This document shows positions 1 through 64,000 of a stretch of 64,000 bases of DNA, in pieces; position 1 is the first letter of the stretch; each line of letters opens with the position of its first letter. Source of the DNA: an uncultured Verrucomicrobiae bacterium (GTDB lineage: Bacteria > Verrucomicrobiota > Verrucomicrobiia > Limisphaerales > Palsa-1400); NCBI GenBank assembly GCA_963707025.1, contig CAVPOM010000002.1, forward strand, positions 71,877 through 135,876, given 5' to 3'. The position numbers and the translations under genes were made by a program. The notes beneath the pieces were generated by a model, which saw only the letters and a program-made list of their open reading frames with translations, searched no databases and had not been told where the DNA came from.

Positions 1-1108
1 GGTTTCTCCGGAACTGACCGGCGACTGGGAATTCAAGCTCAACCAGATGTCGCGCGGCAAATTAAAGCGCGAAGATTTCATGAGGGAAATCGCCCAAGCC
101 ACCCGCCAAATCGTGGCCAAGGCCAAAGGCCATGAAAGCGACACCGTGCCGGGCGATTACGGCGAATTAAAAACGCCCTGCCCAAAATGCGGCGGCGTCA
201 TCAAGGAAAACTACAAAAAATTCCAATGCCAGAAATGCGACTTCTTCCTCTGGAAAATCGTGGCCAGCCGCCAGATGGAAAACGCCGAAGTCGAGGAACT
301 CATCGCCAAGCGGGTGGTGGGGCCCTTGCAGGGTTTCCGCGGCAAAACCGGCCGGCCCTTTGCCGCCCTGATCAAACTCACCCCTGAACTCAAGGCCGAA
401 TTTGACTTCGGCCAGCAGCAGGCCCAGGACCAGGCCGCCGCCGACGCCCTCGATTTTACCGGGCGCGTGCCCTTCGGCAAGTGCCCGCACTGCGGCTCGC
501 CCGTTTACGAGGAGGGCATGAGTTACATCTGCGAAAAAAAGGCGCGCCGCCAGGGCTGCGAATTCTGGACGGGCAAGGTCATTTTGAACCGCCCCCTCGA
601 GCCGGCCCAGGCCCAAAAATTATTGGCGACAGGCCGCACCGATTTGCTGGAAAAATTCATCTCCAAAAAAGGCCGGCCCTTCAAGGCCTTTCTCGTCGTC
701 GGCGCCGGCGGCCGGGTCGGTTTCGAGTTCGAGCCGCGCGCCCCGAAAAAACCCGGCGCGGCCGGCGGCCCGGCCGCCCCCGCGGCGCCCGCCGCAAAAC
801 CAGACCTGGCCAAAGCGGCGGCCGTCGCCGTCTGCCCCTTGTGCGGCGGGCGGGTGCTGGAAACGGAGACGCAGTACGTTTGCGAAAAATCCCAGGCCCC
901 AAAAAGGCCGTGCAAGTTCAAGGCCGGCCGGACCATTTTGGGCCAGCCGCTGGACCGCGCCCAGCTCGGCAAATTGTTGACAGAAGGGCGGACCGATCTC
1001 CTGACCGGCTTCATTTCCAAGGCGGGCAAACCCTTCTCCGCCTTCCTGGTGCTGCAGGACGGCGGCAAGGCCGGCTTCGAATTCCCCTCCCGCGGCGAAC
1101 CGTCCTGA
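1..1108 (+). CDS. topB: DNA topoisomerase III, C-terminal part (5' end outside the window)
   Basis: Begins with SPELTGDWEFKL; has Zn-ribbon CPxCG motifs and repeated 'GRTDLL..FISKxGxPFxAFL' topoisomerase C-terminal repeats. Confidence 0.9.
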   Translation, partial: VSPELTGDWEFKLNQMSRGKLKREDFMREIAQATRQIVAKAKGHESDTVPGDYGELKTPCPKCGGVIKENYKKFQCQKCDFFLWKIVASRQMENAEVEELIAKRVVGPLQGFRGKTGRPFAALIKLTPELKAEFDFGQQQAQDQAAADALDFTGRVPFGKCPHCGSPVYEEGMSYICEKKARRQGCEFWTGKVILNRPLEPAQAQKLLATGRTDLLEKFISKKGRPFKAFLVVGAGGRVGFEFEPRAPKKPGAAGGPAAPAAPAAKPDLAKAAAVAVCPLCGGRVLETETQYVCEKSQAPKRPCKFKAGRTILGQPLDRAQLGKLLTEGRTDLLTGFISKAGKPFSAFLVLQDGGKAGFEFPSRGEPS

Positions 1109-1358
1109 GCGCCTTTTGGTTGACACCAAGGCCGCGCGGCATCCTGCCGGGCGTTTCCGCCGGGTCAGACCGGCCCCGTGGAGCGGTTCGAGGCCCCGGC
1201 TTTTTGCCCGCAACACATGCAGGCCGTTGTTGCTGGAAAGGCCGGCGGGTGAACGGGCCGGCGGCGCGGGCCATGATGGGGCCGGACCGGATGGCATGGC
1301 CCTTCCCTGGCATGGGAACACCGGGTCCGCATCGTGTCCACACTAATTATTGGCCGCC

Positions 1359-3141
1359 TCACTCCGGCGCCGGTTTGCGCGGCATCTTCTCCTCCAGCAT
1401 GGCGGCGTTGTAAACAAAGGCGGCCAGGATGGTGGCGGCTTGCTTGAGGTCGTCCGCCTGGATGCGGTCGAAGACGTCCTGGTTGGAGTGATGGGTGCGG
1501 GTTCCGTATTCGAGGGGGTCTTGAATGAATTGGAAGCCGGGCAAACCAATGCTGTCGAACGAAACATGGTCGGTCGAACCGGTGCGGGCGAGGGTGAGGG
1601 TTTCGGCGCCCAGGCTGTGGAAGGGTTCAAACCATTTGGCGAAGATGGGGCGGACGGCTTCGTTCGCTTCCATGTAGATGCCGCGGATTTTGCCCGCGCC
1701 GTTGTCCAGGTTGAAATAAGCGGAGAGCCGGTCGGTACTCGGGGCCGCGGAGGAGAACCGGCGGGGGCGGCCGGTTGGTGGCGGAGGCCCCAGCGGCGGT
1801 TTGGGCGCCGCCCGCGGGGAGGACGCCGCGCAGACCGCGTCCGCGTCCCCGGCCCGGCGGGGCGTTGGTGCCGTAAGAGCCAAAATGGCTGGCGACATAG
1901 GCTTTGGAACCGAGCAGACCTTCTTCTTCGCCGGTCCAAAGGGCGACGCGGATGGTGCGGCGGGGTTGCAAATGGGCGGCTTGGAGGATGCGCACCGCTT
2001 CCATGGCGGCGACGGCGCCGACCCCATTGTCGGTCGCGCCGGTGGCGGATTGCCAGGAGTCCAGGTGGCCGCCCAGCATGACGATTTGATCCTGCAAGTC
2101 CGTGCCGGGAATCTCGGCGATGGTGTTGCAGGACATCGGGTCCTCGTAGTGATATTTGACCTTCAAATCCACCTCCATTTTTAGTTCGACGCCTTGTTGG
2201 AGCATGCGGACCAGGCGGTTGTAATCCTCGGCGGCGAGGGTGATTTGCGGGGGCATGGCGGGCGCGCTGACCGAGTAGGCGGCGGGGCCGCGGGTTCCGG
2301 TTCCGGCGGAGTTGGTGCCGGGGGCGGCGGCGCTGGCGACAAAGACGGTTCCGCCGTCGCCGAGCGAGCTTTCATTGACCACCACGCCGACTTTTTCTTG
2401 CTGCAAAAATGCGAGAAGGCGGCCGGGGCTGGGCCGGTTGACGTTGGCTGAGGGCGGTGCTCCCCGGCGGCCGCCGCCGGCGCCCGTCAGGCCGGCCAGG
2501 CGGGCGAGGTTGCTCTCGGACTGGCGTGTGGCGAGCGGTTCAAATCGGGGGAGGAGTTGGCGCATGGGAGACACCAGCACGATGGCGCCCTTCAACCCGC
2601 CTTTGTAGGTGTTGAGATTGTTGGTGGTGACCTCGCCCAGGTAGATGACGCTGGCCGTCAAGGGCCGATCCAGTCCCGGCGACCAGGCTTGGGGACAAGC
2701 GATGAGGGGAAAGACCTGCGGCTCGACGATCTGGGCGGAAAAATGTTTGAGTTCCCAGCCGCGGCCGAAAGGCCCCCACGGCTCGAGATGGGCGTTGGCC
2801 AGGCCCCAACTTTCCAGTTTCATGCGGGTCCATTCATTGGCGCGCCGGGCATTGGGCGAGCCAGTCAGGCGCTGGCCGATGACGTCGGTCAAATAACTCA
2901 AAGTGGCCATGGCCTGGGAATGGTTCAACCCCTCCTCTTTGATCTGCTCGATGGCATCGCTGGAAGCAGGCCGGGCTGGCGGGGCGGCTTGGGCGGCCGG
3001 GCTGGCGGCTCCCTGGGCCGGGGCGAGGGCATTGGGTTCGGCGGGGGCGGCCGGCGGTTTGGTTGTTTGACAGGCGGCCAGGACCAGCGCGGCCAGGAGG
3101 CCGATGGCCAAGGCGGTTTTGGCGGAGAATGATGGTTTCAC
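1359..3141 (-). CDS. M28-family (carboxypeptidase Q-like) lipoprotein peptidase, one frameshift near 1790-1860
   Basis: Lipobox LAAC and motifs [20 protein letters not shown] in ORF 1627..3399; C-terminal NLDNG, TDHVSF, HHSNQD in ORF 1359..2027. Confidence 0.85.
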
Positions 3142-3280
3142 AGGGAGATTTCCTTCCAGACGCTGAGATGGCCAATGGCGGCGAACACGAGGATGGGTTG
3201 TAGCAGATAATGAAATTGGCACAACAGGTTTTTTCGGGGGAATGGTGAATTTTGAATTGCGAATATGAGAGCGGACCGGG

Positions 3281-3314
3281 TGGGACTTATGGGACTTATG
3301 GGACTTATGGGACG
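3281..3314. repeat. Tandem 9-mer repeat (GGGACTTAT)
   Basis: Three full copies and one partial copy seen directly. Confidence 0.85.
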
Positions 3315-3380
3315 GATCAGGCGGCGCTTTTGGCGGCGGGAAGTGGTCTCCCTTGCCCTGCCCCCCCTGCCCTCCTGAAC

Positions 3381-3436
3381 TGAAATTAGCTGAAATCAAG
3401 TGAAACTAGGTGAAACCAGGTGAAATTAACTGAAAT
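3381..3436. repeat. Tandem degenerate 10-mer repeat (TGAAA-N5)
   Basis: tgaaattagc tgaaatcaag tgaaactagg tgaaaccagg tgaaattaac tgaaat. Confidence 0.8.
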
Positions 3437-3878
3437 TTTGGGGCTGGCGGCGCGCCCCGTCCGATTCGCTGTTTCTCAATTTGGGACACGCGCAGGGCTT
3501 GGTCGCGGCGGTGGCATCCCCTGCCCCATCGGTGTCGCGGCTGGCATGTTCCGTCCCGACTAATGTTAAATTAGGGTTCATGGGACTATTAAACCACGGA
3601 TTTGAAAAAGCGACTGCCCACCGTGGGTACAAAATCGCATGCCGAACAACGGGGTCTTCGACCCCAATAAAAGCCTTGTCAACACCCGGTCAAAGTGGTT
3701 TTGCCCCCAAACAAGTGGATTTGCAAAAGTGAAAATAGTTTGGGGGAAAGGCGGTTTTGCCTGCCGTGGGGCGCTGATTTTTGACGGAGGAACAGGGGGC
3801 GACGGTCATAGACGGCCGCTACAGGCGGCGGGATTTTGCAGACTCGCGCAATGGCGGGGCGCGGGTTAGGTTGAGGGG

Positions 3879-4325
3879 ATGAGCAGCAAGACGGAAAAAA
3901 TTGCGGGGATACTGAGGGGGTTGGAGTTGGCAGAGCCGGAGGAAAAGGGGGTGGACCGGCTTTATGCGGGGTATTTTGAGTGTTTTAACCGGGGGCTTTT
4001 TTATGAGGCGCATGAGGTGCTGGAATCTCTCTGGCTGGCGCAACGGGGCGGTCCGAACGGGCTTTTTTACAAGGGGCTGATCCAGTTGGCGGGGGCGTTG
4101 GTTCATTTGCGCAAGGACCGGCGAGGGCCGGCGGCGGCGTTGTTGAAGCTGGCGCGGCGGAATTTGCAGGGGTATCCGGCGGCGCATGAGCGGCTGGACG
4201 TGCGGGAGGTTTTGGCTCTGATTGAACGCTGGCTGAACAAACTGGAGCAGGAGGGCGTCAATCCGCTGACGGAAGAGGGGCGGCCGAGGGTGGAGTTGTT
4301 GCGGGGGTTGGATCAAAAGGAATAA
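3879..4325 (+). CDS. DUF309 family protein
   Basis: FYEAHEVLExLW and YKGLIQLA motifs. Confidence 0.85.
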   Translation: MSSKTEKIAGILRGLELAEPEEKGVDRLYAGYFECFNRGLFYEAHEVLESLWLAQRGGPNGLFYKGLIQLAGALVHLRKDRRGPAAALLKLARRNLQGYPAAHERLDVREVLALIERWLNKLEQEGVNPLTEEGRPRVELLRGLDQKE

Positions 4326-5026
4326 TGCACGCCGGGGTAGAGCCACTGAATGGCCTGGTGGTAGAGGAGCCGGGCCAGGGGTCCGAAAAGTTGCCAGGCC
4401 AGGATCATCCCGACGAAGGAGACTCCGGGTGAACGCAGCAAGGCGGTGTAACGGGCGGCGGCGGCATCGGAAAGACAGAGGAGCGGCAGGCTGGAGCCGT
4501 CGAGGGGAGGCAGGGGGATGAGATTGAAGGCGAAGAGAAGGAGGTTGAGATAGAAGAAGACGCTGAGCAGGACGGCGGCCAGTTCGCAGAGGCCGGGGCG
4601 ATTGGCGGAGACCAGGCGGGTGGCGTTGCTGATCTGTTCCGGAGCGTTAAACCAACCGAGGTGGAAGCCGAGGCGGATGAGAAGGGCGGCGGACAAGCAG
4701 AGGAAGAGGTTGGAGACCGGCCCGGCCAGGGCCATGAGGGCGGCGCGAGGGGGGTGGCGACGAGCCCATTCCGGGTCGTAGGGCGCGCTGGCCCAACCGA
4801 TCATCCAGCCGCCCATGATGAAGGAGAGGATGGGGATAATAACCATGCCCAGAGGTTCGCGGCGGATGTGGGGGACGGGATCCAAGGTGACCTGGCCGCC
4901 GCGGCAAGCGGTGTCGTCGCCCAACTTTAAGGCGACCACGGCATGGCTGGCTTCGTGCAAGGTGGTGGAGAACAGAAAAGCGAGATACCAGGCGGCGCCG
5001 TTGAAGAGGGTGATTTCCGGGGACAT
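4313..5026 (-). CDS. Site-2 protease (M50 family)
   Basis: HEASH, ALAGPVSN and FNLIPLPPLDG motifs; hydrophobic segments. Confidence 0.9.
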   Translation of the reverse strand: MSPEITLFNGAAWYLAFLFSTTLHEASHAVVALKLGDDTACRGGQVTLDPVPHIRREPLGMVIIPILSFIMGGWMIGWASAPYDPEWARRHPPRAALMALAGPVSNLFLCLSAALLIRLGFHLGWFNAPEQISNATRLVSANRPGLCELAAVLLSVFFYLNLLLFAFNLIPLPPLDGSSLPLLCLSDAAAARYTALLRSPGVSFVGMILAWQLFGPLARLLYHQAIQWLYPGVHYSF

Positions 5027-5068
5027 GGTTTGAACTGGCCGCCTGGCGGAGGCGGATGGCCAATGGAT

Positions 5069-6031
5069 TTACAGGGCCGGGGTTGGCGGCGGAGGAGAGG
5101 CCGGGGGCTTGCGTTGGAAGAATTTTTTGAAAAAGGCGGCGACGGCGATGAGGCCGATGATGATGAATTTCTTGGCGGCGAGGATCGCGACCAAAAGGAT
5201 TTTGAAAAAGCCGGCCTTGGCGGCAATGCCGCCCAGGACCAGGGCGGCCAGGCCATAGGCGGCGACTTTGTCGGTGGAGTGGTTGAAATCGGCGTAGCGG
5301 TTGCCGTCGGTGAAATCCACCATTTTGACGACGTCGGGGGTTTGCTGCTGGATTTGGGGGAAGATAGACATGGGAGCGACGGCGTTGAGGACCAGGACGC
5401 CGCGACGGCCCAGGACGCGGATGTTATAGTTGAGGGTGTTGTGGGTGGAGTCGCCGAAGTGAATTTCCTTGGCCCAATACATTTTGTGGGTGTCCTTGTC
5501 ATAGACGGGAGGAGTGGCCCAGCCGATTAACTCGATGGAGGGGTAGTGTTGTTCGACGCGGGCCTGGCTGGCCTGGCGCGTGGCCTTCTGCATTTGTTGG
5601 AGAAGGCTGGCGTAATCAATCTTGGTCGCGTCGGAGTCTTTGACGTAGCCATCGTTGTCGTAGGTAATGACGACGGCCCAGGAGGAAGGCGCCAGGACGC
5701 TCGTGTCGGCGGGCACAATCATGCCGAGCGGTTTTGCGCCGGGCGGATTTCCCCAGATTTTGACGAGAACGGTTTCGGCGTCTTCCGGGGACAAATAGCG
5801 GAAGGCGTCCGGGAGGGAAATGGCGGCCAGGCCGTCCTTGAGGGTAATCTTGCCCTGTTGGAAGTGAAGATTGGATTCCAGGGTTTTGAGGGCCAGCAGG
5901 CGGGCCAGCAGATTGGTGTCGGTCTGGGCCGGGGCCGGCAAGGCAAGGCCGGCCAGGATGAAAGCCAGAGCGGCCAGACGGGCGAATCTGGGGGCCATGG
6001 CGGAGCGGGCCTTAAGGGGGTGGGATGGCAT
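5069..6031 (-). CDS. DUF2167 family membrane-anchored protein
   Basis: Signal peptide; WGNPP, LNYNIRVLGRRGVLVLNAVA and YADF...DKVAAYGLAAL motifs. Confidence 0.85.
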   Translation of the reverse strand: MPSHPLKARSAMAPRFARLAALAFILAGLALPAPAQTDTNLLARLLALKTLESNLHFQQGKITLKDGLAAISLPDAFRYLSPEDAETVLVKIWGNPPGAKPLGMIVPADTSVLAPSSWAVVITYDNDGYVKDSDATKIDYASLLQQMQKATRQASQARVEQHYPSIELIGWATPPVYDKDTHKMYWAKEIHFGDSTHNTLNYNIRVLGRRGVLVLNAVAPMSIFPQIQQQTPDVVKMVDFTDGNRYADFNHSTDKVAAYGLAALVLGGIAAKAGFFKILLVAILAAKKFIIIGLIAVAAFFKKFFQRKPPASPPPPTPAL

Positions 6032-6038
6032 GATGAAT

Positions 6039-6587
6039 TCAAGCCGGCATCATGCCGGTTTTGCGGGCGTAATTGAACAGGCCGCCGGCATCCACCACGG
6101 CGCGGACATCGCCAAGGGGTTTGAAGGGAAGGGTTTTGCCGGTCCGGGCAATGGTCAGGGCCGCGTGGTCCAAATCCACGGTGATGACCTCGCCGGTGTG
6201 CAAGGCGTCGCAGAGGCGCTCGGGGCATTCGCAGGGATAAAGCTCGCCAGTGGCCACCGAGTTGCGGAAGAAAATGCGGGCGAAGCTTTCGGCCAGGACG
6301 ACGTGGCAGCCGGCGGAGCCCAGGGCGATGGGAGCGTGCTCGCGGGAGCTGCCGCAGCCGAAATTGCGGCCGGCCACGACGATGGGATAGCCGCTTGGGA
6401 GCTGGCCATCCGTGATGAAGCGGACCGGGTAAAGGGAGTCGGGCAAACCGGCGAAGGCGTGGCTGCCCAGTTTCCTGTATTCGGCCGGGATGGTGGGGAC
6501 CAGGTTGAGGTATTGCGCGGAGATGATTTGGTCGGTGTCAATGTTGTCGCGCACGACGTAAACGGGGCCGGTAAAAACAGATTGCAT
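6039..6587 (-). CDS. leuD: 3-isopropylmalate dehydratase small subunit
   Basis: [20 protein letters not shown] and SFARIFFRN motifs. Confidence 0.9.
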
Positions 6588-6667
6588 GGGGGAAGTGTGC
6601 CGGAAGGGGGCGGAAACTCAAGGATGTTGTTGAGGGATGGGACTGATCGAAGCCGCCTTTCCATGAA

Positions 6668-6722
6668 CCCTCACCTCACCCCAACCCTCTCCCCTCCCAT
6701 CGGATGGGAGCGGAGAGGGAAC
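6668..6722. repeat. REP-like intergenic palindrome
   Basis: ccctctcc-cctcccatc-g-gatgggagc-ggagaggg hairpin. Confidence 0.6.
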
Positions 6723-6861
6723 AGGAGACGGCCACAAATTATTCCACGGAGGTTTGTCGAGCAGCGGCAGGTTCATAGTCCCGCTGCACGCTTTGATGAG
6801 AATGAAGGCAGATATTAATCCTCCTCCACCCCTCTCCAAAGTAAAAATGAAACCTGTAAAA

Positions 6862-7719
6862 CTAGCGGCGCTTGCCGTGCCAAAAATCAACAATCTCTTT
6901 CCATTCCCCCGGCGTCCGTTGCGTCACCGTCCCATGATTGGCCTCGGGAAGCTCCCAGATTCGTTTTGGTCCGGCATACCCTTCATAGAGACGCCGGCCA
7001 AATTTCTCCGGCACAACCTTGTCCATCCCCCCCACAAATATACCCACCGGTCCCTGATACCGACGCAAATAATCTTCCGATGGAAACTTTTCCACCAGCA
7101 GCCAATTGACCGGCAGGATGCGAACATGATACTGCGCCACGTCCGCCAGCCGGTTATAGGGCGCGAACAAAACCACCCCCGCCACCTTCCCGGGATAAGT
7201 TCCAGCAAGATACGCCGCGACCCCCGTGCCCAGCGATTCGCCCACCAGATATACCGGCCCGTTCGTCCCGAGCAGCCGCAATCCCTCGTCCGCCGCGCGA
7301 AACAAACTGTCTTGGCTCGGCTCCCCCGGCCGATCCGCATACCCCGGATACTCCAGGATGAACACATCCAGCGCCGCAGCCTTTTGGATCACATCAGCGT
7401 AGCGTGCGCAACCGGTCGCGCAACTGCCATTGCCATAGACCAGCATGACCCGGCCCTCCGCCGGCTGGGTCGGCGACAACCGTTTCATCCCCACCGCTTC
7501 GCCGGCAGGATTCTTCCAACGTTCCAGCTTGGCGGCTTTGGCAAAATCATCCACCTGTTTGGCCGTGAACACAGGGGGAAAATAAATAAGCCGGCGTTGC
7601 CAGGAGGCGCAACCCACACAGGCCGCCAAGTAGAGCGCGGCACAAATGAAGAGAGGCAGCCGAAGACGTTTTCCCAGGGCCGGCTTCGAGCCTTCGCATG
7701 ATTGGCTCATGAGGGCCAC
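6862..7719 (-). CDS. Alpha/beta hydrolase
   Basis: N-terminal TM segment, EYPGY, GESLG nucleophile elbow, D-x-VVP and NH catalytic residues. Confidence 0.85.
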   Translation of the reverse strand: MALMSQSCEGSKPALGKRLRLPLFICAALYLAACVGCASWQRRLIYFPPVFTAKQVDDFAKAAKLERWKNPAGEAVGMKRLSPTQPAEGRVMLVYGNGSCATGCARYADVIQKAAALDVFILEYPGYADRPGEPSQDSLFRAADEGLRLLGTNGPVYLVGESLGTGVAAYLAGTYPGKVAGVVLFAPYNRLADVAQYHVRILPVNWLLVEKFPSEDYLRRYQGPVGIFVGGMDKVVPEKFGRRLYEGYAGPKRIWELPEANHGTVTQRTPGEWKEIVDFWHGKRR

Positions 7720-7764
7720 TATAGCAGGAACCGAATTCCCTGCACAATTGCCATCCGGGGGCCG

Positions 7765-8865
7765 TTATTTTGGCGGGGTGGCCAGCCAGGACTGCAATTG
7801 GCGGTGGCGCTCGGGGAGAGGGAGTTTGGCCAGGCGGGCGACGGCCTGGTAAAAATGTTCCAGGTCGCCGGCGTTGGCGTGGAGGAGGGCGTCGAAGGCG
7901 GGCAGGAGGTCGTAGTAGGCGGAGACGGTGTCGAGCTTGGCGTTGTTGATGGGTTCGGCGAACCAATCATCGAAAGGGGATTGGCCGCCCCAGGAGGCTT
8001 TCAGCTCGGAGTGCCTGGCGCGGAGTTGGGCGATGATGTCCTGTTTGCGGGAGAGTTTGGCGGTGTCGGATAAATTGGGGTTGTCATAGAGGGCCTGCAA
8101 TTGGCCGCGGGCGGCCACGATCAGGTCAACGAATTGATGGTCCTTGGCCAAACCGGCGCAGTAATGGTCGTAGGCCTGGGGCGGGGAGCCGGCCAGAAGC
8201 CAGCGGCGCACGCCCTCGGAAGCCACGGCGGTGGCGAAGGCTTCATTGAAGTCGGTGTCGCCGGGGACAAAGAGGCGGCGGTGAGTCAGTTCGTGGAAAA
8301 TAATTTCCGCGAGATAGGAGTCGGGTTCGTTTACGAAGGTGTTGAGAATGGGGTCTTTGAACCAGCCGAGGGTGGAGTAGGTTTCGATGCCGTCCACATA
8401 GACATCCCAGCCTTCTTTGGCAAAGGCCGCGGCATAACGGCGGGCGGGCGCTTCGTGGAAATAGCCGCGGTAGCTGGCGCGGCCGATGATGGGGAACCAC
8501 CAGGTCTTGGGTTCGAGGGAAAGGGCGGGAGCGATGTTGACGTTCCAGACGACGAAGGGGCGGTGGAGGTCGGTGTATTTGAGGTAGCTTTGGCCGGCGG
8601 GGAGGTGGAGTTGTTGGGCGGCGAATTGGCGGATTTGGAGGATGGTCTCGAATTTGGTTTTGAGCGGGGCCGGTGTTTTTGGATCGGTGAGGAGCTTGGG
8701 GATGGATTGACGATGGAGGAGGATTTGGCACTGGCCGGCCACGGCCTGCGGGTAGTAGCAGAGGGTCTGGCAGCCGGAAAGGGCGGCGGCCAGCAAGGCG
8801 CCGGCCAGCCCGCCAAGGCAACGGCGGAGAGTGGACCGGCGCGAACGGAACGGGGTGGGATCCAA
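7765..8865 (-). CDS. Putative zinc aminopeptidase lipoprotein
   Basis: Lipobox LSGC; WWFPIIG, YRGYF, YSTLGWFKDP, HELTH and FNEAFA motifs; start uncertain. Confidence 0.85.
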   Translation of the reverse strand: MDPTPFRSRRSTLRRCLGGLAGALLAAALSGCQTLCYYPQAVAGQCQILLHRQSIPKLLTDPKTPAPLKTKFETILQIRQFAAQQLHLPAGQSYLKYTDLHRPFVVWNVNIAPALSLEPKTWWFPIIGRASYRGYFHEAPARRYAAAFAKEGWDVYVDGIETYSTLGWFKDPILNTFVNEPDSYLAEIIFHELTHRRLFVPGDTDFNEAFATAVASEGVRRWLLAGSPPQAYDHYCAGLAKDHQFVDLIVAARGQLQALYDNPNLSDTAKLSRKQDIIAQLRARHSELKASWGGQSPFDDWFAEPINNAKLDTVSAYYDLLPAFDALLHANAGDLEHFYQAVARLAKLPLPERHRQLQSWLATPPK

Positions 8866-8867
8866 GT

Positions 8868-9785
8868 TCAGTTGACGCCCAGGGCTTTCTTTACGGCCGG
8901 CTCCAAGGCTGGGCCGCGGATGGCCTCGCCTTTGGCGATGATTTTGCCGGAGGCATCGAGGAGGAAGGCAGCGGGGATGCTCTGGATGCCATATTTGACA
9001 GCCAACTGATTGGTCCAGTATTGGCCGTCGAAGTATTGGCGCCAGGGCATGTTGTGCTCCTTGGTGAAGCTGATCAATTTGTCCTTGTCGCCCTCGCGAT
9101 CGAGGCTGATGCCGATGATCTCGAAGCCCTTGTCGTGATACTTCTGGTAAACGGCGGCAACATTGGGGACTTCCCCGACGCAGGGGCCGCACCAAGTGGC
9201 CCAGAAATCAAGCATGACCACCTTGCCCTTGTAATTGGCGATGGCGAGCGGCTTGCCGTCCAGGTCCTTGACATCGAAATCGGGGAAGGTGGCTTGGATG
9301 GCAAGGGAGTCCTGAATTTTTCTGGCCTCTGCGCCCTTCTTGATGCTGGCGAGCATTTGGCCGGCCTTTTTGGCCGACGCGGAATCGGGGAAGTCGCGCT
9401 GGAGTTGCATGAGCATCTCGGTGGCTTTGTCGGACTGCTTGAAAACGACTTGGTAAAGCGCGGCCTTCATGAAAGCAATGTTGGCCACGTCGTCGTTGGT
9501 TTCGCCTTTGTGCTTGGCCAGGAGGGCGTCGAACTGCTTGAGGTGGTCGGCCTGGTCGGCTTCGGCGAGCTTGCCCTCTCTCAGGCTGGCGTTGATGCTG
9601 GCGAGCAAGTCCTTCATTTCGGCGGCGGCGGTGCTGGGGGCGGCGGGCGGTGGAGTTGCGCTTTGCGCCGGGGTTTCGGTTTGCTGCCATTCGGTCGCCG
9701 CAGGGCCGGGATCGGCGGCGCGGACGCGAAAAGCAGGAAGGAAAAGGGCGGCGGCGGCCAGTATGAGGAGCGGTCTGTATTTCAT
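8868..9785 (-). CDS. TlpA-family disulfide reductase
   Basis: Signal peptide; DFWATWCGPC. Confidence 0.9.
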   Translation of the reverse strand: MKYRPLLILAAAALFLPAFRVRAADPGPAATEWQQTETPAQSATPPPAAPSTAAAEMKDLLASINASLREGKLAEADQADHLKQFDALLAKHKGETNDDVANIAFMKAALYQVVFKQSDKATEMLMQLQRDFPDSASAKKAGQMLASIKKGAEARKIQDSLAIQATFPDFDVKDLDGKPLAIANYKGKVVMLDFWATWCGPCVGEVPNVAAVYQKYHDKGFEIIGISLDREGDKDKLISFTKEHNMPWRQYFDGQYWTNQLAVKYGIQSIPAAFLLDASGKIIAKGEAIRGPALEPAVKKALGVN

Positions 9786-9962
9786 AAAAGATCCTTGGCT
9801 TAAATCGTTTTGAAAATATTCAACGAAGGAACAAAGCATGAGGCGGGGCGGATAGCAAGTCTGATTGTCGCATTAGAGATTAGGAGGCGGAAACGGCTGC
9901 TGAGAGGATTGACATGCTCCCTGGGTCGGTTTGCGAAGGCGCAAGGCGGCGGCGTGGAAGGG

Positions 9963-10469
9963 TCAGGGCTTGGCGACCCGGAGGACGGCGCCCAGAAGTT
10001 CCACGGGCACCCGCTCGGTGTGGCGGCCGGCGGGTTTGGCGGCAGGGATGGGCGGGACCAGAAGGTCCACTTCGCCGCCATCCAGGCCCAGATGGCCGTC
10101 GCGCGGCTCGCAGCAGGATTGCATCTCATTCCAGATAGTCTTGACGGACTCGGGAGCGTGCTCGGGCTTGGCGTGGCTGGCCCAGGTGAAAATCTCGATA
10201 AACCGGGTCTGGCCGCCGCTTTCCTTGTCGCGGATAATCACGTGGGGTTGGGCGGCGGAAACCATGCCCTCCTTTTGATAGATGGCCCAGGCGCGCGCCA
10301 GGGCGTTTTGCAGTTGCGTTTCCTGGCCGGCTTTGACGTGATAGGTGACAATGACCGTTTCCGGGGGATCGGGCTTGACCGGCGGAGTGCGCTGGGAATG
10401 GCGGCCGGAGGTGGAACAGGCGGTCCATGAGACGAGCAAAAGGGCGAAGAGGAGCGGGGCAATTTTCAT
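9963..10469 (-). CDS. Hypothetical lipoprotein
   Basis: Signal peptide ending WTAC; same strand as neighbouring genes. Confidence 0.6.
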   Translation of the reverse strand: MKIAPLLFALLLVSWTACSTSGRHSQRTPPVKPDPPETVIVTYHVKAGQETQLQNALARAWAIYQKEGMVSAAQPHVIIRDKESGGQTRFIEIFTWASHAKPEHAPESVKTIWNEMQSCCEPRDGHLGLDGGEVDLLVPPIPAAKPAGRHTERVPVELLGAVLRVAKP

Positions 10470-10616
10470 AAGGGTGGTGCAATGGCCATAATGTCAACGG
10501 CGCCTACGAGGGAAAAGAAAGGGCCAGATGGGAGAGGAGGCAAGGAAAAAGTGGCGGACATGGGCATGGCACAATCACTGGCTTGATAAACTGATGGCAA
10601 AGGATAGACTCAAACC

Positions 10617-10856
10617 ATGATAACGGCATTGGAACTCAAGGAACGCATGGATATGCACCCGTTCAAGCCATTCCGCATTTGCATGTCCGACGGCAAGACC
10701 TACGACATCACCAATCACGATATGATGTTTGTCAAGCGAAATGCGGTCCTCATCGGAATGGAGCTTGACAGCCACTCCATCGCGGAACGTTTGGTAGAAT
10801 GCGCCCTGCTTCATATCACCCGGGTTGAGGACATGCCGACGGCGCAAGCCGCCTGA
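10617..10856 (+). CDS. Small hypothetical protein
   Basis: PFKPFRIxMSDGKTYDI pattern that I recall from small PVC-group proteins (not verified). Confidence 0.65.
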   Translation: MITALELKERMDMHPFKPFRICMSDGKTYDITNHDMMFVKRNAVLIGMELDSHSIAERLVECALLHITRVEDMPTAQAA

Positions 10857-10880
10857 GGATCCGTTCCTGGCGGTTGGGCT

Positions 10881-12704
10881 TCATGTTTTTTGGGACTCCT
10901 TGGCCCAGGTGTCTTTGAGAGTGATGGTGCGGTTGAAAATGAGATGGCCGGGGGCGCTCTCCTTGTCCAAAACGAAGTAGGCCAGGCGCTCAAATTGATA
11001 GCGCAATTCCGGCCTGGCGTCCTGCAAACTTGGCTCGCATTTGGCGGTGACGACTTCCAGGGAGCGCGGGTTGAGGTGTTGCTTAAAATCCCCGGCGGCG
11101 TCGGGTTCGGGCACGGTGAAGAGCCGGTCGTAAAGACGGACCTGGGCGTCGGCGGCATGGGCGGCGCTGACCCAGTGGATGGTGCCTTTGACTTTGCGGG
11201 CGGCGTTGGGGCCGCCGGTGCGGCTGTCGAAGTCGGCGGTGCAATGGAGTCGGGCGATGTGGCCGGCGGTGTCTTTCACCACCTCATCGCACTTAATGAT
11301 AAAGCCGTATTTGAGGCGGACTTCGCCGCCGGGTTTGAGGCGGAAGAATTTGGGGGGCGGCGCCTCCATGAAATCGTCCCGCTCGATGAACAGTTCGCGG
11401 CTGAAGGGGATTTTGCGCGTGCCGGCGCCTGGGTCCTGCGGATTGTTGACAGCATCGAGCTCCTCCACTTTGCCCGCGGGAAAATTGGTGATGATGACCT
11501 GGAGGGGCCGCAGCACGGCCAGGCGGCGCAGGGCCCGCTGGTTCAAGTCCTCGCGGATGGCGTGCTCCAGGACGGCGACATCGGTGATGCCGTTGTATTT
11601 GGTGATGCCGATGTGGTAGGCGAAATGGCGCAGGGCTTCGGGGGTGACGCCGCGGCGGCGCAGCCCGGAGATGGTGGGCAGGCGGGGATCGTCCCAGCCG
11701 GTGACAATTTTCTCGTTGACAAGTTGGAGGAGCTTGCGCTTGCTCATGACGGTGTAGCCCAGGCTGAGGCGGGCGAACTCGTATTGATGGGGGAGCGGCC
11801 GGGGGAGATCCAGGCATTGCAGGAACCAATCGTAGAGGGGGCGGTGGACTTCAAATTCCAGGGTGCAGATGCTGTGGGTGATGCCTTCCAGGTAGTCGCT
11901 CAGGCAATGGGCGAAATCGTACATGGGATAGATGCACCATTGCCCGCCGGTGTGATGATGCTCGGCGTGGCGGATGCGGTAGATGACGGGGTCGCGCAGC
12001 CAGATATTCGGGGAGGCCATGTCAATTTTGGCGCGCAAGGTGCGGGCGCCGTCGGGGAATTCGCCGTTCTTCATGCGCTGCAGGAGGTCCAGGTTTTCCG
12101 CGACGGGACGGTCGCGAAAGGGGCTGTCCTTGCCGGGGCGGTCGGGGGAGCCGCGGTACTGGTCGGTGTCGCCGGGGGAGAGATCGCAGATGTAGGCCTT
12201 GCCTTTTTTGACCAGGGTGACGGCGTAGTCGTAGAGTTGGTCGAAATAGTCGGAGGCGTAGAAAGGCTCGCAAATTGCGGATTGTCCCGATTTATCGGGA
12301 GGGATTGGGGATGGCAGGACTGGCGGAAGATAGAAGTCGGGTTTCCCGTTGCTGGTGATGGGTTCGGGCGTTTTGCCTTTTGGTTTCAGGCCCAACCGGT
12401 CGCCCGCCCAACCGCCGATGAGCCAGTTGACGTCCTGCTGGATGGAGTCCACGTATTCCACGTCTTCCTTGGTGGGATTGGTGTCGTCCAGGCGGAGGTT
12501 GCAGACGCCGCCAAATTCGCGGGCGATGCCGAAGTTGAGGCAGATGGATTTGGCGTGGCCGATGTGGAGCCAGCCATTGGGCTCGGGCGGAAAGCGGGTG
12601 TGGATTTGGGCATAACGCTTCTCCGCCAGATGGGCGGCGACGATGTCGCGAATGAAATCGGCCGGGGCGTCCGGCGGGGCTTTTTCCGGATTTGGCGTGG
12701 TCAT
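10881..12704 (-). CDS. glnS: Glutamine--tRNA ligase
   Basis: [17 protein letters not shown] and VKGTIHWVS motifs. Confidence 0.97.
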
Positions 12705-12797
12705 GATTGGGCGGCAATTAACATCGGCAAAATTATAGCGGTTGGGGTTCTGTCATGGCAAGCCCGGCGCGGAGCGGATGGACCGCGAAATACGGAT

Positions 12798-12883
12798 GGC
12801 CGCGAAAAGGCGCAAAAGGCACAAAACCGGGCCGCAAGTTCCGGCTCCTTTCCTTTTTGCGCCATTTGCGCTTCTTCGCGGCC
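12798..12883. repeat. Intergenic inverted repeat built from 9-mer units
   Basis: ggccgcgaaaaggcgcaaaaggcacaaaa ... tttttgcgccatttgcgcttcttcgcggcc. Confidence 0.65.
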
Positions 12884-13022
12884 ATTTTTTCCCAGGCGGG
12901 AGCAACAAGAAAAACGACGCGGTTTTCCCAGGAAGCCCGTCTTTCGCATCGCGAAAGACGGCAAAGGGACACAGCGCGGCCATCCCCTTGCATAAATACT
13001 GAAAGTATGAAATACTGAATCC

Positions 13023-13256
13023 ATGACAAAAGTCATCAACATGAATGAACGCGGCACCTTGACCTTGCCCAAGGAGATGCGCCGCCGGCTGGGCGTGGAG
13101 CGCAATGCCCAGGTCGTCGCCGAGGAAACCGAGGAAGGCATCCTCCTCCGCCCCGGGGTCACTTTCCCGGTGGAACTGTATTCCGAAAAGAGGCTGGCTG
13201 AATTCCGCCGCCACAACGAAGAGTCACTGGCCGGTTATCGCCTCAAAAAGAAATGA
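13023..13256 (+). CDS. AbrB/MazE-type antitoxin
   Basis: ERGTLTLPKEMRRRLG...GILLRP pattern; overlaps the PIN gene by 4 nt (ATGA). Confidence 0.85.
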   Translation: MTKVINMNERGTLTLPKEMRRRLGVERNAQVVAEETEEGILLRPGVTFPVELYSEKRLAEFRRHNEESLAGYRLKKK

Positions 13257-13651
13257 GGGGTTTTCTGGACGCCAACATCCTTTTTTCGGCGGCGCTATCG
13301 CACAGCCGGATGCGCGCCTTTTTGGACGTGCTCCTGGATCACGCAGACTGCCTGACCAATGATTATGCAATTGAAGAAGCCCGGCGCAATCTGGCCGCAA
13401 AGCATCCGGATCGCGTAAAGGCGTTGGAACGGCTGGCAAAACAGTGTGAAGTCGTTCCGCAGTTGGAAGCGGACTTGGAAGTCGAATTGCCGTTGAAAGA
13501 TGCGCCGATTCTCGGCGGAGCCATTGCCGGCCAGGCCACGCATTTGCTCACAGGTGATGAACGGGATTTGGGGACATTTTGGGGCAAGACGATCCAGGGC
13601 GTCAAAGTTGTTTCGCCGCGAATGCTGGCGGAGGAACTGCGGTTGTGCTGA
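13253..13651 (+). CDS. PIN-domain (VapC-like) toxin
   Basis: FLDANILFS, KDAPIL and LLTGD acidic motifs. Confidence 0.85.
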   Translation: MRGFLDANILFSAALSHSRMRAFLDVLLDHADCLTNDYAIEEARRNLAAKHPDRVKALERLAKQCEVVPQLEADLEVELPLKDAPILGGAIAGQATHLLTGDERDLGTFWGKTIQGVKVVSPRMLAEELRLC

Positions 13652-14018
13652 ACGAACTTCTCCTGTTTCAAAACGCGGCAAAAAGAAGGCCGGGCCGGCT
13701 TGCCGCGCCGTAGTCGCCTGGCCGCCGTAGCCTTGGCGAAGGCGGATGACAGGGGCGGAAGGCCTACACGCGAAAACCCAGCCCCGACAAGTGCCTGGTC
13801 GTGAAGTCGCTGGCCTAACGACTGCCCCGCCTACCACCCAGGCGACAACCCGCGTCTCACCTGGCCGTCAGAAGTCAGTCGGCGCGGCCCGGCGCCCCGA
13901 CGAGCGCCCGCGGTTTGTTAAGCTTCGCGTCGGCATGGCACAGGGACTGCGAAAAACCGGGCACTCCCCGTGCCACGCCGATCGCTTCGCGGCTGCATGA
14001 AATCAGTGGCCGGGGTGC

Positions 14019-14115
14019 CGCCCTGACAGGGCTTGGCGGGGTGGCCGGCTTTACCCAGGGTGTCGCCCGCGGACTCGCTTTGCCCTGGGCTATATTATTT
14101 CGCCCCGTTGGGGCT
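14019..14115. repeat. REP-like palindrome cluster
   Basis: GCCCTGACAGGGC ... CCCAGGG ... CCCTGGG ... GCCCCGTTGGGGC. Confidence 0.7.
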
Positions 14116-14123
14116 TCCAAAAA

Positions 14124-15281
14124 CTAACGGTCGGACTTGGAGCCAAACAAGCGGCTGTGCTCGAGGATGGCGTAGCGGTCGGTCATGCCGGAGAGGTAGT
14201 CGCAGATGGCGCGGAGCCAGCCGGCGCGCCGGGCGCGCTTTTGGCTGGAGACGCCAATTTCGCGGGGATGTTCCAGGTAGTAGTGGAAAAGGTCGCCCAA
14301 CATGGTGCCGGCACGGTTGTTTGGCTCAAAGACCACGGGGCTGGAGTAGAGGTTTTGCCAGAGGAAGGCGCGGAGTTCGAGGTTCAAACGGCGGCGGCGG
14401 AGGCTGTGCTGGACCAGGGGATGGGGCTGGAGGCGGACGTCGTCGGCGGATTGGACGCCGGAGGCCAGGATGGCGGCTTCGGAGGTTTGGACAACGTCGC
14501 GCACCTGGCGGTCAATGAGGCAGCGGATGATGAAGTAGCGGCGGGTTTCGTCCGGGAGACCGGGGTGTTGGGCCAGGACGGCGCGGGAGGCCCCGGAAAA
14601 TAGTTTGACTTCGCGGTTGAGTTTTTTTTCGGAGAGGAGGCCGGCTTCCAGGCCGTCATCGAGGTCGTGGCTGCAATAGGTCAGTTCGTCGGAGAGGTTG
14701 GCGACCTGGGCTTCGAGGGAGGGGGATTTGGGGGAGAAGCCCTGGCGGTGGCGGGGATGATCGTAGGGGGATTGGTGTTTGGCCAGGCCTTCGCGGGTTT
14801 CCCAAGTGAGGTTCAAGCCGCGGAAGTCGGGGTATTTTTCCTCGAGTTCTTCGACGATGCGCAAGCTCTGGCGGTTGTGCTCGAAGCCGCCGTGGCCGCG
14901 CATCAACTGGTCCAGGACTTCCTCGCCTTTGTGGCCGAATGGGGCGTGGCCGAGGTCATGGGCCAGGGCGATGGTTTCGGCCAGGTCCTGGTTCAGGTTG
15001 AGCGCGCTGGCGATGTTGCGGGCGATGGCGGCGACTTCGATGGAGTGGGTCAGGCGGGTGCGGAGATGATCGCCGGTGCCGTTGAGGAAAACCTGGGTCT
15101 TGTATTCCAGGCGGCGAAAGGCGCGGGAGTGGATGACGCGGTCGCGGTCGCGCTGGTATTCGGTGCGCCAGAGGGCGCGGGGTTCGGGGTGGACGCGGCC
15201 GCGGGATTGGGCGCTGAGCTGGGCGTAAGGGGCGAGGGTCTGGCGTTCCCGTTGTTCGAGCAGTTCTCTGGAACACGGCAT
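14124..15281 (-). CDS. dgt: dGTP triphosphohydrolase (HD family)
   Basis: RDRDRVIHS, RRLEYKTQV, RTRLTHS, HDLGHAPFGHKGE and DYLSGMTD motifs. Confidence 0.95.
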   Translation of the reverse strand: MPCSRELLEQRERQTLAPYAQLSAQSRGRVHPEPRALWRTEYQRDRDRVIHSRAFRRLEYKTQVFLNGTGDHLRTRLTHSIEVAAIARNIASALNLNQDLAETIALAHDLGHAPFGHKGEEVLDQLMRGHGGFEHNRQSLRIVEELEEKYPDFRGLNLTWETREGLAKHQSPYDHPRHRQGFSPKSPSLEAQVANLSDELTYCSHDLDDGLEAGLLSEKKLNREVKLFSGASRAVLAQHPGLPDETRRYFIIRCLIDRQVRDVVQTSEAAILASGVQSADDVRLQPHPLVQHSLRRRRLNLELRAFLWQNLYSSPVVFEPNNRAGTMLGDLFHYYLEHPREIGVSSQKRARRAGWLRAICDYLSGMTDRYAILEHSRLFGSKSDR

Positions 15282-15299
15282 GGCAGGCCCCGGGTTGGA

Positions 15300-16577
15300 T
15301 CAGTTGGCCAGGAGTTCCTGGACGGAGAAGCCGCGCAGTTGGAAGAGGCGGCGGATAGCGTCCTCGATGAGGTTGTTGGGGCAGGAAGCGCCGGCGGTGA
15401 TGCCGACGGTAATTTTGCCCGGAGGCAGCCAGCCGTGGGTCTCGACTTCCCGCTGGAGCTGGAGGTTGTAATGGCGGATCAATTGGTCGGAGACCATCAT
15501 GGCGGCATTTTTGACAAAGTAAGTGGGGAGTTTGGCTTCGCCCATTTCGGCCAGATGGGAGGTGTTGGAGGAATTGTAGCCGCCGATGACCAGGAGCAGG
15601 TCCATGGGTTCGCAGAGCAATTTCTCCAGGGCGTCCTGCCGTTCCTGGGTGGCGCCGCAGATGGTGTCAAAGAAGCGGAAATGACGGTCCAATTGGCCGG
15701 GGCCGAAGCGGGTGATCATGGCGTTTTTGATGCGGCGCTGCACTTCCTCCGTTTCGCCGCGGAGCATGGTGGTTTGGTTGGCAACGCCCACGGCCTGGAG
15801 ATGGATGTCGGGATCGAAGCCGGCGGAATAAGCGCCGGCGAAGGTGTCGAGGAATTCCTGTTTGTTGCCGCCGTGGAGGATGTAGTTGCAGACGTAATCG
15901 GTTTCGGCCAGGTTATAGACGACCAGGTAATGGCCCGGGCCGTCGGCGCCGGCCTGGGAGGTGGTGGCCTTGGTTTCCTCGTGCTTGGCTTTGCCGTGGA
16001 TGATGCTGGTGACTCGTTCCTTGGAGTATTGGCGGACCCGTTTCCACACGCTCATGACGTCGCCGCAAGTGGTGTCCACCAGGCGGCAGCCCTTGGCCAC
16101 CAATTTGGTGCGGGTGCCCACCTCGGTGCCGAAAGCGGGGATGATGACCACGTCGTCCTCGCGCAGCCGTTGCAGCTCCTCTTCGGTGGGGTTGGGGGAA
16201 ATGATCTGGATGCCCATGTTGTAAATCTGGTCGTTGACTTCCGGGTTGTGGATGATTTCGCCCAGGAGATAAATGGGCTGCGGGAGGGGAAAGACATTGC
16301 GGGCGGCGTAAGCCAGGTCAATGGCGCGTTCCACGCCGTAACAGAAGCCGTATTTCTTGGCCAATTTGACCGTGAGCAGGCCGTCGGCGCTGAGGACGTG
16401 GCCCTTGTCGCGAATGCGTTCGACCAGTTCGCTGCGGTAATGGGACAGAACCTGGGCCTGGACGGCGGCCATGACGTCCGGGCGGCGGAGATTGATTTTT
16501 CTTGGCGTTGAGCTGGTGTCTCCGTTGCCAGGGCCATGCCCATTCCCATTTTGCGCGTTGTTCGACATCACACCCAA
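15300..16577 (-). CDS. ispH: 4-hydroxy-3-methylbut-2-enyl diphosphate reductase
   Basis: GFCYGVERA, DTTC, DTICGATQERQ, SSNT and TAGASCP motifs. Confidence 0.95.
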   Translation of the reverse strand: MGVMSNNAQNGNGHGPGNGDTSSTPRKINLRRPDVMAAVQAQVLSHYRSELVERIRDKGHVLSADGLLTVKLAKKYGFCYGVERAIDLAYAARNVFPLPQPIYLLGEIIHNPEVNDQIYNMGIQIISPNPTEEELQRLREDDVVIIPAFGTEVGTRTKLVAKGCRLVDTTCGDVMSVWKRVRQYSKERVTSIIHGKAKHEETKATTSQAGADGPGHYLVVYNLAETDYVCNYILHGGNKQEFLDTFAGAYSAGFDPDIHLQAVGVANQTTMLRGETEEVQRRIKNAMITRFGPGQLDRHFRFFDTICGATQERQDALEKLLCEPMDLLLVIGGYNSSNTSHLAEMGEAKLPTYFVKNAAMMVSDQLIRHYNLQLQREVETHGWLPPGKITVGITAGASCPNNLIEDAIRRLFQLRGFSVQELLAN

Positions 16578-16734
16578 AGTTTAGCATGGGTTGGGCGGGT
16601 TCAAAGATTAAAATTTTGGCGCGCCCAGGGAACTGGAATGGGACCAATAGGACGAATGGGACGGAGATGGACAAACACGGACGGGCACTTGGGCGAGCTT
16701 GTTCGCAAACGGCAGTGCTCAATGTGGTTGGAAC

Positions 16735-17865
16735 CTACGGCGAAGGGCCGGCACTGAGCCGGGCGGTGACGGCGCGGCAGATGTCGGCGGCGGCGGCGGG
16801 GCGGCCCAAGGCGGCGGCGGCCCGGCCCAGGTCGGCGAGTTTTTTGGAGCCGAGAAGCTGGCCGAGACGAAAGGGGAGGTCTTCGACGCGATTGGCTTTG
16901 GCGGCGGCGCCATGTTCGAGGAGAAAATCGCTGTTGGCGGCTTCCTGGCCGGGAATGGGATTGAGAATGAAGAGGGGTTTGCCCAAGGCCAGCGCCTCGG
17001 AGGTGGTCAAGCCGCCGGGTTTGGTGATGAGCAAATCCGACACGGCCATCAGTTCGTGCATGTTGGTGACGAAGCCCAGCACGCGGGTGGGATGGCGGCG
17101 GTCGCAGGCGGCCAGGTCGCGGCGCAGCCGGTCGTTGCGCCCCGCCACGACGAGGGTTTGCAATGGGCGCTCGATTTGATCCAAGGCGGCGAGAATTTGC
17201 GCGACCGGCCCCATGCCGAATCCACCGCTGAGGACAAGGAGAATGGGGAGATCGTCGCGCAGACCCTGCGCTTTGCGCACGGCGGCGGCGTCAATGCGGC
17301 CGGAAAATTTTGCGGAGATGGGAATGCCGGTGGCCAGAACCTGGGCGGCCGAAGCGCCGCGGGCGACGAGACGGGCCTTGGTTTCCTCGGCGGCGACGCA
17401 ATAGAGGTCCACGTGGGCGTCCATCCACAGGGCGTGGGCCTCAAAATCGGTGACGATGCTGACGGTGAGAGGGGGAGGGCCGGGCCACTTATGGCGGAGC
17501 CGGCCGAGGAGTTCGACGGGCAGGTAATGGGTGCAGAGGACGGCGTCGGGAGCGAATTGCTTGACAAAGCGGGCGAATTTGCGGGAACTGGCGGAGCCGA
17601 AAGTTTTTCTCCAGCGGGCCAGTTTGGCGACCAGCCCGGGATTGTCCATGGTGTTGAAGACCAGGCCCCAGAGTTCGGGGGCATGGGCGATCAATTTGAC
17701 GTAGCCGTCGCTATAGATTTTTTTGTGAAGCGGGGAAAAGAAAGTGAGGAGATCCAGGCGTTGCACCACGTCTTGGGGCCGGGCCTGGAGCCAGGTTTCC
17801 TGGAGTGCGGCGGCGGCCTGGAGATGGCCGCCCCCGGCCGTAATGGTGGCGATGAGAATGCGCAT
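16735..17865 (-). CDS. MGDG synthase/UgtP-like glycosyltransferase (GT28)
   Basis: GGGH, VTDF, TGIP, ITKPGGLT and PGQE motifs. Confidence 0.9.
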   Translation of the reverse strand: MRILIATITAGGGHLQAAAALQETWLQARPQDVVQRLDLLTFFSPLHKKIYSDGYVKLIAHAPELWGLVFNTMDNPGLVAKLARWRKTFGSASSRKFARFVKQFAPDAVLCTHYLPVELLGRLRHKWPGPPPLTVSIVTDFEAHALWMDAHVDLYCVAAEETKARLVARGASAAQVLATGIPISAKFSGRIDAAAVRKAQGLRDDLPILLVLSGGFGMGPVAQILAALDQIERPLQTLVVAGRNDRLRRDLAACDRRHPTRVLGFVTNMHELMAVSDLLITKPGGLTTSEALALGKPLFILNPIPGQEAANSDFLLEHGAAAKANRVEDLPFRLGQLLGSKKLADLGRAAAALGRPAAAADICRAVTARLSAGPSP

Positions 17866-18077
17866 CGTGTCTGAGGGTTGTATGCCGGGGTCAATCATTA
17901 GTGGTTGCGCGGCCGGCGCTTTTTGGCGCAGTTCCATGCCTCTGGCCGCGGCCCGGCGTTCTGGCAACCCATGTTCATTTTGAAAGGACAATTAATCCGC
18001 ATTTCCGTCCTGCAATCCAGCAAAAAAGCGGCCCTCCTTTATTTCTGGTCGTGTACTAACGGATTGTTGATAAATTC

Positions 18078-18464
18078 TTAGAAATCTGGCCTGTGCTGCC
18101 CACATTTACAGCACACCTTTTCCCGCTTGAACATGGCGCCTGCCATGCTGGTTGAAATCCCGGCGAGAAGCTGTCCCGTGAAAGTCATCGAACCAAAAAC
18201 GAGCGGCGTTGCTGGTTCGTAGAGATCATAATCCAGGCAGCCGCAATTTGGGCATCCAACTCTGCGGGAATTTGCTTCAACTCGCCGACCCAGTTCCGCA
18301 TTGACCAGATCGCCATATTCTCGATTGAAAAGCAGCGTCATTTCTCCACACGTCGGGCATTTAAAATTCTTGAAAAACAATTCTACGGGAAATTCCAATT
18401 TTTGAGAGCACGCATTGCAAAGGCATGACAGATATTCCGGCTTACCCGGCATATTCTGGACCAT
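18078..18464 (-). CDS. Cys-rich (Zn-ribbon) hypothetical passenger protein
   Basis: Four CxxC pairs. Confidence 0.65.
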   Translation of the reverse strand: MVQNMPGKPEYLSCLCNACSQKLEFPVELFFKNFKCPTCGEMTLLFNREYGDLVNAELGRRVEANSRRVGCPNCGCLDYDLYEPATPLVFGSMTFTGQLLAGISTSMAGAMFKREKVCCKCGQHRPDF

Positions 18465-18513
18465 CCAGTCCCCCGCGACATCGCTGGAGGGAAGATAATC
18501 AGGATCAGAAGGC

Positions 18514-20005
18514 TGAGGTGGACCCCATCCTTTAGACCACGGAGCGCATGAAATAAGCGCGACTTTTGCCGATTGCTGTCATTACTAATTGTAGTTGACT
18601 ACTGTTCATTCCGTGTTTCAAAACCCTTTCGAAAGAGAGAACGAGCGATGCGGAGCACTGCCCGTCCTCCCTCTCCGTTTTCTTAGGGTTCTCAACTCTA
18701 CCGCCGCAGGCGGTCTGATTTCAAGCCTTTTCCTGCCGCCTGCCTCTCTGTCAAGTGCTGCGATCGCTCCTGCCTCTGGCAGGTTGCATCGCTTCCCATT
18801 TGGCCGGTTGGGCTCCATGCGTGCCGGGATCAAAATACGCGTCCGCCGGCGTCGCATAGCCCAACGCCTGGTGCGGTCGTTCCCGGTTGTAGCCGTCAAA
18901 CCACCGGCCCAGTCCGCGCCCTGCCGCCAACCCGTCGCCATAGTCTTGCAAATAAATGTCCTCATACTTGGCGCTCCGCCACAGCCGCTCGATAAACCGG
19001 TTGTCCATCCAGCGACCCCGTCCGTCCATGCTCACGTCCACCCCCGCCGATTCCACCGCATTGATAAACATCGGGGAGGTGAACTGCGATCCCTGTCGGT
19101 ATTGGAAATCAACGGCGCCTGACGCCCCGCCCGCAACGCCGCCTCCCAAGCGTCCACACAAAAGTCCGCCTCCAACGTGTTGCTCAAGCGCCATCCCAGC
19201 ACGTAACGACTCCACCAATCCATCACCGCCACCAAATACATAAACCCAGTTGCCATAGGCACATACGTAATGTCCGAACACCAAACCTGATCCGGTCCCG
19301 TCACTGCCAAATTGCGTAACAGATACGGATAAATCTGGTGCCCCATCTCCCGCAGACTCGTCTTGGGCTTGGCGTAAATCGCCTCGATCCCCATCAACCG
19401 CAGCAGCCGCACCACCCGTTTGCGATTGATGGTCAAACCCTCCCGGCGCAACAGCACGGTCAGTTTGCGGCTGCCATAAACCGGGTGGTCCAAATGCATC
19501 TGGTCCAACCGCCGCATCAGCGCCAGGTTCTCCTCTGTCTCCGGACAGCACTGGTAATAATAACTGCCACGGCACACCGCCAGCAGCTCGCACTGGCGCC
19601 GCACGCTGAGCTGCGGATCGGGAGCGATTAAACATGTTAAAGCCCCAGTTGCCTGGACTTTTTTTTAAGCCAGTCCAAGTCCACCGTCAGTTGGCCAATC
19701 TTCTCATGCAGTTGGGCAATCAACTGTTCCTGATCCTCCGTGCGGGGTTGCCCGGGCTCAAACAATTCGGGCATGTGATCCCGAATCGTCGCCCGCCACT
19801 GCGTGACCTGCGCCGGATGCACCGCATACTCTCGCGCCAATTGCGCGACCGTCTTCAGCCCCACCAGGGCTTCGAATCCCACTTTGGCCTTGAAGGCCGC
19901 ACTGTGTCTTTTCCGTTTTGCTTTCATAAGTCTGCTCTTTCTTATCTACAGCAAACCGGCAAAAATCGAAACTTACCTGTGGTCTAAAAATAGGGGTCCA
20001 GCTCA
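18514..20005 (-). mobile_element. IS3-family element (orfA 19637-19927; orfB ~18751-19635, frameshifted)
   Basis: TG...CA imperfect IRs, 3-bp TSD GGC, HTH-type orfA, DDE motifs WCSDITY, TDxGSQF and IERLWRS. Confidence 0.92.
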
Positions 20006-20059
20006 GGCTTCAGCGGTTCCATAGGGGGTGATTTAAACATTTTTGACTTTTAAAATCAA

Positions 20060-20992
20060 ATGAAAATTCCACCAAAAAACCCTGTCTTTTCCCGCAGCAA
20101 GTTGATTAGCCTTTGGGACATGATCCAATTTCACGCGAGAGATTTCGTGATCCTGCTGGAAGAACTGGACACTTCGATTCTCTTCATCCGAGATGAAGTT
20201 CGCACCCTTCCAAGCAGAACAACCACTGAAGCTGAAAAACAGCGATTCCGGGACCTGGCCCGGCGACTCTGCAATGAATGTCACAAATATGATTTAAGGG
20301 ATGCCGCCGACCGTGCTGACCTCCTTTATAGGCGCTTGACGGAAGATCTGAACCAAAGTCGCCCATCTCCCGCTCCACCCCGCGCGTTTTCCGCGCTAGA
20401 CGAAGATTTTCGTGAAATCCATCACTGCATTGGAGAGGGTCTAATGGCGATCCAATTCATAATTGTCGAGCGTTCCAAAGCCGACTTCTGGGAGCGGGAC
20501 GAACTTTTTGGGGCTGCTGTAAATTCGGCATTTGCCTCTGCGCGCCTCGACATTAAAGAGGCCGGCAACTGTCTGGCACTTGAATTGAACACCGCAGCCG
20601 TCTTCCATTTAATGCGCGTCGTTGAATTGAGCCTGAGAGGACTCGCCGGCCATTTGGAATGCAACTTTCCATTTCCAGTCCAGTATTCGACTTGGGCGGA
20701 GGTTTTACGGGAGATTGACGAAAAACTGAATAAAACCAAGGGTACGACCAGGGGTGATTTAAGGGAATCCGATTTGCAATTTTATACCGAACTTGCGCGG
20801 GAAATCAGGGCTTTCAATTATGCGTGGAGAGACCCCATAATGCACGTCCGGCTGCGATTTGGTGATCCCCATGAAGCAGAGAATGTGTTCACTCACGTCC
20901 GGCGATTCATGGAGCGGTTGGCCACACGGGTTAAAGAGCCGGTGCCAGACTTGATAAATCCTGAAACTAGAGCAGATTGTTACGAAATTTGA
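20060..20992 (+). CDS. Hypothetical passenger protein, possibly HEPN-like helical domain
   Basis: 310-aa ORF with EAGNCLA, AAVFHLMRVVE and an R-x4-H motif (WRDPIMH). Confidence 0.65.
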   Translation: MKIPPKNPVFSRSKLISLWDMIQFHARDFVILLEELDTSILFIRDEVRTLPSRTTTEAEKQRFRDLARRLCNECHKYDLRDAADRADLLYRRLTEDLNQSRPSPAPPRAFSALDEDFREIHHCIGEGLMAIQFIIVERSKADFWERDELFGAAVNSAFASARLDIKEAGNCLALELNTAAVFHLMRVVELSLRGLAGHLECNFPFPVQYSTWAEVLREIDEKLNKTKGTTRGDLRESDLQFYTELAREIRAFNYAWRDPIMHVRLRFGDPHEAENVFTHVRRFMERLATRVKEPVPDLINPETRADCYEI

Positions 20993-21110
20993 AACAAAAG
21001 GCCCCGCAGTGCTGATACACCGCGAGGCCGCAACAAAAGGCGTTTGAGGCCAAAAGTTGCTGTATCTTGCGATACGCAGTCACTTTATTCCCGCGCCGTG
21101 AAAGCGTCAA

Positions 21111-22077
21111 GTGACATGCCATTGCTGCCAGGGCGAAACCCAGCGTTTCGGCCATTTTGAGAACCGCAACCGGATTGTCCAGCGTTACCGCTGCGTCCGG
21201 TGCGGGAAAACATTTTCCGAATCCCAGCCGTTGGAAGGCGTGAGGATCGAGCATGGGAAGATTGTCCAGATTGTCCGCCTGTTCTCCGAGGGATGCGGAG
21301 TCCGCGCCATCAGCCGCCTAACCGATTGCCACACCTGGACGGTTTTGGGTGTCCTGTCGGAAGTTGGCACCGCCTGCGCCGTGCATGATCGGCTCGTTCG
21401 CAATATCACCACCGATTCGGTTCAGGTTGACGAACTCTGGAGCCGGGTCGCAATCCGCCAGAGCCGCACAACCGAAGATGACACCGAGCGCGGCGACTTT
21501 TACACGTTCCTGGGTATCGCGGCGCGGGAGAAGCTGATTGTCAGCCATTACACGGGCAAACGGGATGCCGAGAGGTACAGATGTTTTCGTAAAGGATTTG
21601 GCCGCCCGAATCGTCGGGCGCATCCAAATCACCAGCGACGCCTTTCGGGCATACCCGGCCATCATCCGCCAATACCTCTTGGAGCGGCTGGACTATGCCG
21701 TTATGGTAAAAAAGTTCGACACTCCACCGGGTCAGGTGGAGGCAAAGCGCCGGTATTCACCGGCTCCATTCAAGGGCATCACAATCAAAGTGAAGGCGGG
21801 AAATCCACGCCGGGACAGAATTTGCACCAGCCATGTGGAACGGGCCAACTTAACCGTCCGCCATTTCAACAAACGCTTCGTCCGGCTCGGTTTGGGTTGG
21901 TCCCGAAAGCTGGAAAACCACAAGGCGGCAATCAGCCTATTTGTTGTCGCATATAATTTCTGCAAGGTCCATTCCACGTTGGGATGCACGCCCGCCGTCG
22001 GAGCAAAGCTCACTGATCACAATTGGTCGGTTGAGGAGTTGCTTGAGCGGGCGACCGTGCAGGATGAAAACAAGTAA
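21111..22077 (+). CDS. IS1-family transposase, frameshifted (ORFs 21111-21956 and 21538-22077)
   Basis: N-terminal Zn finger (CHCC, QRYRCVRCGKTF), HTH, VQVDELW, ITSD, TSHVERANLTVR and YNFCKVH motifs. Confidence 0.88.
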
Positions 22078-23607
22078 AATATATGAAATTAAAAACTACC
22101 CTCAATAGAAAAATCTACCTGCCTGCCTCCTTGGGAGGCAGGGTCAAGCTTTCCCGTGAGAAAGCCTCCGGCTTCAGAATACTGAAGCGCGTGCTGCAAT
22201 CCGCCGCTTTGAGCGAGAGGGACGCTGATAAAATCAATCGCGTCCTGGCCGCGATTTAGCTGTTTTGATATTTTCAACATCTTCACTGAGCTGCATCAAC
22301 GCTTCAGTGAGGTCGGAAAGACCTTGGGCGATATAGTTGCAGATGGTTGCCGGATCGCCAGAATGCTTGGTTGCGTTGCGGAAACTGGTTCTGGCTTTTT
22401 CAAGTCTATCGTTGGTGGTCATCTGGATAGTGTGTCGCTCGTTTGAATGATGTCGAGCACTTTTCCGATTTTTTCGGAAACCGAAAACGATGAAAAACCA
22501 ACCCCTAATGACCATTAAACGACGATTTAACCCTCAGTTCCCGCCACCTCTCACCAAAGCCCAAATCAGCCTGCTTTTGGACGGACCCAAGCCGCCACGC
22601 GCCAAAGGCATCCTCAAACCCAGGGCGCGGATTTCAATCCACTGGCGGGGAAGAAAATGAGGCCCTCAAATCTTTAAGTGGGGGGGCGTGGACATCCCAG
22701 CCGTAAACCAGCGGCGTCCTATCACCAGCTATATCCACTGGATGGATTATGGCCTGTCCGCCCTCCCCCGCCGGAATCGGTGACGACGGGGAAAACTTGT
22801 CAAGCCCTAAATTTCAGACAAGCGAATTGGTCTTGACAAGGCCCAAAAACAGCCATTTTTATGAGTGCCGTGGTAAAAGTGTGGCATGTTTAAAAATGAA
22901 CTTGCCCGCTCCGAGACAAGGAGCGGTTTGATAAAATCCGTGGTGAAGATAACCGAATGCGAGACCGTATCGGCAGCGAACGACCTGTTGCGCCAAGGGC
23001 ATCACATCATCGTCGGAATCGCCTTTTCCGGCAATTTCAGGGAGCGCGTAATAACGCCGACGATTATCGTCGGGGAGCTTCCCGCCGACTCCCAATTATA
23101 TAAGCCCTCTTGTCGCTGAAAGACCCATCCTCGCCAACCCTTCGAGTGTATAGAATCCCGAGGAAGCACCACCCGTGGTCGGCGAGTTTTCGGTTCACTT
23201 CATCAAGATCGGTATATTCCTGAATGCAGCCCACGTCTTGCGGGGGCCATGTTGGTGCAGACGCTTCCATATTGTTTTCAGTGTGGGGGTTTGATAATCA
23301 GATGTCCAGAGATTTTATCAACAATCCGTTAGTACACGACCTTATTTCTTGATGGGATTTATCCATGCGCTGATTGGCATTCCGATGATGGTTTTCGGCA
23401 ACGCCGCCAGCCGGATTGAGGAAGTTATCTTCCAGTTGATGCCGGTCGTCATGGGCGTGATTGGCTTCGTTGTCTTTGTGGTATTCGCCGCCGTTTACAA
23501 CCTGCCGGCCTTGTGGGTGGGCGGCTTTGAATTGGAGGTGAAGAACCTCGGGAAGTCATCGGACAGAGGCGGCGCCTGATCCCCCGGCGTCAAAGGCGGC
23601 CGCGTCA

Positions 23608-24399
23608 TCAAAACGGGGCGATGACCTTTGTGGCGTCGAGGCGATAAATCCCGGCCAGGGAACCGTTGTCCATGATGGGGCCGACGTGCAGAGTGCCCGC
23701 GACGGTTACCGGTTGATCCATGACCGGCGGGACGCCCCGGCCCGTCACCCGCACGGTGATCCACTCGTTGATTTTTGGGGGCACCCCGTAACAGCACATG
23801 GATTGGTTGCGCATCAAGAGGAATTCGACGGTCAGGCCGTTGTTCATCGTGACGGGAAGAAGAAAGCCCTGAATGGCCACCTCTTTGCCATCCAGCGATT
23901 GCACCCCGGCGGGAATCTGTCCCCGCGCCTGGGCGGCGGTTTGGGCCGGGCCGGCGGTTCCCTCGGCCATTTCCTGTGTCAACGAGAAATCATACCCGGC
24001 CAGGGTGTTGAAATCGAGGTTTTGGCAGCCCGGAACAGGCGCGCCGGGGGCGGCCAGGCTGGTGATGGACGGCAGGTTGGTCCTGGCCAGGTCCGCCGCC
24101 GTTCCCGCCGTGCCTGCCGGCATGGCGCCGCTGTCATCATTGGATTGGCCCAACACGGTCCTCTCGGCGAGCACCATGCGCCGCTGCACCGACGGAGGCT
24201 TGGGATGCTTGTTCCTGGGTGAAGGGTTGGGGGAGCTTTCAGCCACCGGCGCCGCTGGCGGAGCGGATGCCGCGTCAATTAACTGGCCGCTCAGAGTGGG
24301 AGCCGAGGCGGCTTGTTGGACCTGTGGCGGCCCGTTCCTTTGGCAGGAGGCCCAAAGAAGGAGCAAGGGAAGGCCCGAAGCGATCCACGACTTTTTCAT
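23608..24399 (-). CDS. DUF3299 family lipoprotein
   Basis: LDGKEVAIQGFLLP, EFLL and CCYGVPP motifs. Confidence 0.8.
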   Translation of the reverse strand: MKKSWIASGLPLLLLWASCQRNGPPQVQQAASAPTLSGQLIDAASAPPAAPVAESSPNPSPRNKHPKPPSVQRRMVLAERTVLGQSNDDSGAMPAGTAGTAADLARTNLPSITSLAAPGAPVPGCQNLDFNTLAGYDFSLTQEMAEGTAGPAQTAAQARGQIPAGVQSLDGKEVAIQGFLLPVTMNNGLTVEFLLMRNQSMCCYGVPPKINEWITVRVTGRGVPPVMDQPVTVAGTLHVGPIMDNGSLAGIYRLDATKVIAPF

Positions 24400-24409
24400 C
24401 GCCACAAAT

Positions 24410-25369
24410 TCAGTTGACGCCACCGGGAACCAGGCTGTCACCGCCCGGGCAAGGATTGACCTCGATGGTGACATGGACCAGTTCGCCATGTTCCCGCAGA
24501 AGCTGTTTGTAGGCGGCGGGCGTTTTGGGCTGGCGCGCCACGACCGAGATGACGGCGGCAAATTTATTGACGGCCAACTGCCAGATATGCAGGTCGGCGA
24601 TCACGGTGTCCTCATCGGCTTGGAGGGCCTTTCGGATTTCGCCATTCAAATCAGAACTGTCCGGCTCCTTGTCGAGAAGAATGACATGCGTGTCGCGAAT
24701 CAATGCGCAAGCCCACTGGCTGATGACCGCGCTGCCCACCAGGCCCATCGCCGGATCGAGCCAGACCCAGCCCAGGGTTTTCCCTCCGACCAGCGCGATG
24801 ATGGCCAGCACCGAGGTCACGGCGTCGGCCAGGACATGAAGGTAGGCGGCCCGCAAATTCAGATCGTGGGAACGGCCCGGTCCATGAGAGTGCCGGGCCG
24901 CCCCGGAATGATCGTGCTGATCCCGCAGCAGCAGGGCGCTGGTGAGGTTGACCGCCAGCCCGACGCAAGCCACGGCGATGGCCTGGTTGAAATGAATCGG
25001 CAGCGGACGAAACAAACGATGCACCGATTCGCCCGCCATGAACAGGGCGATTCCGCCCAGCACAATGGCGCTGGTGAAGGCCCCCAGCACGGCGATCTTG
25101 CCCGTGCCGAAGCTGAAGGCGGCGTTGGCGGCGTGCCGGCGGGCCAGCGCGTAAGCGCCCACCGTGATGACAAAGGCGGCCACGTGCGTGGCCATGTGCC
25201 AGCCGTCGGCGAACAGCGCCATGGAGTGCAGCTTCAAGCCGCCCACGATTTCGACCACCATCATGACCGCCGTCAGGACCAGGACGCGGCGGGTGCTTTT
25301 CTCCGCCCTGGAGAATTCGCCGCAAAAATCATGGCTGTGCTGCCATGGTGACAGGCTTGTAGAATGCAT
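24410..25369 (-). CDS. CDF-family Co/Ni/Zn efflux transporter (DmeF-like)
   Basis: SMALFADGWHM, His-rich loop, NLRAAYLHVLADA and DLHIW motifs. Confidence 0.9.
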   Translation of the reverse strand: MHSTSLSPWQHSHDFCGEFSRAEKSTRRVLVLTAVMMVVEIVGGLKLHSMALFADGWHMATHVAAFVITVGAYALARRHAANAAFSFGTGKIAVLGAFTSAIVLGGIALFMAGESVHRLFRPLPIHFNQAIAVACVGLAVNLTSALLLRDQHDHSGAARHSHGPGRSHDLNLRAAYLHVLADAVTSVLAIIALVGGKTLGWVWLDPAMGLVGSAVISQWACALIRDTHVILLDKEPDSSDLNGEIRKALQADEDTVIADLHIWQLAVNKFAAVISVVARQPKTPAAYKQLLREHGELVHVTIEVNPCPGGDSLVPGGVN

Positions 25370-25512
25370 AACTGCTGCTGAATCGGGTTTCACTGCCAAG
25401 AATACAATACCCCTTGCAGGACGTTTTTCAACGCGGAAAATGCCAGGGCGATTTGGAATCGGTTGCCCTTGCATCGGCGGGAAGTTGTGCCATGCTGGAG
25501 GGCCGGTCGCGC

Positions 25513-25589
25513 CGGAGCGTAGCTCAGCCTGGTAGAGCACTTGGTTTGGGACCAAGACGTCGCAGGTTCAAATCCTGTCGCTCCGACCA
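25513..25589 (+). tRNA. tRNA-Pro(TGG), canonical; integration target
   Basis: Full cloverleaf, CTTGG-TTTGGGA-CCAAG anticodon arm, GGTTCAAATCC, CCA. Confidence 0.97.
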
Positions 25590-26852
25590 TTCCGCCACTT
25601 TTGACCCATTGTGACAGAGAGGGACAAAAGGGGACTTTACCCCCGTAAACAAAGGGGTTTTCTCACTTTCCACCATCACCGGCAAAGTGACAATGGTTGA
25701 CAGCAAATGACCCGCTTTGACCAGAGTTTGTGTGTCTAGTTGTGTGTCATCCGCCCCAGGGGTTTCCGCGCGATGGAAGCTCAGTTTCTGAATGGCCTCT
25801 TTCAATGGCAGCATCCGCGCATCGGTGTATGTCTTTGCTGTCTGGTTTGGGTCACGGTGCCTCATCAGCGCCATCCGCACGCGCTCGCTCGGTGTCCCTG
25901 GCGCAAGCTGCGTGCAGAACGTCACGCGGAAGCTGTGGAAGTCCAGCCGCCCATCACCAGTGTCTTTCCAGTCAATCCCCGCCGCCTGCAAGTCCGCATA
26001 AAAGCGTTTGTAACCGGGGAACATTCCCTTGAAAATCAGTTGGTCCTGATTGCATGACGCCGGCTTGATCTCCTGCAATGCCGCCACAAGATCAGGATGC
26101 AACGGCAGATCGTCCTCGTAATGATTCTTGGAGATTGTCGCAGACACGGTGATTCTCGGTTCCGCACCATCCAGCACCACGTCAGCCCACCGCAGTTGCT
26201 TGATCTCCCCTCTCCGAATGCCCGTCAGCACCGCCAGCAAGTAAATCGCCGACCGACTCCCCGCGACGGCCAACAGGCGCTGAATCTCCTCTGCCGTGTA
26301 AGACCGCCGCGCCCGTTTCTGCCGGCCTTGCACCCGCAGCAGTTCCACTTTCGCCAGCGGATTCCGCGCGATGAAACCCAAACGCTCCGCCCACTTGAGG
26401 AACGCCCGCATTGCCACGAGATATTCGTTCAGGGTCTTTGGCGCTTTCTTCTGCTTTTGCCGCCATAATTGAAACGACTCCGCGTTCACATCTTTAAAAT
26501 GCTCCCAGACGCAATCCCTCATCAGGGAGCCGACATAATTTTCCACGCCTTGCACGTATCGTTTCACGCAGCCGCTGGTTTTAAGCTCTTGGACGAAAAC
26601 CGCAAAATGCTCCGCCAGGGGTCTTCCCGCCGCTTCCCGCATCTTCTCTGGCGCAATCAGGCCAACCGATTCTTGACTGTGATCTTTCAATATCTGTTGA
26701 AGTTTCTGGTCCGCTGAGCGCGGTTCCGTGACCTCAAGCGGAATATCCCTCATCCGGTGTTCGCCGGGAAAGCGGACACGCGCCCGATACAACCGGGCAT
26801 AAACCACTTTCCCGTTGCGCCGACGTTTTGGCCGATAAATGTAGGCAATCAT
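25524..26852 (-). CDS. int: Tyrosine integrase
   Basis: TGIRRGE, SKN, FHSFR and MRH...TY catalytic residues; next to att. Confidence 0.93.
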   Translation of the reverse strand: MIAYIYRPKRRRNGKVVYARLYRARVRFPGEHRMRDIPLEVTEPRSADQKLQQILKDHSQESVGLIAPEKMREAAGRPLAEHFAVFVQELKTSGCVKRYVQGVENYVGSLMRDCVWEHFKDVNAESFQLWRQKQKKAPKTLNEYLVAMRAFLKWAERLGFIARNPLAKVELLRVQGRQKRARRSYTAEEIQRLLAVAGSRSAIYLLAVLTGIRRGEIKQLRWADVVLDGAEPRITVSATISKNHYEDDLPLHPDLVAALQEIKPASCNQDQLIFKGMFPGYKRFYADLQAAGIDWKDTGDGRLDFHSFRVTFCTQLAPGTPSERVRMALMRHRDPNQTAKTYTDARMLPLKEAIQKLSFHRAETPGADDTQLDTQTLVKAGHLLSTIVTLPVMVESEKTPLFTGVKSPFVPLCHNGSKVAEWSERQDLNLRRLGPKPSALPG

Positions 26853-27076
26853 ATTTTGCTCCTCTGGGGGAAATCCCCCCTTTGTTCGCGCATCCGCTCA
26901 AGAAACGCTTCAATATCGCTTTGCATCAATCCCACCGCGCGGCCCACCCGCACCAGGCGCGGCAGTTCGCCCCGGTCAGTCATCCGCCGCACCGACCGCA
27001 CACACACGCCCAGGCTCACTGCAATCTCTGGCAATCTCATAACCCGGTCCAGTTTCTTTGCAACATCACTTTGCAT
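26849..27076 (-). CDS. AlpA/HTH excisionase-like protein
   Basis: RLPEIAVSLGVCVRSVRRMTDRGELP; translationally coupled to int. Confidence 0.8.
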   Translation of the reverse strand: MQSDVAKKLDRVMRLPEIAVSLGVCVRSVRRMTDRGELPRLVRVGRAVGLMQSDIEAFLERMREQRGDFPQRSKI

Positions 27077-27689
27077 TTTTGTTCCCCCCGTCAAGTTTTG
27101 CCCTGGCTTTGGCCGCGACCTCACGCCGGGCCTTTGCGCGCGAAAATGTCGGCAAATCCTCATCCAGCATTTCTTGGAAGACTTCCCGGACAATCTCCTT
27201 CAAAGCCTTTCGATTCATTTTTCCCGCCGCCGGGAGCTTCTTTGCTTCGTCCAGAAATTCCCCTTCATGGTCCGGTTTCTCGCCCCCGGCAGCTTCCAGA
27301 TACGCCTCTTTCCGGTCTGGCCGTGTTTTCAGTTCTTCCGCCCAGGCTTTGCACTCGCTTACAGGAATATAAACGTAAGGACGCTTTTTGAGCTTGTCCT
27401 GATACCCGAAGATTGACCGCTTGGCCTCGACAACGTGGAAACAGAACGCCGTCATTTTGCCCTCTTTCAATCTCTTGTAAACCCCCGACCGCGAGACCGG
27501 CGCATACATCCCGACCCCACCAGGGGAAACGAACCCCTCACCGGGGAAATGCTCGCAAAGGGCATCGAACCACGGGCCGGAGTCCTCATCGCTCCCTTCC
27601 CGGCGATAAATTCGCGTATCCGGGTCCGGCTTGCCGACGACCGGTTCCAAGCCCGGCGGGACTTCCAAATACTTAAAATCTTTATTCAT
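27066..27689 (-). CDS. Hypothetical protein with HTH-like segment
   Basis: VSRSGVYKRLKEGKM; in the same operon as xis and int. Confidence 0.6.
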   Translation of the reverse strand: MNKDFKYLEVPPGLEPVVGKPDPDTRIYRREGSDEDSGPWFDALCEHFPGEGFVSPGGVGMYAPVSRSGVYKRLKEGKMTAFCFHVVEAKRSIFGYQDKLKKRPYVYIPVSECKAWAEELKTRPDRKEAYLEAAGGEKPDHEGEFLDEAKKLPAAGKMNRKALKEIVREVFQEMLDEDLPTFSRAKARREVAAKARAKLDGGNKNAK

Positions 27690-28204
27690 TATCCACACCA
27701 ATACACCGCGCTCCACATAATGTCAACCTTTTTCTTTTGAGAGGTAAAATGGCAACCGAAGGGATTTCCCCGCGGCTCGTTCCCGTGTCGTCATCCGGCT
27801 TGCTCAAGGCAGGAAGGCCAAGCCGAATGCCAACACGCGAACGCTCCGCCCCGACAAGTGCCTGGTCGTGAAGTCGCTGGATTCCAGCTTGCGCCCTGTT
27901 TGCCCTTCGCAACATGGAATCCACCGCCATCACCACCAGGAGGTTGAAGGCAGCGAGGGAAGACCGCTTTTGGGGGCGCAATGTTATTTTCCGCTGTCGC
28001 GGACACGCAGAAGTCCGACTATGGCAGCACTCGCTCTTAGGCGCTGGCTGTCCGGTTGTTTGCCCCCGGTTCTTGAAGGCCCCCGCCCCGAAATCAACCC
28101 TTCAATGCGATCAAACACAATGGTTGACCAGCCCACCCCGTGTCGCATAGAGTTAATCCGCTCAAATTTGAATATAGCCCCCGTGTGGCGACGAGATTGC
28201 CAAA

Positions 28205-29305
28205 ATGAGCGAACGAATCCAAGACAAGATGGGCATGAAGATGGAGCGCGGCGAATTCACCGGCGGCGAGTTCGCACCGTACGGATTCGACTTTGGCGAG
28301 GGACATTGGCTGGAATACTCCGTCCAGGAGGAAGATGCTAACGGACACATCCACACCAAAATCAAGCGTAAACGTTCCAACACGAGGCAGCCGTTATTAG
28401 AAAACCCCGTTGAACAGGATCGCCTGCGCCAAATGGCCGCTTGGCGCGAAAGTGGCCTTTCATACACGAAGATCGCGGCTGAAGCCAACCGTCTCGGGTG
28501 GCCGACCAAAACAGGACGCTCCCCGTGGCAGGCGGGCAACATCGCCGGTGTCCTGCAAACCAAACATACGAAACGCCTGCTATCTAACATCCCTGCTGAC
28601 GACCGACAAGGCATTGACCAAATAGATGGCAGACCGACGGGCAAATCTCTTCAACTACGAAGCAAACATCTCAAACCTGGCGGTTCATACCGCCATCGCG
28701 GCGGCCTTGCGGTAAGAACAATTGACGCAATTCATGGGAACACGGTCTATTGGCACGACCACGTAGGTAAAGGCCACTGCACAAAGCAAACCTTCTTAAA
28801 ATTGTGCATCTCCATTGCAACCGACCAAGATTTTGACCAAGTCCAAGAATCGGTTCAGGAACTCGCGGTCAGCCGGGACAAACAGGAACAGGATGAAGAG
28901 AGCCGCCGACGAGTGGAGGCGTTTTTGAAATTGTGCGTTGATGCCAATAAAACCAACATCACTCATGTCGTGATCGGCAGCCCTTCTGAGCTTGGAATGA
29001 CCTACGATGAAATCATGCACAACTTGTCCGTGCTCGAAAAGTACCGCCTGTACTTGCGCATTATACGTCCCACCCCAACACCCAGTTTTTACGTATATCG
29101 GCCAAGCAGTAACCAGATACGGGCACCAGCGGTCTTTAGCCAGGAAGAAATTGAGAATCTAAAGATTCCGGCGGGATTTGAGGCCGCTCATACCGAATGG
29201 ATTAAGCAAGGCGCACCAAAAAGGCAGTATCGAACCCCCAGCTACTACGAGTCACTGTACCTGGGGCTTGGTCCGAAATGCTGTCTTAGAGCGGGACTTC
29301 CATAA
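28205..29305 (+). CDS. Protein with serine-recombinase DNA-binding domain but no catalytic domain
   Basis: APYGF, ENPVEQ, GLSYTKIAAEANRLGWPTK and W...IAGVL motifs. Confidence 0.65.
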   Translation: MSERIQDKMGMKMERGEFTGGEFAPYGFDFGEGHWLEYSVQEEDANGHIHTKIKRKRSNTRQPLLENPVEQDRLRQMAAWRESGLSYTKIAAEANRLGWPTKTGRSPWQAGNIAGVLQTKHTKRLLSNIPADDRQGIDQIDGRPTGKSLQLRSKHLKPGGSYRHRGGLAVRTIDAIHGNTVYWHDHVGKGHCTKQTFLKLCISIATDQDFDQVQESVQELAVSRDKQEQDEESRRRVEAFLKLCVDANKTNITHVVIGSPSELGMTYDEIMHNLSVLEKYRLYLRIIRPTPTPSFYVYRPSSNQIRAPAVFSQEEIENLKIPAGFEAAHTEWIKQGAPKRQYRTPSYYESLYLGLGPKCCLRAGLP

Positions 29306-29813
29306 ATGTCTCCGTTGCGGTGGTGTTGCCACGCAAGCGCATCATCTGAATTACAACTACGTCGGAACTGAGCATCTACATCCAGAATGTTTGGTGTCAG
29401 TCTGCCGCCCTTGCCACGGACTGGTCGAATACGCCAGACATGCGGAATCGCTAATTTCACGAATGGAACGAAGGCTTGGCGCTCTCGACGATGGGCAAGA
29501 GCTGCCACGAGCCTACTCGCGTTTAATTGACTACAAGGCGAAACTGGTCGAGTTGCGCAGACTTTTCTCCGAGGGAATACCGCACACGAGCGAACGAGAG
29601 CCAACGGATGTTCCCTTTTTGGACCGCTACCGGGATTACCTTCGCCAAGATACCGAAAAGAAAGCCTTCGCAGCATCGGAACTTCAATCCTGGCCCGGCA
29701 CTGATGACGAAAAGCGCGCCCGAATCCGCGACTTGCTCCGAAAAGAAATCGAAAGCGTGCGGACTTTTGTGGAGCAAGTCCTTCAGCCATACCGAACACA
29801 AAATCCACTCTGA
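29178..29813 (+). CDS. HNH nuclease-like protein (start uncertain; may be a frameshifted continuation of the upstream ORF)
   Basis: VLERDFHKCLRCG, AHHLNY and LVSVCRPCH motifs. Confidence 0.7.
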   Translation: MRPLIPNGLSKAHQKGSIEPPATTSHCTWGLVRNAVLERDFHKCLRCGGVATQAHHLNYNYVGTEHLHPECLVSVCRPCHGLVEYARHAESLISRMERRLGALDDGQELPRAYSRLIDYKAKLVELRRLFSEGIPHTSEREPTDVPFLDRYRDYLRQDTEKKAFAASELQSWPGTDDEKRARIRDLLRKEIESVRTFVEQVLQPYRTQNPL

Positions 29814-29853
29814 CGCACCAGCGAAGCGACTAAGCAATCAAAGCCCGGCCATT

Positions 29854-30456
29854 TTAACCGCAGGGGCCAATTAGGCATGGTTCTTTCATGTAGTGGGGGC
29901 GTTCATTCATGAACTTGCTGCTTCGATCCGGGCAAATTCCTAAAAACCCGTAGGCCACAACGGGTTTGCCCGAATACTTCGCCGCGTTGGCAACAATCGC
30001 CGTAGCACGTCCCGAACCGTCTTCGACGTACCACTTTGCTGGGAGCTCATCCTCTACCGCCCTTCTGAGAATAAATGGCTCGCACTGCGCGAACACATCG
30101 CCCTGTTGAACACGTTTAAACCAAGAAGGATTAGTCTTAGGTTTCCAGTCGCGCAGGCAGCCTTTCGTTTCCAGGCCGCGAAGGTCACGAGGCCCATTGG
30201 TTTCTCTCGCAATCGTCTCAACCACGGCACAGTTCCTCAAGTTGTCCAGAGTAAGTTCTACGTGGTTCCACTCAGAAAAGCCTACAATCATCCCGGGCTT
30301 AAAGCGGGCCTGGGAAAGCACATTGTCCAGAAAGTCGGGGTCATCCCAATTCCACTGTGCAAAGTCTGGCAACGGTATTCCCTTTTTCGCGGCGTCGTAG
30401 CGTACGTACGCTTCGATCACTTTGCGCCTTGGCACGTTCACATAGATAGATCGCAT
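29854..30456 (-). CDS. Hypothetical protein (ParB-like YVEDGSGR motif)
   Basis: 200-aa ORF; family call weak. Confidence 0.55.
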   Translation of the reverse strand: MRSIYVNVPRRKVIEAYVRYDAAKKGIPLPDFAQWNWDDPDFLDNVLSQARFKPGMIVGFSEWNHVELTLDNLRNCAVVETIARETNGPRDLRGLETKGCLRDWKPKTNPSWFKRVQQGDVFAQCEPFILRRAVEDELPAKWYVEDGSGRATAIVANAAKYSGKPVVAYGFLGICPDRSSKFMNERPHYMKEPCLIGPCG

Positions 30457-30530
30457 ATTATCGTTTTCTTCCCGCATCGGGCAGAATGTTCGCCCACGAA
30501 CCGGCAGCAGTCCAGTTTCATCGCTTGGCC

Positions 30531-31838
30531 TCAAATCAGCAATGGGAACAACCGCCTTGCACCAGCTTGGCGAAGCCTGGGCGCCGAACTGAGCAAAGCG
30601 GGAATCCGCTCCATCCAAAACTCAACGCCCGCAAATAGTTTGACAGTGAAATCTCGCGCGAACAACTGCCCCTTCCGCATCTTCGCCCGCTTCTCCTTCG
30701 GGCAGGTCGCCATGCGATAACGGCGCATTACCCGGCGCAGCTTCAACGCCTGCCCATTCGTCAACTCCAGAACATCCCGGCGACCAAGAGGCAGATTCTT
30801 ACGGCCCACAATGCCCCAAAACCGCCCCGGCTTCGCAGACCAAATACACTCGCCAGTCTTCGCAACATACTTCTTCGCCGCATACGCGAAGGCACCGCGC
30901 TTCGAGCCAAGCGTTTGAACCGACGTGCCCGCCCGATAATGCTTCACCTCGCCGCTCCCCACCACGTCATACCAATTCCTCGCAAACCAATTCGCAATCG
31001 AATCCCCGTTCACGACAGACGGACACTTGCCATGCGGCTCTACTCGGATGGCACCCCACCCTTCGCGCTCATCCACCAGGGCGCTATGACCCTCCACCCA
31101 TGCACTCCCGCCCAAAACATCCTCATCCCAAACCACCACAGTGCCCACCATCCGGCGGCGCAAACGAACTTGCTCCGTCTGCATGGTCTTCCACTCAAAA
31201 CCCCACGGCACGCCCCAGACAAACGCATGGATATGCGGCGCGATCTTCCCCTTGTTCACCCCGCTTTTACGAGGCTGAAATTCCAGCTTCCACATCAAAC
31301 AACCGTCAGGGAACCGGCGGGCAAACCGTTTGGACAACGTATCAATGTGCCGCTTCACCTGTTCGCCATCCCAGGCGTAACGGTCAAACTCATCAGGATA
31401 CGTCAGACCCGCCATGAACGGCACCGCACCATCATCCACCTTCGCCAAGTAATCCAACATCCGCCGCCGTGACGCCGCCGTGAACTCCTCGATTTCGCCA
31501 CGCTCACCACCGCGACGCTCAGGACCGCGCAGATGTCCCTCAGAACGGCAGCGCAACTGCATGAAGCTCGCGTTGCGATAAACTTGCAACATGCCATTGC
31601 TCGTATTTGGCGGTGAATTATGCACCTTAGACAAGCCAGGTGGAACGCATGGGGTCGGCGGCCAGGCGGCCGGTGAACCGTCCACCTGGCCACCGACCCG
31701 CATTGCGGCCACAACGGCGGCAGCCTGCTCGAAAGTAGTGACCGGGGAGGAATCGAAGGAATCATTGCGCACGATCCACCCCCAAACGCGAAGCCTCAAG
31801 GAAAGCTGGCCCTCCCGCATCGTCCGTTGACACCACAT
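30531..31838 (-). CDS. Rolling-circle replication initiator (HUH endonuclease); start uncertain
   Basis: Motif I (LTYP), motif II (WKLEFQ...PHIH), motif III (YAAKKY) and GRFWG. Confidence 0.8.
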   Translation of the reverse strand: MWCQRTMREGQLSLRLRVWGWIVRNDSFDSSPVTTFEQAAAVVAAMRVGGQVDGSPAAWPPTPCVPPGLSKVHNSPPNTSNGMLQVYRNASFMQLRCRSEGHLRGPERRGGERGEIEEFTAASRRRMLDYLAKVDDGAVPFMAGLTYPDEFDRYAWDGEQVKRHIDTLSKRFARRFPDGCLMWKLEFQPRKSGVNKGKIAPHIHAFVWGVPWGFEWKTMQTEQVRLRRRMVGTVVVWDEDVLGGSAWVEGHSALVDEREGWGAIRVEPHGKCPSVVNGDSIANWFARNWYDVVGSGEVKHYRAGTSVQTLGSKRGAFAYAAKKYVAKTGECIWSAKPGRFWGIVGRKNLPLGRRDVLELTNGQALKLRRVMRRYRMATCPKEKRAKMRKGQLFARDFTVKLFAGVEFWMERIPALLSSAPRLRQAGARRLFPLLI

Positions 31839-32242
31839 TCCGCCGCAGAACCGGCGAGCAGTGGTGCTCGCTGTCCGGTTCTGCTCGATTTACTTCGCCG
31901 CCATGCCGCTCTGCTGTCACTGGCCCCCCTTCTCAGTGGCCGTGCTGGCAATGGCGAGGATTGCGGCCTTGAGCGCCACGTTGAGCCGGGGCCATGCCTT
32001 GACTACTTGGGACAGGTCATGTAAGGAAGTGACCGGAGTTTGTGAGTCTCCTTGTGAGTCTCGCGCTGTAACTCCTTGATAATCAGCAGGCGGAGGCAGG
32101 TTCAAATCCTGTCGCTCCGACCATTCAACGATCAATGGCTTGCGCAGGCTTTCTCAAGCCGGATGAAAGCCCATTGCCACTTCTATGTCGGTTTCCCCGT
32201 CAGAGGCGGCCAGCGGCCGACTTCATCGTCTGCAACGCCAGC

Positions 32243-33073
32243 TCAAGGCAGCCGCAACCGGTAAAACCGGGCGCCAATTGGGGAGGGTTCGATATACTGA
32301 ATCTGGCTGGCATTGGTTTGATATGGCGGGCCAACGTCCGACCACGGCGGCGTGGCGGGAAGGTTGGTGGCCGACTGCAACTGCCAGCCGCCGGCGGAGG
32401 CCGGCCAGGAGACGACGGGATTTGCTCCGTTCTGGATCGTCAGCACGGGCTGGGCGGTGGTCAGGACGAAGGACACATTGTCCGCGTAGCCGTCGTTGTA
32501 CCCTCCGGCGGTGAAGGTCATGGTCAGCGTGACTTTGACCTGACGCGCGCCGACGGGCACCGCGTTCGTTTTTCCACGGAACAACAAGCCGGTTTGGCTG
32601 GCGCGGTCACTGGCCAGAACCGGTCCCACACTAATCGAGCCGAGGAGGTTGGGCGTGACCCCGTCGGTAAACTCGGCTGTGAGGACGGCATTGTCGTTCT
32701 GGGATTGCCAGCCTCCGAGCCAGCCGGTCAACTCCGCCAGCACGACGCCGGAGTCCACCTGCGCTCCGGCGGCGGTCAGATCAATCACCTGATACGCGCT
32801 GGAAACAGAGGTGGTCGGGCCGCCGGTGAAGAGGTTGGCGCCGCGGTCCGCCGGCCCGGGACTGTTGGTCGGAATATCGGAGGCGGTGCCGTAAAGGGTG
32901 ACGGTGAAGTTATTCAACGTGGTCCAGCCGGGCACGGGCAGAACATCATTGCCCGTGGTTGAACCCGCCCCGGCTTCAGCATCGGCGTTGACGATCAGGT
33001 TGGTGTTGAACAGTCCGGCGTGGAGACCGGTGCCGGCGATGACTGCCAGCGCGATTAAAATCAGCCGTTTCAT
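32243..33073 (-). CDS. Secreted beta-sandwich protein
   Basis: Signal peptide, NLIVNADAE, GYADNVS and C-terminal 'LQSATNL...W...RFYRL' tail. Confidence 0.75.
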   Translation of the reverse strand: MKRLILIALAVIAGTGLHAGLFNTNLIVNADAEAGAGSTTGNDVLPVPGWTTLNNFTVTLYGTASDIPTNSPGPADRGANLFTGGPTTSVSSAYQVIDLTAAGAQVDSGVVLAELTGWLGGWQSQNDNAVLTAEFTDGVTPNLLGSISVGPVLASDRASQTGLLFRGKTNAVPVGARQVKVTLTMTFTAGGYNDGYADNVSFVLTTAQPVLTIQNGANPVVSWPASAGGWQLQSATNLPATPPWSDVGPPYQTNASQIQYIEPSPIGARFYRLRLP

Positions 33074-33481
33074 GGTTTGAGTCCTTCAGTCAGGCATTCG
33101 TGTTTAACGGCCCTAAACGTCCGCCGAAGACGCTCTTGGTTTTTCCGCCCAAAGAGACGCTTCCAGCACGACTTTTAGCAATTCTAATCTGCATGCCTCT
33201 AAAGTCAATGATATTCCAGATTCTTATGGACAGCAGGGCCGAAGCCGAGCCATTCAGCCCCGGGATGAAAGAACAATCTGCCAAGGCTTTGCCGGTTGTT
33301 CTTTAGCCAACCCGTGACTTTCATTATTCCCTCACATTGGATTGGGCCATGTTCCGGTCGCCCGTTTGAGATAGTATTGCTCAGGAGGCCTGCCGCACCA
33401 TCTGCATCATCTCAATCCAGTCAATTTGCAGTTGAATTCGTCAGGGAGAGCGGGCGTATTGACGCCCGCCCTCCCGTTGTT

Positions 33482-34066
33482 TCATTCCCGCACGAACAGC
33501 TTCCACTCCGGAATTCCATGCGCGTTGCGGATGAGGGCCGAGGCGGGCAGTTCCCTGGGCGCGCGCGGCAGCCTGAGCAATTTCAGGCCGGCTTCGTGCG
33601 GCAGGCGGTTGCCTTTGCGGGCGTTAATGTCTTTGCCGGCCCAAACCAGGTTTTCCCAGGCGTTCTTGCCGCCGCGCGAACGGGGCAGGACGTGGTCCAG
33701 GCTGCCGTCTTCGGGGCGCAGGACGCGGCCGGTGTACTGGCAGCGGTTGCCGTCGCGCTCGCGAATGGCGCGGGCGCAGAGCTTCGGGCGCTTCTTGGGC
33801 ACCTTGGCGTAGTTCACCGCCACGATCACCGTGGGCACGCGGATGGGACCGCGCACGGTCCGCACCGCGTTGTCCTGCGGACGGATGGGCAGCGTGATCC
33901 ACTCCTCCCAAGTCACGGGGCGGATGTGATTTTGACCTTCGATTTCCAGAGCGGTCGCCACGTTCGTCGCCATCATGCAGAAGGCTTCCTGCGGCGTGCG
34001 GACGTTGACGGCCTGCCAGTTGCGGTTGAGCACCAGCACCAGCGCTTTGTTCAGTATGTCATTCAT
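33482..34066 (-). CDS. HNH endonuclease directly downstream of the tRNA array
   Basis: VLVLNRNW, RDGNRCQYTG, SLDHVLPRSRGG, WENLV and NARKGN motifs. Confidence 0.92.
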   Translation of the reverse strand: MNDILNKALVLVLNRNWQAVNVRTPQEAFCMMATNVATALEIEGQNHIRPVTWEEWITLPIRPQDNAVRTVRGPIRVPTVIVAVNYAKVPKKRPKLCARAIRERDGNRCQYTGRVLRPEDGSLDHVLPRSRGGKNAWENLVWAGKDINARKGNRLPHEAGLKLLRLPRAPRELPASALIRNAHGIPEWKLFVRE

Positions 34067-34191
34067 AAAATTAGTGGTTAGTGGCCAGTGGTTAGCGCGG
34101 TATTTCACTCTCCACTCACCACTAGCCACTGGCCACTTGCCTCCGGTGTTTGTTCTTTGTTGTTTGACTTCAGCCTTTAGCCTTTCAAATC

Positions 34192-34266
34192 TGGCTGCCC
34201 CGCCTGGTTTTGCTCCGGGTCCTCCGGCGTCAGAGACCGGCGCACTCCTGATGATGCAACGAGGCA
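34192..34266 (-). tRNA. tRNA-Gln(CTG), atypical
   Basis: CCGGT-CTCTGAC-GCCGG; T-loop AGCAAAA; CCA. Confidence 0.8.
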
Positions 34267-34348
34267 TCCGTGTGCATGGTCAATATTTGTCAATCAATTG
34301 ACAAGATATGGTTAGCCTGCCTTGCTCGCAGCCGGGATATTGGGACGC

Positions 34349-34594
34349 ATGATAATGATGAATCATATAGAGACAGGTGTTGCAGCCGAATGGCCGCCCA
34401 CGTCGAACCGCGCCGGCCGGATCGTTCCAGCCGCAAGGCCGGGAAGTTGGACTGGCCTCGCGGTTGCATGGCACGCGGCCATCAGTTATCTCGTGCCGAT
34501 TGGTTATGAAGACGCAACCGGATTCCATTACGGCGGGATGCCCGTGTCGAATACCGCAGCGAGCTTCCGCCAACCCGCTGTCAGGAACTGGTAG
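34349..34594 (+). CDS. Small protein with PxGYEDxTGFHYG motif
   Basis: Motif I recall from small Verrucomicrobia proteins (not verified); antisense to the array. Confidence 0.55.
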   Translation: MIMMNHIETGVAAEWPPTSNRAGRIVPAARPGSWTGLAVAWHAAISYLVPIGYEDATGFHYGGMPVSNTAASFRQPAVRNW

Positions 34595-34661
34595 CCCGTG
34601 CTGGTAATTCTCCAGCGTCCGCAGTTTGTAGGACTGCCGCTCTGAATTTGAGCTAACGGGC
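34589..34661 (-). tRNA. tRNA-Val(TAC)
   Basis: GCAGT-CCTACAA-ACTGC; T-loop AGAATTA; CCA. Confidence 0.85.
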
Positions 34662-34668
34662 TGCAAAT

Positions 34669-34742
34669 TGGCTGCCGGGGCTGGAATTGCACCAGCATAA
34701 GCGCCTTCAAAGGGCGCTGTCCTACGATTAGACGACCCGGCA
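34669..34742 (-). tRNA. tRNA-Gln(TTG)
   Basis: GCGCC-CTTTGAA-GGCGC; T-loop TGCAATT; CCA. Confidence 0.9.
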
Positions 34743-34849
34743 CGGGGAAAGGCTAAAGGCTAAAGGCTGAAGGCTGAATAAAGTACCAATAACCTGTCTC
34801 TGATGTCTTTACTTTAGCCTTTGGCCTTTAGCCTTCAGACTTTCAAAAG

Positions 34850-34923
34850 TGGTGGCCCGCCAGGGTAACGCTCCCTGTTCAACGGCTTAAAAGACCGTTG
34901 CATCACTTTAATGCTTGCAGGCC
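34850..34923 (-). tRNA. tRNA-Lys(TTT)
   Basis: ACGGT-CTTTTAA-GCCGT; T-loop AGCGTTA; CCA. Confidence 0.88.
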
Positions 34924-34967
34924 GTGGCAATTGCGGACTGGCGATTGCGGTTTGCGATGGGATTAGT

Positions 34968-35249
34968 CGGGGCGTTATGTAACGGCATGTAACGGCATGT
35001 AACGGGGCGTAACGGGACCAATTCAGGTGCAAGTAACTGTTGATCAATTGTTTATAGAAATGTAACGGGCGTAACGGCCAAAAGGGTATTTCCCGCTGGA
35101 AAATGACAAGGCGGGGCGTTATGTAACGGCATGTAACGGCATGTAACGGGGCGTAACGGGACTAATTCCAGTGCAAGCAACTGTGGCTCAACGGCTTGCA
35201 GAAATGCAACGGTTGTAACGGCCAAAAGAGCACTTCCCGCTGGAAAATG
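34968..35249. repeat. Imperfect tandem duplication (period 144 nt) rich in GTAACGG
   Basis: Copies at 34968-35105 and 35112-35249. Confidence 0.85.
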
Positions 35250-35325
35250 GAGCCTCCAGCCGGCGATGCTCCGGCATTATTTCTTTACAAAAGAAATCCG
35301 TCCCGATGGATCGGGACATGGAGGC
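35248..35325 (-). tRNA. tRNA-Thr(TGT), extended D hairpin
   Basis: TTTCT-TTTGTAA-AGAAA; D arm GTCCCGAT-CC-ATCGGGAC; CCA. Confidence 0.75.
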
Positions 35326-35368
35326 GAAAAGATTGCCGACCCGCCCGCCGTAACTCGCGGAGCGAAGG

Positions 35369-35441
35369 CGGTTCGCAGTCCCCAGTGCTGCCCTGGGCAG
35401 AGCGGGCGTATGAAACCTGCCTGAGCGCTGGCTCGACTGCG
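35369..35441 (-). tRNA. tRNA-Met(CAT)-like, degenerate
   Basis: Acceptor CGCAGTC/GACTGCG, loop TTCATAC, small D arm, no intact CCA. Confidence 0.6.
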
Positions 35442-35567
35442 CGGCGCGCATGGCCGTCCCGGCGGAGGGCTGCACACGGCCGAAAATGGCGTCCTTGACC
35501 GGCTTCGCTCCCGCCTCAGAAGCGACGGCGGGCAGCCTTCGCCACCTTTGGCGAAGGTGGCGAAGGC

Positions 35568-35659
35568 TGGTGCGCGCGTCCGGTAACGCTCCGGAACCCG
35601 GCACTCATCTAGTGCGATGCGGGGTATAAGGCCGCCGGCTCTCTTTGAGCTACGCGCGC
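35568..35659 (-). tRNA. tRNA with TAT (Ile) anticodon and long variable arm
   Basis: GCGCGCG acceptor, loop CTTATAC, V arm GCACT-AGATG-AGTGC, A73-CCA. Confidence 0.8.
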
Positions 35660-35763
35660 GAAAATGGCCTGGCAGCCGCAGCGGCGCAAGACCAACGGCA
35701 AAGCCCACCTTCGCTGAAGCTGCGGCCGGCAGCCTTCTCCACCTGCGCACAGGTGGCAGAGGC

Positions 35764-35855
35764 TGGCGGAATGCCGTGGATTTGCGCCACACCCCCATTT
35801 CCAGGAGCGCACTGTTTAGCAAACAGGCCCGGCTCACTCGTCCGGTTGACATTCC
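35764..35855 (-). tRNA. tRNA-Ser(GCT), 8/4 fold
   Basis: GGAATGTC/GGCATTCC acceptor, GTGG/CCAC T stem, long V arm, G73-CCA. Confidence 0.85.
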
Positions 35856-35891
35856 AGATTGGCTTGCCCGCCGGAGCTGGCAAGCAAAGGA

Positions 35892-35975
35892 GGGTCGGCG
35901 TGGGGAGACTTGCACCCCCAAGGCTGCCAGATTCTGAGTCTGGACCCTCTGCTGTTCGGGTTAAACCACATGCCC
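35892..35975 (-). tRNA. tRNA-Leu(CAG)-like, degenerate, short variable region
   Basis: CCAGA-CTCAGAA-TCTGG; mismatched acceptor; ends in CCC. Confidence 0.6.
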
Positions 35976-35982
35976 GTGAAAT

Positions 35983-36058
35983 TGGCACTCCCGGAAGGAC
36001 TCTCACCCTCATCTCCGACGTTCGAAGCGTCGCGCTCTGGTGATTGAGCTACGGGAGC
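35983..36058 (-). tRNA. tRNA-Arg(TCG)
   Basis: CGACG-CTTCGAA-CGTCG; T-loop TGAGAGT; CCA. Confidence 0.88.
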
Positions 36059-36066
36059 ATTGCAAT

Positions 36067-36140
36067 TGGTGAGTTGCCACGGATTCGCACCGTGCTCTGC
36101 GGTTTAAGAGACCGCTGCATCGCGGCAATGCTTGCAACCC
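36067..36140 (-). tRNA. tRNA-Lys(CTT)
   Basis: GCGGT-CTCTTAA-ACCGC; T-loop TGCGAAT; CCA. Confidence 0.9.
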
Positions 36141-36309
36141 GAACGCGACACGAAGGCGGAGTTGAATCCCGATTCCGAATCGGGACACCGGTGTTCGCGT
36201 CGCGTGAAGTGATCCCAAGCGAACTGAGTCTGGCGTGCGGCGGCTGGCCGCGCGCAAGCCCCTTCGACCGCGCGGGGTCCCTGCCGGCAGGCCGGATTCA
36301 CTTGGGAAA

Positions 36310-36384
36310 TGGACGGGCATCAGGGTAGCGCGCCCTGTATTCCGGTTTGGAAAACCGGCGTGTGTCTCTCAACACTTATGCCCG
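36310..36384 (-). tRNA. tRNA-Gly(TCC)
   Basis: CCGGT-TTTCCAA-ACCGG; T-loop CGCGCTA; U73-CCA. Confidence 0.85.
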
Positions 36385-36403
36385 AGTAAGAAAGCGGTTG
36401 CCG

Positions 36404-37921
36404 TCAGCGGGGTGCCGGGGACGGTTCTTTCGCCACAAAGCTATCGGCGCTCCCGGGGTCGCCGCTCCCTTTATATATCGCGGTCGTGGGGTAGCGAAAA
36501 AGAGGCCTCGTCATCTGGATTTTGCCGTTGTTGCTTTTGGAGGCGATGACTCTGTCAGGAGGATGGCCGTGTTCCACCCAATCCACCATGACGGCAAGCC
36601 AGTCCACCTCACTTGCGCCAGGCCCGCCGCCGCAATGGAGGCAGCCCGGAACCATGAAGAGCCGGCAGTAGTCGCTGGCGTTGGGATCGCGCGCCTGTAC
36701 TTGACGATAATAATTGATGGTGGCTTGCGGCGGCAGCGCCGGATCGGCCCATCCGTGCCAAAGGATGAGTCTGCCCTTTCGCGCCTTCAGGCCATCCAAG
36801 TTGATGTTGGTCGCGTCGAGAAAGGAGGCGGCCAGCCGCGTCTGGGCCGCAAAATTTGAAAAATCGCAGGTCGAATAATTCCAATCAGGATTATTGAAGA
36901 CCAGGTATTTGAAGATCTGAGTGCCGAAGGCAAAAAGCAGATCGGGGGCATGATCCTGGGCGAGTTGCGGCGCTGGTCCGACAATCCACGCAATCCACTG
37001 GGCAGGATCGCATTCCGCGCCGGGCGTGTAGCCGGGATAAATTGGCCCTTGCTCGTTGCGGGCGCCCGCGTAAATGGCCTCGATGGCTTTGCGCTGTTCG
37101 TCGGTTAACCCGGCCACTTTGGACAAGTCGAAGTGCGCGGAAGGCGGATCTTGCACGACGCCGTCCTTCAGACCGTCTTGCCCGTCGCATTGCTCGATAA
37201 TGGCCTGCTGCAACTTCTGGAGGCTCTCTCTATCGAGCACGGTTTTATCGAGATGGCCAGGGTCCGGGTAAAGCGCCTTCTCTATGGACACGGCGTTGGC
37301 GGCCAAGCCCGGCCAGTCAAACGCCGGCGCGCCGGCCACAATCCCGTCGAAGTCCATTGGATACCGCTGCGCCTCCATCATGGCCTGGCCTCCGCCGCGC
37401 GAGCAACCTGTGAAATAGCAGTAGGCGGCGTCCGCGCCGTAATAACTGCGGATAAGAGCCTTGGCCACTTCGGCCGTGCGATGCACCGCGAGATGACCGA
37501 AATTGACCTGCGCCTCCAAGTCGTCGAGCGCCCAACCGGCCATGTAGCCGGGTTGCCACTCGTGCCCGGCGTCGGTCCCGACCGTCGCGTAGCCGTGATT
37601 GACCGAACCCAGAGCCGAGTTCTGCACCGTTCCGACAAACCCGCCGCCGCCTCCCATCACGAAGCGCCCATTCCACGAATCCGGCAGCAGCAACTCAAAA
37701 CGGATGTGGCCCCCAATGACGCCCTCCACCTTGACAGCCGCGGCATGAAGATTTCCCACGAGGGCCGGAGCCACCGGCGTGGCCGATTCCAAAACCACGT
37801 CCGGCAAGCGCACCTGCCGCAGGTTCTCAACGGTGATGTGATTGGTCAATTGGCCTGACGCATCGGCGCTGCCGCACAGCACGGCCAGACAGGCGAGGAA
37901 ACTTCGTTTGACGTGTTGCAT
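36404..37921 (-). CDS. Tannase/feruloyl esterase family hydrolase
   Basis: Signal peptide; WNGRF, GCSRGG, HGWAD and PGCLHCGGG motifs. Confidence 0.92.
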   Translation of the reverse strand: MQHVKRSFLACLAVLCGSADASGQLTNHITVENLRQVRLPDVVLESATPVAPALVGNLHAAAVKVEGVIGGHIRFELLLPDSWNGRFVMGGGGGFVGTVQNSALGSVNHGYATVGTDAGHEWQPGYMAGWALDDLEAQVNFGHLAVHRTAEVAKALIRSYYGADAAYCYFTGCSRGGGQAMMEAQRYPMDFDGIVAGAPAFDWPGLAANAVSIEKALYPDPGHLDKTVLDRESLQKLQQAIIEQCDGQDGLKDGVVQDPPSAHFDLSKVAGLTDEQRKAIEAIYAGARNEQGPIYPGYTPGAECDPAQWIAWIVGPAPQLAQDHAPDLLFAFGTQIFKYLVFNNPDWNYSTCDFSNFAAQTRLAASFLDATNINLDGLKARKGRLILWHGWADPALPPQATINYYRQVQARDPNASDYCRLFMVPGCLHCGGGPGASEVDWLAVMVDWVEHGHPPDRVIASKSNNGKIQMTRPLFRYPTTAIYKGSGDPGSADSFVAKEPSPAPR

Positions 37922-38050
37922 AACTGCCGGTCATTACACCTCGCGACAGTGAACCTGGCAATCTCTTTCGGCCAGCCTCGCCACTATTCGAAAGCGTGTT
38001 CGGCAAGGTCGCGCTTGTCAGGTTTCGGTCCGCGGACGCATCATGTTTGC

Positions 38051-38812
38051 ATGACGATTCCGATGGAGTTGCTGCAACGCCTGGCCGCCGCCAAAAGCGT
38101 GACCGTGCTGACGGGCGCGGGCGTGTCAGCGGAAAGCGGTGTCCCCACATTTCGCGACGCCCGAACCGGGCTGTGGGCGAAATTCAGCCCCGAAGAACTG
38201 GCCACGCCGCGCGCCTTCCGGCGAAATCCCCGCCTGGTTTGGGAATGGTATGAATGGCGGCGTGAGCTTGTCGCCGGCGCAAAGCCAAACCCGGCGCACT
38301 TTGCGCTGGCAGAAATGGAGAAGGTTGTGCCGCGGTTCCATCTCATCACGCAAAACGTGGATGGCCTGCATCAATGCGCTGGAAACCGGAGCGTCATCGA
38401 ATTGCACGGCAATATCATGCGCACCAAATGCTTTGAGGAAGGCACGCTGGTTTCGAGTTGGAAAGACACCGGCAACGTCCCGCCGAAATGTCCAGCCTGT
38501 GGCGGCTGGTTGCGCCCCGACGTGGTTTGGTTCGAGGAGCCGATGCCGCAAGCGGAGATGGCACAGGCCGCGACGGCCAGCACGACATGCGATGTCTTTT
38601 TTTCCATCGGCACGTCCACCGTTGTTTATCCCGCGGCTGCCCTGCCAGCGGAAGCATTGCGCAGCGGCGCGACCGTGGTGGAGATCAATCCGCAGCCCAC
38701 CCCATTCACCCCGCAGGCGCATTTCGCTCTGGCTGGCGCGGCCGGAGTTGTGTTGCCCGAATTGGTGAAGGCGCTCGACGCCATGCGCGGTGGGCTGCGT
38801 GCGTCGTCGTAA
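38051..38812 (+). CDS. cobB: NAD-dependent deacylase (Sir2/CobB family)
   Basis: TGAGVSAESGVPTFR, TQNVDGLH, ELHG, LRPDVVWF and GTS motifs. Confidence 0.92.
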   Translation: MTIPMELLQRLAAAKSVTVLTGAGVSAESGVPTFRDARTGLWAKFSPEELATPRAFRRNPRLVWEWYEWRRELVAGAKPNPAHFALAEMEKVVPRFHLITQNVDGLHQCAGNRSVIELHGNIMRTKCFEEGTLVSSWKDTGNVPPKCPACGGWLRPDVVWFEEPMPQAEMAQAATASTTCDVFFSIGTSTVVYPAAALPAEALRSGATVVEINPQPTPFTPQAHFALAGAAGVVLPELVKALDAMRGGLRASS

Positions 38813-38864
38813 GCCCGCCTCCGCTCTGCGAGCCGCGGCGGGAGACCTTTGTTGTGGCGAAGGT

Positions 38865-38939
38865 TGGAATCCCGTGTGGGGGTCGCACCCACCTGCGTGG
38901 TTTTGCAGACCACTGCCTCGGCTGCTCGGCCAACGGGAT
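38865..38939 (-). tRNA. tRNA-Cys(GCA)
   Basis: GTGGT-CTGCAAA-ACCAC; U73-CCA. Confidence 0.9.
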
Positions 38940-39077
38940 GTGAAATCAGAAGTGCGGGCGGAAGCTTCCGCCTCCGCCCGCCTTAGTTGCCTCTTGGCGT
39001 CGTTCCATCGGATTTCAATGTGCCGCCTCGCCCGGTTCCGTCTTCGCATTGGCCGGTGGCGTGATACAAATTGAAAT

Positions 39078-39152
39078 TGGGGTGACCAACCGGAGTTGCA
39101 CCGGCACAAACGCCGTCACGGGCCGTGATGCTGCTGTTACATCATGATCACC
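39078..39152 (-). tRNA. tRNA-His(GTG)
   Basis: Loop CCGTGAC; G-1:C73; CCA. Confidence 0.85.
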
Positions 39153-39257
39153 ATAAAAAAGTGCCGAGTGAAGATTGCAGAGTGCAGAGTGGGAAATGCC
39201 ATTGGGCACCTGCTACTTTCCACTCCGCACTCTGCACTCTGCACTCTCCACTTCAAA

Positions 39258-39333
39258 TGGAGCCCCCGGCCGGACTCGCACCGGCGAATACGAGTTTACG
39301 AAACTCGCCCTGTTGCTGCTGAGGCACAGGGGC
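39258..39333 (-). tRNA. tRNA-Thr(CGT)
   Basis: CGAGT-TTCGTAA-ACTCG; CCA. Confidence 0.88.
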
Positions 39334-39426
39334 GTGAAAGAAAGTATGACGGCTGAAGGCTAAAGGCTAAAGTAAAGACATTTGGATTTTAGCCTTCAGC
39401 CTTTAGCCTTTAGCCTTTCCCAACAC

Positions 39427-39504
39427 TGGCGCTCTCACATGGATTTGCACCATGAGCCTCCGCCTTCGCAAGGCGGCGTGCAGATCTAATTACACCTTGA
39501 GAGC
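39427..39504 (-). tRNA. tRNA-Arg(GCG)
   Basis: CCGCC-TTGCGAA-GGCGG; G73-CCA. Confidence 0.85.
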
Positions 39505-39507
39505 AAA

Positions 39508-39585
39508 TGGCGTCCGTGGCCGGACTCGCACCGGCTAGGACCAGCTTGAAGGACTGGATGCGCGAGCTGCTTTGCATTCACGGAC
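39508..39585 (-). tRNA. tRNA-Glu(TTC)
   Basis: CCAGT-CCTTCAA-GCTGG; CCA. Confidence 0.85.
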
Positions 39586-39606
39586 TAATTGCGCAGGGCC
39601 AGGAGT

Positions 39607-39681
39607 CGGCCCCCGAGGTTGGTATCGCGCCAACGTCTCCTCCTCTTCAGGGAGGTGCTAATCTGCCTCAGCTACCCGGGG
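39607..39681 (-). tRNA. tRNA-Phe(GAA)
   Basis: CCTCC-CTGAAGA-GGAGG; ends in CCG. Confidence 0.78.
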
Positions 39682-39690
39682 AAATGACTC

Positions 39691-39767
39691 GGTAGGGCGA
39701 GACTCCGTCGAGCCGTGACTCGATTTCATGGGATAAATTCAGGGTTCGAACAGAGTCTCACCCTACC
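39691..39767. repeat. REP-like hairpin (GGTAGGG...CCCTACC)
   Basis: ggtagggcgagactccgtcgagcc / ggttcgaacagagtctcaccctacc. Confidence 0.7.
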
Positions 39768-39778
39768 TGGAAAAAGTA

Positions 39779-39849
39779 TCGTCCCGGCAGGTAACGCTCC
39801 TGCTTCTTCCGGTTATCAACCGGAGGCTCTGCTTTTGAGCTACGAGACG
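39779..39849 (-). tRNA. tRNA-Ile(GAT)
   Basis: TCCGG-TTGATAA-CCGGA; CCA not encoded. Confidence 0.82.
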
Positions 39850-39995
39850 TTGGTCAATTGGGGCTTCACGCCGAACCGATGCACGGGGCGGAACACCAGA
39901 TTCAGCTTCGCGGTCGGTCGGATTCGAATGCCACGGCTTGGCTTATAACTTCTGCGGAACAGAAGTTGACTTTGATTGCGACGGGCGATTTTCAT
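39840..39995 (-). CDS. Putative 51-aa basic peptide inside the tRNA array
   Basis: AAAGGA 7 nt before ATG; MKIARRNQSQLLFRRSYKPSRGIRIRPTAKLNLVFRPVHRFGVKPQLTNVS. Confidence 0.45.
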   Translation of the reverse strand: MKIARRNQSQLLFRRSYKPSRGIRIRPTAKLNLVFRPVHRFGVKPQLTNVS

Positions 39996-40021
39996 CGGGT
40001 TTCCTTTCGTTGAGGTTTAAT

Positions 40022-40112
40022 TGGCGAAAGGCGTCGGTAACGCTCCGACCTCGGGTTTGAGCCGATCCTGTTTTCGGGACAGGCGCAGCCAGCTTGTATC
40101 TGCCTGCCTTCC
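40022..40112 (-). tRNA. tRNA-Ser(CGA)
   Basis: CCTGT-CCCGAAA-ACAGG; long V arm; G73-CCA. Confidence 0.88.
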
Positions 40113-40209
40113 ATGAGTGCAGAATTGGGATTGTAGAATGCAGAATAGGAAATCATTTGTGGCTTCATGGAGCATTCCTCACTTTGCATTCTGCACTCTG
40201 CATTTAAAA

Positions 40210-40283
40210 TGGCTGCCAGACTTGGACTCGCACCAAGACAAGCGGCTTAACAGGCCGCCGTGCTACTTTGACACCACCTGGCA
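40210..40283 (-). tRNA. tRNA-Asn(GTT)
   Basis: GCGGC-CTGTTAA-GCCGC; CCA. Confidence 0.9.
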
Positions 40284-40346
40284 ATGGCGCTGCCGGCAGG
40301 ATTCTCACCTGCAGCCTTCGCCCGCCGGCACGCAGCAGGCGAAGGC

Positions 40347-40434
40347 TGGTGGGAAGTGCTGGTAATGCTCCAGTCGTCGCTTCCAGCTTGTTTGAAGACA
40401 CCGGATTTACAGGCCGGCAGCCGGATCACTTCCC
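40347..40434 (-). tRNA. tRNA-Tyr(GTA)-like lacking a D arm
   Basis: GGGAAGTG/CACTTCCC acceptor, 9-nt linker, loop CTGTAAA, long V arm, A73-CCA. Confidence 0.75.
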
Positions 40435-40440
40435 TGAAAT

Positions 40441-40513
40441 TGGTAGCGGGGGTGGGAGTCGCGCCCACGGAGGCTGAGCTTATGGGGCTCGCCTGAATCT
40501 CATTCTCCCCGCA
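40441..40513 (-). tRNA. tRNA-Met(CAT), initiator-like
   Basis: U1:U72 mismatch, GCGGGG/CCCCGC acceptor, loop CCCATAA, small D arm, CCA. Confidence 0.75.
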
Positions 40514-40618
40514 GTGAAAAGGCCTGGCAGCCGTGGCGGCGCAGGACGAAGCATCAGCCCGCCGTCGCTAAAGCCATGGCGGCCAGCCTTCGCCCGCCGC
40601 TATGCAGCGGGCGAAGGC

Positions 40619-40693
40619 TGGTGGAGTCGGTGGGTAACGCTCCCACATCAGCTTGCTTGCAGGGCAAATGCATTGCTTGTCTGCCACGACCCC
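40619..40693 (-). tRNA. tRNA-Ala(TGC)
   Basis: G3:U70 pair; loop CCTGCAA; CCA. Confidence 0.88.
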
Positions 40694-40700
40694 ATGAAAT

Positions 40701-40772
40701 TGGCAGGCTGCCTCCGTGCCGCCCGGAGTGGGCTGAGTTTTGGAGACCCGGCCGCGTGCTGACGCGCAGCCT
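40701..40772 (-). tRNA. tRNA-Trp(CCA), small D arm
   Basis: AGGCTGC/GCAGCCT acceptor; loop CTCCAAA; G73-CCA. Confidence 0.75.
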
Positions 40773-40783
40773 GCAAAAGAAGT

Positions 40784-40857
40784 TGGTGCGGCTGCCGGGA
40801 GTTGCGCCCGGACTTCCTCCGTGGCGGGGAGGCATTCTGCTGTTAAATCACAACCGC
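40784..40857 (-). tRNA. tRNA-Gly(GCC), first gene of the array
   Basis: CCTCC-CCGCCAC-GGAGG; A73-CCA. Confidence 0.85.
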
Positions 40858-40905
40858 GGAAATTAAAAGGGCCGGGCGCGTTGCTGCGCCCGGCCCATGC
40901 CATTT

Positions 40906-40923
40906 CAACAAAGAACAAACACC
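40906..40923 (-). promoter_or_regulatory. boxA-like leader sequence, complementary to the array trailer at 34145-34162
   Basis: Minus strand reads GGTGTTTGTTCTTTGTTG; perfect 18-bp inverted copy at the other end of the array. Confidence 0.65.
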
Positions 40924-40980
40924 TCTTGGCGATCTATTCGATCCCAACCCGCGGTTTCACGGCGGCTGTTTCGGTGTTTA

Positions 40981-41038
40981 GCCCTTCGACTCCGCGCGTC
41001 GCGCGTCGCTCAGGGCTAACCCTGAGCTTGCCGAAGGG
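40981..41038. repeat. REP-like repeat (CCCTTCGAC...CTCAGGG...CCCTGAG...CGAAGGG)
   Basis: Nested palindromes seen directly. Confidence 0.65.
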
Positions 41039-41275
41039 TTTTAGGGGCACACCTCCTATAAAGCCCTTGATATGTAAATCTAAAATTCGTCTCGTCCATC
41101 CTGGTGACGCTGTTCTTCTGGTCGTGGGCAGAACCCACCGGTGAGGTTTCTCCGCTCATCCTCGCCAAATTCAATTTATTGCCAGAAGACATCATCAAGA
41201 TGTCGCTTTGTTCTTGTTTACAGATTATCCGTCTTTCATTGTTAATCGTTCCCATTCATGCTGTTCAGCGATAAT

Positions 41276-41307
41276 AAAAAACCCTGCTTGCATTTCGGCA
41301 AGCAGGG
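41276..41307 (-). terminator. Intrinsic terminator (attenuator) upstream of the tRNA array
   Basis: CCCTGCTTGC-CGAAAT-GCAAGCAGGG-TTTTTT. Confidence 0.9.
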
Positions 41308-41330
41308 CGGAGAAAGTTCTGTTTCGTTCG

Positions 41331-41501
41331 TTACCTGCTTGCCAGGAGTCCATCCAACTTGACCTGTTGTTCCGATGCGGTGCTGGATAGGCTAAGGCCA
41401 AACACACTACCCCGGTTATACCGGTTATGACGTGTCCCAATGGTCATTGGGGCCGCCGTAATCGGCCAACTCGCGGTTGATATGTTTAAGCAAGCTTTCA
41501 T
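41331..41501 (-). CDS. Putative 56-aa attenuator leader peptide
   Basis: MKACLNISTASWPITAAPMTIGTRHNRYNRGSVFGLSLSSTASEQQVKLDGLLASR*; lies between the promoter and the terminator; its last codons form the antiterminator strand. Confidence 0.75.
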   Translation of the reverse strand: MKACLNISTASWPITAAPMTIGTRHNRYNRGSVFGLSLSSTASEQQVKLDGLLASR

Positions 41502-41514
41502 TGAACTTATAAGA

Positions 41515-41543
41515 AGGGTATCATGCCCTGTTTATTTCGTCAA
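41515..41543 (-). promoter_or_regulatory. Sigma70-like promoter of the tRNA array
   Basis: TTGACG-17 nt-TACCCT with extended -10 TG and AT-rich upstream region; ATG 13 nt downstream. Confidence 0.7.
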
Positions 41544-42340
41544 CTACTCTTTTAAAATATTTTGAGATTTTTTTATTCCCCACGAATTCAAGTATTCGGA
41601 TAGGTTGATGCGAGCCACCTCAAGCAGCGCGAAGCTATTGCACTGAGGCCGTGAGATTGCCGCGGGCCTGCCGCTCCTATTTCTCCGGGTTGATGAATGA
41701 GCCGGCGGCAGGGTTTGGCCTCGCGTTGACTGAATGGGAAAATGATTTTAAAATAAAAAACTGGGCGTGTTTGTTTTTTACTTGGAAAGCAAGCGGGGGA
41801 ATACCGGCAGAGGGCCGGCTCCAAGGGCTCCAAGTCGAAAAGGAAAAAGGAGAAACGACAGAGCAAAAAGAGCGGGAAAGCAAGCAAGCGCCAGGAAATG
41901 TGACGCAAGGTAACAGGCAGGTAACGGCCCCAAAAGCCACAACTCCCTCAGTATCAACAGGTGTAACGGGGTAACAGGTGTAGCGCAGCAATGCCCCCTC
42001 TGCCGCACGAAGAACATTGGAGTCCGTCAGACCAACCGAGTCGCAAGCCTTTTCCGCACCAAAAATCCCCAGCGCCATGGAAGATTTGGCGGCGGCGGCC
42101 AGGGCGCGGTGAGGAGGGATCGCCCCGCCAGTAGGGAGCACGGGCCAGGGAACAAATTCCCTAAAAGCGGCCGGCGGGCTGTGGCTGAATCCAAAAAGCG
42201 GCGGAAAGGCCGGTGAACAGGACGGCAGGCACACGGCGGCCGTTCCATCCCCGCGGCTGGCATGACTTTTGCATAGGAATCCGGCGCGAACAAGTTTCTG
42301 GACGCAAGGGACAACCAAACAAAAGCCCAAAGGCAAGAAT

Positions 42341-45300
42341 ATGAATGACACCAACGCCAGGAGACACACTCGGGAGGATGTCTGTTTCCCGCAGGAAAAG
42401 CCGGCACGAAGACCAAAACCCGTCCGCGTGGAGCGGCGCCGGGTGCCGATCGAATGGCGCGGCCAGTCTGGAGCGCTGCCCCGGGCGAAGGTGGTGTTCC
42501 GCAACAGCCTAGCGGTGCTTCTGGCGGCGGGCGCGTTTGGTGTTGCGCAAGCCAGCCCGCCGCAGGCACCTGTCTTTACCACGCAGCCGGCGAGCCAGAC
42601 GGTGGCAGCGGGCGGGACGGCCACACTGAGCGCGGTCGCGTCGGGCAGCCCGGCGTATCAGTGGTATTTCGCGTTTAACGGGGCAACCAACCTGATAGCA
42701 ACCGGCGCATCGGCGAGCATCGGCGGCGACTATGCAAACGAAGGGAACTTTTTCTGCGTGGCCAGCAATTCGTACGGAGCGACGACCAGTTCGGTCGTGT
42801 CGCTGGGGGTTCAATTTGCGTGGTTGGAGTATGGCTACTCTGGAGGGTGGCAGGTACTATACGGTTCCGTCCGGCGTGACCAATCTCGCGGTGGATGCGG
42901 TTGGGGCCGGCGGAGGAAGCGGCGGACACGACGCGAGTGTTGCCGGCTATGCGGGGGGCGGGCGCATCTGGTTTTGGGGCGTGGCGAACGTGACGGCGGG
43001 CGGCACGGTAACTATTGGCCTGGGTGGCACGGGAGGCGGAGGCGGGTCGTCGGTGGACTGCGCCGGGGCCGGCCCCGGCGGGTACTCTCCGTGGGGCGGT
43101 GTCTATGGCGGGTCAGGCGGCAATGCGGGCTGCACCGGCACCTCCGGGGGCGGTGGCGGCGGCGGCGGAATTTCGATTGTTGAGTTTCCATCCGGCGCGT
43201 CCTATCCGTACCTGGTGTTGGGCGGGGCGGGTGGCGGAGGCGGGGGCGGCATTAACGGGGCCGACGGTTCTTCCAGCGGAGGATACCCCTCACAGGAACT
43301 GGCCAGCTCGTCGGGATATACTCCCAGCGCCTACAGTGGTGGCGGCGGAGCCGGTTCGTCGGGCGATGGCGGCGGCGGCGGCGGCGGCGGCGCGGGGATT
43401 TGGAGCGTGTCGGGGGGCGGCACGTTTGGCACGGGCGATCATATTGGCGGCGGCGGCTACGGAGGTTATTCATTCCAGCCGGACAATCTCGCGCCATCCG
43501 GCAACTCGTGGAATCATAGCTGGTACGATAACGGGGCCAGCTCGGGGGTCTGCGCCTTCCGGCCGGCGGCCCTGGCCCGGATCTCGATGCCGGGACCCAG
43601 TGTCACGATTTTGTCCGGCCAGAGTTTGTCGTTGACAGCGCAGTTTTTTACGCAGGACACCGTCGAATACGTCAAATGGTATCGGAACGGCAGCTATTAC
43701 ACCTCAACCGCGGCGGCTTCGCAGGGCGATTATGCCTATAGCTCCACGCTTGCTTTCGGGACGGGCTACGCCAACGGAGATGTCTGGACGGTGCGGATTG
43801 AGACTTACCTGGAATCTTATTGGGGCGAAGCCATTTATCCGGTCGCCATCAGCACGGCGACCACGCTGAACGTAATTTATTCTCCCGCGATTGGCAGCGA
43901 GCCAGGCAGCCAGACCGTGACGAGCGGCGGGAGCGCCTCCTTCAGTGTGACGGCGACCGGGGCGACTCCGCTGTATTACCAGTGGCAAGACGATGGCGCC
44001 CGCCTGAGCGGCGCGACCAACGGGAGCTACAGCCTGAGCGCGGCGCGAACCAGCGACGCGGGCAGCTACACCGTGGTGGTGAGCAACGCATACGGGGCCG
44101 TGACCAGCACGGTGGCGGTGCTAACGGTGAACAAAGCCACCCCCGTGGTCAATTCCTGGCCCACCGCCAGCGGCATCACCTACCTGCAGGCCTTGTCGGC
44201 CTCGACTTTGAGCGGCGGCAGCGCCAGCGTGGGAGGCACTTTTGCGTTCACGACGCCCGCGAGCACGCCGCCGGTAGGCAGTGACGCCGCGTCCGTCACC
44301 TTCACGCCGACCGACACCGATAACTACAACACTGTTACCGGCTCGGTGAACGTGGCTGTCGTTCAAGCCACTCCGCTCGTCAGCGTGTGGCCCGCTGCCA
44401 GCGCCATTACATACGGGCAGGCCCTCTCGGCTTCCACGTTGAGCGGAGGGACGGCCTCGACCGGAGGCAGCTTTGCCTTCGCTACACCTGGAACCACCCC
44501 CAGCGCCGGAACTTGCTATGCCTCCGTCGTATTCGCGCCGTCAGACACGGCCAGCTACAACGCGGTGACGGACACGGTTGCGGTGGTCGTGGGCAAGGCG
44601 GCGTCGCTTGTGACCGCCTGGCCCGCCGCCAGCGGAGTTACCTACGGGCAGAAGCTCTCCGCCTCCACCCTCGGTTCCGGGACGGCGGCGCCCGGCGGCA
44701 CGTTCGCCTTCACCGCGCCTTTGACGACACCGAACGCGGGGACTTACACCGCCGCAGTCACTTTCACCCCGACCGATGCTTTGGACTACAGCATCGCCAG
44801 CGGAACGACACAGGTGACGGTGAGCCAGGCCACGCCGACTGTGACCGCGTGGCCCGCCGCCAGCGGGATCGTCTATGGACAGCCTTTGGCGGTGTCCCTC
44901 TTGAGCGGGGGCAGCGCTTCGGTGAGCGGCAGTTTCACTTTTGATGCGCCAACGAACACGCCGGATGCCGGGAACTACAGCGCGGCGGTGAGCTTCACGC
45001 CTGCCGACACGGCGGACTACAACGCGGTGAGCGGGACGACCAGCGTCACAGTGGCCCAGGCCGCCCAAGTGATCACGCTCCAGTTGCAGGCTAGCAATTC
45101 GATCCCGCTCAACCAGTTCACCAATGTCCCGGTCCTGGCCACAGCCAGCTCGGGCTTGCCCGTGGTCCTGACGCTGGGAAGCAACAGCGTGGCGGCGCTG
45201 GACCCGACGGGGACCAATTTGGTATCCATCGGGCAGACTGGCATCGTGACCCTGCTGGCCGATCAGGCCGGCGACAGCAATTATCTGGCGGCGACCGAGG

Positions 45301-48300
45301 TGGCGGCAACCTTTGACGTCACGATGATGAACCAGACCATTACATTCGCGCCGATCCCGCCCCAGGTAACAACCAATTTGACCTGGCCATTGAGCGCCAC
45401 CTCCGACTCCGGCCTGCCGGTGGCTTTCGCCGTGATGAGCGGCCCAGCGACGCTCGACTCCACTGGCACCAATGTGACCTTCACTGGCGCGGGATCGGTG
45501 GTGGTGCAAGCCTCCCAGCCTGGCGACGGCACCAATTACAACCCCGCGGTTCCCGTCATGCAGGCGATTCAGGTCAGCCTGGCGCAATCCGCCATCACTT
45601 GGAGCGCGCTGCCGGTTTCGACCTTCGGCGACCCGCCGTTCAGCCTGGACGGAGTGTCGAGTTCCGGGGACGCCGTCACTTACACCAGTTGGAACACCAA
45701 TGTGGCCGTGGTGCAGAGCAATCTGGTTACCATCGTCGGCGCCGGCACGGCGGTCATCTCCGCGCAAGACGCGGGGGACAGTTTCTATTCTGTTGACACT
45801 GTCCAGCAGGTGTTGACGGTGAATCCGGCCACCCCGGCGCTCACCCTGCCCTCCGCCACTTCCATCACCTTCGGCCAGAGCCTGGCCTCCGCGACGCTGA
45901 CCAATGGCAGCGCGGACTTGGGCACCAACGCCGTGAGCGGCAGTTTTGTCTTCGTGGACGCCTCGATTGCTCCCAATGCCGGCGTCTATGCGGCTGCGGT
46001 ACTGTTCACGCCAAGTGACACGACCGACTATACGAGCGTTCTCACCAATGTAAACGTCGTGGTCGCGCCGCTCGCGCCGGCCATCATCGCCTTGCCGGCG
46101 GCCATGCCGATCACCTTCGGCCAGAGTCTGGCGGCTTCCGGGCTGATCAATGGCAGCGGGTCGGTTCCGGGCAGTTTCGCCTTTGCGGACAGCAGCGCCA
46201 CGCCGGGCGGCGCGGGGGCATATACCGCAACGGTGACATTCACCCCGGCGGACACCAATTACGCCGTGGTTACTGCCTACGTGCAAGTCGAGGTGGACCA
46301 GGCCGCTCCCATTGTCAGTTCGTGGCCGATTACGACGCCGATCAATTTCGGCAATCCGTTGTCGGCCTCCACCCTGGTCGGCGGCAGCACCACCCCGGCG
46401 GGGACGTTTGCCTTCAACGACCCCACGGCGATTCTGAATGTGGGCACCAACTATGTGCTGGTCGTTTTCACGCCGAATGACTCGGCCGACTACACGACAG
46501 TCACCGGGTCGGTGGCGGTGGCGGTGGGGCAAGGCCTCGTGGAAATCACGGTGCTGCCGGCCGCTTCGCCCATCACCTACGGCCAGAGCCTGGCCTCCTC
46601 GGCCTTGAGCGGCGGCAACGCGACGGTGGGCGGGAGCTTCGCCTTTCAGGACAGCAGCCTGATCCCGCCCGGCGCGGGGACTTACAACGCGGCGGTGGTG
46701 TACACGCCGACCAACGCGAATTACTCGGTGATCGTGACCAATGTCGCGGTGACGGTGAACAAGGCGACGGCCACGGTCATGTTGAGCGACACCAACCAGA
46801 ACTATAACGGCGCGGCCAGGAGCGTCACCGTCAGCACCACGCCGGCCGGTTTGACCGTCGAGGTGACCTACAATGGCGCCGACACGCCGCCCGTAACGGC
46901 AGGCTCCTATGCGGTGGCCGTCACTGTCAACGACACTAATTACACCGGCTCCGCCACCGGCACGCTCCTCGTGAGCAAACTTCCGCTGGCCGTAACGGCG
47001 CAGGGCGTGACCCGGTGGTATGGCGGCACCAACGCCCCGTTCACGGCGACGGTCAACGGATTCGTCAACGGCGAGAACATGAACAACCTGTCCGGCAGCC
47101 TGGCCTTTACCGTGGAGGACACCAACGCCACGGAGGTTTCGGTGGACACCAACACGCAGGCCGGGACCTACACGATTATTCCCGGCGGCCTGGGCTCCAG
47201 CGACTACACGATCACCTATAGCAACGCGACCTTGCTGATCATCCCGGCGATCCTGACGGTGACGGCGGACAGCCTGACCAATGTCTATGGCTCGCCCATA
47301 CCGGCATTGACCTGGAGTTACCAGGGATTTGTGAATGGCGAAGGCACCAATGTGCTCTCGGGCGCTCCGAGCTTGAGCACCGATCTCTCTTCCGGCAGCC
47401 CGGTCGCGGGCAGCCCTTATACGATCACCATCACCACCGGGACGTTAAGCGCCAGCAACTACATCTTCACCAACTATAACGGGACCTTCACCGTTCTGGC
47501 GGCGCTCCTCACCGTGAGCGCCGACAACGTGACCAACGTCTATGGCTCGCCCATGCCGGGGCTGACCGGTTCCATGTCGGGTGTCACCAACAACGATCCG
47601 TTGTCGGTTTCCTTCACCACGGCCGCGACCCAGAGCAGCAGCGTCGGCGCTTACAACATCCTGCCCTTGTTCAACGACCCGAACCTGCTGGCGAATTACA
47701 CCGTTACCACCAACCTCGGGACGTTCACCGTCACCCCGGCGCCCCTGCTGGTGACGGCCGACCCTCAAACCCGCGCCTACGGCTATGCCAACCCGGCGCT
47801 CACCCTGACCTACAGTGGATTTGCCGCTGGCGATGACGCCTCTGCGCTTCCGGTGGCACCGACGGCGACGACCCCGGCGGTGCCGGCTTCACTCCTGGGT
47901 TCGTACCCGATTACGCTTGGCGGCGGTGTATCCGGCAACTACACGTTCACCTATGTGAACAGCACACTGACGGTGACGAAGGCGCCGCTGACGGTCGTGG
48001 GTAACAACGCCAGCCGTCCCTTCGGCTCGGCCAACCCGGCCTTCACGGCAACCATCACCGGAGTCATGAACAACGACAATATCGCCGCCCGGTTCTACAC
48101 CAGCGCGACCACCAACAGCCTGCCGGGTGATTATATCATCCGGCTTTCCCTGAGCGATCCCGCCGGCAAGCTGGGGCAATACAGCGCGACCCTCAACAGC
48201 GGCATCCTGACGGTGACGGGGGCCACGTTGATTGGCCAAGTGCAGGACGTGCGCCGCGCCTACGGCCAAACCAATCCCGTGTTCACCGTGAGCTACAGCG

Positions 48301-50995
48301 GGTTTGTCAACGGCCAGGATGCGAGCCTGCTCAGCGGAGCCTTGAGCTTCCGCTGCGCCGACACCAATGGAGTCAATGTGGACACGAACACGCCGGTCGG
48401 AGTCTATCCCATTGAGGTGGCCACCGGCCAAACCGCGCCCAATTACATCATCCAGTACACGAACGGCGCGCTCACCGTGACACAGGCGGTGTTGACGGTC
48501 GCGGCCAATGCCACCAACCGCGTGTATGGGCCACCAACCCGGTCTGCACAGCAGCCATTGCCGGCTACGTCAATGGGGAGGATTCCAACGTCCTGAGTGG
48601 CGCGCTGACGATAGCCAGCCCGGCGGATGTCACCAGCGCGGTGGGCACGTATCCAATCGTTCCCAGCGGAGTGTCGGCCACCAATTATTCAATCAACTTC
48701 ACCAATGGCGCATTGACCGTGACGCCGGCGCCGCTGTTGGTTTCCGCCAGCAACACCAGCCGGCTCTACGGACAGTCCAATCCCGCGTTGACCGGCTCGG
48801 TGACGGGCCTGGCCAATAATGACAATCTGGGCCTGACTTTCGTCACGTCGGCCACACCGGCAAGTCCGGTCGGGAACTATGATATAGCTCCAGCGTTCGG
48901 CGATCCCGACAGCAAACTGGGCAACTACCAGCTTACCACCAACAACGCGACTCTGACGGTGGGCCAGGAGCCTTTGAGCGTTGCCGCCGCCAATCAAAGC
49001 CGGATGTATGGACAGCCCAATCCCACGCTGACCGGCGCGGTCAGCGGCGTGGTAAACGGCGACGCCATCACCGCAAGCTACAGCACGACCGCCACGGCAC
49101 AAAGCCCGGTTGGACCATACAGCATCGTGCCAGGCGATCAGCGATCCACAAAGCAAACTGGCCAATTACTCCGTCAGTTTGACGGATGGAACGCTGACTG
49201 TCACCCAGGCGGTGTTGACCGTCACGGCCAATCCGCAGAGCCGTCTCTATGGCATGACCAACCCGGTCCTGACCGTCACTTACAGCGGCTTCCTCAACAA
49301 CGACACCACCAACGTCATCACCGGCCAACCGGACTTGAGCACCACCGCCACCCTCGCCAGCCCGGTCGGCGCCTATGACATCACGGTCGAACTGGGCAGC
49401 CTCAGTGCCACCAATTACAGTTTCAACCTGACCAACGGCACCTTGACGGTGGGCAAAGCCCCCCTGACCGTCACGGCCGATCCGCAGAACCGTCTCTACG
49501 GCCAGACCAACCCGGTGTTCACCGCAAGTTACAATGGCTTTGTGGACGGCGACAACCAGGGCGTCTTGAGCGGCGCGCCCGCCTTGAGCACCACCGCCGA
49601 CACCAACACCCCGGTGGGAAATTATGACATCATGGCAACCAACGGCACCCTGATGGCGACCAACTACGCGCTGAGTTTTGTCAACGGCACCTTGACCATC
49701 AACCCGGCGCCATTGACCGGCAGCGTGCAGAATGTCGCGCGCGCCTACGGCCAGACCAATCCCGTCTTCAGCATCGGCTACTCCGGTTTCGTCAACGGCC
49801 AGGACAGCTCCATCGTCACCGGGCCGATCGCGTTCACTTGCCTGGACCCCAACAGCGCCCCCGTGGATACCAACACCCCGGTCGGCCTGTATCCCATTGA
49901 CGTGACCACTCTGCAGACCGCGCCCAACTACACCATCGCTTATGTGGACGGAACGCTAACAGTGACCCAGGCGGTGTTGACCGTCACGGCCAATCCGCAG
50001 AGCCGTCTCTTTGGCACAACCAACCGGGTCCTGACCGTCTCCTACAGCGGCTTCCTCAACAACGACACCACCAACGTCATCACCGGCCAGCCCGACTTGA
50101 GCACTACCGCCACCCTCGCCAGCCCGGTCGGCGCCTATGACATCGCGGTCGAACTGGGCAGCCTCAGTGCCACCAATTACAGTTTCAACCTGACCAACGG
50201 CACCTTGACGGTGGGCAAAGCCCTCCTGACCGTCACGGCCGATCCGCAGAACCGTCTCTACGGCCAGACCAACCCGGTGTTCACCGCCAGTTACAACGGC
50301 TTTGTGGACGGCGACAACCAGGGCGTCTTGAGCGGCGCGCCCGCCTTGAGCACTACCGCCGACACCAACACCCCGGTGGGAAATTATGACATCATGGCAA
50401 CCAACGGCACCCTGACGGCGACCAACTACGCGCTGAGTTTTGTCAACGGCACCTTGACCATCAACCCGGCGCCCTTGGCCATCACCGCCGCGGATGCCAC
50501 CCGCCAGTATGGCGCGACCAACCCGGCCTTCACGGCCACCATGCAAGGCTTTGTCAATGCGGAGGACGCCACCGTCCTGGGCGGGACGCTGTCAATCACA
50601 AGTTCGGCGGACCCGGGCAGTTCGGTTGGGACGTATGCCATCGTTCCGGCCGGCTTGAGTTCGACCAACTACGCCCTGAACTACACCAACGGCGCCCTCA
50701 CCGTCACCCAGGCGCCGCTCGCCGTCTCTGCCAACAATTACATCCGCCAGTATGGAACACCGAGCCCGGCGTTCGGCGGAACGATGAGCGGATTGCTCAA
50801 TGGCGATCCGATCAGCGCCATATACAACTGCGTGGCAACTCAGTCCAGCCCCGTTGGCAGCTATGCCATCGTGCCCGGCCTGGATGATCCGCAAAGCAAG
50901 GCGGCGAACTACGCCGTCACGCTCCAGGACGGCACGCTGACGATCACCGTGGCAGTAGTGCCGACCGCGACACCCGGGCTTTACGTCGTCGGCAA
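42341..50995 (+). pseudogene. Giant surface protein (Ig-like, Gly-rich, MBG repeats); frameshifts near 42850, 48530 and 49135; 3'-truncated
   Basis: Repeated 'LTVTA...R.YG..NP.FT..Y.GFVNG' units run across consecutive frames; the repeat pattern stops abruptly near 50995. Confidence 0.85.
49203..50473 (+). repeat. Near-identical ~510-bp internal duplication (offset 762 nt)
   Basis: 49203-49711 matches 49965-50473. Confidence 0.85.
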
Positions 50996-51118
50996 ACCAA
51001 CAGCGATGAGTGCAGTGCCTCCACACACCGCCACATTGAGCGGTTTCACCTCCGCATACACCATTTTTCGATTCAGGCGGCTCAAGATTTCATCAATATT
51101 GTCAGCTGATATAGTCAT
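50981..51118 (-). pseudogene. N-terminal fragment of a DUF6036-like nucleotidyltransferase
   Basis: ILSRLN...VAVCGGTALI, then an immediate break. Confidence 0.5.
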
Positions 51119-51491
51119 AAACGACGTTGTAATGCTTATATTAAGCGCAATTACGTCAAATGTCAAATGGAAGCTTAAACAAAATCGCTGGAGATGCAGA
51201 GGGCTTGGCGCGAAGTGGATTTGGCCAAAGGGGCGCAAAGGCCCGGCAGAAAGCGTTCCAAGTGCCGGTACTGCGGCAGCCATTGCGCAAGAACGCTTCA
51301 CATTTTAACGATTTTGTCAATTTGGCCGGCGACGGGGACGAACCGCGACAGCGCGCCTACCGCGCCTTCCATGAATACTTGTTTCCGACGCATGAAGGCA
51401 AGGAGGAGTGCTGGGCCTTCGCCGCTTCACAGCGGTAACTCCGCAAGAGCCGTTGACCCCATCCTGAGTTGCTGGTAGCGTCCGCGCTGAG

Positions 51492-52331
51492 ATGAAAGCC
51501 ACCCGATTGCTCCTGATGCTGGCGATGGCTTGGGGGATGCCCTCCAGGGCTCAGGTTACCAACGGCCTGTTGGTCAACTCGTTTGAAACCAGCGCGGACC
51601 TTCTGCGATTCACCCGGAACAATTGCTCCGTTTCTTCTTCGACCGAGGGGGTAACCGATGGGCAGAAAGCGGCCCTGGTCGTCTTTTCCAACGTGGATTG
51701 GCCCAACCTCCGTTTCAAGGTGGGAACAGGTTTTGCCAACGGCGACTGGCGCGGCTGGGGTGCTGTGGCGGTGGACATACTCAATACCAACCCGGCCAGC
51801 GTGACAGTCAACATCCGCGTGGATGACGACATTTCGGCAGACGGAGCAAAACACTGCCAGACCGGCTCGATTGGCGTTCCCGCGGGGCAAAAGGCTACCG
51901 TGGTGATGCCCTTGAGCAAGAGCGTTCCTCCGGGCATGAGAGGCGGCCCGCCGATTGCCCCCGACGTTCTCCAAATGAATGTCTCTGGCCCGTCCATCAA
52001 CCTTTCGCACATTGTCGCTTTCCAGGTTTTCCTCCCCACGCCAGGCAAGCAAACGACCCTGTTCCTCGACAATATCCGTTTGCTGCCTCCGACGCCGCTG
52101 AACGGCTTGGCTGATCAATACGGCCAGTTCACGCGCGCCGATTGGCCTGGCAAAATCCATCAGGACGCGGATTTTCAGCAGCAGAACACAGAGGAACATC
52201 AATGGCTCGCCGCCCATCCGAAGCCTCCAGACCGGGATCTCTATGGCGCCTGGAGGGATGGTCCCCATCTCACCAACAACGGCTTCTTTCGCACCGCGTT
52301 CGTGCTCAGCCCCCTCGGCGACCGTCGCTGA
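51492..52331 (+). pseudogene. Truncated GH50/beta-agarase-like glycoside hydrolase (N-terminal part)
   Basis: Signal peptide, DWRGW, FLDNIRL, DQYGQF...WPGKI and DLYGAW...GFFRT; ends before the catalytic barrel. Confidence 0.7.
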
Positions 52332-53069
52332 TTTCAGCAGTATCAAAATTGCGGAACGAACAACTTCCTTCCAACTATCTCGTGAGTGTGCCAGCGCTTT
52401 TGCCAGTTTTCCAAGCTCCTGTGCCACGTCGGAGTCACTGGCGGTGACAATTGTTCCCCAATGTTCCAAAAAGCTGTGCCCAGCCGCCTCAGCTTCTGCG
52501 ATTAGAATGACAGGATCGAGTTCGAGTCCGGCAATGCGATTTCCTGCATTCACCAGAATCGTGAACATCCGCTTGCTCGACGGCCGCAGGGCTTGATCGA
52601 GACAGGTTTGAAGCCATACGAATTGAGGGGAGATAAAGTTATCCCGGCGCTGCAATAGCGCAGCATTCACGCCTTTGGCTTTTAGACATGCAGCCATTGG
52701 TTCGAGCAATGCTCTGGTTCTCCCGAGAATCGCAATCTTGCCCCATTCCCCTGGCCCCAAAGCAAATATCTCAGATGCCAAAACATCCCGCTCCTCTACG
52801 TCATCCTCGAAAATACGCGTTGAAATCACTCCCACGGGCGATGAACGGGCAGCAATTGTAGGCTTTTTCTCCGGTGCTCGTTCGGTATTGTACGCCACCA
52901 GAAGATTCGCAACACCCACTATCTCCGGCGGGCAGCGATGATTCTGGACAAGCTGAATCAGCACCGGCTTGAATTGATTGCGAAACTTTTCAATTTGTTT
53001 GTAGCTTGCTCCGGCCCATTGGTAAATAATCTGGTCATCGTCGGCCACCACGAACACGTTCTTGAACGA
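52305..53069 (-). pseudogene. Internal fragment of a UvrD/Rep helicase
   Basis: FVVADDDQIIYQWAGA, QNHRCPPEIV and IAILGRTR motifs; 5' side cut by an IS3 end. Confidence 0.8.
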
Positions 53070-53455
53070 TGAGGTGGACCCCATCCTTTAGACCACGGAG
53101 CGCATGAAATAAGCGCGACTTTTGCCGATTGCTGTCATTACTAATTGTAGTTGACTACTGTTCATTCCGTGTTTCAAAACCCTTTCGAAAGAGAGAACGA
53201 GCGATGCGGAGCACTGCCCGTCCTCCCTCTCCGTTTTCTTAGGGTTCTCAACTCTACCGCCGCAGGCGGTCTGATTTCAAGCCTTTTCCTGCCGCCTGCC
53301 TCTCTGTCAAGTGCTGCGATCGCTCCTGCCTCTGGCAGGTTGCATCGCTTCCCATTTGGCCGGTTGGGCTCCATGCGTGCCGGGATCAAAATACGCGTCC
53401 GCCGGCGTCGCATAGCCCAACGCCTGGTGCGGTCGTTCCCGGTTGTAGCCGTCAA
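53070..53455 (-). mobile_element. Partial second copy of the IS3 element (one end only)
   Basis: Matches 18514-18899. Confidence 0.9.
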
Positions 53456-53461
53456 GCGGGA

Positions 53462-54091
53462 TCAGCTTTTCAAGCTGTAATCTTGTTCCACGATTCGGCC
53501 GCGATATTGGCCGACTCGAATTTTCGCATTTTCCTGAGCAATTCCACGACCACCTCGCCAAATTTTGCTCGCCGGACGGGGTTCAGCATGGAGCCTAAAA
53601 GCCCTGCCTCTTTCCAAATATCCCAATGGCGCGACGCCGGGATACCAGCCCTTTTCGATCTTCGTTTTCAGTCCCCGCTTCACGTTCTTGCTCAAATCAT
53701 CCACGTATTTCTGGGCCATGCCGAATTCGATATACATCAGGATGATGTTGTCATCCTGGTGCGCGTAGCTCTGCGCCGGCGTAACGACTTTGATGCCATG
53801 TTGTTTGATGGCCCAGATGATCGAGCCGCCGTCAACCGGGTTGCGAGCCAGACGGTCCAGTTTCCAACAAATAATACCGGCCGCTTCGCCCCGGTAGAGG
53901 CGCTGCATCATGGCATTGAATACGGGGCGGCCCGGCTCCTTGGCTGATTTCGATTCCGAGAGGATTTCCAACACGGGGAGATTGAGCTTTGCGGCAATTT
54001 CCTCCAGTTCGCGAGTTTGGGATTCAATGGAAAGGACCTGCCGGTCTTCGGCTTCGGATGATTTGCGGCAGTAGATGAAATATCCTGGCAT
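53462..54091 (-). pseudogene. Large serine recombinase, 3'-truncated after APLGYL
   Basis: YCRKSSE, SIESQ, GRPVF and KLDRLARN motifs. Confidence 0.85.
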
Positions 54092-54382
54092 TGTGGGGAT
54101 GATTAACGAATCGAAGCGGAACCTGTGTTTGGGCTGACACCATGCTAACGTACCGTCTGGGTACGTCAACACTAGGACTCTTGAACGCTGCTTTGGCTTG
54201 GCGGATCGCCGGGAAGCGGTTGCAGGAGGAGGTCAAATATCCGGGTTAGTCATTGGGGTTACGAGGATATCCCCCTCTTCGACCAGGTCGGCGTCTTTAG
54301 ATGTCACGATGATGCGGACGGGGCCAACTAGCTCGCCAGCAACAGCGGTCCGGCCCGTGAGGATTGGCGGAGTTTTCATAAA

Positions 54383-55408
54383 TTATGTCAAAACCATGGT
54401 GTCCAATATTGCAAGTGCTTTGCTGAATTGGTATGTGGCTGCGGCGCGTATAAAAGCTTGGGAGTCTGCCGTTTCCTTGAATCCGACGGCTGCGGCGCAT
54501 TTAAGGATGAGAAGATGACGCAGAAACGCATAGCAACCAAAATATTCGTAAATGTCATACGCCGCTCGGGCGGTATACAGGTGCTTGTAGAGACTTATTA
54601 TCGAAAGAAAATGTTCGCTATCGGACGAGTTCAAGTTATTAAGTTGTGTGGCGATCTCGGAATTAAAGCGGGATTGGAATTCCTCCGCCGGCTTGAACGG
54701 TGTTCCGGATCGCCTAGCTTTAATGGCGGCCTCAAATGCAAAAAGTGGCATGATGCCGTTACCAAGAATGTATTGTTCCGATTTGATTATCTGACTGACG
54801 TGGTTCGCGCGGGAGACACCCAGCATTGTTCCACCGATATGTTGGTAAATGAAAGTGCGAGGGTCCTGAATTCCAGCAGTCAACAAGTTGGCAAGGGCAC
54901 TGGGATTGTCAGGTCCGATTAGGAGTTCAATTTCTGCGGTTAACCTATTGAAGACGGAGAAGGGCCAATTGTGAGAACTTAGATACATCGCGTGGGAATT
55001 GTCACGGTCAGCAAACGGGACAAGCTTTTGCCAAAATACCTTCCAATCACTGGCAGCGTAGTTGCGGCTGCAGTTCAAAGCATTGGCGTGAAAATGATGC
55101 AGTCGCGCCATGTCGGCTTTGAATAATTCGAGATATTTCGACACCGCGACAACGAGATCGGGTTCATCGTATAAAATTTGAATTTCGCGGCAGGCTTCGG
55201 TTACCCTTGGGGAGGTCTTAAGGTAATCGTCAACTTCTTCCTTTTCATCGTAGCGCTCGTTTTCAGCGTAGTCGCGCAGTTCGGCGACTTGCGCAATCAG
55301 GGAAAGAGGCGCCTGCACAAAGACTTTTTCAACAACCAGGCGAAGGTTTTGAATGTCATCTGGCAAGTAGTCCTCCACCAAAACGGGGGCGATTTCAAGA
55401 GCGAGCAT
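54383..55408 (-). CDS. Hypothetical protein
   Basis: 341-aa AT-rich ORF overlapping the end of the TetR gene. Confidence 0.65.
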   Translation of the reverse strand: MLALEIAPVLVEDYLPDDIQNLRLVVEKVFVQAPLSLIAQVAELRDYAENERYDEKEEVDDYLKTSPRVTEACREIQILYDEPDLVVAVSKYLELFKADMARLHHFHANALNCSRNYAASDWKVFWQKLVPFADRDNSHAMYLSSHNWPFSVFNRLTAEIELLIGPDNPSALANLLTAGIQDPRTFIYQHIGGTMLGVSRANHVSQIIKSEQYILGNGIMPLFAFEAAIKARRSGTPFKPAEEFQSRFNSEIATQLNNLNSSDSEHFLSIISLYKHLYTARAAYDIYEYFGCYAFLRHLLILKCAAAVGFKETADSQAFIRAAATYQFSKALAILDTMVLT

Positions 55409-56042
55409 ATCCGTTGGGGTTGAAGGTTTTCAATGACAAGATGTGGCAGAGTGCCTCAATCATTTCTCTTGCAGTGACACGCTGTGGGTAAGAATCAGAA
55501 TGGTCGGACAAATACCAACCCAACAGGGTCCCTTCGTAAATCCCCAAAATCACTTCGGTGAGTGAATTTGTTGTGAAAGACGGAACCACCAACCGTTGTT
55601 TCACAGTAGTTTGGCACAAGGAACGGATATTTTCAATGTATTTCTGATTCTGTTCGGAGATGATTGCTTTCGCTTTTCGCTCGATCAGGAGCGTGTCGGT
55701 ATTTCCGGTATTGATGAGGATGAATTCCGTGGTCAACGGATCTTTGTCAAACAAATCAGCAAGGACGGAAAAAACGCGGATGATTTCGTAACGCGGGTCC
55801 TCGTGTTTGGGGGCACCAATTGTCACGTTCACTACGCGCCATGCTTCGTTGTAAACTTCCATTAGCAAGCCATATTTTGAAGGGAATTTCCTAAAAATGC
55901 CGGTTTCGGAAGTTCCGGCCCTCTGGGCGATTTCGCGTGTTGTGGTCGCGTAATAGCCCTTCTTGTGGAAAAGTTCCTTGGCGGAACGGAAGATACGGGC
56001 CTCAAGAGAGTCAAATTCAGCTTTGGCATTCGGCGTTTCCAT
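55395..56042 (-). CDS. TetR/AcrR family regulator
   Basis: AKELFHKKGYYATTTREIAQRAGTSETGIFRKFPSK. Confidence 0.9.
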   Translation of the reverse strand: METPNAKAEFDSLEARIFRSAKELFHKKGYYATTTREIAQRAGTSETGIFRKFPSKYGLLMEVYNEAWRVVNVTIGAPKHEDPRYEIIRVFSVLADLFDKDPLTTEFILINTGNTDTLLIERKAKAIISEQNQKYIENIRSLCQTTVKQRLVVPSFTTNSLTEVILGIYEGTLLGWYLSDHSDSYPQRVTAREMIEALCHILSLKTFNPNGYARS

Positions 56043-56538
56043 CAGTGGTAGTAGTAATACTATCGCTTTTGCCGAAAGTCAACCTTTATTTGAAATTTTT
56101 TTTGGCTCACCTCACATTCTGCCCTGGGGAATTGATTTTCCGTTGGGCAAGTTGGATTATCTGTTGGTTTCTCTTTGGCCTGGTCAGCTCCTCGGAATGT
56201 GGTGATCCAGCGGAAGTGGCCGGCATTCGGCTCGCACTGGTCCAACAGCCAGCCCCGCAAGGTTTGACGCTCGCCCCTATTTCCTTCGCACATTCCTGCT
56301 GGTTTTTTTATTTCCAAGCGTCGTTTTGTGATTCGTTGCCCAAGGGTGAGAGGGTCGGTCGGCGTATTCTCACTCTCGCCGGTCACGATAAGGGCTGGAA
56401 GCCGCTGAAAGCAGAGGATTTGAAGGTACCCAGCCTCCTGAATTTCGCTGGTGTTATTCTCACTTTTATTCTCATTTTGGGAGATTTGGGAAAGTGCGAA
56501 TTATGTAAGTTATTGAGGTTAAGCAAGATGACTGATAT

Positions 56539-56561
56539 TGGAGCGGGTGAAGGGAATCGAA
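56539..56561 (-). mobile_element. att-like remnant: 3' end of tRNA-Gly
   Basis: Minus strand reads TTCGATTCCCTTCACCCGCTCCA with no 5' tRNA half. Confidence 0.75.
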
Positions 56562-56962
56562 TCCTGTCTGAAAATTCTCATAATTCGTTAAATTGCCCAA
56601 TCATAGTGCATTGCAAACGGCATATCTTCCACCATCTCCGCATCAAAAGGCACGGTGATGACCAAACGCTGATGCAAATTGATGCAAGTGCCAACGTCAT
56701 TTCCCGACCTTGCGCGTTGGTGCGAAGTTATCACAATCCGGAAAATTGGCGAGTTAAAACTGAAATCCTTTCCGCCCACCGGAAAGGGCGCGGAGCGTAA
56801 AGGCCAGCGCGAGCGGAATTGGAGTCCATGAGGGCCTGCCCTCTGGCGCGGGCCTGGGCTGGCGTGAAGCCCAGCGCCGGGGTTTGGGGACGGCGCAAGT
56901 CCCCAACGACAGAAAAACGGCTGAACCGCTGCCAGTCCAGCCGCGTGAGTTTCTCCGGGCGG

Positions 56963-57385
56963 TCAATCCTCCCCCGGTTGCATGATGGTAATGGCGGGCT
57001 GCGGGTCGTCTATGTCCAGCGGGGCGCAAGTGGCAATGAGTTTCACCAGGCGTGGGGCGCGGTTGTCGTTGCGAACATAGAACGCAACCGGCAAACGGGA
57101 GCAAGCTGGGCGGGCGCGGTGGATGGCAAATCTCAGCATCCAAACCAGGTCCCAGAGCCGGCCAGCTTCGTCCTGGCCGGTCACGCCGGGCGGTACGGTC
57201 ACGTAAGCGTCGAAAACGGCGCGGGTCAAAAAAACGGGGAATCGGATACCGGCTTCCTGTGCGGTTTTCGTAACCTCAACCTGCTGGCCGTCGGCGACGG
57301 CTTGCGAGCGGGTGTAAGAATAGATCACCGGGCCGAATGGCTCGTCGTCCGGTTGCGGTCGGGTGGGGGTGTCATTTTCATTCAT
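56963..57385 (-). CDS. DUF6573-like protein (ICE/plasmid)
   Basis: IYSYTRSQAVADG, FPVFLT, QDEAGRLWD and AITIMQPGED motifs. Confidence 0.75.
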   Translation of the reverse strand: MNENDTPTRPQPDDEPFGPVIYSYTRSQAVADGQQVEVTKTAQEAGIRFPVFLTRAVFDAYVTVPPGVTGQDEAGRLWDLVWMLRFAIHRARPACSRLPVAFYVRNDNRAPRLVKLIATCAPLDIDDPQPAITIMQPGED

Positions 57386-57560
57386 AGGTTTCTTGGGGTT
57401 GAATTGCGGCAAATAGTTTTGGCTGCGCGGCTTCGGCGGCGCGGCGGGATCGTTCCGCCTCGGCTTGTTCGCGGGTGAGGCGTTCACCGTCCAGCCCGGT
57501 TTCGGAAAACAGCCGAAACGTCTCTACGGTGAAAAGAAATTCATGCTGGGGTATGCGCAT
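57378..57560 (-). CDS. Small hypothetical protein
   Basis: Overlapping ORF in a run of small co-oriented genes. Confidence 0.5.
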   Translation of the reverse strand: MRIPQHEFLFTVETFRLFSETGLDGERLTREQAEAERSRRAAEAAQPKLFAAIQPQETYE

Positions 57561-57577
57561 ACGGCGGCGGGTTCGTC

Positions 57578-57871
57578 TCATGGTCTTTTGCAGTTAAGGA
57601 TTTCAACTTCGGAGTGGGGCGAGATTCGGAACATGGCGGGCGGCGGCTGGAAAGCAACGGGCTTATCAAAGCGAGTTTTGAACTCCCGAAATTTCCGGTT
57701 CATAATGATGACCGCTGCGCAATCATTCACGCGGATGACACGGCAAAGCCGGTTATCGAAGCGGATGACATCGCCTGCACAGAGCCGGAATGGATGCTGG
57801 TAAGGCATCCAGACAACGGCGAAAAGCTCGGTCTGCGCCGGGTCGTTGAAAGAACGTTTATTGCGTTTCAT
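57578..57871 (-). CDS. Hypothetical protein
   Basis: Strong SD (AAGGAGGA) upstream of ATG. Confidence 0.65.
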   Translation of the reverse strand: MKRNKRSFNDPAQTELFAVVWMPYQHPFRLCAGDVIRFDNRLCRVIRVNDCAAVIIMNRKFREFKTRFDKPVAFQPPPAMFRISPHSEVEILNCKRP

Positions 57872-57883
57872 GGTGATTCCTCC

Positions 57884-58267
57884 TTATGCGGCGGCGGCGT
57901 GGCTGCCGTAACGTTTGCGGGGGTCATAGTCGGCGGCTTGGTCGCAAAAGACGCCGCAAGGGTGCTGCCAAACCTGGCGGTTCTTATTCCAATGGAAACC
58001 GATCTGCGCCAGCATGGATGTAATTTCGCGGGGCTGTTTCTCCGGGAATTGAATCCAAACCCAATTTCCGACAATCTGCGCCAGCCGGAAAAGCAGGGGC
58101 GCTTCCCTCTCCAAGAGGTTTAAAACCTCGGTGGTGGGCAAGCGGCGGTTCTCTTCCCGTTTCTGAAAATCAAGTCTTTGCAGTTGGCCTGAATTCCCTG
58201 ATTTTGAAACCGACGATGGCCGGACATTCGCCGGTGCTGACGCTTCAATCTGATTTGTTGTTTTCAT
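57884..58267 (-). CDS. Hypothetical protein (VGNWVW...GFHWNKNR..WQHPC)
   Basis: First gene of the co-oriented run. Confidence 0.65.
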   Translation of the reverse strand: MKTTNQIEASAPANVRPSSVSKSGNSGQLQRLDFQKREENRRLPTTEVLNLLEREAPLLFRLAQIVGNWVWIQFPEKQPREITSMLAQIGFHWNKNRQVWQHPCGVFCDQAADYDPRKRYGSHAAAA

Positions 58268-59484
58268 AGCTTTTTTTTGAAACCGCTGTCCGTCACCCTG
58301 CCGTTTGCTGCTCGCTTCACCTGATGGGAGACAGCGATGCCGTGCGCGAAGTGCATTCAATCCCCAGCGAAAGCAAAAACCGTGAAAGAGGCGAAAAGGC
58401 AAAAGGGAGACGCTGGCGCGGTTTTTGATCTCGCTCCTAAAGTCGGCTCGGTGTCGGACAGGCGAGCAGCAAATGGCGGGGTGATGGCGGCGAAAAAAAA
58501 GGCGAAAAAAACAACCTGAATGAGGTGGGCGGCCGGGTAATTACCTCACACTATCGCGGAGCGGCGCGGCTGGCGGGCTTCATGCCGGGGCGGGGGCGGG
58601 CATGAAGCATGACTGACGCGCATAATCAGGATTCCCGGCTCGCTTGTGAATTTCCAAAGCCGTGAGCGAAATGGAGCGTTTGGGGTGGCCGCCCGCGTAG
58701 GGGAAAGGGGCGCGGGGCGGACGGACCAAAAAGCGGAGTGGAGCGGCGGATTTGGAAATTCATCAAGGGAGCCTCACCGGGGGAGCCAAGTCTGCCGGGT
58801 TTGGCGGCGTAGTTTTTCAAGGGGAAGCCAAACCCGGCAAGTCTTGGTGACAGGGCGGGGCAATGGGGCGAAAAATGGGGGCACGCGGGGACGCGGTTTC
58901 TTGTCTCTCAGCCTGGAAGGCCCAGAGTGGAGCGGTCGCCCATTTGCGTAGGCCCAGACGCGCAGTGCGAGCGGAGCGAGACCGAGCATCGTAGCCGGAG
59001 CAAATGGGCGAGTAAGCGAAACGGAAGGGTTTTCAGGCTGAGTGACAAGCTGGAATCGGGGGCGGCCTGAGTGCGGCGGGTTTTGCGGAGCGCAGCCGGA
59101 AGGTGGTGGGGCGCGGAGCCAGAGCGAAAGTCGCCGCTCACAGGAAGCAGGGGAGGCCACCGGGTTAGGCATTTTCGGTGCCCCTTTCGGGCGCGCGGAA
59201 AGGAGGATGCGAAAGGGTCAGCCGGCGGGTGGTGGACCGAAAGCGACAATTGCGAAAACAATTGCGAAAACATTGACGATGACTGGTTTTGGATGCAGGC
59301 TCGTCGCCACTATGAACGCCGATTTTAAACTCGCTTGCCATGTGAGGTCAGATGCCGTTTATGGCAAGTTTGGAACTGCGGAAATGCCTGCGGGGATGTG
59401 GTTTCGGTCTCCGCGCCAGTGCGGTCACGACGTGGACTTTAAAATTGAGGCGCGGTGATCATAATTCAGCAATCTCATAATTGA

Positions 59485-59922
59485 ATGAAACGCGGTGACA
59501 TTGAAGATCGAGCGTCACAAATTTTACGTGACCATAACTTGCTGAACGTTCCTGTCGATCCCTTAAACGTGGCAAATGCGTTGGGAATCAAGGTGATGAA
59601 CGCGGTGTTTTCAGAGGAAACCAAGTCTGGTGCTGTCGTCAAACGGGGGGGACAATACTCCATATTCGTGAATGCAAACGATTCGCCTGCGCGAAAGAGG
59701 TTTACCATTGCGCACGAGATTGGACACAGGTTACTGCATATGGCTTCCGGTCCTGATTCTGAGTTCGTTGATACACCGGATAATTTCCGTACGGCTGACG
59801 TGGTGGACGAACCCGGCTGGACTGATGAACGCAAGAAGGAATGGGAAGCAAATGCGTTTGCCTCGGCCCTGTTAATGAATAGCGAATTAGTTATGGGCCA
59901 GTACAACCTGCGATATAGATGA
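59485..59922 (+). CDS. ImmA/IrrE family metallopeptidase
   Basis: RKRFTIAHEIGH and EWEANAFASALLM motifs. Confidence 0.9.
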   Translation: MKRGDIEDRASQILRDHNLLNVPVDPLNVANALGIKVMNAVFSEETKSGAVVKRGGQYSIFVNANDSPARKRFTIAHEIGHRLLHMASGPDSEFVDTPDNFRTADVVDEPGWTDERKKEWEANAFASALLMNSELVMGQYNLRYR

Positions 59923-60035
59923 CTGGAAAACGTGGCTTCGTGTCCAACGGCCGCATTTCCGTAGAATTTACTCAATAAGCAACAATTATGCCGGCACTTC
60001 GGACGCTGCGCAACTGGTTCTGGCGGGGAGTGGAT

Positions 60036-60623
60036 ATGTCTGAACATGAGGTTATTTACATTACTGGGCCACCTGCGTCTGGAAAAACTACGCTAATTAA
60101 GCGTCTGGGCGTCGCCTTCCCTCTTGTTCGCATATTCGTTTATAGCGAGCTTCTTTCAGAATATATCACCAAGCGTGATAGATTGCGGTTTTCGCAGAAG
60201 AAATTGCGTGAGGTGTCTGCGGGAAAGATTACACCCGGTGATATTTGGGCGGTTGACCAAGACCTGATAAGCGAAGTGCGGCGCGCGCGGCGATCCCAAC
60301 ACGTCCTCATAGACTCACATCCCGTCACCAAGGAGCACTTTGGTTTCAGGGTTACGCCATTCTCAGTGGCACTCTTAAGAGATCTTGCTCCCAGCAGGAT
60401 ATGTATGCTCTATGCCGATGCTGGTACAGTGATCAAACGAATTCGGAAGCATCCGAAGGGTCGTCCACTAATTTCTACATTTGAAGCAGACTTCCATTGT
60501 TTGACTCAAGCTTCATTAGCCATAATCTACGGCGTGGAATTGGGTGTTCCAATTTTCTTTTACGATAGTTCTAAGGGTGTAGGTAAAGCATTTACCCAAT
60601 TAGGAAGATATATATGTCCATGA
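60036..60623 (+). CDS. P-loop nucleotide kinase (archaeal adenylate kinase-like)
   Basis: ITGPPASGKTT and VLIDSH motifs. Confidence 0.75.
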   Translation: MSEHEVIYITGPPASGKTTLIKRLGVAFPLVRIFVYSELLSEYITKRDRLRFSQKKLREVSAGKITPGDIWAVDQDLISEVRRARRSQHVLIDSHPVTKEHFGFRVTPFSVALLRDLAPSRICMLYADAGTVIKRIRKHPKGRPLISTFEADFHCLTQASLAIIYGVELGVPIFFYDSSKGVGKAFTQLGRYICP

Positions 60624-60644
60624 AAGACTCGGCTAAATGATTTT

Positions 60645-61436
60645 ATGCGATACTACTATATAAGGACGTTTTTGGAGTGGCTCAGTGTATGGAAAGTGGT
60701 GCTCTGCTTCGCAGTTTGGATTCTGATATTTGCGGCGGTTTACTCGGTGGGTTCACAGTCGCCAAGTGAAGCGTTTTTGGTCGCAGACAAGCAGCGCGTG
60801 GCTGATTTCCCTGAGGCTTTATACTTTAGCATTGTCACCGCCAGTACCTTGGGCTATGGGGACATAACGCCTACTGGCTGGCTTCGCGGGGCTGCATCAG
60901 TGGAGGTTTTAGGGGGCCTGATTTTTGTTGGGTTGGCCGTTAGTGCCATAGCTTCCATTCCGATGAAGCTAACCCGTATGGCCATGAAGCAATGTTCCGG
61001 GCGTTGGATTGAACGTATTGAGTTCAGGGGTAATCGGAACCGAGTGTTTTATACGGATACACGAATTACTACAAATGGCACTTCGCTGGATATATTCGGG
61101 GAGAATTTTGACGCTGGCCAAGCGAATGATAAAACAGTGTACAAAGGCACACTTATCGCGAATCAATTTCCGACACTCATCTTCTCCTACGCTTCAGATG
61201 TTCCGTCGGAAGATTACTCATCTGGGATTTCAAGAGTCACCATGGTCCAAAGCGCATCTGGGCACTTTAATGAATATCACGGCGACTGTTACGACGCAAA
61301 GCACGGGAACCGTGATCAGATGCGTGCTTACCGAGTGACGGACCCTGAAACCCTGCGGAAGCTAGATGATCCGAAGGCGCGGCGCGAGGAAATGAGACGA
61401 CTTGTAAAGGAATTGTTTCAGGAGGAAATGCCATAG
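60645..61436 (+). CDS. 2-TM potassium-channel domain fused to a beta-rich C-terminal domain
   Basis: ALYFSIVTASTLGYGDITP selectivity filter. Confidence 0.85.
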   Translation: MRYYYIRTFLEWLSVWKVVLCFAVWILIFAAVYSVGSQSPSEAFLVADKQRVADFPEALYFSIVTASTLGYGDITPTGWLRGAASVEVLGGLIFVGLAVSAIASIPMKLTRMAMKQCSGRWIERIEFRGNRNRVFYTDTRITTNGTSLDIFGENFDAGQANDKTVYKGTLIANQFPTLIFSYASDVPSEDYSSGISRVTMVQSASGHFNEYHGDCYDAKHGNRDQMRAYRVTDPETLRKLDDPKARREEMRRLVKELFQEEMP

Positions 61437-61450
61437 AGCATGCGACGTTT

Positions 61451-62212
61451 ATGAGTGCGCAGGATATTACTAACTTGCAAAAGTACCACGCTAATTCGTT
61501 GGGAGCCGGGGTTGCATCGAAGGTGCCAGCGGGTTCCATTGCTGGAATGTCGGCGGATGGCGACGTCCACCTGTGTGACGCATCAGACTTTTACAATTTG
61601 ATCGCCTCTGTTTACGATGGGCGAAACACGACCGCGCTGCTTGACACGCATCGGGAAGTGGGCATGGAAGTTGATATTGCCGCTGTCGGTAACGAAACTA
61701 CGGCTGTCCTAGACTTAGGTGGCGGCACTGGCCGCTTAGTTGCAGGTCTGTTTTTTGGTCGTCGCGATATTTCATGGTGTTGTGTTGATAAGTCTGCTGC
61801 GATGATGGAACAATTTAGGACGTATTTGAAGGGCTTTGGATTTACGGTAGAATTTATTGAGGCAGATATTCACGATTTAGCCGTTCTTGAAGGACGTGTA
61901 TTTGATGTTGTGCTCCTGTCTTTTGTCTTAACGTCGCTTCAAAATCGCTTTGACTTTGCCGTGGTTGCACGGATGCTCCGCTCGGGCGGTTGCTGTATTG
62001 TTGCCGATATAGATCCGACTTACACTGCTACGTTCCCTACATACTCGGCTACGCTTTTGGATGGACGGAAGGTTGGTCTTCGGATGTCTCCTGTTTATCC
62101 AGGTGACGTTATACGGGAGTTGAGAACTCGCGGGTTCAGGTCAATAGAATCCCGGAACATCGCAAGGCCAGACGGAACAAAATACTCTTACGTTGTGGTT
62201 GCCAGGCTGTAA
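61451..62212 (+). CDS. Class I SAM-dependent methyltransferase
   Basis: VLDLGGGTG, VDKS and FDVV motifs. Confidence 0.85.
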   Translation: MSAQDITNLQKYHANSLGAGVASKVPAGSIAGMSADGDVHLCDASDFYNLIASVYDGRNTTALLDTHREVGMEVDIAAVGNETTAVLDLGGGTGRLVAGLFFGRRDISWCCVDKSAAMMEQFRTYLKGFGFTVEFIEADIHDLAVLEGRVFDVVLLSFVLTSLQNRFDFAVVARMLRSGGCCIVADIDPTYTATFPTYSATLLDGRKVGLRMSPVYPGDVIRELRTRGFRSIESRNIARPDGTKYSYVVVARL

Positions 62213-62222
62213 ATGCCTGGGT

Positions 62223-62794
62223 TTAGGGAGGCCCATTCAGAATCCGCTTCATAGCTCTCAGCACTTGGGATTGGACAGTTGACAGGTTCTTGGAGGCATC
62301 AATGAAGGCCGTTGCGGGGGCGACTGTTGCGAGCAATACTCCGGCTTCGATTTCCGTCATGAATGAGGCAATTCTTGATTCGATTGTGGCGGCTTTGTCG
62401 CCGCGGTGTAGCATGCGTTCCCTGCACAAGGTCTGTGGTACGTAGAGGAAAAGGCAGAGTCTTGGATAGTACCCAAGTGCGATGGTTTCAATTACCGACG
62501 AACTTGTCAAATCTGCAATCCAAATGTTACCGTCGTTGGCCGCCGTAAAGAGGTCTGCTCTCTTTGTCCCATATTTCGAGTTGGAGAAGTCGTCGTCCAA
62601 GGCGAAATCTCCGCGCGTGGCTATATTTGCGTATTCTGCTTGGGTAATAAAGTGGTAATAGGAAGAGGCAATATCTTCCTTTCTTCGTGTCGTGTTGTGT
62701 AGCTCGGCAGTTCTAATGCGCTGTGCGAGTCCTTGAGAAACCGGGAAAGCGTTGATTTGCCCGCACCAGAAGGGCCTGATAATGTCATTAACAT
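62223..62794 (-). CDS. Guanylate kinase-like protein, frameshifted near 62650
   Basis: LSGPSGAGKST and SYTTR in one frame; YGT and RMLHRGD...IESRI in the other. Confidence 0.7.
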
Positions 62795-62859
62795 AGCATT
62801 TGCGAGTTTAATGGGGATATTCGTATTCACGGATATAGCTATGGATTGGTTCTGCTGCG

Positions 62860-64000
62860 GATTGTGGTAAGCTCGGCGCAGAGTTTTTGGGGGTCGCGGC
62901 AGACGAGGAAATCCCATTTTCCGAGACGGCCTCAATGGTTCACGGCGGAAATCCAGCGGTGTGCTCCCTGGTGTTTGGGTGTATCCTCGTGGGGCTGGCC
63001 TTTGATTTCCAGAATGAGGATGACGCCGTTTGCCAGTTTGACCAGGAAATCGGGTCGAAATGCGCGGATTGCCGTAAAGCTCATACGGGATGTTGAATTC
63101 GAGGCGGTCGTTTCGGGCGTAACAGGTCACGATTCCCGCCTTGGCGAGTCTTTCCAACTGGAATACGGCGGCTTGCTCCCACCAATTGTGTCGCACGCAA
63201 CGAGGTTTAGGTGGCTGGCCTCTGTGATCTGACCGGCTTGACCGTTTTGAAGTGGACGCTTTCGGTGCTGCCGATGGGCTTATACCGGTTGAGCCTGGGC
63301 AAAAGCGGCGGCTCCCCTTTCGCATCGTTCGGATGATGGCCGCAACCAAAAGGGACAGGATGCGCTTGGCGTAGGTTTGCAGCCCGATTTCGCACGGGTG
63401 GCAGCCGCAAAACTCCACGCGGGTTGCGATGTATTCCTGCACGATCTTGAGCGCTTGCGGGAAAGTGTGACCGGCTCTGGCGTTTCAAGCTCTCCTTGCC
63501 GGCGTGGGCTGTTTCCGTGAGTTCCCGCACGACTTCCCGGTGATTTCAAACGCGATTGTCTGCGGGCGAATCGCGGCGTAGTTCTCATGCCGGTTCACTT
63601 CGGTAAATCCAAAGCCGCCGTGCGCGCTGGGTGCCTATTTGATAGGCAACTTGCGGGCGTATGAACGTGGCGGTCGGTATGCTCCACGGGTCAAACCCGG
63701 TTCGCTCCACCTGGCTGACATCGCATTTGATCAGGTCCCGCTTCAAATCCACGACGTAGCCTTCAACGATTGGGGGATTTCAAATTGCTTCCGGCCTGGC
63801 AAGAGGATGTTTCGGGTGGTCTTCGGGCGGCGAAGGGCCTCCCGGCTCTTGAAAATGGCACGCCGAAAATGTCCACGATTTGGGCCGTGAGCAACCAGCC
63901 TCCGGGTTCTCGGTGTAATCCATCCCCATCAACCCCCGGCCCACAACCTGCTCGCAGAGAAGCTGGCTGTGAAAGGCGCGCAAACCGAGAATATGCGTGA
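62860..64000 (-). pseudogene. Type III restriction-like Res subunit, C-terminal part, multiply frameshifted
   Basis: HILGLRAFHSQLLCEQVVGRGL, WEQAAVFQLE, YARNDRLEFNIPY, LILEIKG and RWISAVNH fragments in different frames. Confidence 0.75.

Follow-up and report, generated by a model that had tools for sequence, protein, structure and literature searches.

A boxA-bearing leader-trailer helix probably closes the transcript of a tRNA gene array in the DNA analysed, copying the layout of the host rRNA operons, and the recruitment of Nus factors and cleavage by RNase III are predicted from comparative sequence evidence. The array lies on the minus strand of a 64-kb stretch of DNA (the window), between two short complementary arms that recur and covary in homologous arrays.

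Two complementary arms bracket the tRNA array

The array (34192..40857, minus strand) comprised 19 tRNA-like genes at the relaxed threshold of ARAGORN and 10 at the default one; its first tRNA, Gly-GCC (40784-40857), and its last, Gln-CTG (34192-34266), both on the minus strand, were called at the relaxed threshold only. As an earlier note on this DNA had stated, the arms lie just outside these two genes. The leader arm (40906..40923, minus strand), which forms the 5' strand of the helix, is located 48 nt 5' of the first tRNA-like gene, and the trailer arm (34145..34162, minus strand), which forms the 3' strand, 29 nt 3' of the last one and about 80 nt ahead of the start of a gene encoding a 194-aa HNH endonuclease (33482..34066, minus strand; Pfam HNH_4 and HNH_5). 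The perfect complementarity claimed over about 6.7 kb was confirmed at 18 of 18 nt (100%), with 6743 nt separating the arms. Cargo found in the loop includes a tannase/feruloyl esterase family gene (36404..37921, minus strand) and, on the opposite strand, a Sir2 family open frame (37913..38812, plus strand) whose true start is probably further in. Rfam matches in the window were to tRNAs only, so the arms enclose no rRNA. The long co-oriented tRNA block and the adjoining HNH gene are those expected of a long tRNA array (L-array).

With up to 3 mismatches allowed, the window contained two matches only, the arms themselves, compared with 0.08 expected, and two matches were obtained in none of 100 shuffles; a separate shuffle control (9 of 200 with an 18-nt repeat) was discarded because it counted self-palindromes. 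Repeat length is weak evidence, since the same genome contains 682 perfect inverted repeats of at least 18 nt whose arms are separated by 1-12 kb, including 51 low-copy ones. It is recurrence together with covariation, and not length, that establishes the inverted repeat as real. Four DNA metagenome runs matched the region only with contigs of relatives, which were uninformative about ends or expression, and no arm-to-arm joint was present among the joints listed (15 of 87).

A third, partial complement reported upstream does exist (about 41206-41219; 2 of 13 letters mismatched), yet it lacks conservation. Within 600 nt upstream, the best matches in the other 38 arrays have 3-5 mismatches in 13; only L001 and L018 have one at the equivalent place (3 mismatches), and the alignment shows free variation of the segment.

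The arms recur in homologous arrays

With the HNH gene as the anchor for homolog searches, a comparison set of 39 arrays with both ends was assembled from Verrucomicrobiota and three viral contigs, leaving out L076, which is on the same contig as L034. The carriers belong to three Verrucomicrobiota groups (a Pedosphaera-like order, Verrucomicrobiaceae and Opitutaceae) besides the viral contigs; these arrays are kin, and sequence counts overstate their independence. In 38 of the 39, no downstream site in the locus paired with the leader better than the trailer that follows the last tRNA, bridging 2-12 kb. The exception is L057, where an internal site pairs better, and in L018, L046 and L200 the trailer is ahead of the next-best site by less than 1 kcal/mol. 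The helix has 16-24 pairs across the 39 arrays (18 bp, perfect, in this one), in line with the length of about 17 bp or more of rrn-type helices. The two complete arrays of this genome, this one and a second, carry identical arm pairs, the trailer standing as an island of conservation between flanks that are unrelated.

Fifteen fetched HNH loci without a trailer yielded 0-3 tRNA calls each. Of 20 phage tRNA clusters that are more distant and have a related HNH gene, 19 gave no bracket, blanks that are weak because the scored search favours G+C; the same search missed true A+T-rich brackets in L074, L079, L093, L153, L200 and L214.

Flanking pairs covary and the leader core is invariant

The covariation that the earlier note had proposed as a check was found, with flanking pairs changing jointly on both sides. 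Across the 39 arrays, position 5 is T-A in 30 and G-C in 8, and position 6 is T-A in 29 and C-G in 9; position 14 is G-C in 16, T-A in 14 and A-T in 2, with the limit that pairs at positions 14-19 were called from a pairing-favouring duplex fold, which inflates the double-sided counts (34). The entire 5' side is different in L062 and L200, with pairing retained.

Constraint is unequal between the two strands. The leader core GTTCT.T (G7-T11 and T13) is invariant in all 39 arrays, whereas the strand opposite it drifts, chiefly towards G-U. Counted on an HNH tree with 37 rows (L001, a wrong-frame translation, and L057 excluded), boxA positions 7-13 showed 2 changes in the leader versus 18 in the trailer, the pairing comprising 16 G-U cells, 2 mismatches and 10 unpaired cells, while positions 0-6 showed 12 leader versus 13 trailer changes, 10 of them pair-to-pair. 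Part of the G-U excess is compositional, because the leader is G/T-rich and any trailer transition yields G-U. On the strength of the covariation, the arms most likely pair as an RNA leader-trailer helix.

The leader core matches the boxA of the host rrn operons

The boxA-like core GTTCTTTG (40909..40916, minus strand) lies inside the leader arm. Comparison with the host rrn boxA, also proposed earlier, revealed the same 8 letters ahead of this genome's 23S stem; of the 7 relatives with a spacer, 4 share them there and 3 have GTTCCTTG instead. At the base of the 16S and 23S stems, the host rrn operons carry GCTCATTG or GTTCTTT(A,G). These host sites lie in rRNA stems paired with G-U-rich trailers; boxA itself is paired there, as it would be in the array. 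Outside the core, the arms are unlike the host rrn stems.

G2, C5 and U6 of the core G-Y-U-C-U-U-U, the key NusB contacts according to the available part of PMC3177189, do not vary on the RNA strand in any of the 39 arrays, and position 12 is A in 3 of them. After position 7, the arm continues with GTTG and departs from the full consensus GYTCTTTAANA, given as gammaproteobacterial in the portion of PMC5725501 covered; most host rrn boxA sites likewise continue with G. A nusB gene is present in the genome, as is an RNase III gene, represented by one RNase III-family match in a 332-aa frame. A Mini-III reading was unsupported, as the only such match sits in that frame. The rho gene appears in this assembly as frameshifted pieces only. 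Counted against the boxA-helix reading were the departure of the core from GYTCTTTAANA, the rho in pieces and the distant phage clusters without a bracket.

Structured leader upstream of the first tRNA

Several elements, all on the minus strand, precede the first tRNA. A likely sigma-70-type promoter (TTGACG, 17 nt, TACCCT; 41515..41543), recognised by eye and not flagged by a consensus scan, is followed by a 56-codon leader ORF (41331..41501) in a region that shares 89% identity with the second array of the genome, and by an attenuator terminator (41273..41308) whose stem can alternatively pair with the end of this ORF. Read by eye, distant arrays have the same attenuator layout in different letters. 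The possibility that the stretch between attenuator and arm is coding was dropped because a frameshift, also seen by eye, separates the two genome copies.

Alignment of the arrays revealed a structured leader motif directly 5' of the arm (40924..41066), present in 38 of 39 arrays and probably consisting of a small pseudoknot (GGC/GCC, GGTGT/ACACC) and two hairpins. Here it has a 63-nt insertion in one loop, and its second stem is GCTGA/TCAGC in 8 arrays. Local pairing of the arm GGTGT with the motif ACACC, which appears in the L001 centroid fold, is not general, since 7 of the 8 arrays with TCAGC keep the arm GGTGT. In Rfam searches with E values of up to 10, the leader drew nothing beyond hairpin matches below threshold, and no family came near its gathering score. 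Between leader arm and first tRNA, a terminator-like G+C hairpin with a short U-rich tail (40860..40896) is retained in most same-order arrays, its tail being variable.

Relation to known systems

The arrangement resembles the rRNA leader-trailer (rrnTAC) system as presented in the available parts of PMC10250234, PMC11404451 and PMC3177189, in which a long non-coding RNA block lies between complementary segments: common to both are a helix of 16-24 pairs, a boxA core with G2, C5 and U6, and a hairpin before boxA. The nearly invariant leader and wobble-tolerant trailer likewise recall rRNA boxC (PMC10250234, same parts). Unlike rRNA helices, the array helix spans 2-12 kb that hold tRNA and cargo genes and no rRNA, and ahead of it stand a leader-peptide attenuator and a pseudoknot motif that matches no catalogued family; moreover, boxA is located mid-helix, whereas in the covered portions of these papers the boxA of E. 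coli rrn stands 18-19 nt before boxC. Thus, the feature would work like the rrn leader-trailer helix but, as it encloses no rRNA, is not an rrn helix.

Known L-arrays, for example the trn operon in Anabaena PCC 7120 and the mycobacterial tRNA array units, share the co-oriented tRNA block and HNH gene, and Verrucomicrobia are among the phyla listed with them (PMC8421152, PMC5966550 and PMC12803027, in the parts available). Relatives of this array contain rtcB and TROVE/Ro60 genes, as do known L-arrays. The Anabaena array is regulated by promoter direct repeats and has its HNH gene upstream, according to those parts, whereas here the gene is downstream and an attenuator is present. The main texts of the same three papers do not mention boxA, and their available parts describe no array-bracketing repeat. 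At suhB and other mRNA sites, the available part of PMC5725501 describes a leader boxA on a non-rRNA transcript that recruits the Nus machinery, as may happen here; it describes no complementary trailer for non-rRNA sites, in contrast with the covarying partner that closes the boxA strand here from kilobases away. A leader-trailer boxA helix around a tRNA array was not found in the literature searched, one match (PMC9025141) being a false one to a PCR primer name. boxA also occurs in the leaders of CRISPR arrays.

Proposed mechanism and alternative explanations

Judging from the anatomy of the leader, transcription would start at the promoter about 600 nt upstream and would have to pass the leader-peptide attenuator. 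The leader arm would then emerge single-stranded, and its boxA core may bind NusB-NusE(S10), as suggested by the invariant core and by PMC10250234. This binding would give RNA polymerase an rrn-type elongation complex, which would read across kilobases of untranslated RNA and hold the leader close to the exit channel. Once the last tRNA is passed, the trailer would pair with the leader arm over 16-24 bp, a pairing that the covariation supports; because boxA lies within the helix, pairing should release NusB-S10, ending antitermination ahead of the downstream repair genes. RNase III, whose gene is present, probably cuts the stem, separating leader, tRNA block and downstream mRNA. Against this explanation, the rationale given for the helix in rRNA is not transferable, because tRNAs fold locally. 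More speculatively, the trailer may be an anti-boxA off switch that strips NusB-S10 from the looped transcript at a set point, where one and the same polymerase would shift from a ribosome-free, rRNA-like mode over the tRNA block to a translation-coupled one over the downstream RNA-repair genes (HNH, rtcB).

An unlikely alternative is that the helix is solely a processing or end-protecting stem, with the GTTCT core held by RNase III or another factor and neither NusB-S10 nor antitermination involved. The helix length equal to that required in rRNA (17 bp or more; PMC10250234, available parts), the presence of an RNase III gene and the fragmented rho favour it; however, a reader of double-stranded RNA should constrain both strands, whereas positions 7-13 are frozen in the leader only, and the frozen letters are those of boxA.

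Rather improbable as the main function, yet compatible with the boxA-helix explanation and not exclusive of it, is control of the gene behind the trailer (HNH, rtcB or SPFH), whose message would be released or translatable only after a full-length array transcript. The trailer lies 7-116 nt ahead of the HNH start in 33 of 39 arrays, precedes rtcB in L079, L153 and L154 and an SPFH gene in L085 and L093, occurs in L079 as one copy before rtcB and another before HNH, and remains beside the downstream gene where cargo of up to 5 kb is inserted behind the last tRNA. Nevertheless, the downstream gene varies, and a dense operon with intergenic placement would yield the same pattern. The tie to the HNH gene suggested in the earlier note did not hold, since the trailer stands before rtcB in three arrays and behind HNH in two, and is kept (1 mismatch) in a truncated array, on C4, that has no HNH gene.

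The rrn-like reading put forward in the earlier note passed both sequence checks, arm covariation and the host boxA match, and lost the third complement and the HNH tie.

It is very improbable that the arms act as DNA, either as terminal inverted repeats of a mobile element or as sites of inversion, excision or looping. A perfect inverted repeat does surround variable cargo, genes for an integrase and for a recombinase-domain protein occur within 9 kb, and transposon ends also show both-sided change. However, the transposon ends with target duplication that had been named as the refuting outcome were rejected: the arms are not the ends of the homologous unit, as homology between the two arrays of the genome runs past both (for about 690 nt beyond the leader arm and, on the trailer side, across the whole HNH gene), no target duplication was seen, and the outer leader flank is the conserved motif. 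Besides, the tRNAs are on the leader's strand in all 39 arrays, the integrase element carries separate att repeats (near 25561 and 32095) and excludes the array, and unequal constraint with G-U tolerance fits RNA. That the arms are mere remains, without function, of a piece captured from an rRNA operon, as the common boxA core might suggest, is hardly credible given that pairing was kept through many independent changes across three Verrucomicrobiota groups and viral contigs, and that the arms outside the core do not resemble rrn stems.

Biological significance

With the boxA-bearing helix, this locus appears to be a long spare-tRNA operon organised on the plan of a ribosomal-RNA operon. The available parts of PMC10250234 and PMC11404451 treat leader-trailer helices as belonging to rRNA precursors, with an RNase III-independent role as an open question. 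A conserved, covarying helix around tRNAs, which do not need help with long-range folding, separates roles in transcription and processing from ribosome assembly and opens them to testing. If the off switch were true, it would combine with the attenuator and the uncatalogued pseudoknot motif to place a stress tRNA operon under RNA control in three stages, and would offer a ribosome-free system in which to probe the roles of leader-trailer helices apart from rRNA folding. The arms also provide a short signature for locating array boundaries, and the helix suggests how long, mostly silent tRNA arrays get transcribed to the end.

An inverted repeat encloses the tRNA array

Inverted-repeat search of the window revealed a perfect 18-nt pair whose leader arm (40906-40923) and trailer arm (34145-34162) bracket the tRNA array on the minus strand, as the earlier note had claimed; the pair is real and conserved. 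The arm sequence has no further match in the window when up to 3 mismatches are allowed (0.08 expected), and its pairing is conserved in relatives. An 18-nt repeat is by itself not rare: at arm spacings of 1-12 kb the genome contains 682 perfect inverted repeats of 18 nt or more, of which 51 are low-copy. A third, partial complement described in the earlier note is present in the sequence but lacks conservation in other arrays.

Read in the minus-strand direction, the locus consists in turn of a likely promoter recognized by eye (41543-41515), a called leader ORF of 56 codons (41331-41501), an attenuator terminator found by terminator search (41273-41308), a structured RNA motif (40924-41066), the leader arm, a hairpin, the array with 19 tRNA-like genes at relaxed threshold and two cargo (non-tRNA) genes, the trailer arm, and an HNH endonuclease gene identified by domain search. 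The last codons of the leader ORF overlap the antiterminator of the following terminator (41273-41501), a layout that recurs in distant arrays with different letters and could sense translation stress. The structured motif, directly before the boxA arm, is present in 38 of 39 arrays and is probably a pseudoknot; its second stem, GGTGT/ACACC, becomes GCTGA/TCAGC in 8 Opitutaceae-type arrays, and an Rfam search of the motif gave no match.

Palindromic short-unit inserts lie between tRNA genes (34100-34190, 34745-34844, 39159-39421 and 40115-40202), often at places where relatives have none, and form several of the region's longest inverted repeats. Elsewhere in the window, a large MBG/Ig-repeat surface protein region (42732-51308, plus strand) is split across three open frames.

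Other arrays of the genome and the mobile-element reading

A second array, on contig C8, carries an identical arm pair 10.9 kb apart, its trailer lying in unrelated flanks 912 nt behind the last tRNA. The third (C4:150748-155695) is missing both its 5' half and HNH. It still has a trailer, mismatched at one position and lying about 1.7 kb beyond its last tRNA, after an inserted gene that may be HipA-like; no leader motif for this array was found in the assembly. That the arms might be transposon terminal repeats with a target duplication was not borne out: homology between the window and C8 arrays carries on past both arms, for about 690 nt beyond the leader arm and, on the trailer side, through HNH, and no target duplication was found at the arms, which are therefore not element ends. 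The integrase element beside the array (25513-32130, 6.5 kb) has its own att repeats and stops before the array; its integrase gene adjoins a tRNA-Pro, whose 3' end is repeated at about 32095.

Distribution among relatives

HNH served as a search anchor independent of the arms. The best-scoring 60 of the matches, together with the window and C8, gave 62 loci: both arms were present in 29, the trailer with a leader beyond the contig end in 16, a trailer but no array within 19 kb in one, and no trailer, with only 0-3 tRNA calls, in 15; one was unusable. A named-genome set (80 loci) added both arms in seven more plus one duplicate, most remaining loci being HNH paralogues without arrays, and places the family in Verrucomicrobiota. 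Among 80 viral loci, both arms occurred in L153, L154 and L200, and a more diverged bracket in L214; no bracket of either kind was seen in the 19 other phage tRNA clusters tested. In two viral contigs (L205, L211) a boxA-like site immediately precedes the first tRNA gene, at a distance of no more than about 20 nt, and a search found no complementary trailer for it. In L015, an extra boxA-like match inside the array, 1534 nt before HNH, is able to form 11-12 bp with the trailer.

Covariation of the arms

Each leader from 39 arrays was scanned against all downstream sequence of its own locus. For 38 of them, no site paired better than the trailer that follows the last tRNA; the exception, L057, has its best partner at an internal site. 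In L153, one low-scoring tRNA call falls behind the trailer, within the rtcB frame. Examined in these homologous arrays, the arms covary: position 5 pairs as T-A (30) or G-C (8), position 6 as T-A (29) or C-G (9), and position 14 as G-C (16), T-A (14) or A-T (2), although the duplex fold favours pairing and so overstates the counts for positions 14-19, and the ungapped table is the more conservative view. In L062 and L200 the entire 5' side is replaced and pairing is retained.

On the HNH tree (37 rows, L001 and L057 dropped), changes at positions 0-6 were about equal between strands (leader 12, trailer 13), 10 of them pair-to-pair. At positions 7-13, the boxA core, the leader changed twice and the trailer 18 times, which leaves 16 cells as G-U, 2 as mismatches and 10 as unpaired, a G-U count qualified by the G/T-rich leader, in which transitions yield G-U by default. 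Judging from these substitution patterns, strand-balanced outside the core and leader-frozen within it, the helix is selected as RNA and the leader core is under an additional, single-strand constraint.

Relation to rrn boxA and known systems

In the leader, positions 7-11 and 13 are frozen (G, T, T, C, T and T), and among these letters are G2, C5 and U6, all given as key NusB contacts in PMC3177189. The leader core matches the boxA sites of the host rrn (GCTCATTG in the leader; GTTCTTTA and GTTCTTTG in the spacer); before 23S in seven relatives with a spacer, GTTCTTTG occurs in four and GTTCCTTG in three. The leader arm fails the gammaproteobacterial consensus GYTCTTTAANA (PMC5725501), and most host rrn sites fail it too. 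The boxA sites of the host are base-paired as well, each forming part of the basal helix of the 16S or 23S stem (-47.1 and -35.1 kcal/mol; the array duplex, flanks included, gives -37.3).

The array belongs to the L-array kind, as described in PMC8421152. Its helix works like the rrn leader-trailer helix but encloses no rRNA, and is therefore not an rrn helix. A literature search, with most subscription papers outside it, found no boxA-bearing helix around a tRNA array. PMC8421152, PMC5966550 and PMC12803027 do not use the word boxA in their main text. Supplements to the first, on promoter mapping and array alignments, may be relevant here; the available text of PMC11404451 mentions tRNA once, in an rrn context.

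Proposed mechanism and position of the trailer

NusB-S10 would bind the boxA core as the RNA emerges. Polymerase would go on to transcribe the whole untranslated block while the leader stays close to the exit channel, as in the model described for rRNA (PMC10250234). The trailer would then pair with the leader arm, burying boxA and offering a stem to RNase III. Helix, helix position and frozen core are evident from sequence comparison; the mechanism as a whole, with its predicted Nus binding and cleavage, we regard as fairly probable. Genes for NusB and RNase III are present in the genome. No intact rho was found in the assembly, where two rho-like loci (C4:691675-692918 and C4:477387-478153) each lie in three frameshifted pieces, possibly through assembly error or real decay.

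The trailer follows the tRNAs in all arrays but is not fixed to HNH. The earlier note's placement before that gene is true of 33 of the 39 arrays, at 7-116 nt; in three the trailer precedes rtcB, in two it falls between HNH and an SPFH gene, and in L057 it is internal. One array, L079, has two copies: the first, some 1620 nt ahead of HNH, precedes rtcB, and the second, some 90 nt ahead, precedes HNH itself. A constant position after the tRNAs with a variable next gene fits a mark that ends a special mode of transcription; the trailer may also serve to control whichever gene comes next.

What the first reader, a model, noticed from the sequence alone, without database searches (positions are those of the whole stretch)
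41276..41543. Pan-codon leader-peptide attenuator controlling the backup tRNA array
Seen on the minus strand, in order: promoter (TTGACG-17-TACCCT), a nearly leaderless 56-codon ORF (41501-41331), an intrinsic terminator (41307-41276), then boxA and the tRNA array. The last codons of the ORF (GGCAAGCAGG, 41343-41334) pair perfectly over 10 bp with the terminator's 5' arm (CCTGCTTGCC, 41306-41297), giving mutually exclusive antiterminator and terminator. The ORF encodes all 20 amino acids with 44 distinct codons; my hand calculation gives ~37 expected for 56 uniform draws, and fewer under GC bias. All six Leu codons and all four Gly codons appear exactly once, along with all four Ala, both Lys, both Gln, ATA and AGG. 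Eleven of the 17 absent codons are U/C wobble partners of codons that are present, so 40 of 45 NNY/NNA/NNG classes are sampled (missing CCY, CGA, AGA, GTA, GAG). Established: trp/his-type attenuators sense one amino acid through runs of its codon. Inference: this leader polls almost the whole tRNA pool. A ribosome reaching the stop masks the antiterminator and transcription ends. A stall at any codon (tRNA cleavage, starvation, antibiotics) allows read-through into the replacement tRNAs. I know of no described system of this kind.
Basis: partly seen in the sequence, partly recalled or inferred. Interest (0 to 1): 0.95.

Follow-up and report, generated by a model that had tools for sequence, protein, structure and literature searches.

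The report
All-amino-acid leader switch before spare tRNAs
In many soil and peat bacteria, a cluster of spare tRNA genes sits behind a short translated leader that keeps nearly every amino acid and tRNA decoding class, so trouble with almost any tRNA probably stalls the ribosome and switches the cluster on.

Summary
Observation confirmed; the element is conserved. The layout promoter / short uORF / antiterminator in its last codons / intrinsic terminator precedes long tRNA arrays in Verrucomicrobiota (98 complete homologous uORFs; 60 more found through a downstream motif). All 20 amino acids occur in 80 of 98 (uniform codons 9%, other frames 1-17%, a neighbouring conserved ORF 1 of 68) and in 8 of 15 distant leader clusters (0.8 expected). 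Single Trp, Asp, His or Tyr codons that are lost reappear elsewhere. Leaders cover on average 30.5 of 32 wobble half-boxes (26.6 expected). In distant leaders the antiterminator changes together with the terminator arm. Folding predicts read-through with no ribosome or one stalled 7 or more codons before the stop. Corrections: the maintained unit is amino acids and half-boxes rather than 61 codons; the last ~5 codons are blind; the switch logic is known (whiB7); a second unit lies before boxA and is broken in this window. No translation or regulation data. The scan noted a similar phage leader before (e1-6112425). Verdict: new variant of uORF attenuation, ~0.75.

The parts
41515..41543 (-). 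Promoter-like site: -35 TTGACG, 17-nt spacer, extended -10 TG-n-TACCCT; leaves a 5' UTR of about 6-7 nt without a Shine-Dalgarno
   Evidence: layout recurs in homologs; start site not mapped
41331..41501 (-). uORF1, 56 codons, 20 amino acids, 31 of 32 half-boxes (lacks CCY)
   Evidence: 98 homologs of 48-61 codons; no Pfam/NCBIfam match
41334..41343 (-). Antiterminator strand = last three codons of uORF1
   Evidence: RNAalifold picks this helix
41276..41308 (-). Intrinsic terminator T1 (11-bp stem, U run); 5' arm 41306-41297 pairs with the antiterminator; 23 nt after the stop
   Evidence: (stop-to-arm gap 19-29 nt, 23 in 46 of 99)
41195..41237 (-). SD-like GAAAG and 8-9-codon mini-ORF whose TGA overlaps the uORF2 ATG; start is GTG in most homologs, GTA here; hairpin 41204-41188 over the uORF2 start
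41016..41195 (-). uORF2 (62-65 codons in homologs, ends 8-16 nt before boxA); here frameshifted by one extra base near 41113
   Evidence: 74 of 84 scored intact; relatives lack the extra base
40925..41062 (-). Conserved structured RNA motif (GGAGGTGTGCC...AAACACCGAAAC...GTGAAA), split here by a 63-nt insertion 40977-41039
   Evidence: no Rfam family
40909..40920 (-). boxA-like word GTTTGTTCTTTG (label from recalled consensus)
   Evidence: nearly invariant in alignment A4
40860..40896 (-). Hairpin T2 with T-rich tail just before the first tRNA (weak terminator or processing site)
34192..40857 (-). Long tRNA array starting with tRNA-Gly(GCC); 23 minus-strand calls at relaxed score, one inside the inserted gene and probably false; 10 at default score
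36404..38812 (.). Insert in the array: tannase/feruloyl esterase (36404-37921, -) and Sir2 deacylase (37913-38812, +, opposes the array)
33482..34066 (-). HNH endonuclease gene at the array end
   Evidence: in 12 of 80 related loci

Best explanation
A ribosome-sensing transcription attenuator controls a spare tRNA array (with RtcB, Ro60, HNH, SPFH genes). Transcription starts a few bases before uORF1. If the ribosome keeps pace and reaches the last ~5 codons, it covers the antiterminator, T1 forms and transcription stops. If it stalls earlier or never loads, the antiterminator captures the terminator's 5' arm as it emerges and transcription reads into the array. Selection keeps at least one codon for each amino acid and for most NNY/NNR half-boxes in the uORF, so shortage, mischarging or cleavage of nearly any tRNA, or ribosome inhibition, can trigger read-through. 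Shown: anatomy, conservation, non-random coverage, compensation, covariation. Inferred: translation, start site, switching, the triggers.
For: ORF kept: 98 distinct complete uORFs, 48-61 codons, stop fixed 19-29 nt before T1; the other five frames are stop-free in 0-8%; 72 of 75 loci with T1 anchored on uORF2 carry it. 20 amino acids: 80/98, 25/37 at <80% identity, 14/22 at <70%, versus 8.6% uniform, 3% host genes, 0-18% other frames, 1/68 for uORF2. Tree-aware simulation with independent columns (56 gap-free leaders): 0.25+-0.13 versus 0.67 observed, 0 of 400. Relocation at <80% identity: lost canonical Trp has another Trp in 10/13 versus 4/24; Asp 10/13 vs 4/24; His 9/9 vs 13/28; Tyr 17/20 vs 1/17, in several separate lineages of a tree built from downstream DNA. 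Half-boxes 30.5 of 32 vs 26.6+-1.7; given the peptide 30.5 vs 29.0, uORF2 27.5 vs 27.7. 20 amino acids in 52/57 leaders with >=4 tRNAs within 3 kb, 11/23 without. Held-out set found by the downstream motif: 42/60 with 20 (4.4 expected); 15 distant clusters 8 vs 0.8, half-boxes 426 vs 380+-7. Own antiterminator/arm duplex -21.0 vs -15.5 swapped, 0 of 20,000 permutations. Folding: helix probability ~0.9 without ribosome or A site >=9 codons from stop, 0.8 at 7-8, 0 within 4. Established logic: whiB7 uORF; L-arrays are induced by translational stress.
Against: No Ribo-seq, Term-seq or reporter data; RNA runs held only contigs of relatives. Kin are not independent (effective n ~19) and array loss is confounded with divergence. 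Column shuffles also give uORF2 a small excess (18.30 vs 17.95). Raw codon counts: one antisense frame reaches 39.2 vs 41.3, and synonymous excess fades with divergence. Rare-codon share is the same in uORF1 and uORF2 (0.21). Close-range covariation is weak: the U>C change in the antiterminator is compensated in 6 and mismatched in 8 leaders. GTR sits only in the blind zone or is absent in 39/98; Val is missing in 5 distant leaders. At equilibrium T1 wins, so the switch needs kinetics and coupling; coupling in this genome is untested (inconclusive). This copy's second unit is broken and its array interrupted.
Confidence: 0.75

Rival explanations
1. It is a general translation-rate attenuator (whiB7/toiL-like, mainly for antibiotics or ribosome damage); broad amino-acid coverage is selected only at amino-acid level (starvation, synthetases) and not to detect loss of single tRNA isoacceptors.
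For: Amino-acid signal is far stronger than codon signal; synonymous-shuffle z only 0.3-0.6 in divergent sets; half-box excess given the peptide is ~1 box; A/G-ending pairs are covered as pairs, not singly.
Against: Half-box excess given the peptide is consistent (37% at the attainable maximum vs 5% null; absent in uORF2); ATA kept in 88 of 98 apart from ATY (0.90); window p=0.002 for classes given the peptide. This rival shares the switch; it differs in what is sensed.
Confidence: 0.15
2. uORF1 encodes a functional or arrest peptide, and its diversity is inherited from one ancestor.
For: Peptide consensus is recognisable within the order (48% mean column identity).
Against: Only Met1 is invariant; first, second and third codon positions vary alike (0.14/0.17/0.19); Trp/Asp/His/Tyr move; distant leaders of 39-61 codons score 0.32-0.45 against the family (shuffled baseline 0.30, max 0.39) yet keep 19-20 amino acids.
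Confidence: 0.05
3. The leader is an untranslated structured RNA (riboswitch, T-box-like or protein-bound switch), the open frame being a by-product.
For: Local hairpins can be drawn in some clades; no SD before the ATG; upstream and promoter motifs suggest an added protein regulator.
Against: Consensus fold holds little beyond the antiterminator helix; no Rfam hit; length changes keep the frame; only the reading frame shows the diversity.
Confidence: 0.05

Closest known systems
whiB7/wblC uORF attenuator of actinobacteria (10.1101/2023.06.02.543512, passages read)
   Same: uORF translated to its end gives termination; stalling gives antitermination; the amino acids encoded set which shortages induce (Trp-less and His-less variants); M. 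smegmatis uORF has 19 amino acids.
   Different: There coverage varies between species, several amino acids are missing in M. tuberculosis, and Ala is enriched; target is a transcription factor. Here completeness itself is conserved and restored, extends to tRNA half-boxes, and the target is the tRNA supply plus RNA-repair genes. No sequence comparison to whiB7 leaders was run.
L-arrays / Anabaena trn operon (PMC8421152, passages; PMC10272220, search listing and term count)
   Same: Long supernumerary tRNA array with HNH and rtcB neighbours, induced by translational stress; Verrucomicrobia named among phyla with such arrays.
   Different: Control there is by promoter repeats and the repressor TrcR; the words attenuat-, leader (both papers), terminat-, boxA (first) and uORF (second) do not occur in the main texts; supplements not seen.
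trp/his/leu amino-acid attenuators (own knowledge; summarised)
   Same: Leader peptide plus exclusive antiterminator/terminator.
   Different: They use runs of one codon and (recalled) a protector hairpin so that no translation means termination; here one codon of each kind and no predicted protector.
toiL uORF of E. coli topAI (PMC12121999, passages)
   Same: One uORF senses several ribosome-targeting stresses.
   Different: Acts on translation initiation and Rho termination of a toxin gene; lacks several amino acids (no Ala, Ser, Thr).

Membership tests
whiB7-type uORF transcription attenuator | uORF ending over an antiterminator strand just before an intrinsic terminator | tested here: met
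whiB7-type uORF transcription attenuator | Antiterminator forms when no ribosome or a stalled ribosome is present | tested here: met
   folding model only
whiB7-type uORF transcription attenuator | Measured read-through on translation stress | not testable with these tools
   no expression data for this organism
whiB7-type uORF transcription attenuator | Controls whiB7/wblC; Ala-enriched uORF | tested here: not met
   downstream are tRNAs, RtcB, SPFH; Ala 4.5 of 56, near its codon share
trp/his-type attenuator | Run of one regulatory codon | tested here: not met
   no codon more than 3 times in the window; Trp, Phe, Tyr, Asp mostly single
trp/his-type attenuator | Protector hairpin masks the antiterminator without ribosome | tested here: not met
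   helix probability >=0.7 in 33 of 37 without ribosome
tRNA L-array | Long co-oriented supernumerary tRNA cluster beside a housekeeping set | tested here: met
tRNA L-array | HNH, rtcB neighbours | tested here: met
   HNH 12, RtcB 13, Ro60 10, SPFH 18 of 80 loci
tRNA L-array | TrcR repressor and direct repeats over the promoter | not tested
   no search for TrcR was run
T-box riboswitch or other Rfam leader | Match to the covariance model | tested here: not met

The most novel reading that the evidence does not exclude
The leader is an evolved census of the tRNA pool: one codon for nearly every decoding class, so that cleavage of any single tRNA species by an anticodon nuclease or toxin induces a full replacement set plus RtcB/Ro60 repair; a second ribosome-coupled step (mini-ORF, uORF2, structured motif, boxA) then licenses processive transcription of the array; similar leaders may have arisen again in phages.
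Probability: 0.5. Interest if true: 0.9.

Novelty: new variant of a known kind. Interest (0 to 1): 0.8.

Why it matters
It would answer how silent tRNA arrays outside cyanobacteria sense that translation is failing, without a protein regulator, and gives a case of selection on a coding sequence for completeness of its codon set rather than for its peptide. A 230-nt cis element that reports shortage of almost any aminoacyl-tRNA is directly testable in a reporter and could serve as a general sensor for tRNA nucleases, synthetase inhibitors and starvation. 'All 20 amino acids in 40-60 codons before a terminator' is also a search signature for such sensors elsewhere.

Tried and rejected
Rfam: only tRNAs in the window; nothing credible on leader or motif in 5 loci at E<=1. 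Pfam/NCBIfam: nothing for uORF1 or uORF2. Phylum sample of 400 genomes, only 2 of those listed from the same order: no convincing uORF1 hit (one at 6e-4 with 3 stops) and no motif match (its fixed 2-base gap misses 1-base forms); not found in those searched, not absent. Viral contigs: no uORF2 relative, no close terminator pattern, 3 motif hits. RNA runs: shares <=0.08, contigs of relatives only; cover from ~41500 downward and across T1, none upstream, but upstream DNA is not conserved and contigs show no starts, so not used. Stop-to-terminator distance as a test of coupling: only 26 terminators among 3107 ORFs, 3 within 12 nt; inconclusive. Raw 61-codon count rejected as the main statistic; rare-codon enrichment rejected as specific. 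uORF2 rejected as a second pan-sensor. A branch-wise dN/dS is not reported and remains open. Not in print: ten searches listed no paper whose title or abstract start describes a leader-peptide attenuator before a tRNA array; the library lacks most subscription papers.

Full report
Observation. For this ORF alone, 44 codons has P=0.002 under uniform use, 40 of 45 classes P=2e-5, and none of 21,480 host-gene windows reaches it. One picked ORF proves little, so the test was comparative.

Homologs. The 581-nt leader matched 120 of 401 genomes of the order, many only in part; the own genome has a second copy on C8. From 59 returned loci, 60 fetched regions and two own-genome stretches, a DNA profile gave 118 hits, 108 distinct with a start. 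Dropped: 4 weak hits, 3 cut by contig ends, 1 frameshifted (L045), 1 without terminator (L087), 1 mis-called start (L110), leaving 98. They are 48-61 codons long and stop 19-29 nt before the terminator. Named records of the same system are mostly Verrucomicrobiota, several titled Limisphaerales or Pedosphaera. Downstream lie syntenic arrays (Gly, Ala, Met, Asp, Pro, Arg, Asn, Ser, Ile, Phe...), the first tRNA often about 575 nt from the ATG, with SPFH, RtcB, HNH and Ro60 genes in 18, 13, 12 and 10 of 80 loci. Leaders without an array often precede RtcB or SPFH.

Is completeness selected? All 20 amino acids: 80/98, 25/37 below 80% identity, 14/22 below 70%; nulls are 8.6% (uniform), 3% (host genes), 0-18% (other five frames). 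A second conserved ORF of like length in the same leaders has 20 in 1 of 68. A simulation along the tree that keeps each column's codon profile but makes columns independent gives 0.25+-0.13 against 0.67 (0 of 400; 56 gap-free leaders, effective n about 19). Trp, Phe, Tyr and Asp are mostly single, and when the usual one is lost another appears (Trp 10/13 vs 4/24; Asp 10/13 vs 4/24; Phe 6/9 vs 6/28; His 9/9 vs 13/28; Tyr 17/20 vs 1/17), in separate lineages (55 of 65 leaders placed). Completeness is higher where an array follows: 52/57 vs 11/23, 18 too short to score, though this is confounded with divergence.

What level? Counting 32 half-boxes (NNY, NNR, ATA, ATG), the mean is 30.5 and 29 of 98 hold all 32, against 26.6+-1.7. 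Given the peptide, 30.5 vs 29.0 (29.2 vs 28.2 below 70% identity), and no excess in uORF2. At the level of 61 codons the signal is weak: 41.3 vs 38.8 after synonymous shuffling, fading to 38.4 vs 37.8, and one antisense frame reaches 39.2. 'Pan-tRNA-class' describes it better than 'pan-codon'.

Held-out tests. Anchoring on uORF2 gave 37 new leaders, 26 with 20 amino acids, some starts mis-called, and 3 loci with T1 but no ORF. Anchoring on the RNA motif further down: of 139 loci, 57 had too little upstream DNA, 18 no terminator by the pattern, 4 were duplicates, 60 gave new ORFs, 42 with 20 (4.4 expected). Of the 18, the three followed by five or more tRNAs do carry a terminator and a 20-amino-acid ORF; the rest have 0-1 tRNA downstream. 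The 20 leaders under 65% identity fall in 15 clusters (four still visibly of the main family): 8 with 20 amino acids vs 0.8, half-boxes 426 vs 380+-7. Several come from other orders of the class, two from viral contigs.

The switch. A 6-12-bp antiterminator/arm helix ends at or near the stop in all 98 and is the consensus fold. Within the order it is mostly invariant and covariation is weak (6 compensated, 8 mismatched). In distant leaders both strands change together; own-pair duplex -21.0 vs -15.5 swapped, mid-ORF control -9.4. Folding the transcript up to the arm gives the helix with probability about 0.9 without a ribosome or with the A site 9 or more codons before the stop, 0.6-0.8 at 6-8, and 0 within 4 (footprint size assumed). 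The full-length RNA prefers the terminator, so the choice is kinetic. Codons 2 to n-5 alone still hold 20 amino acids in 74% of leaders vs 3% expected.

Second unit. After T1 come an SD-like word, an 8-9-codon GTG mini-ORF whose TGA meets the ATG of uORF2, uORF2 (intact in 74 of 84), a structured motif, a boxA-like word 8-16 nt after the uORF2 stop, and hairpin T2. Distant loci keep the motif and boxA-like word but not uORF2. My guess, untested: ribosome arrival near boxA gates Nus-type antitermination. In the window this unit is damaged (GTA start, extra base, 63-nt insertion) and the array is interrupted by two genes, so this copy may be decaying; uORF1 and T1 are intact and the C8 copy keeps both units.

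Comparison. It works like the whiB7 attenuator, whose response depends on the amino acids in its uORF (passages), but is not a member by target or Ala bias. It sits on an L-array, a class induced by translational stress and repressor-controlled in Anabaena. Ten searches found no account of this pairing. An earlier scan note describes a phage leader with 20 amino acids before tRNAs, where selection was not shown; I did not check it.

Verdict. Real, conserved, very probably a translated attenuator (about 0.9); completeness selected (about 0.85); sensing of single tRNA classes (about 0.5). New variant of a known kind; interest 0.8.

Noticed in passing
window 41237-40860 (-); L007:345-691: Second conserved unit: mini-ORF coupled to uORF2, structured RNA motif with an internal AGGAGG, boxA-like word and hairpin; function unknown; the motif also occurs without leader or tRNAs (L218, L223, L227, L241, L246).
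   Followed up: partly
window 40977-41039: 63-nt palindromic insertion in the motif; similar in-frame inserts at the same site in L003 and L216.
   Followed up: partly
G000:C8:72279-82906 and G000:C4:150761-153834: A second, intact leader plus array on C8, and a further array fragment on C4.
   Followed up: partly
window 41620-41545 and homolog promoters: Recurring upstream word ATCCGGATATTTGAATT and GTAAC/CGTC words inside many promoters suggest an additional protein regulator; mostly absent from the window's promoter core.
   Followed up: no
L224, L225, L226, L229, L222: Val is the amino acid most often missing in distant leaders, and GTR often lies only in the blind last codons.
   Followed up: no
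L355, L357 (viral contigs): 51- and 55-codon leaders with 20 amino acids before 13 tRNAs within 1.5 kb; may be phage or mis-sorted mobile DNA.
   Followed up: partly
window 34192-40857: Most array tRNAs score low in ARAGORN/Rfam (10 and 7 at default), and similar long hairpins follow several tRNA 3' ends.
   Followed up: no
window 30531-31838 (-): 435-aa ORF beside tRNA-like remnants near 32100, possibly a replication protein of a small integrated element (impression only).
   Followed up: no
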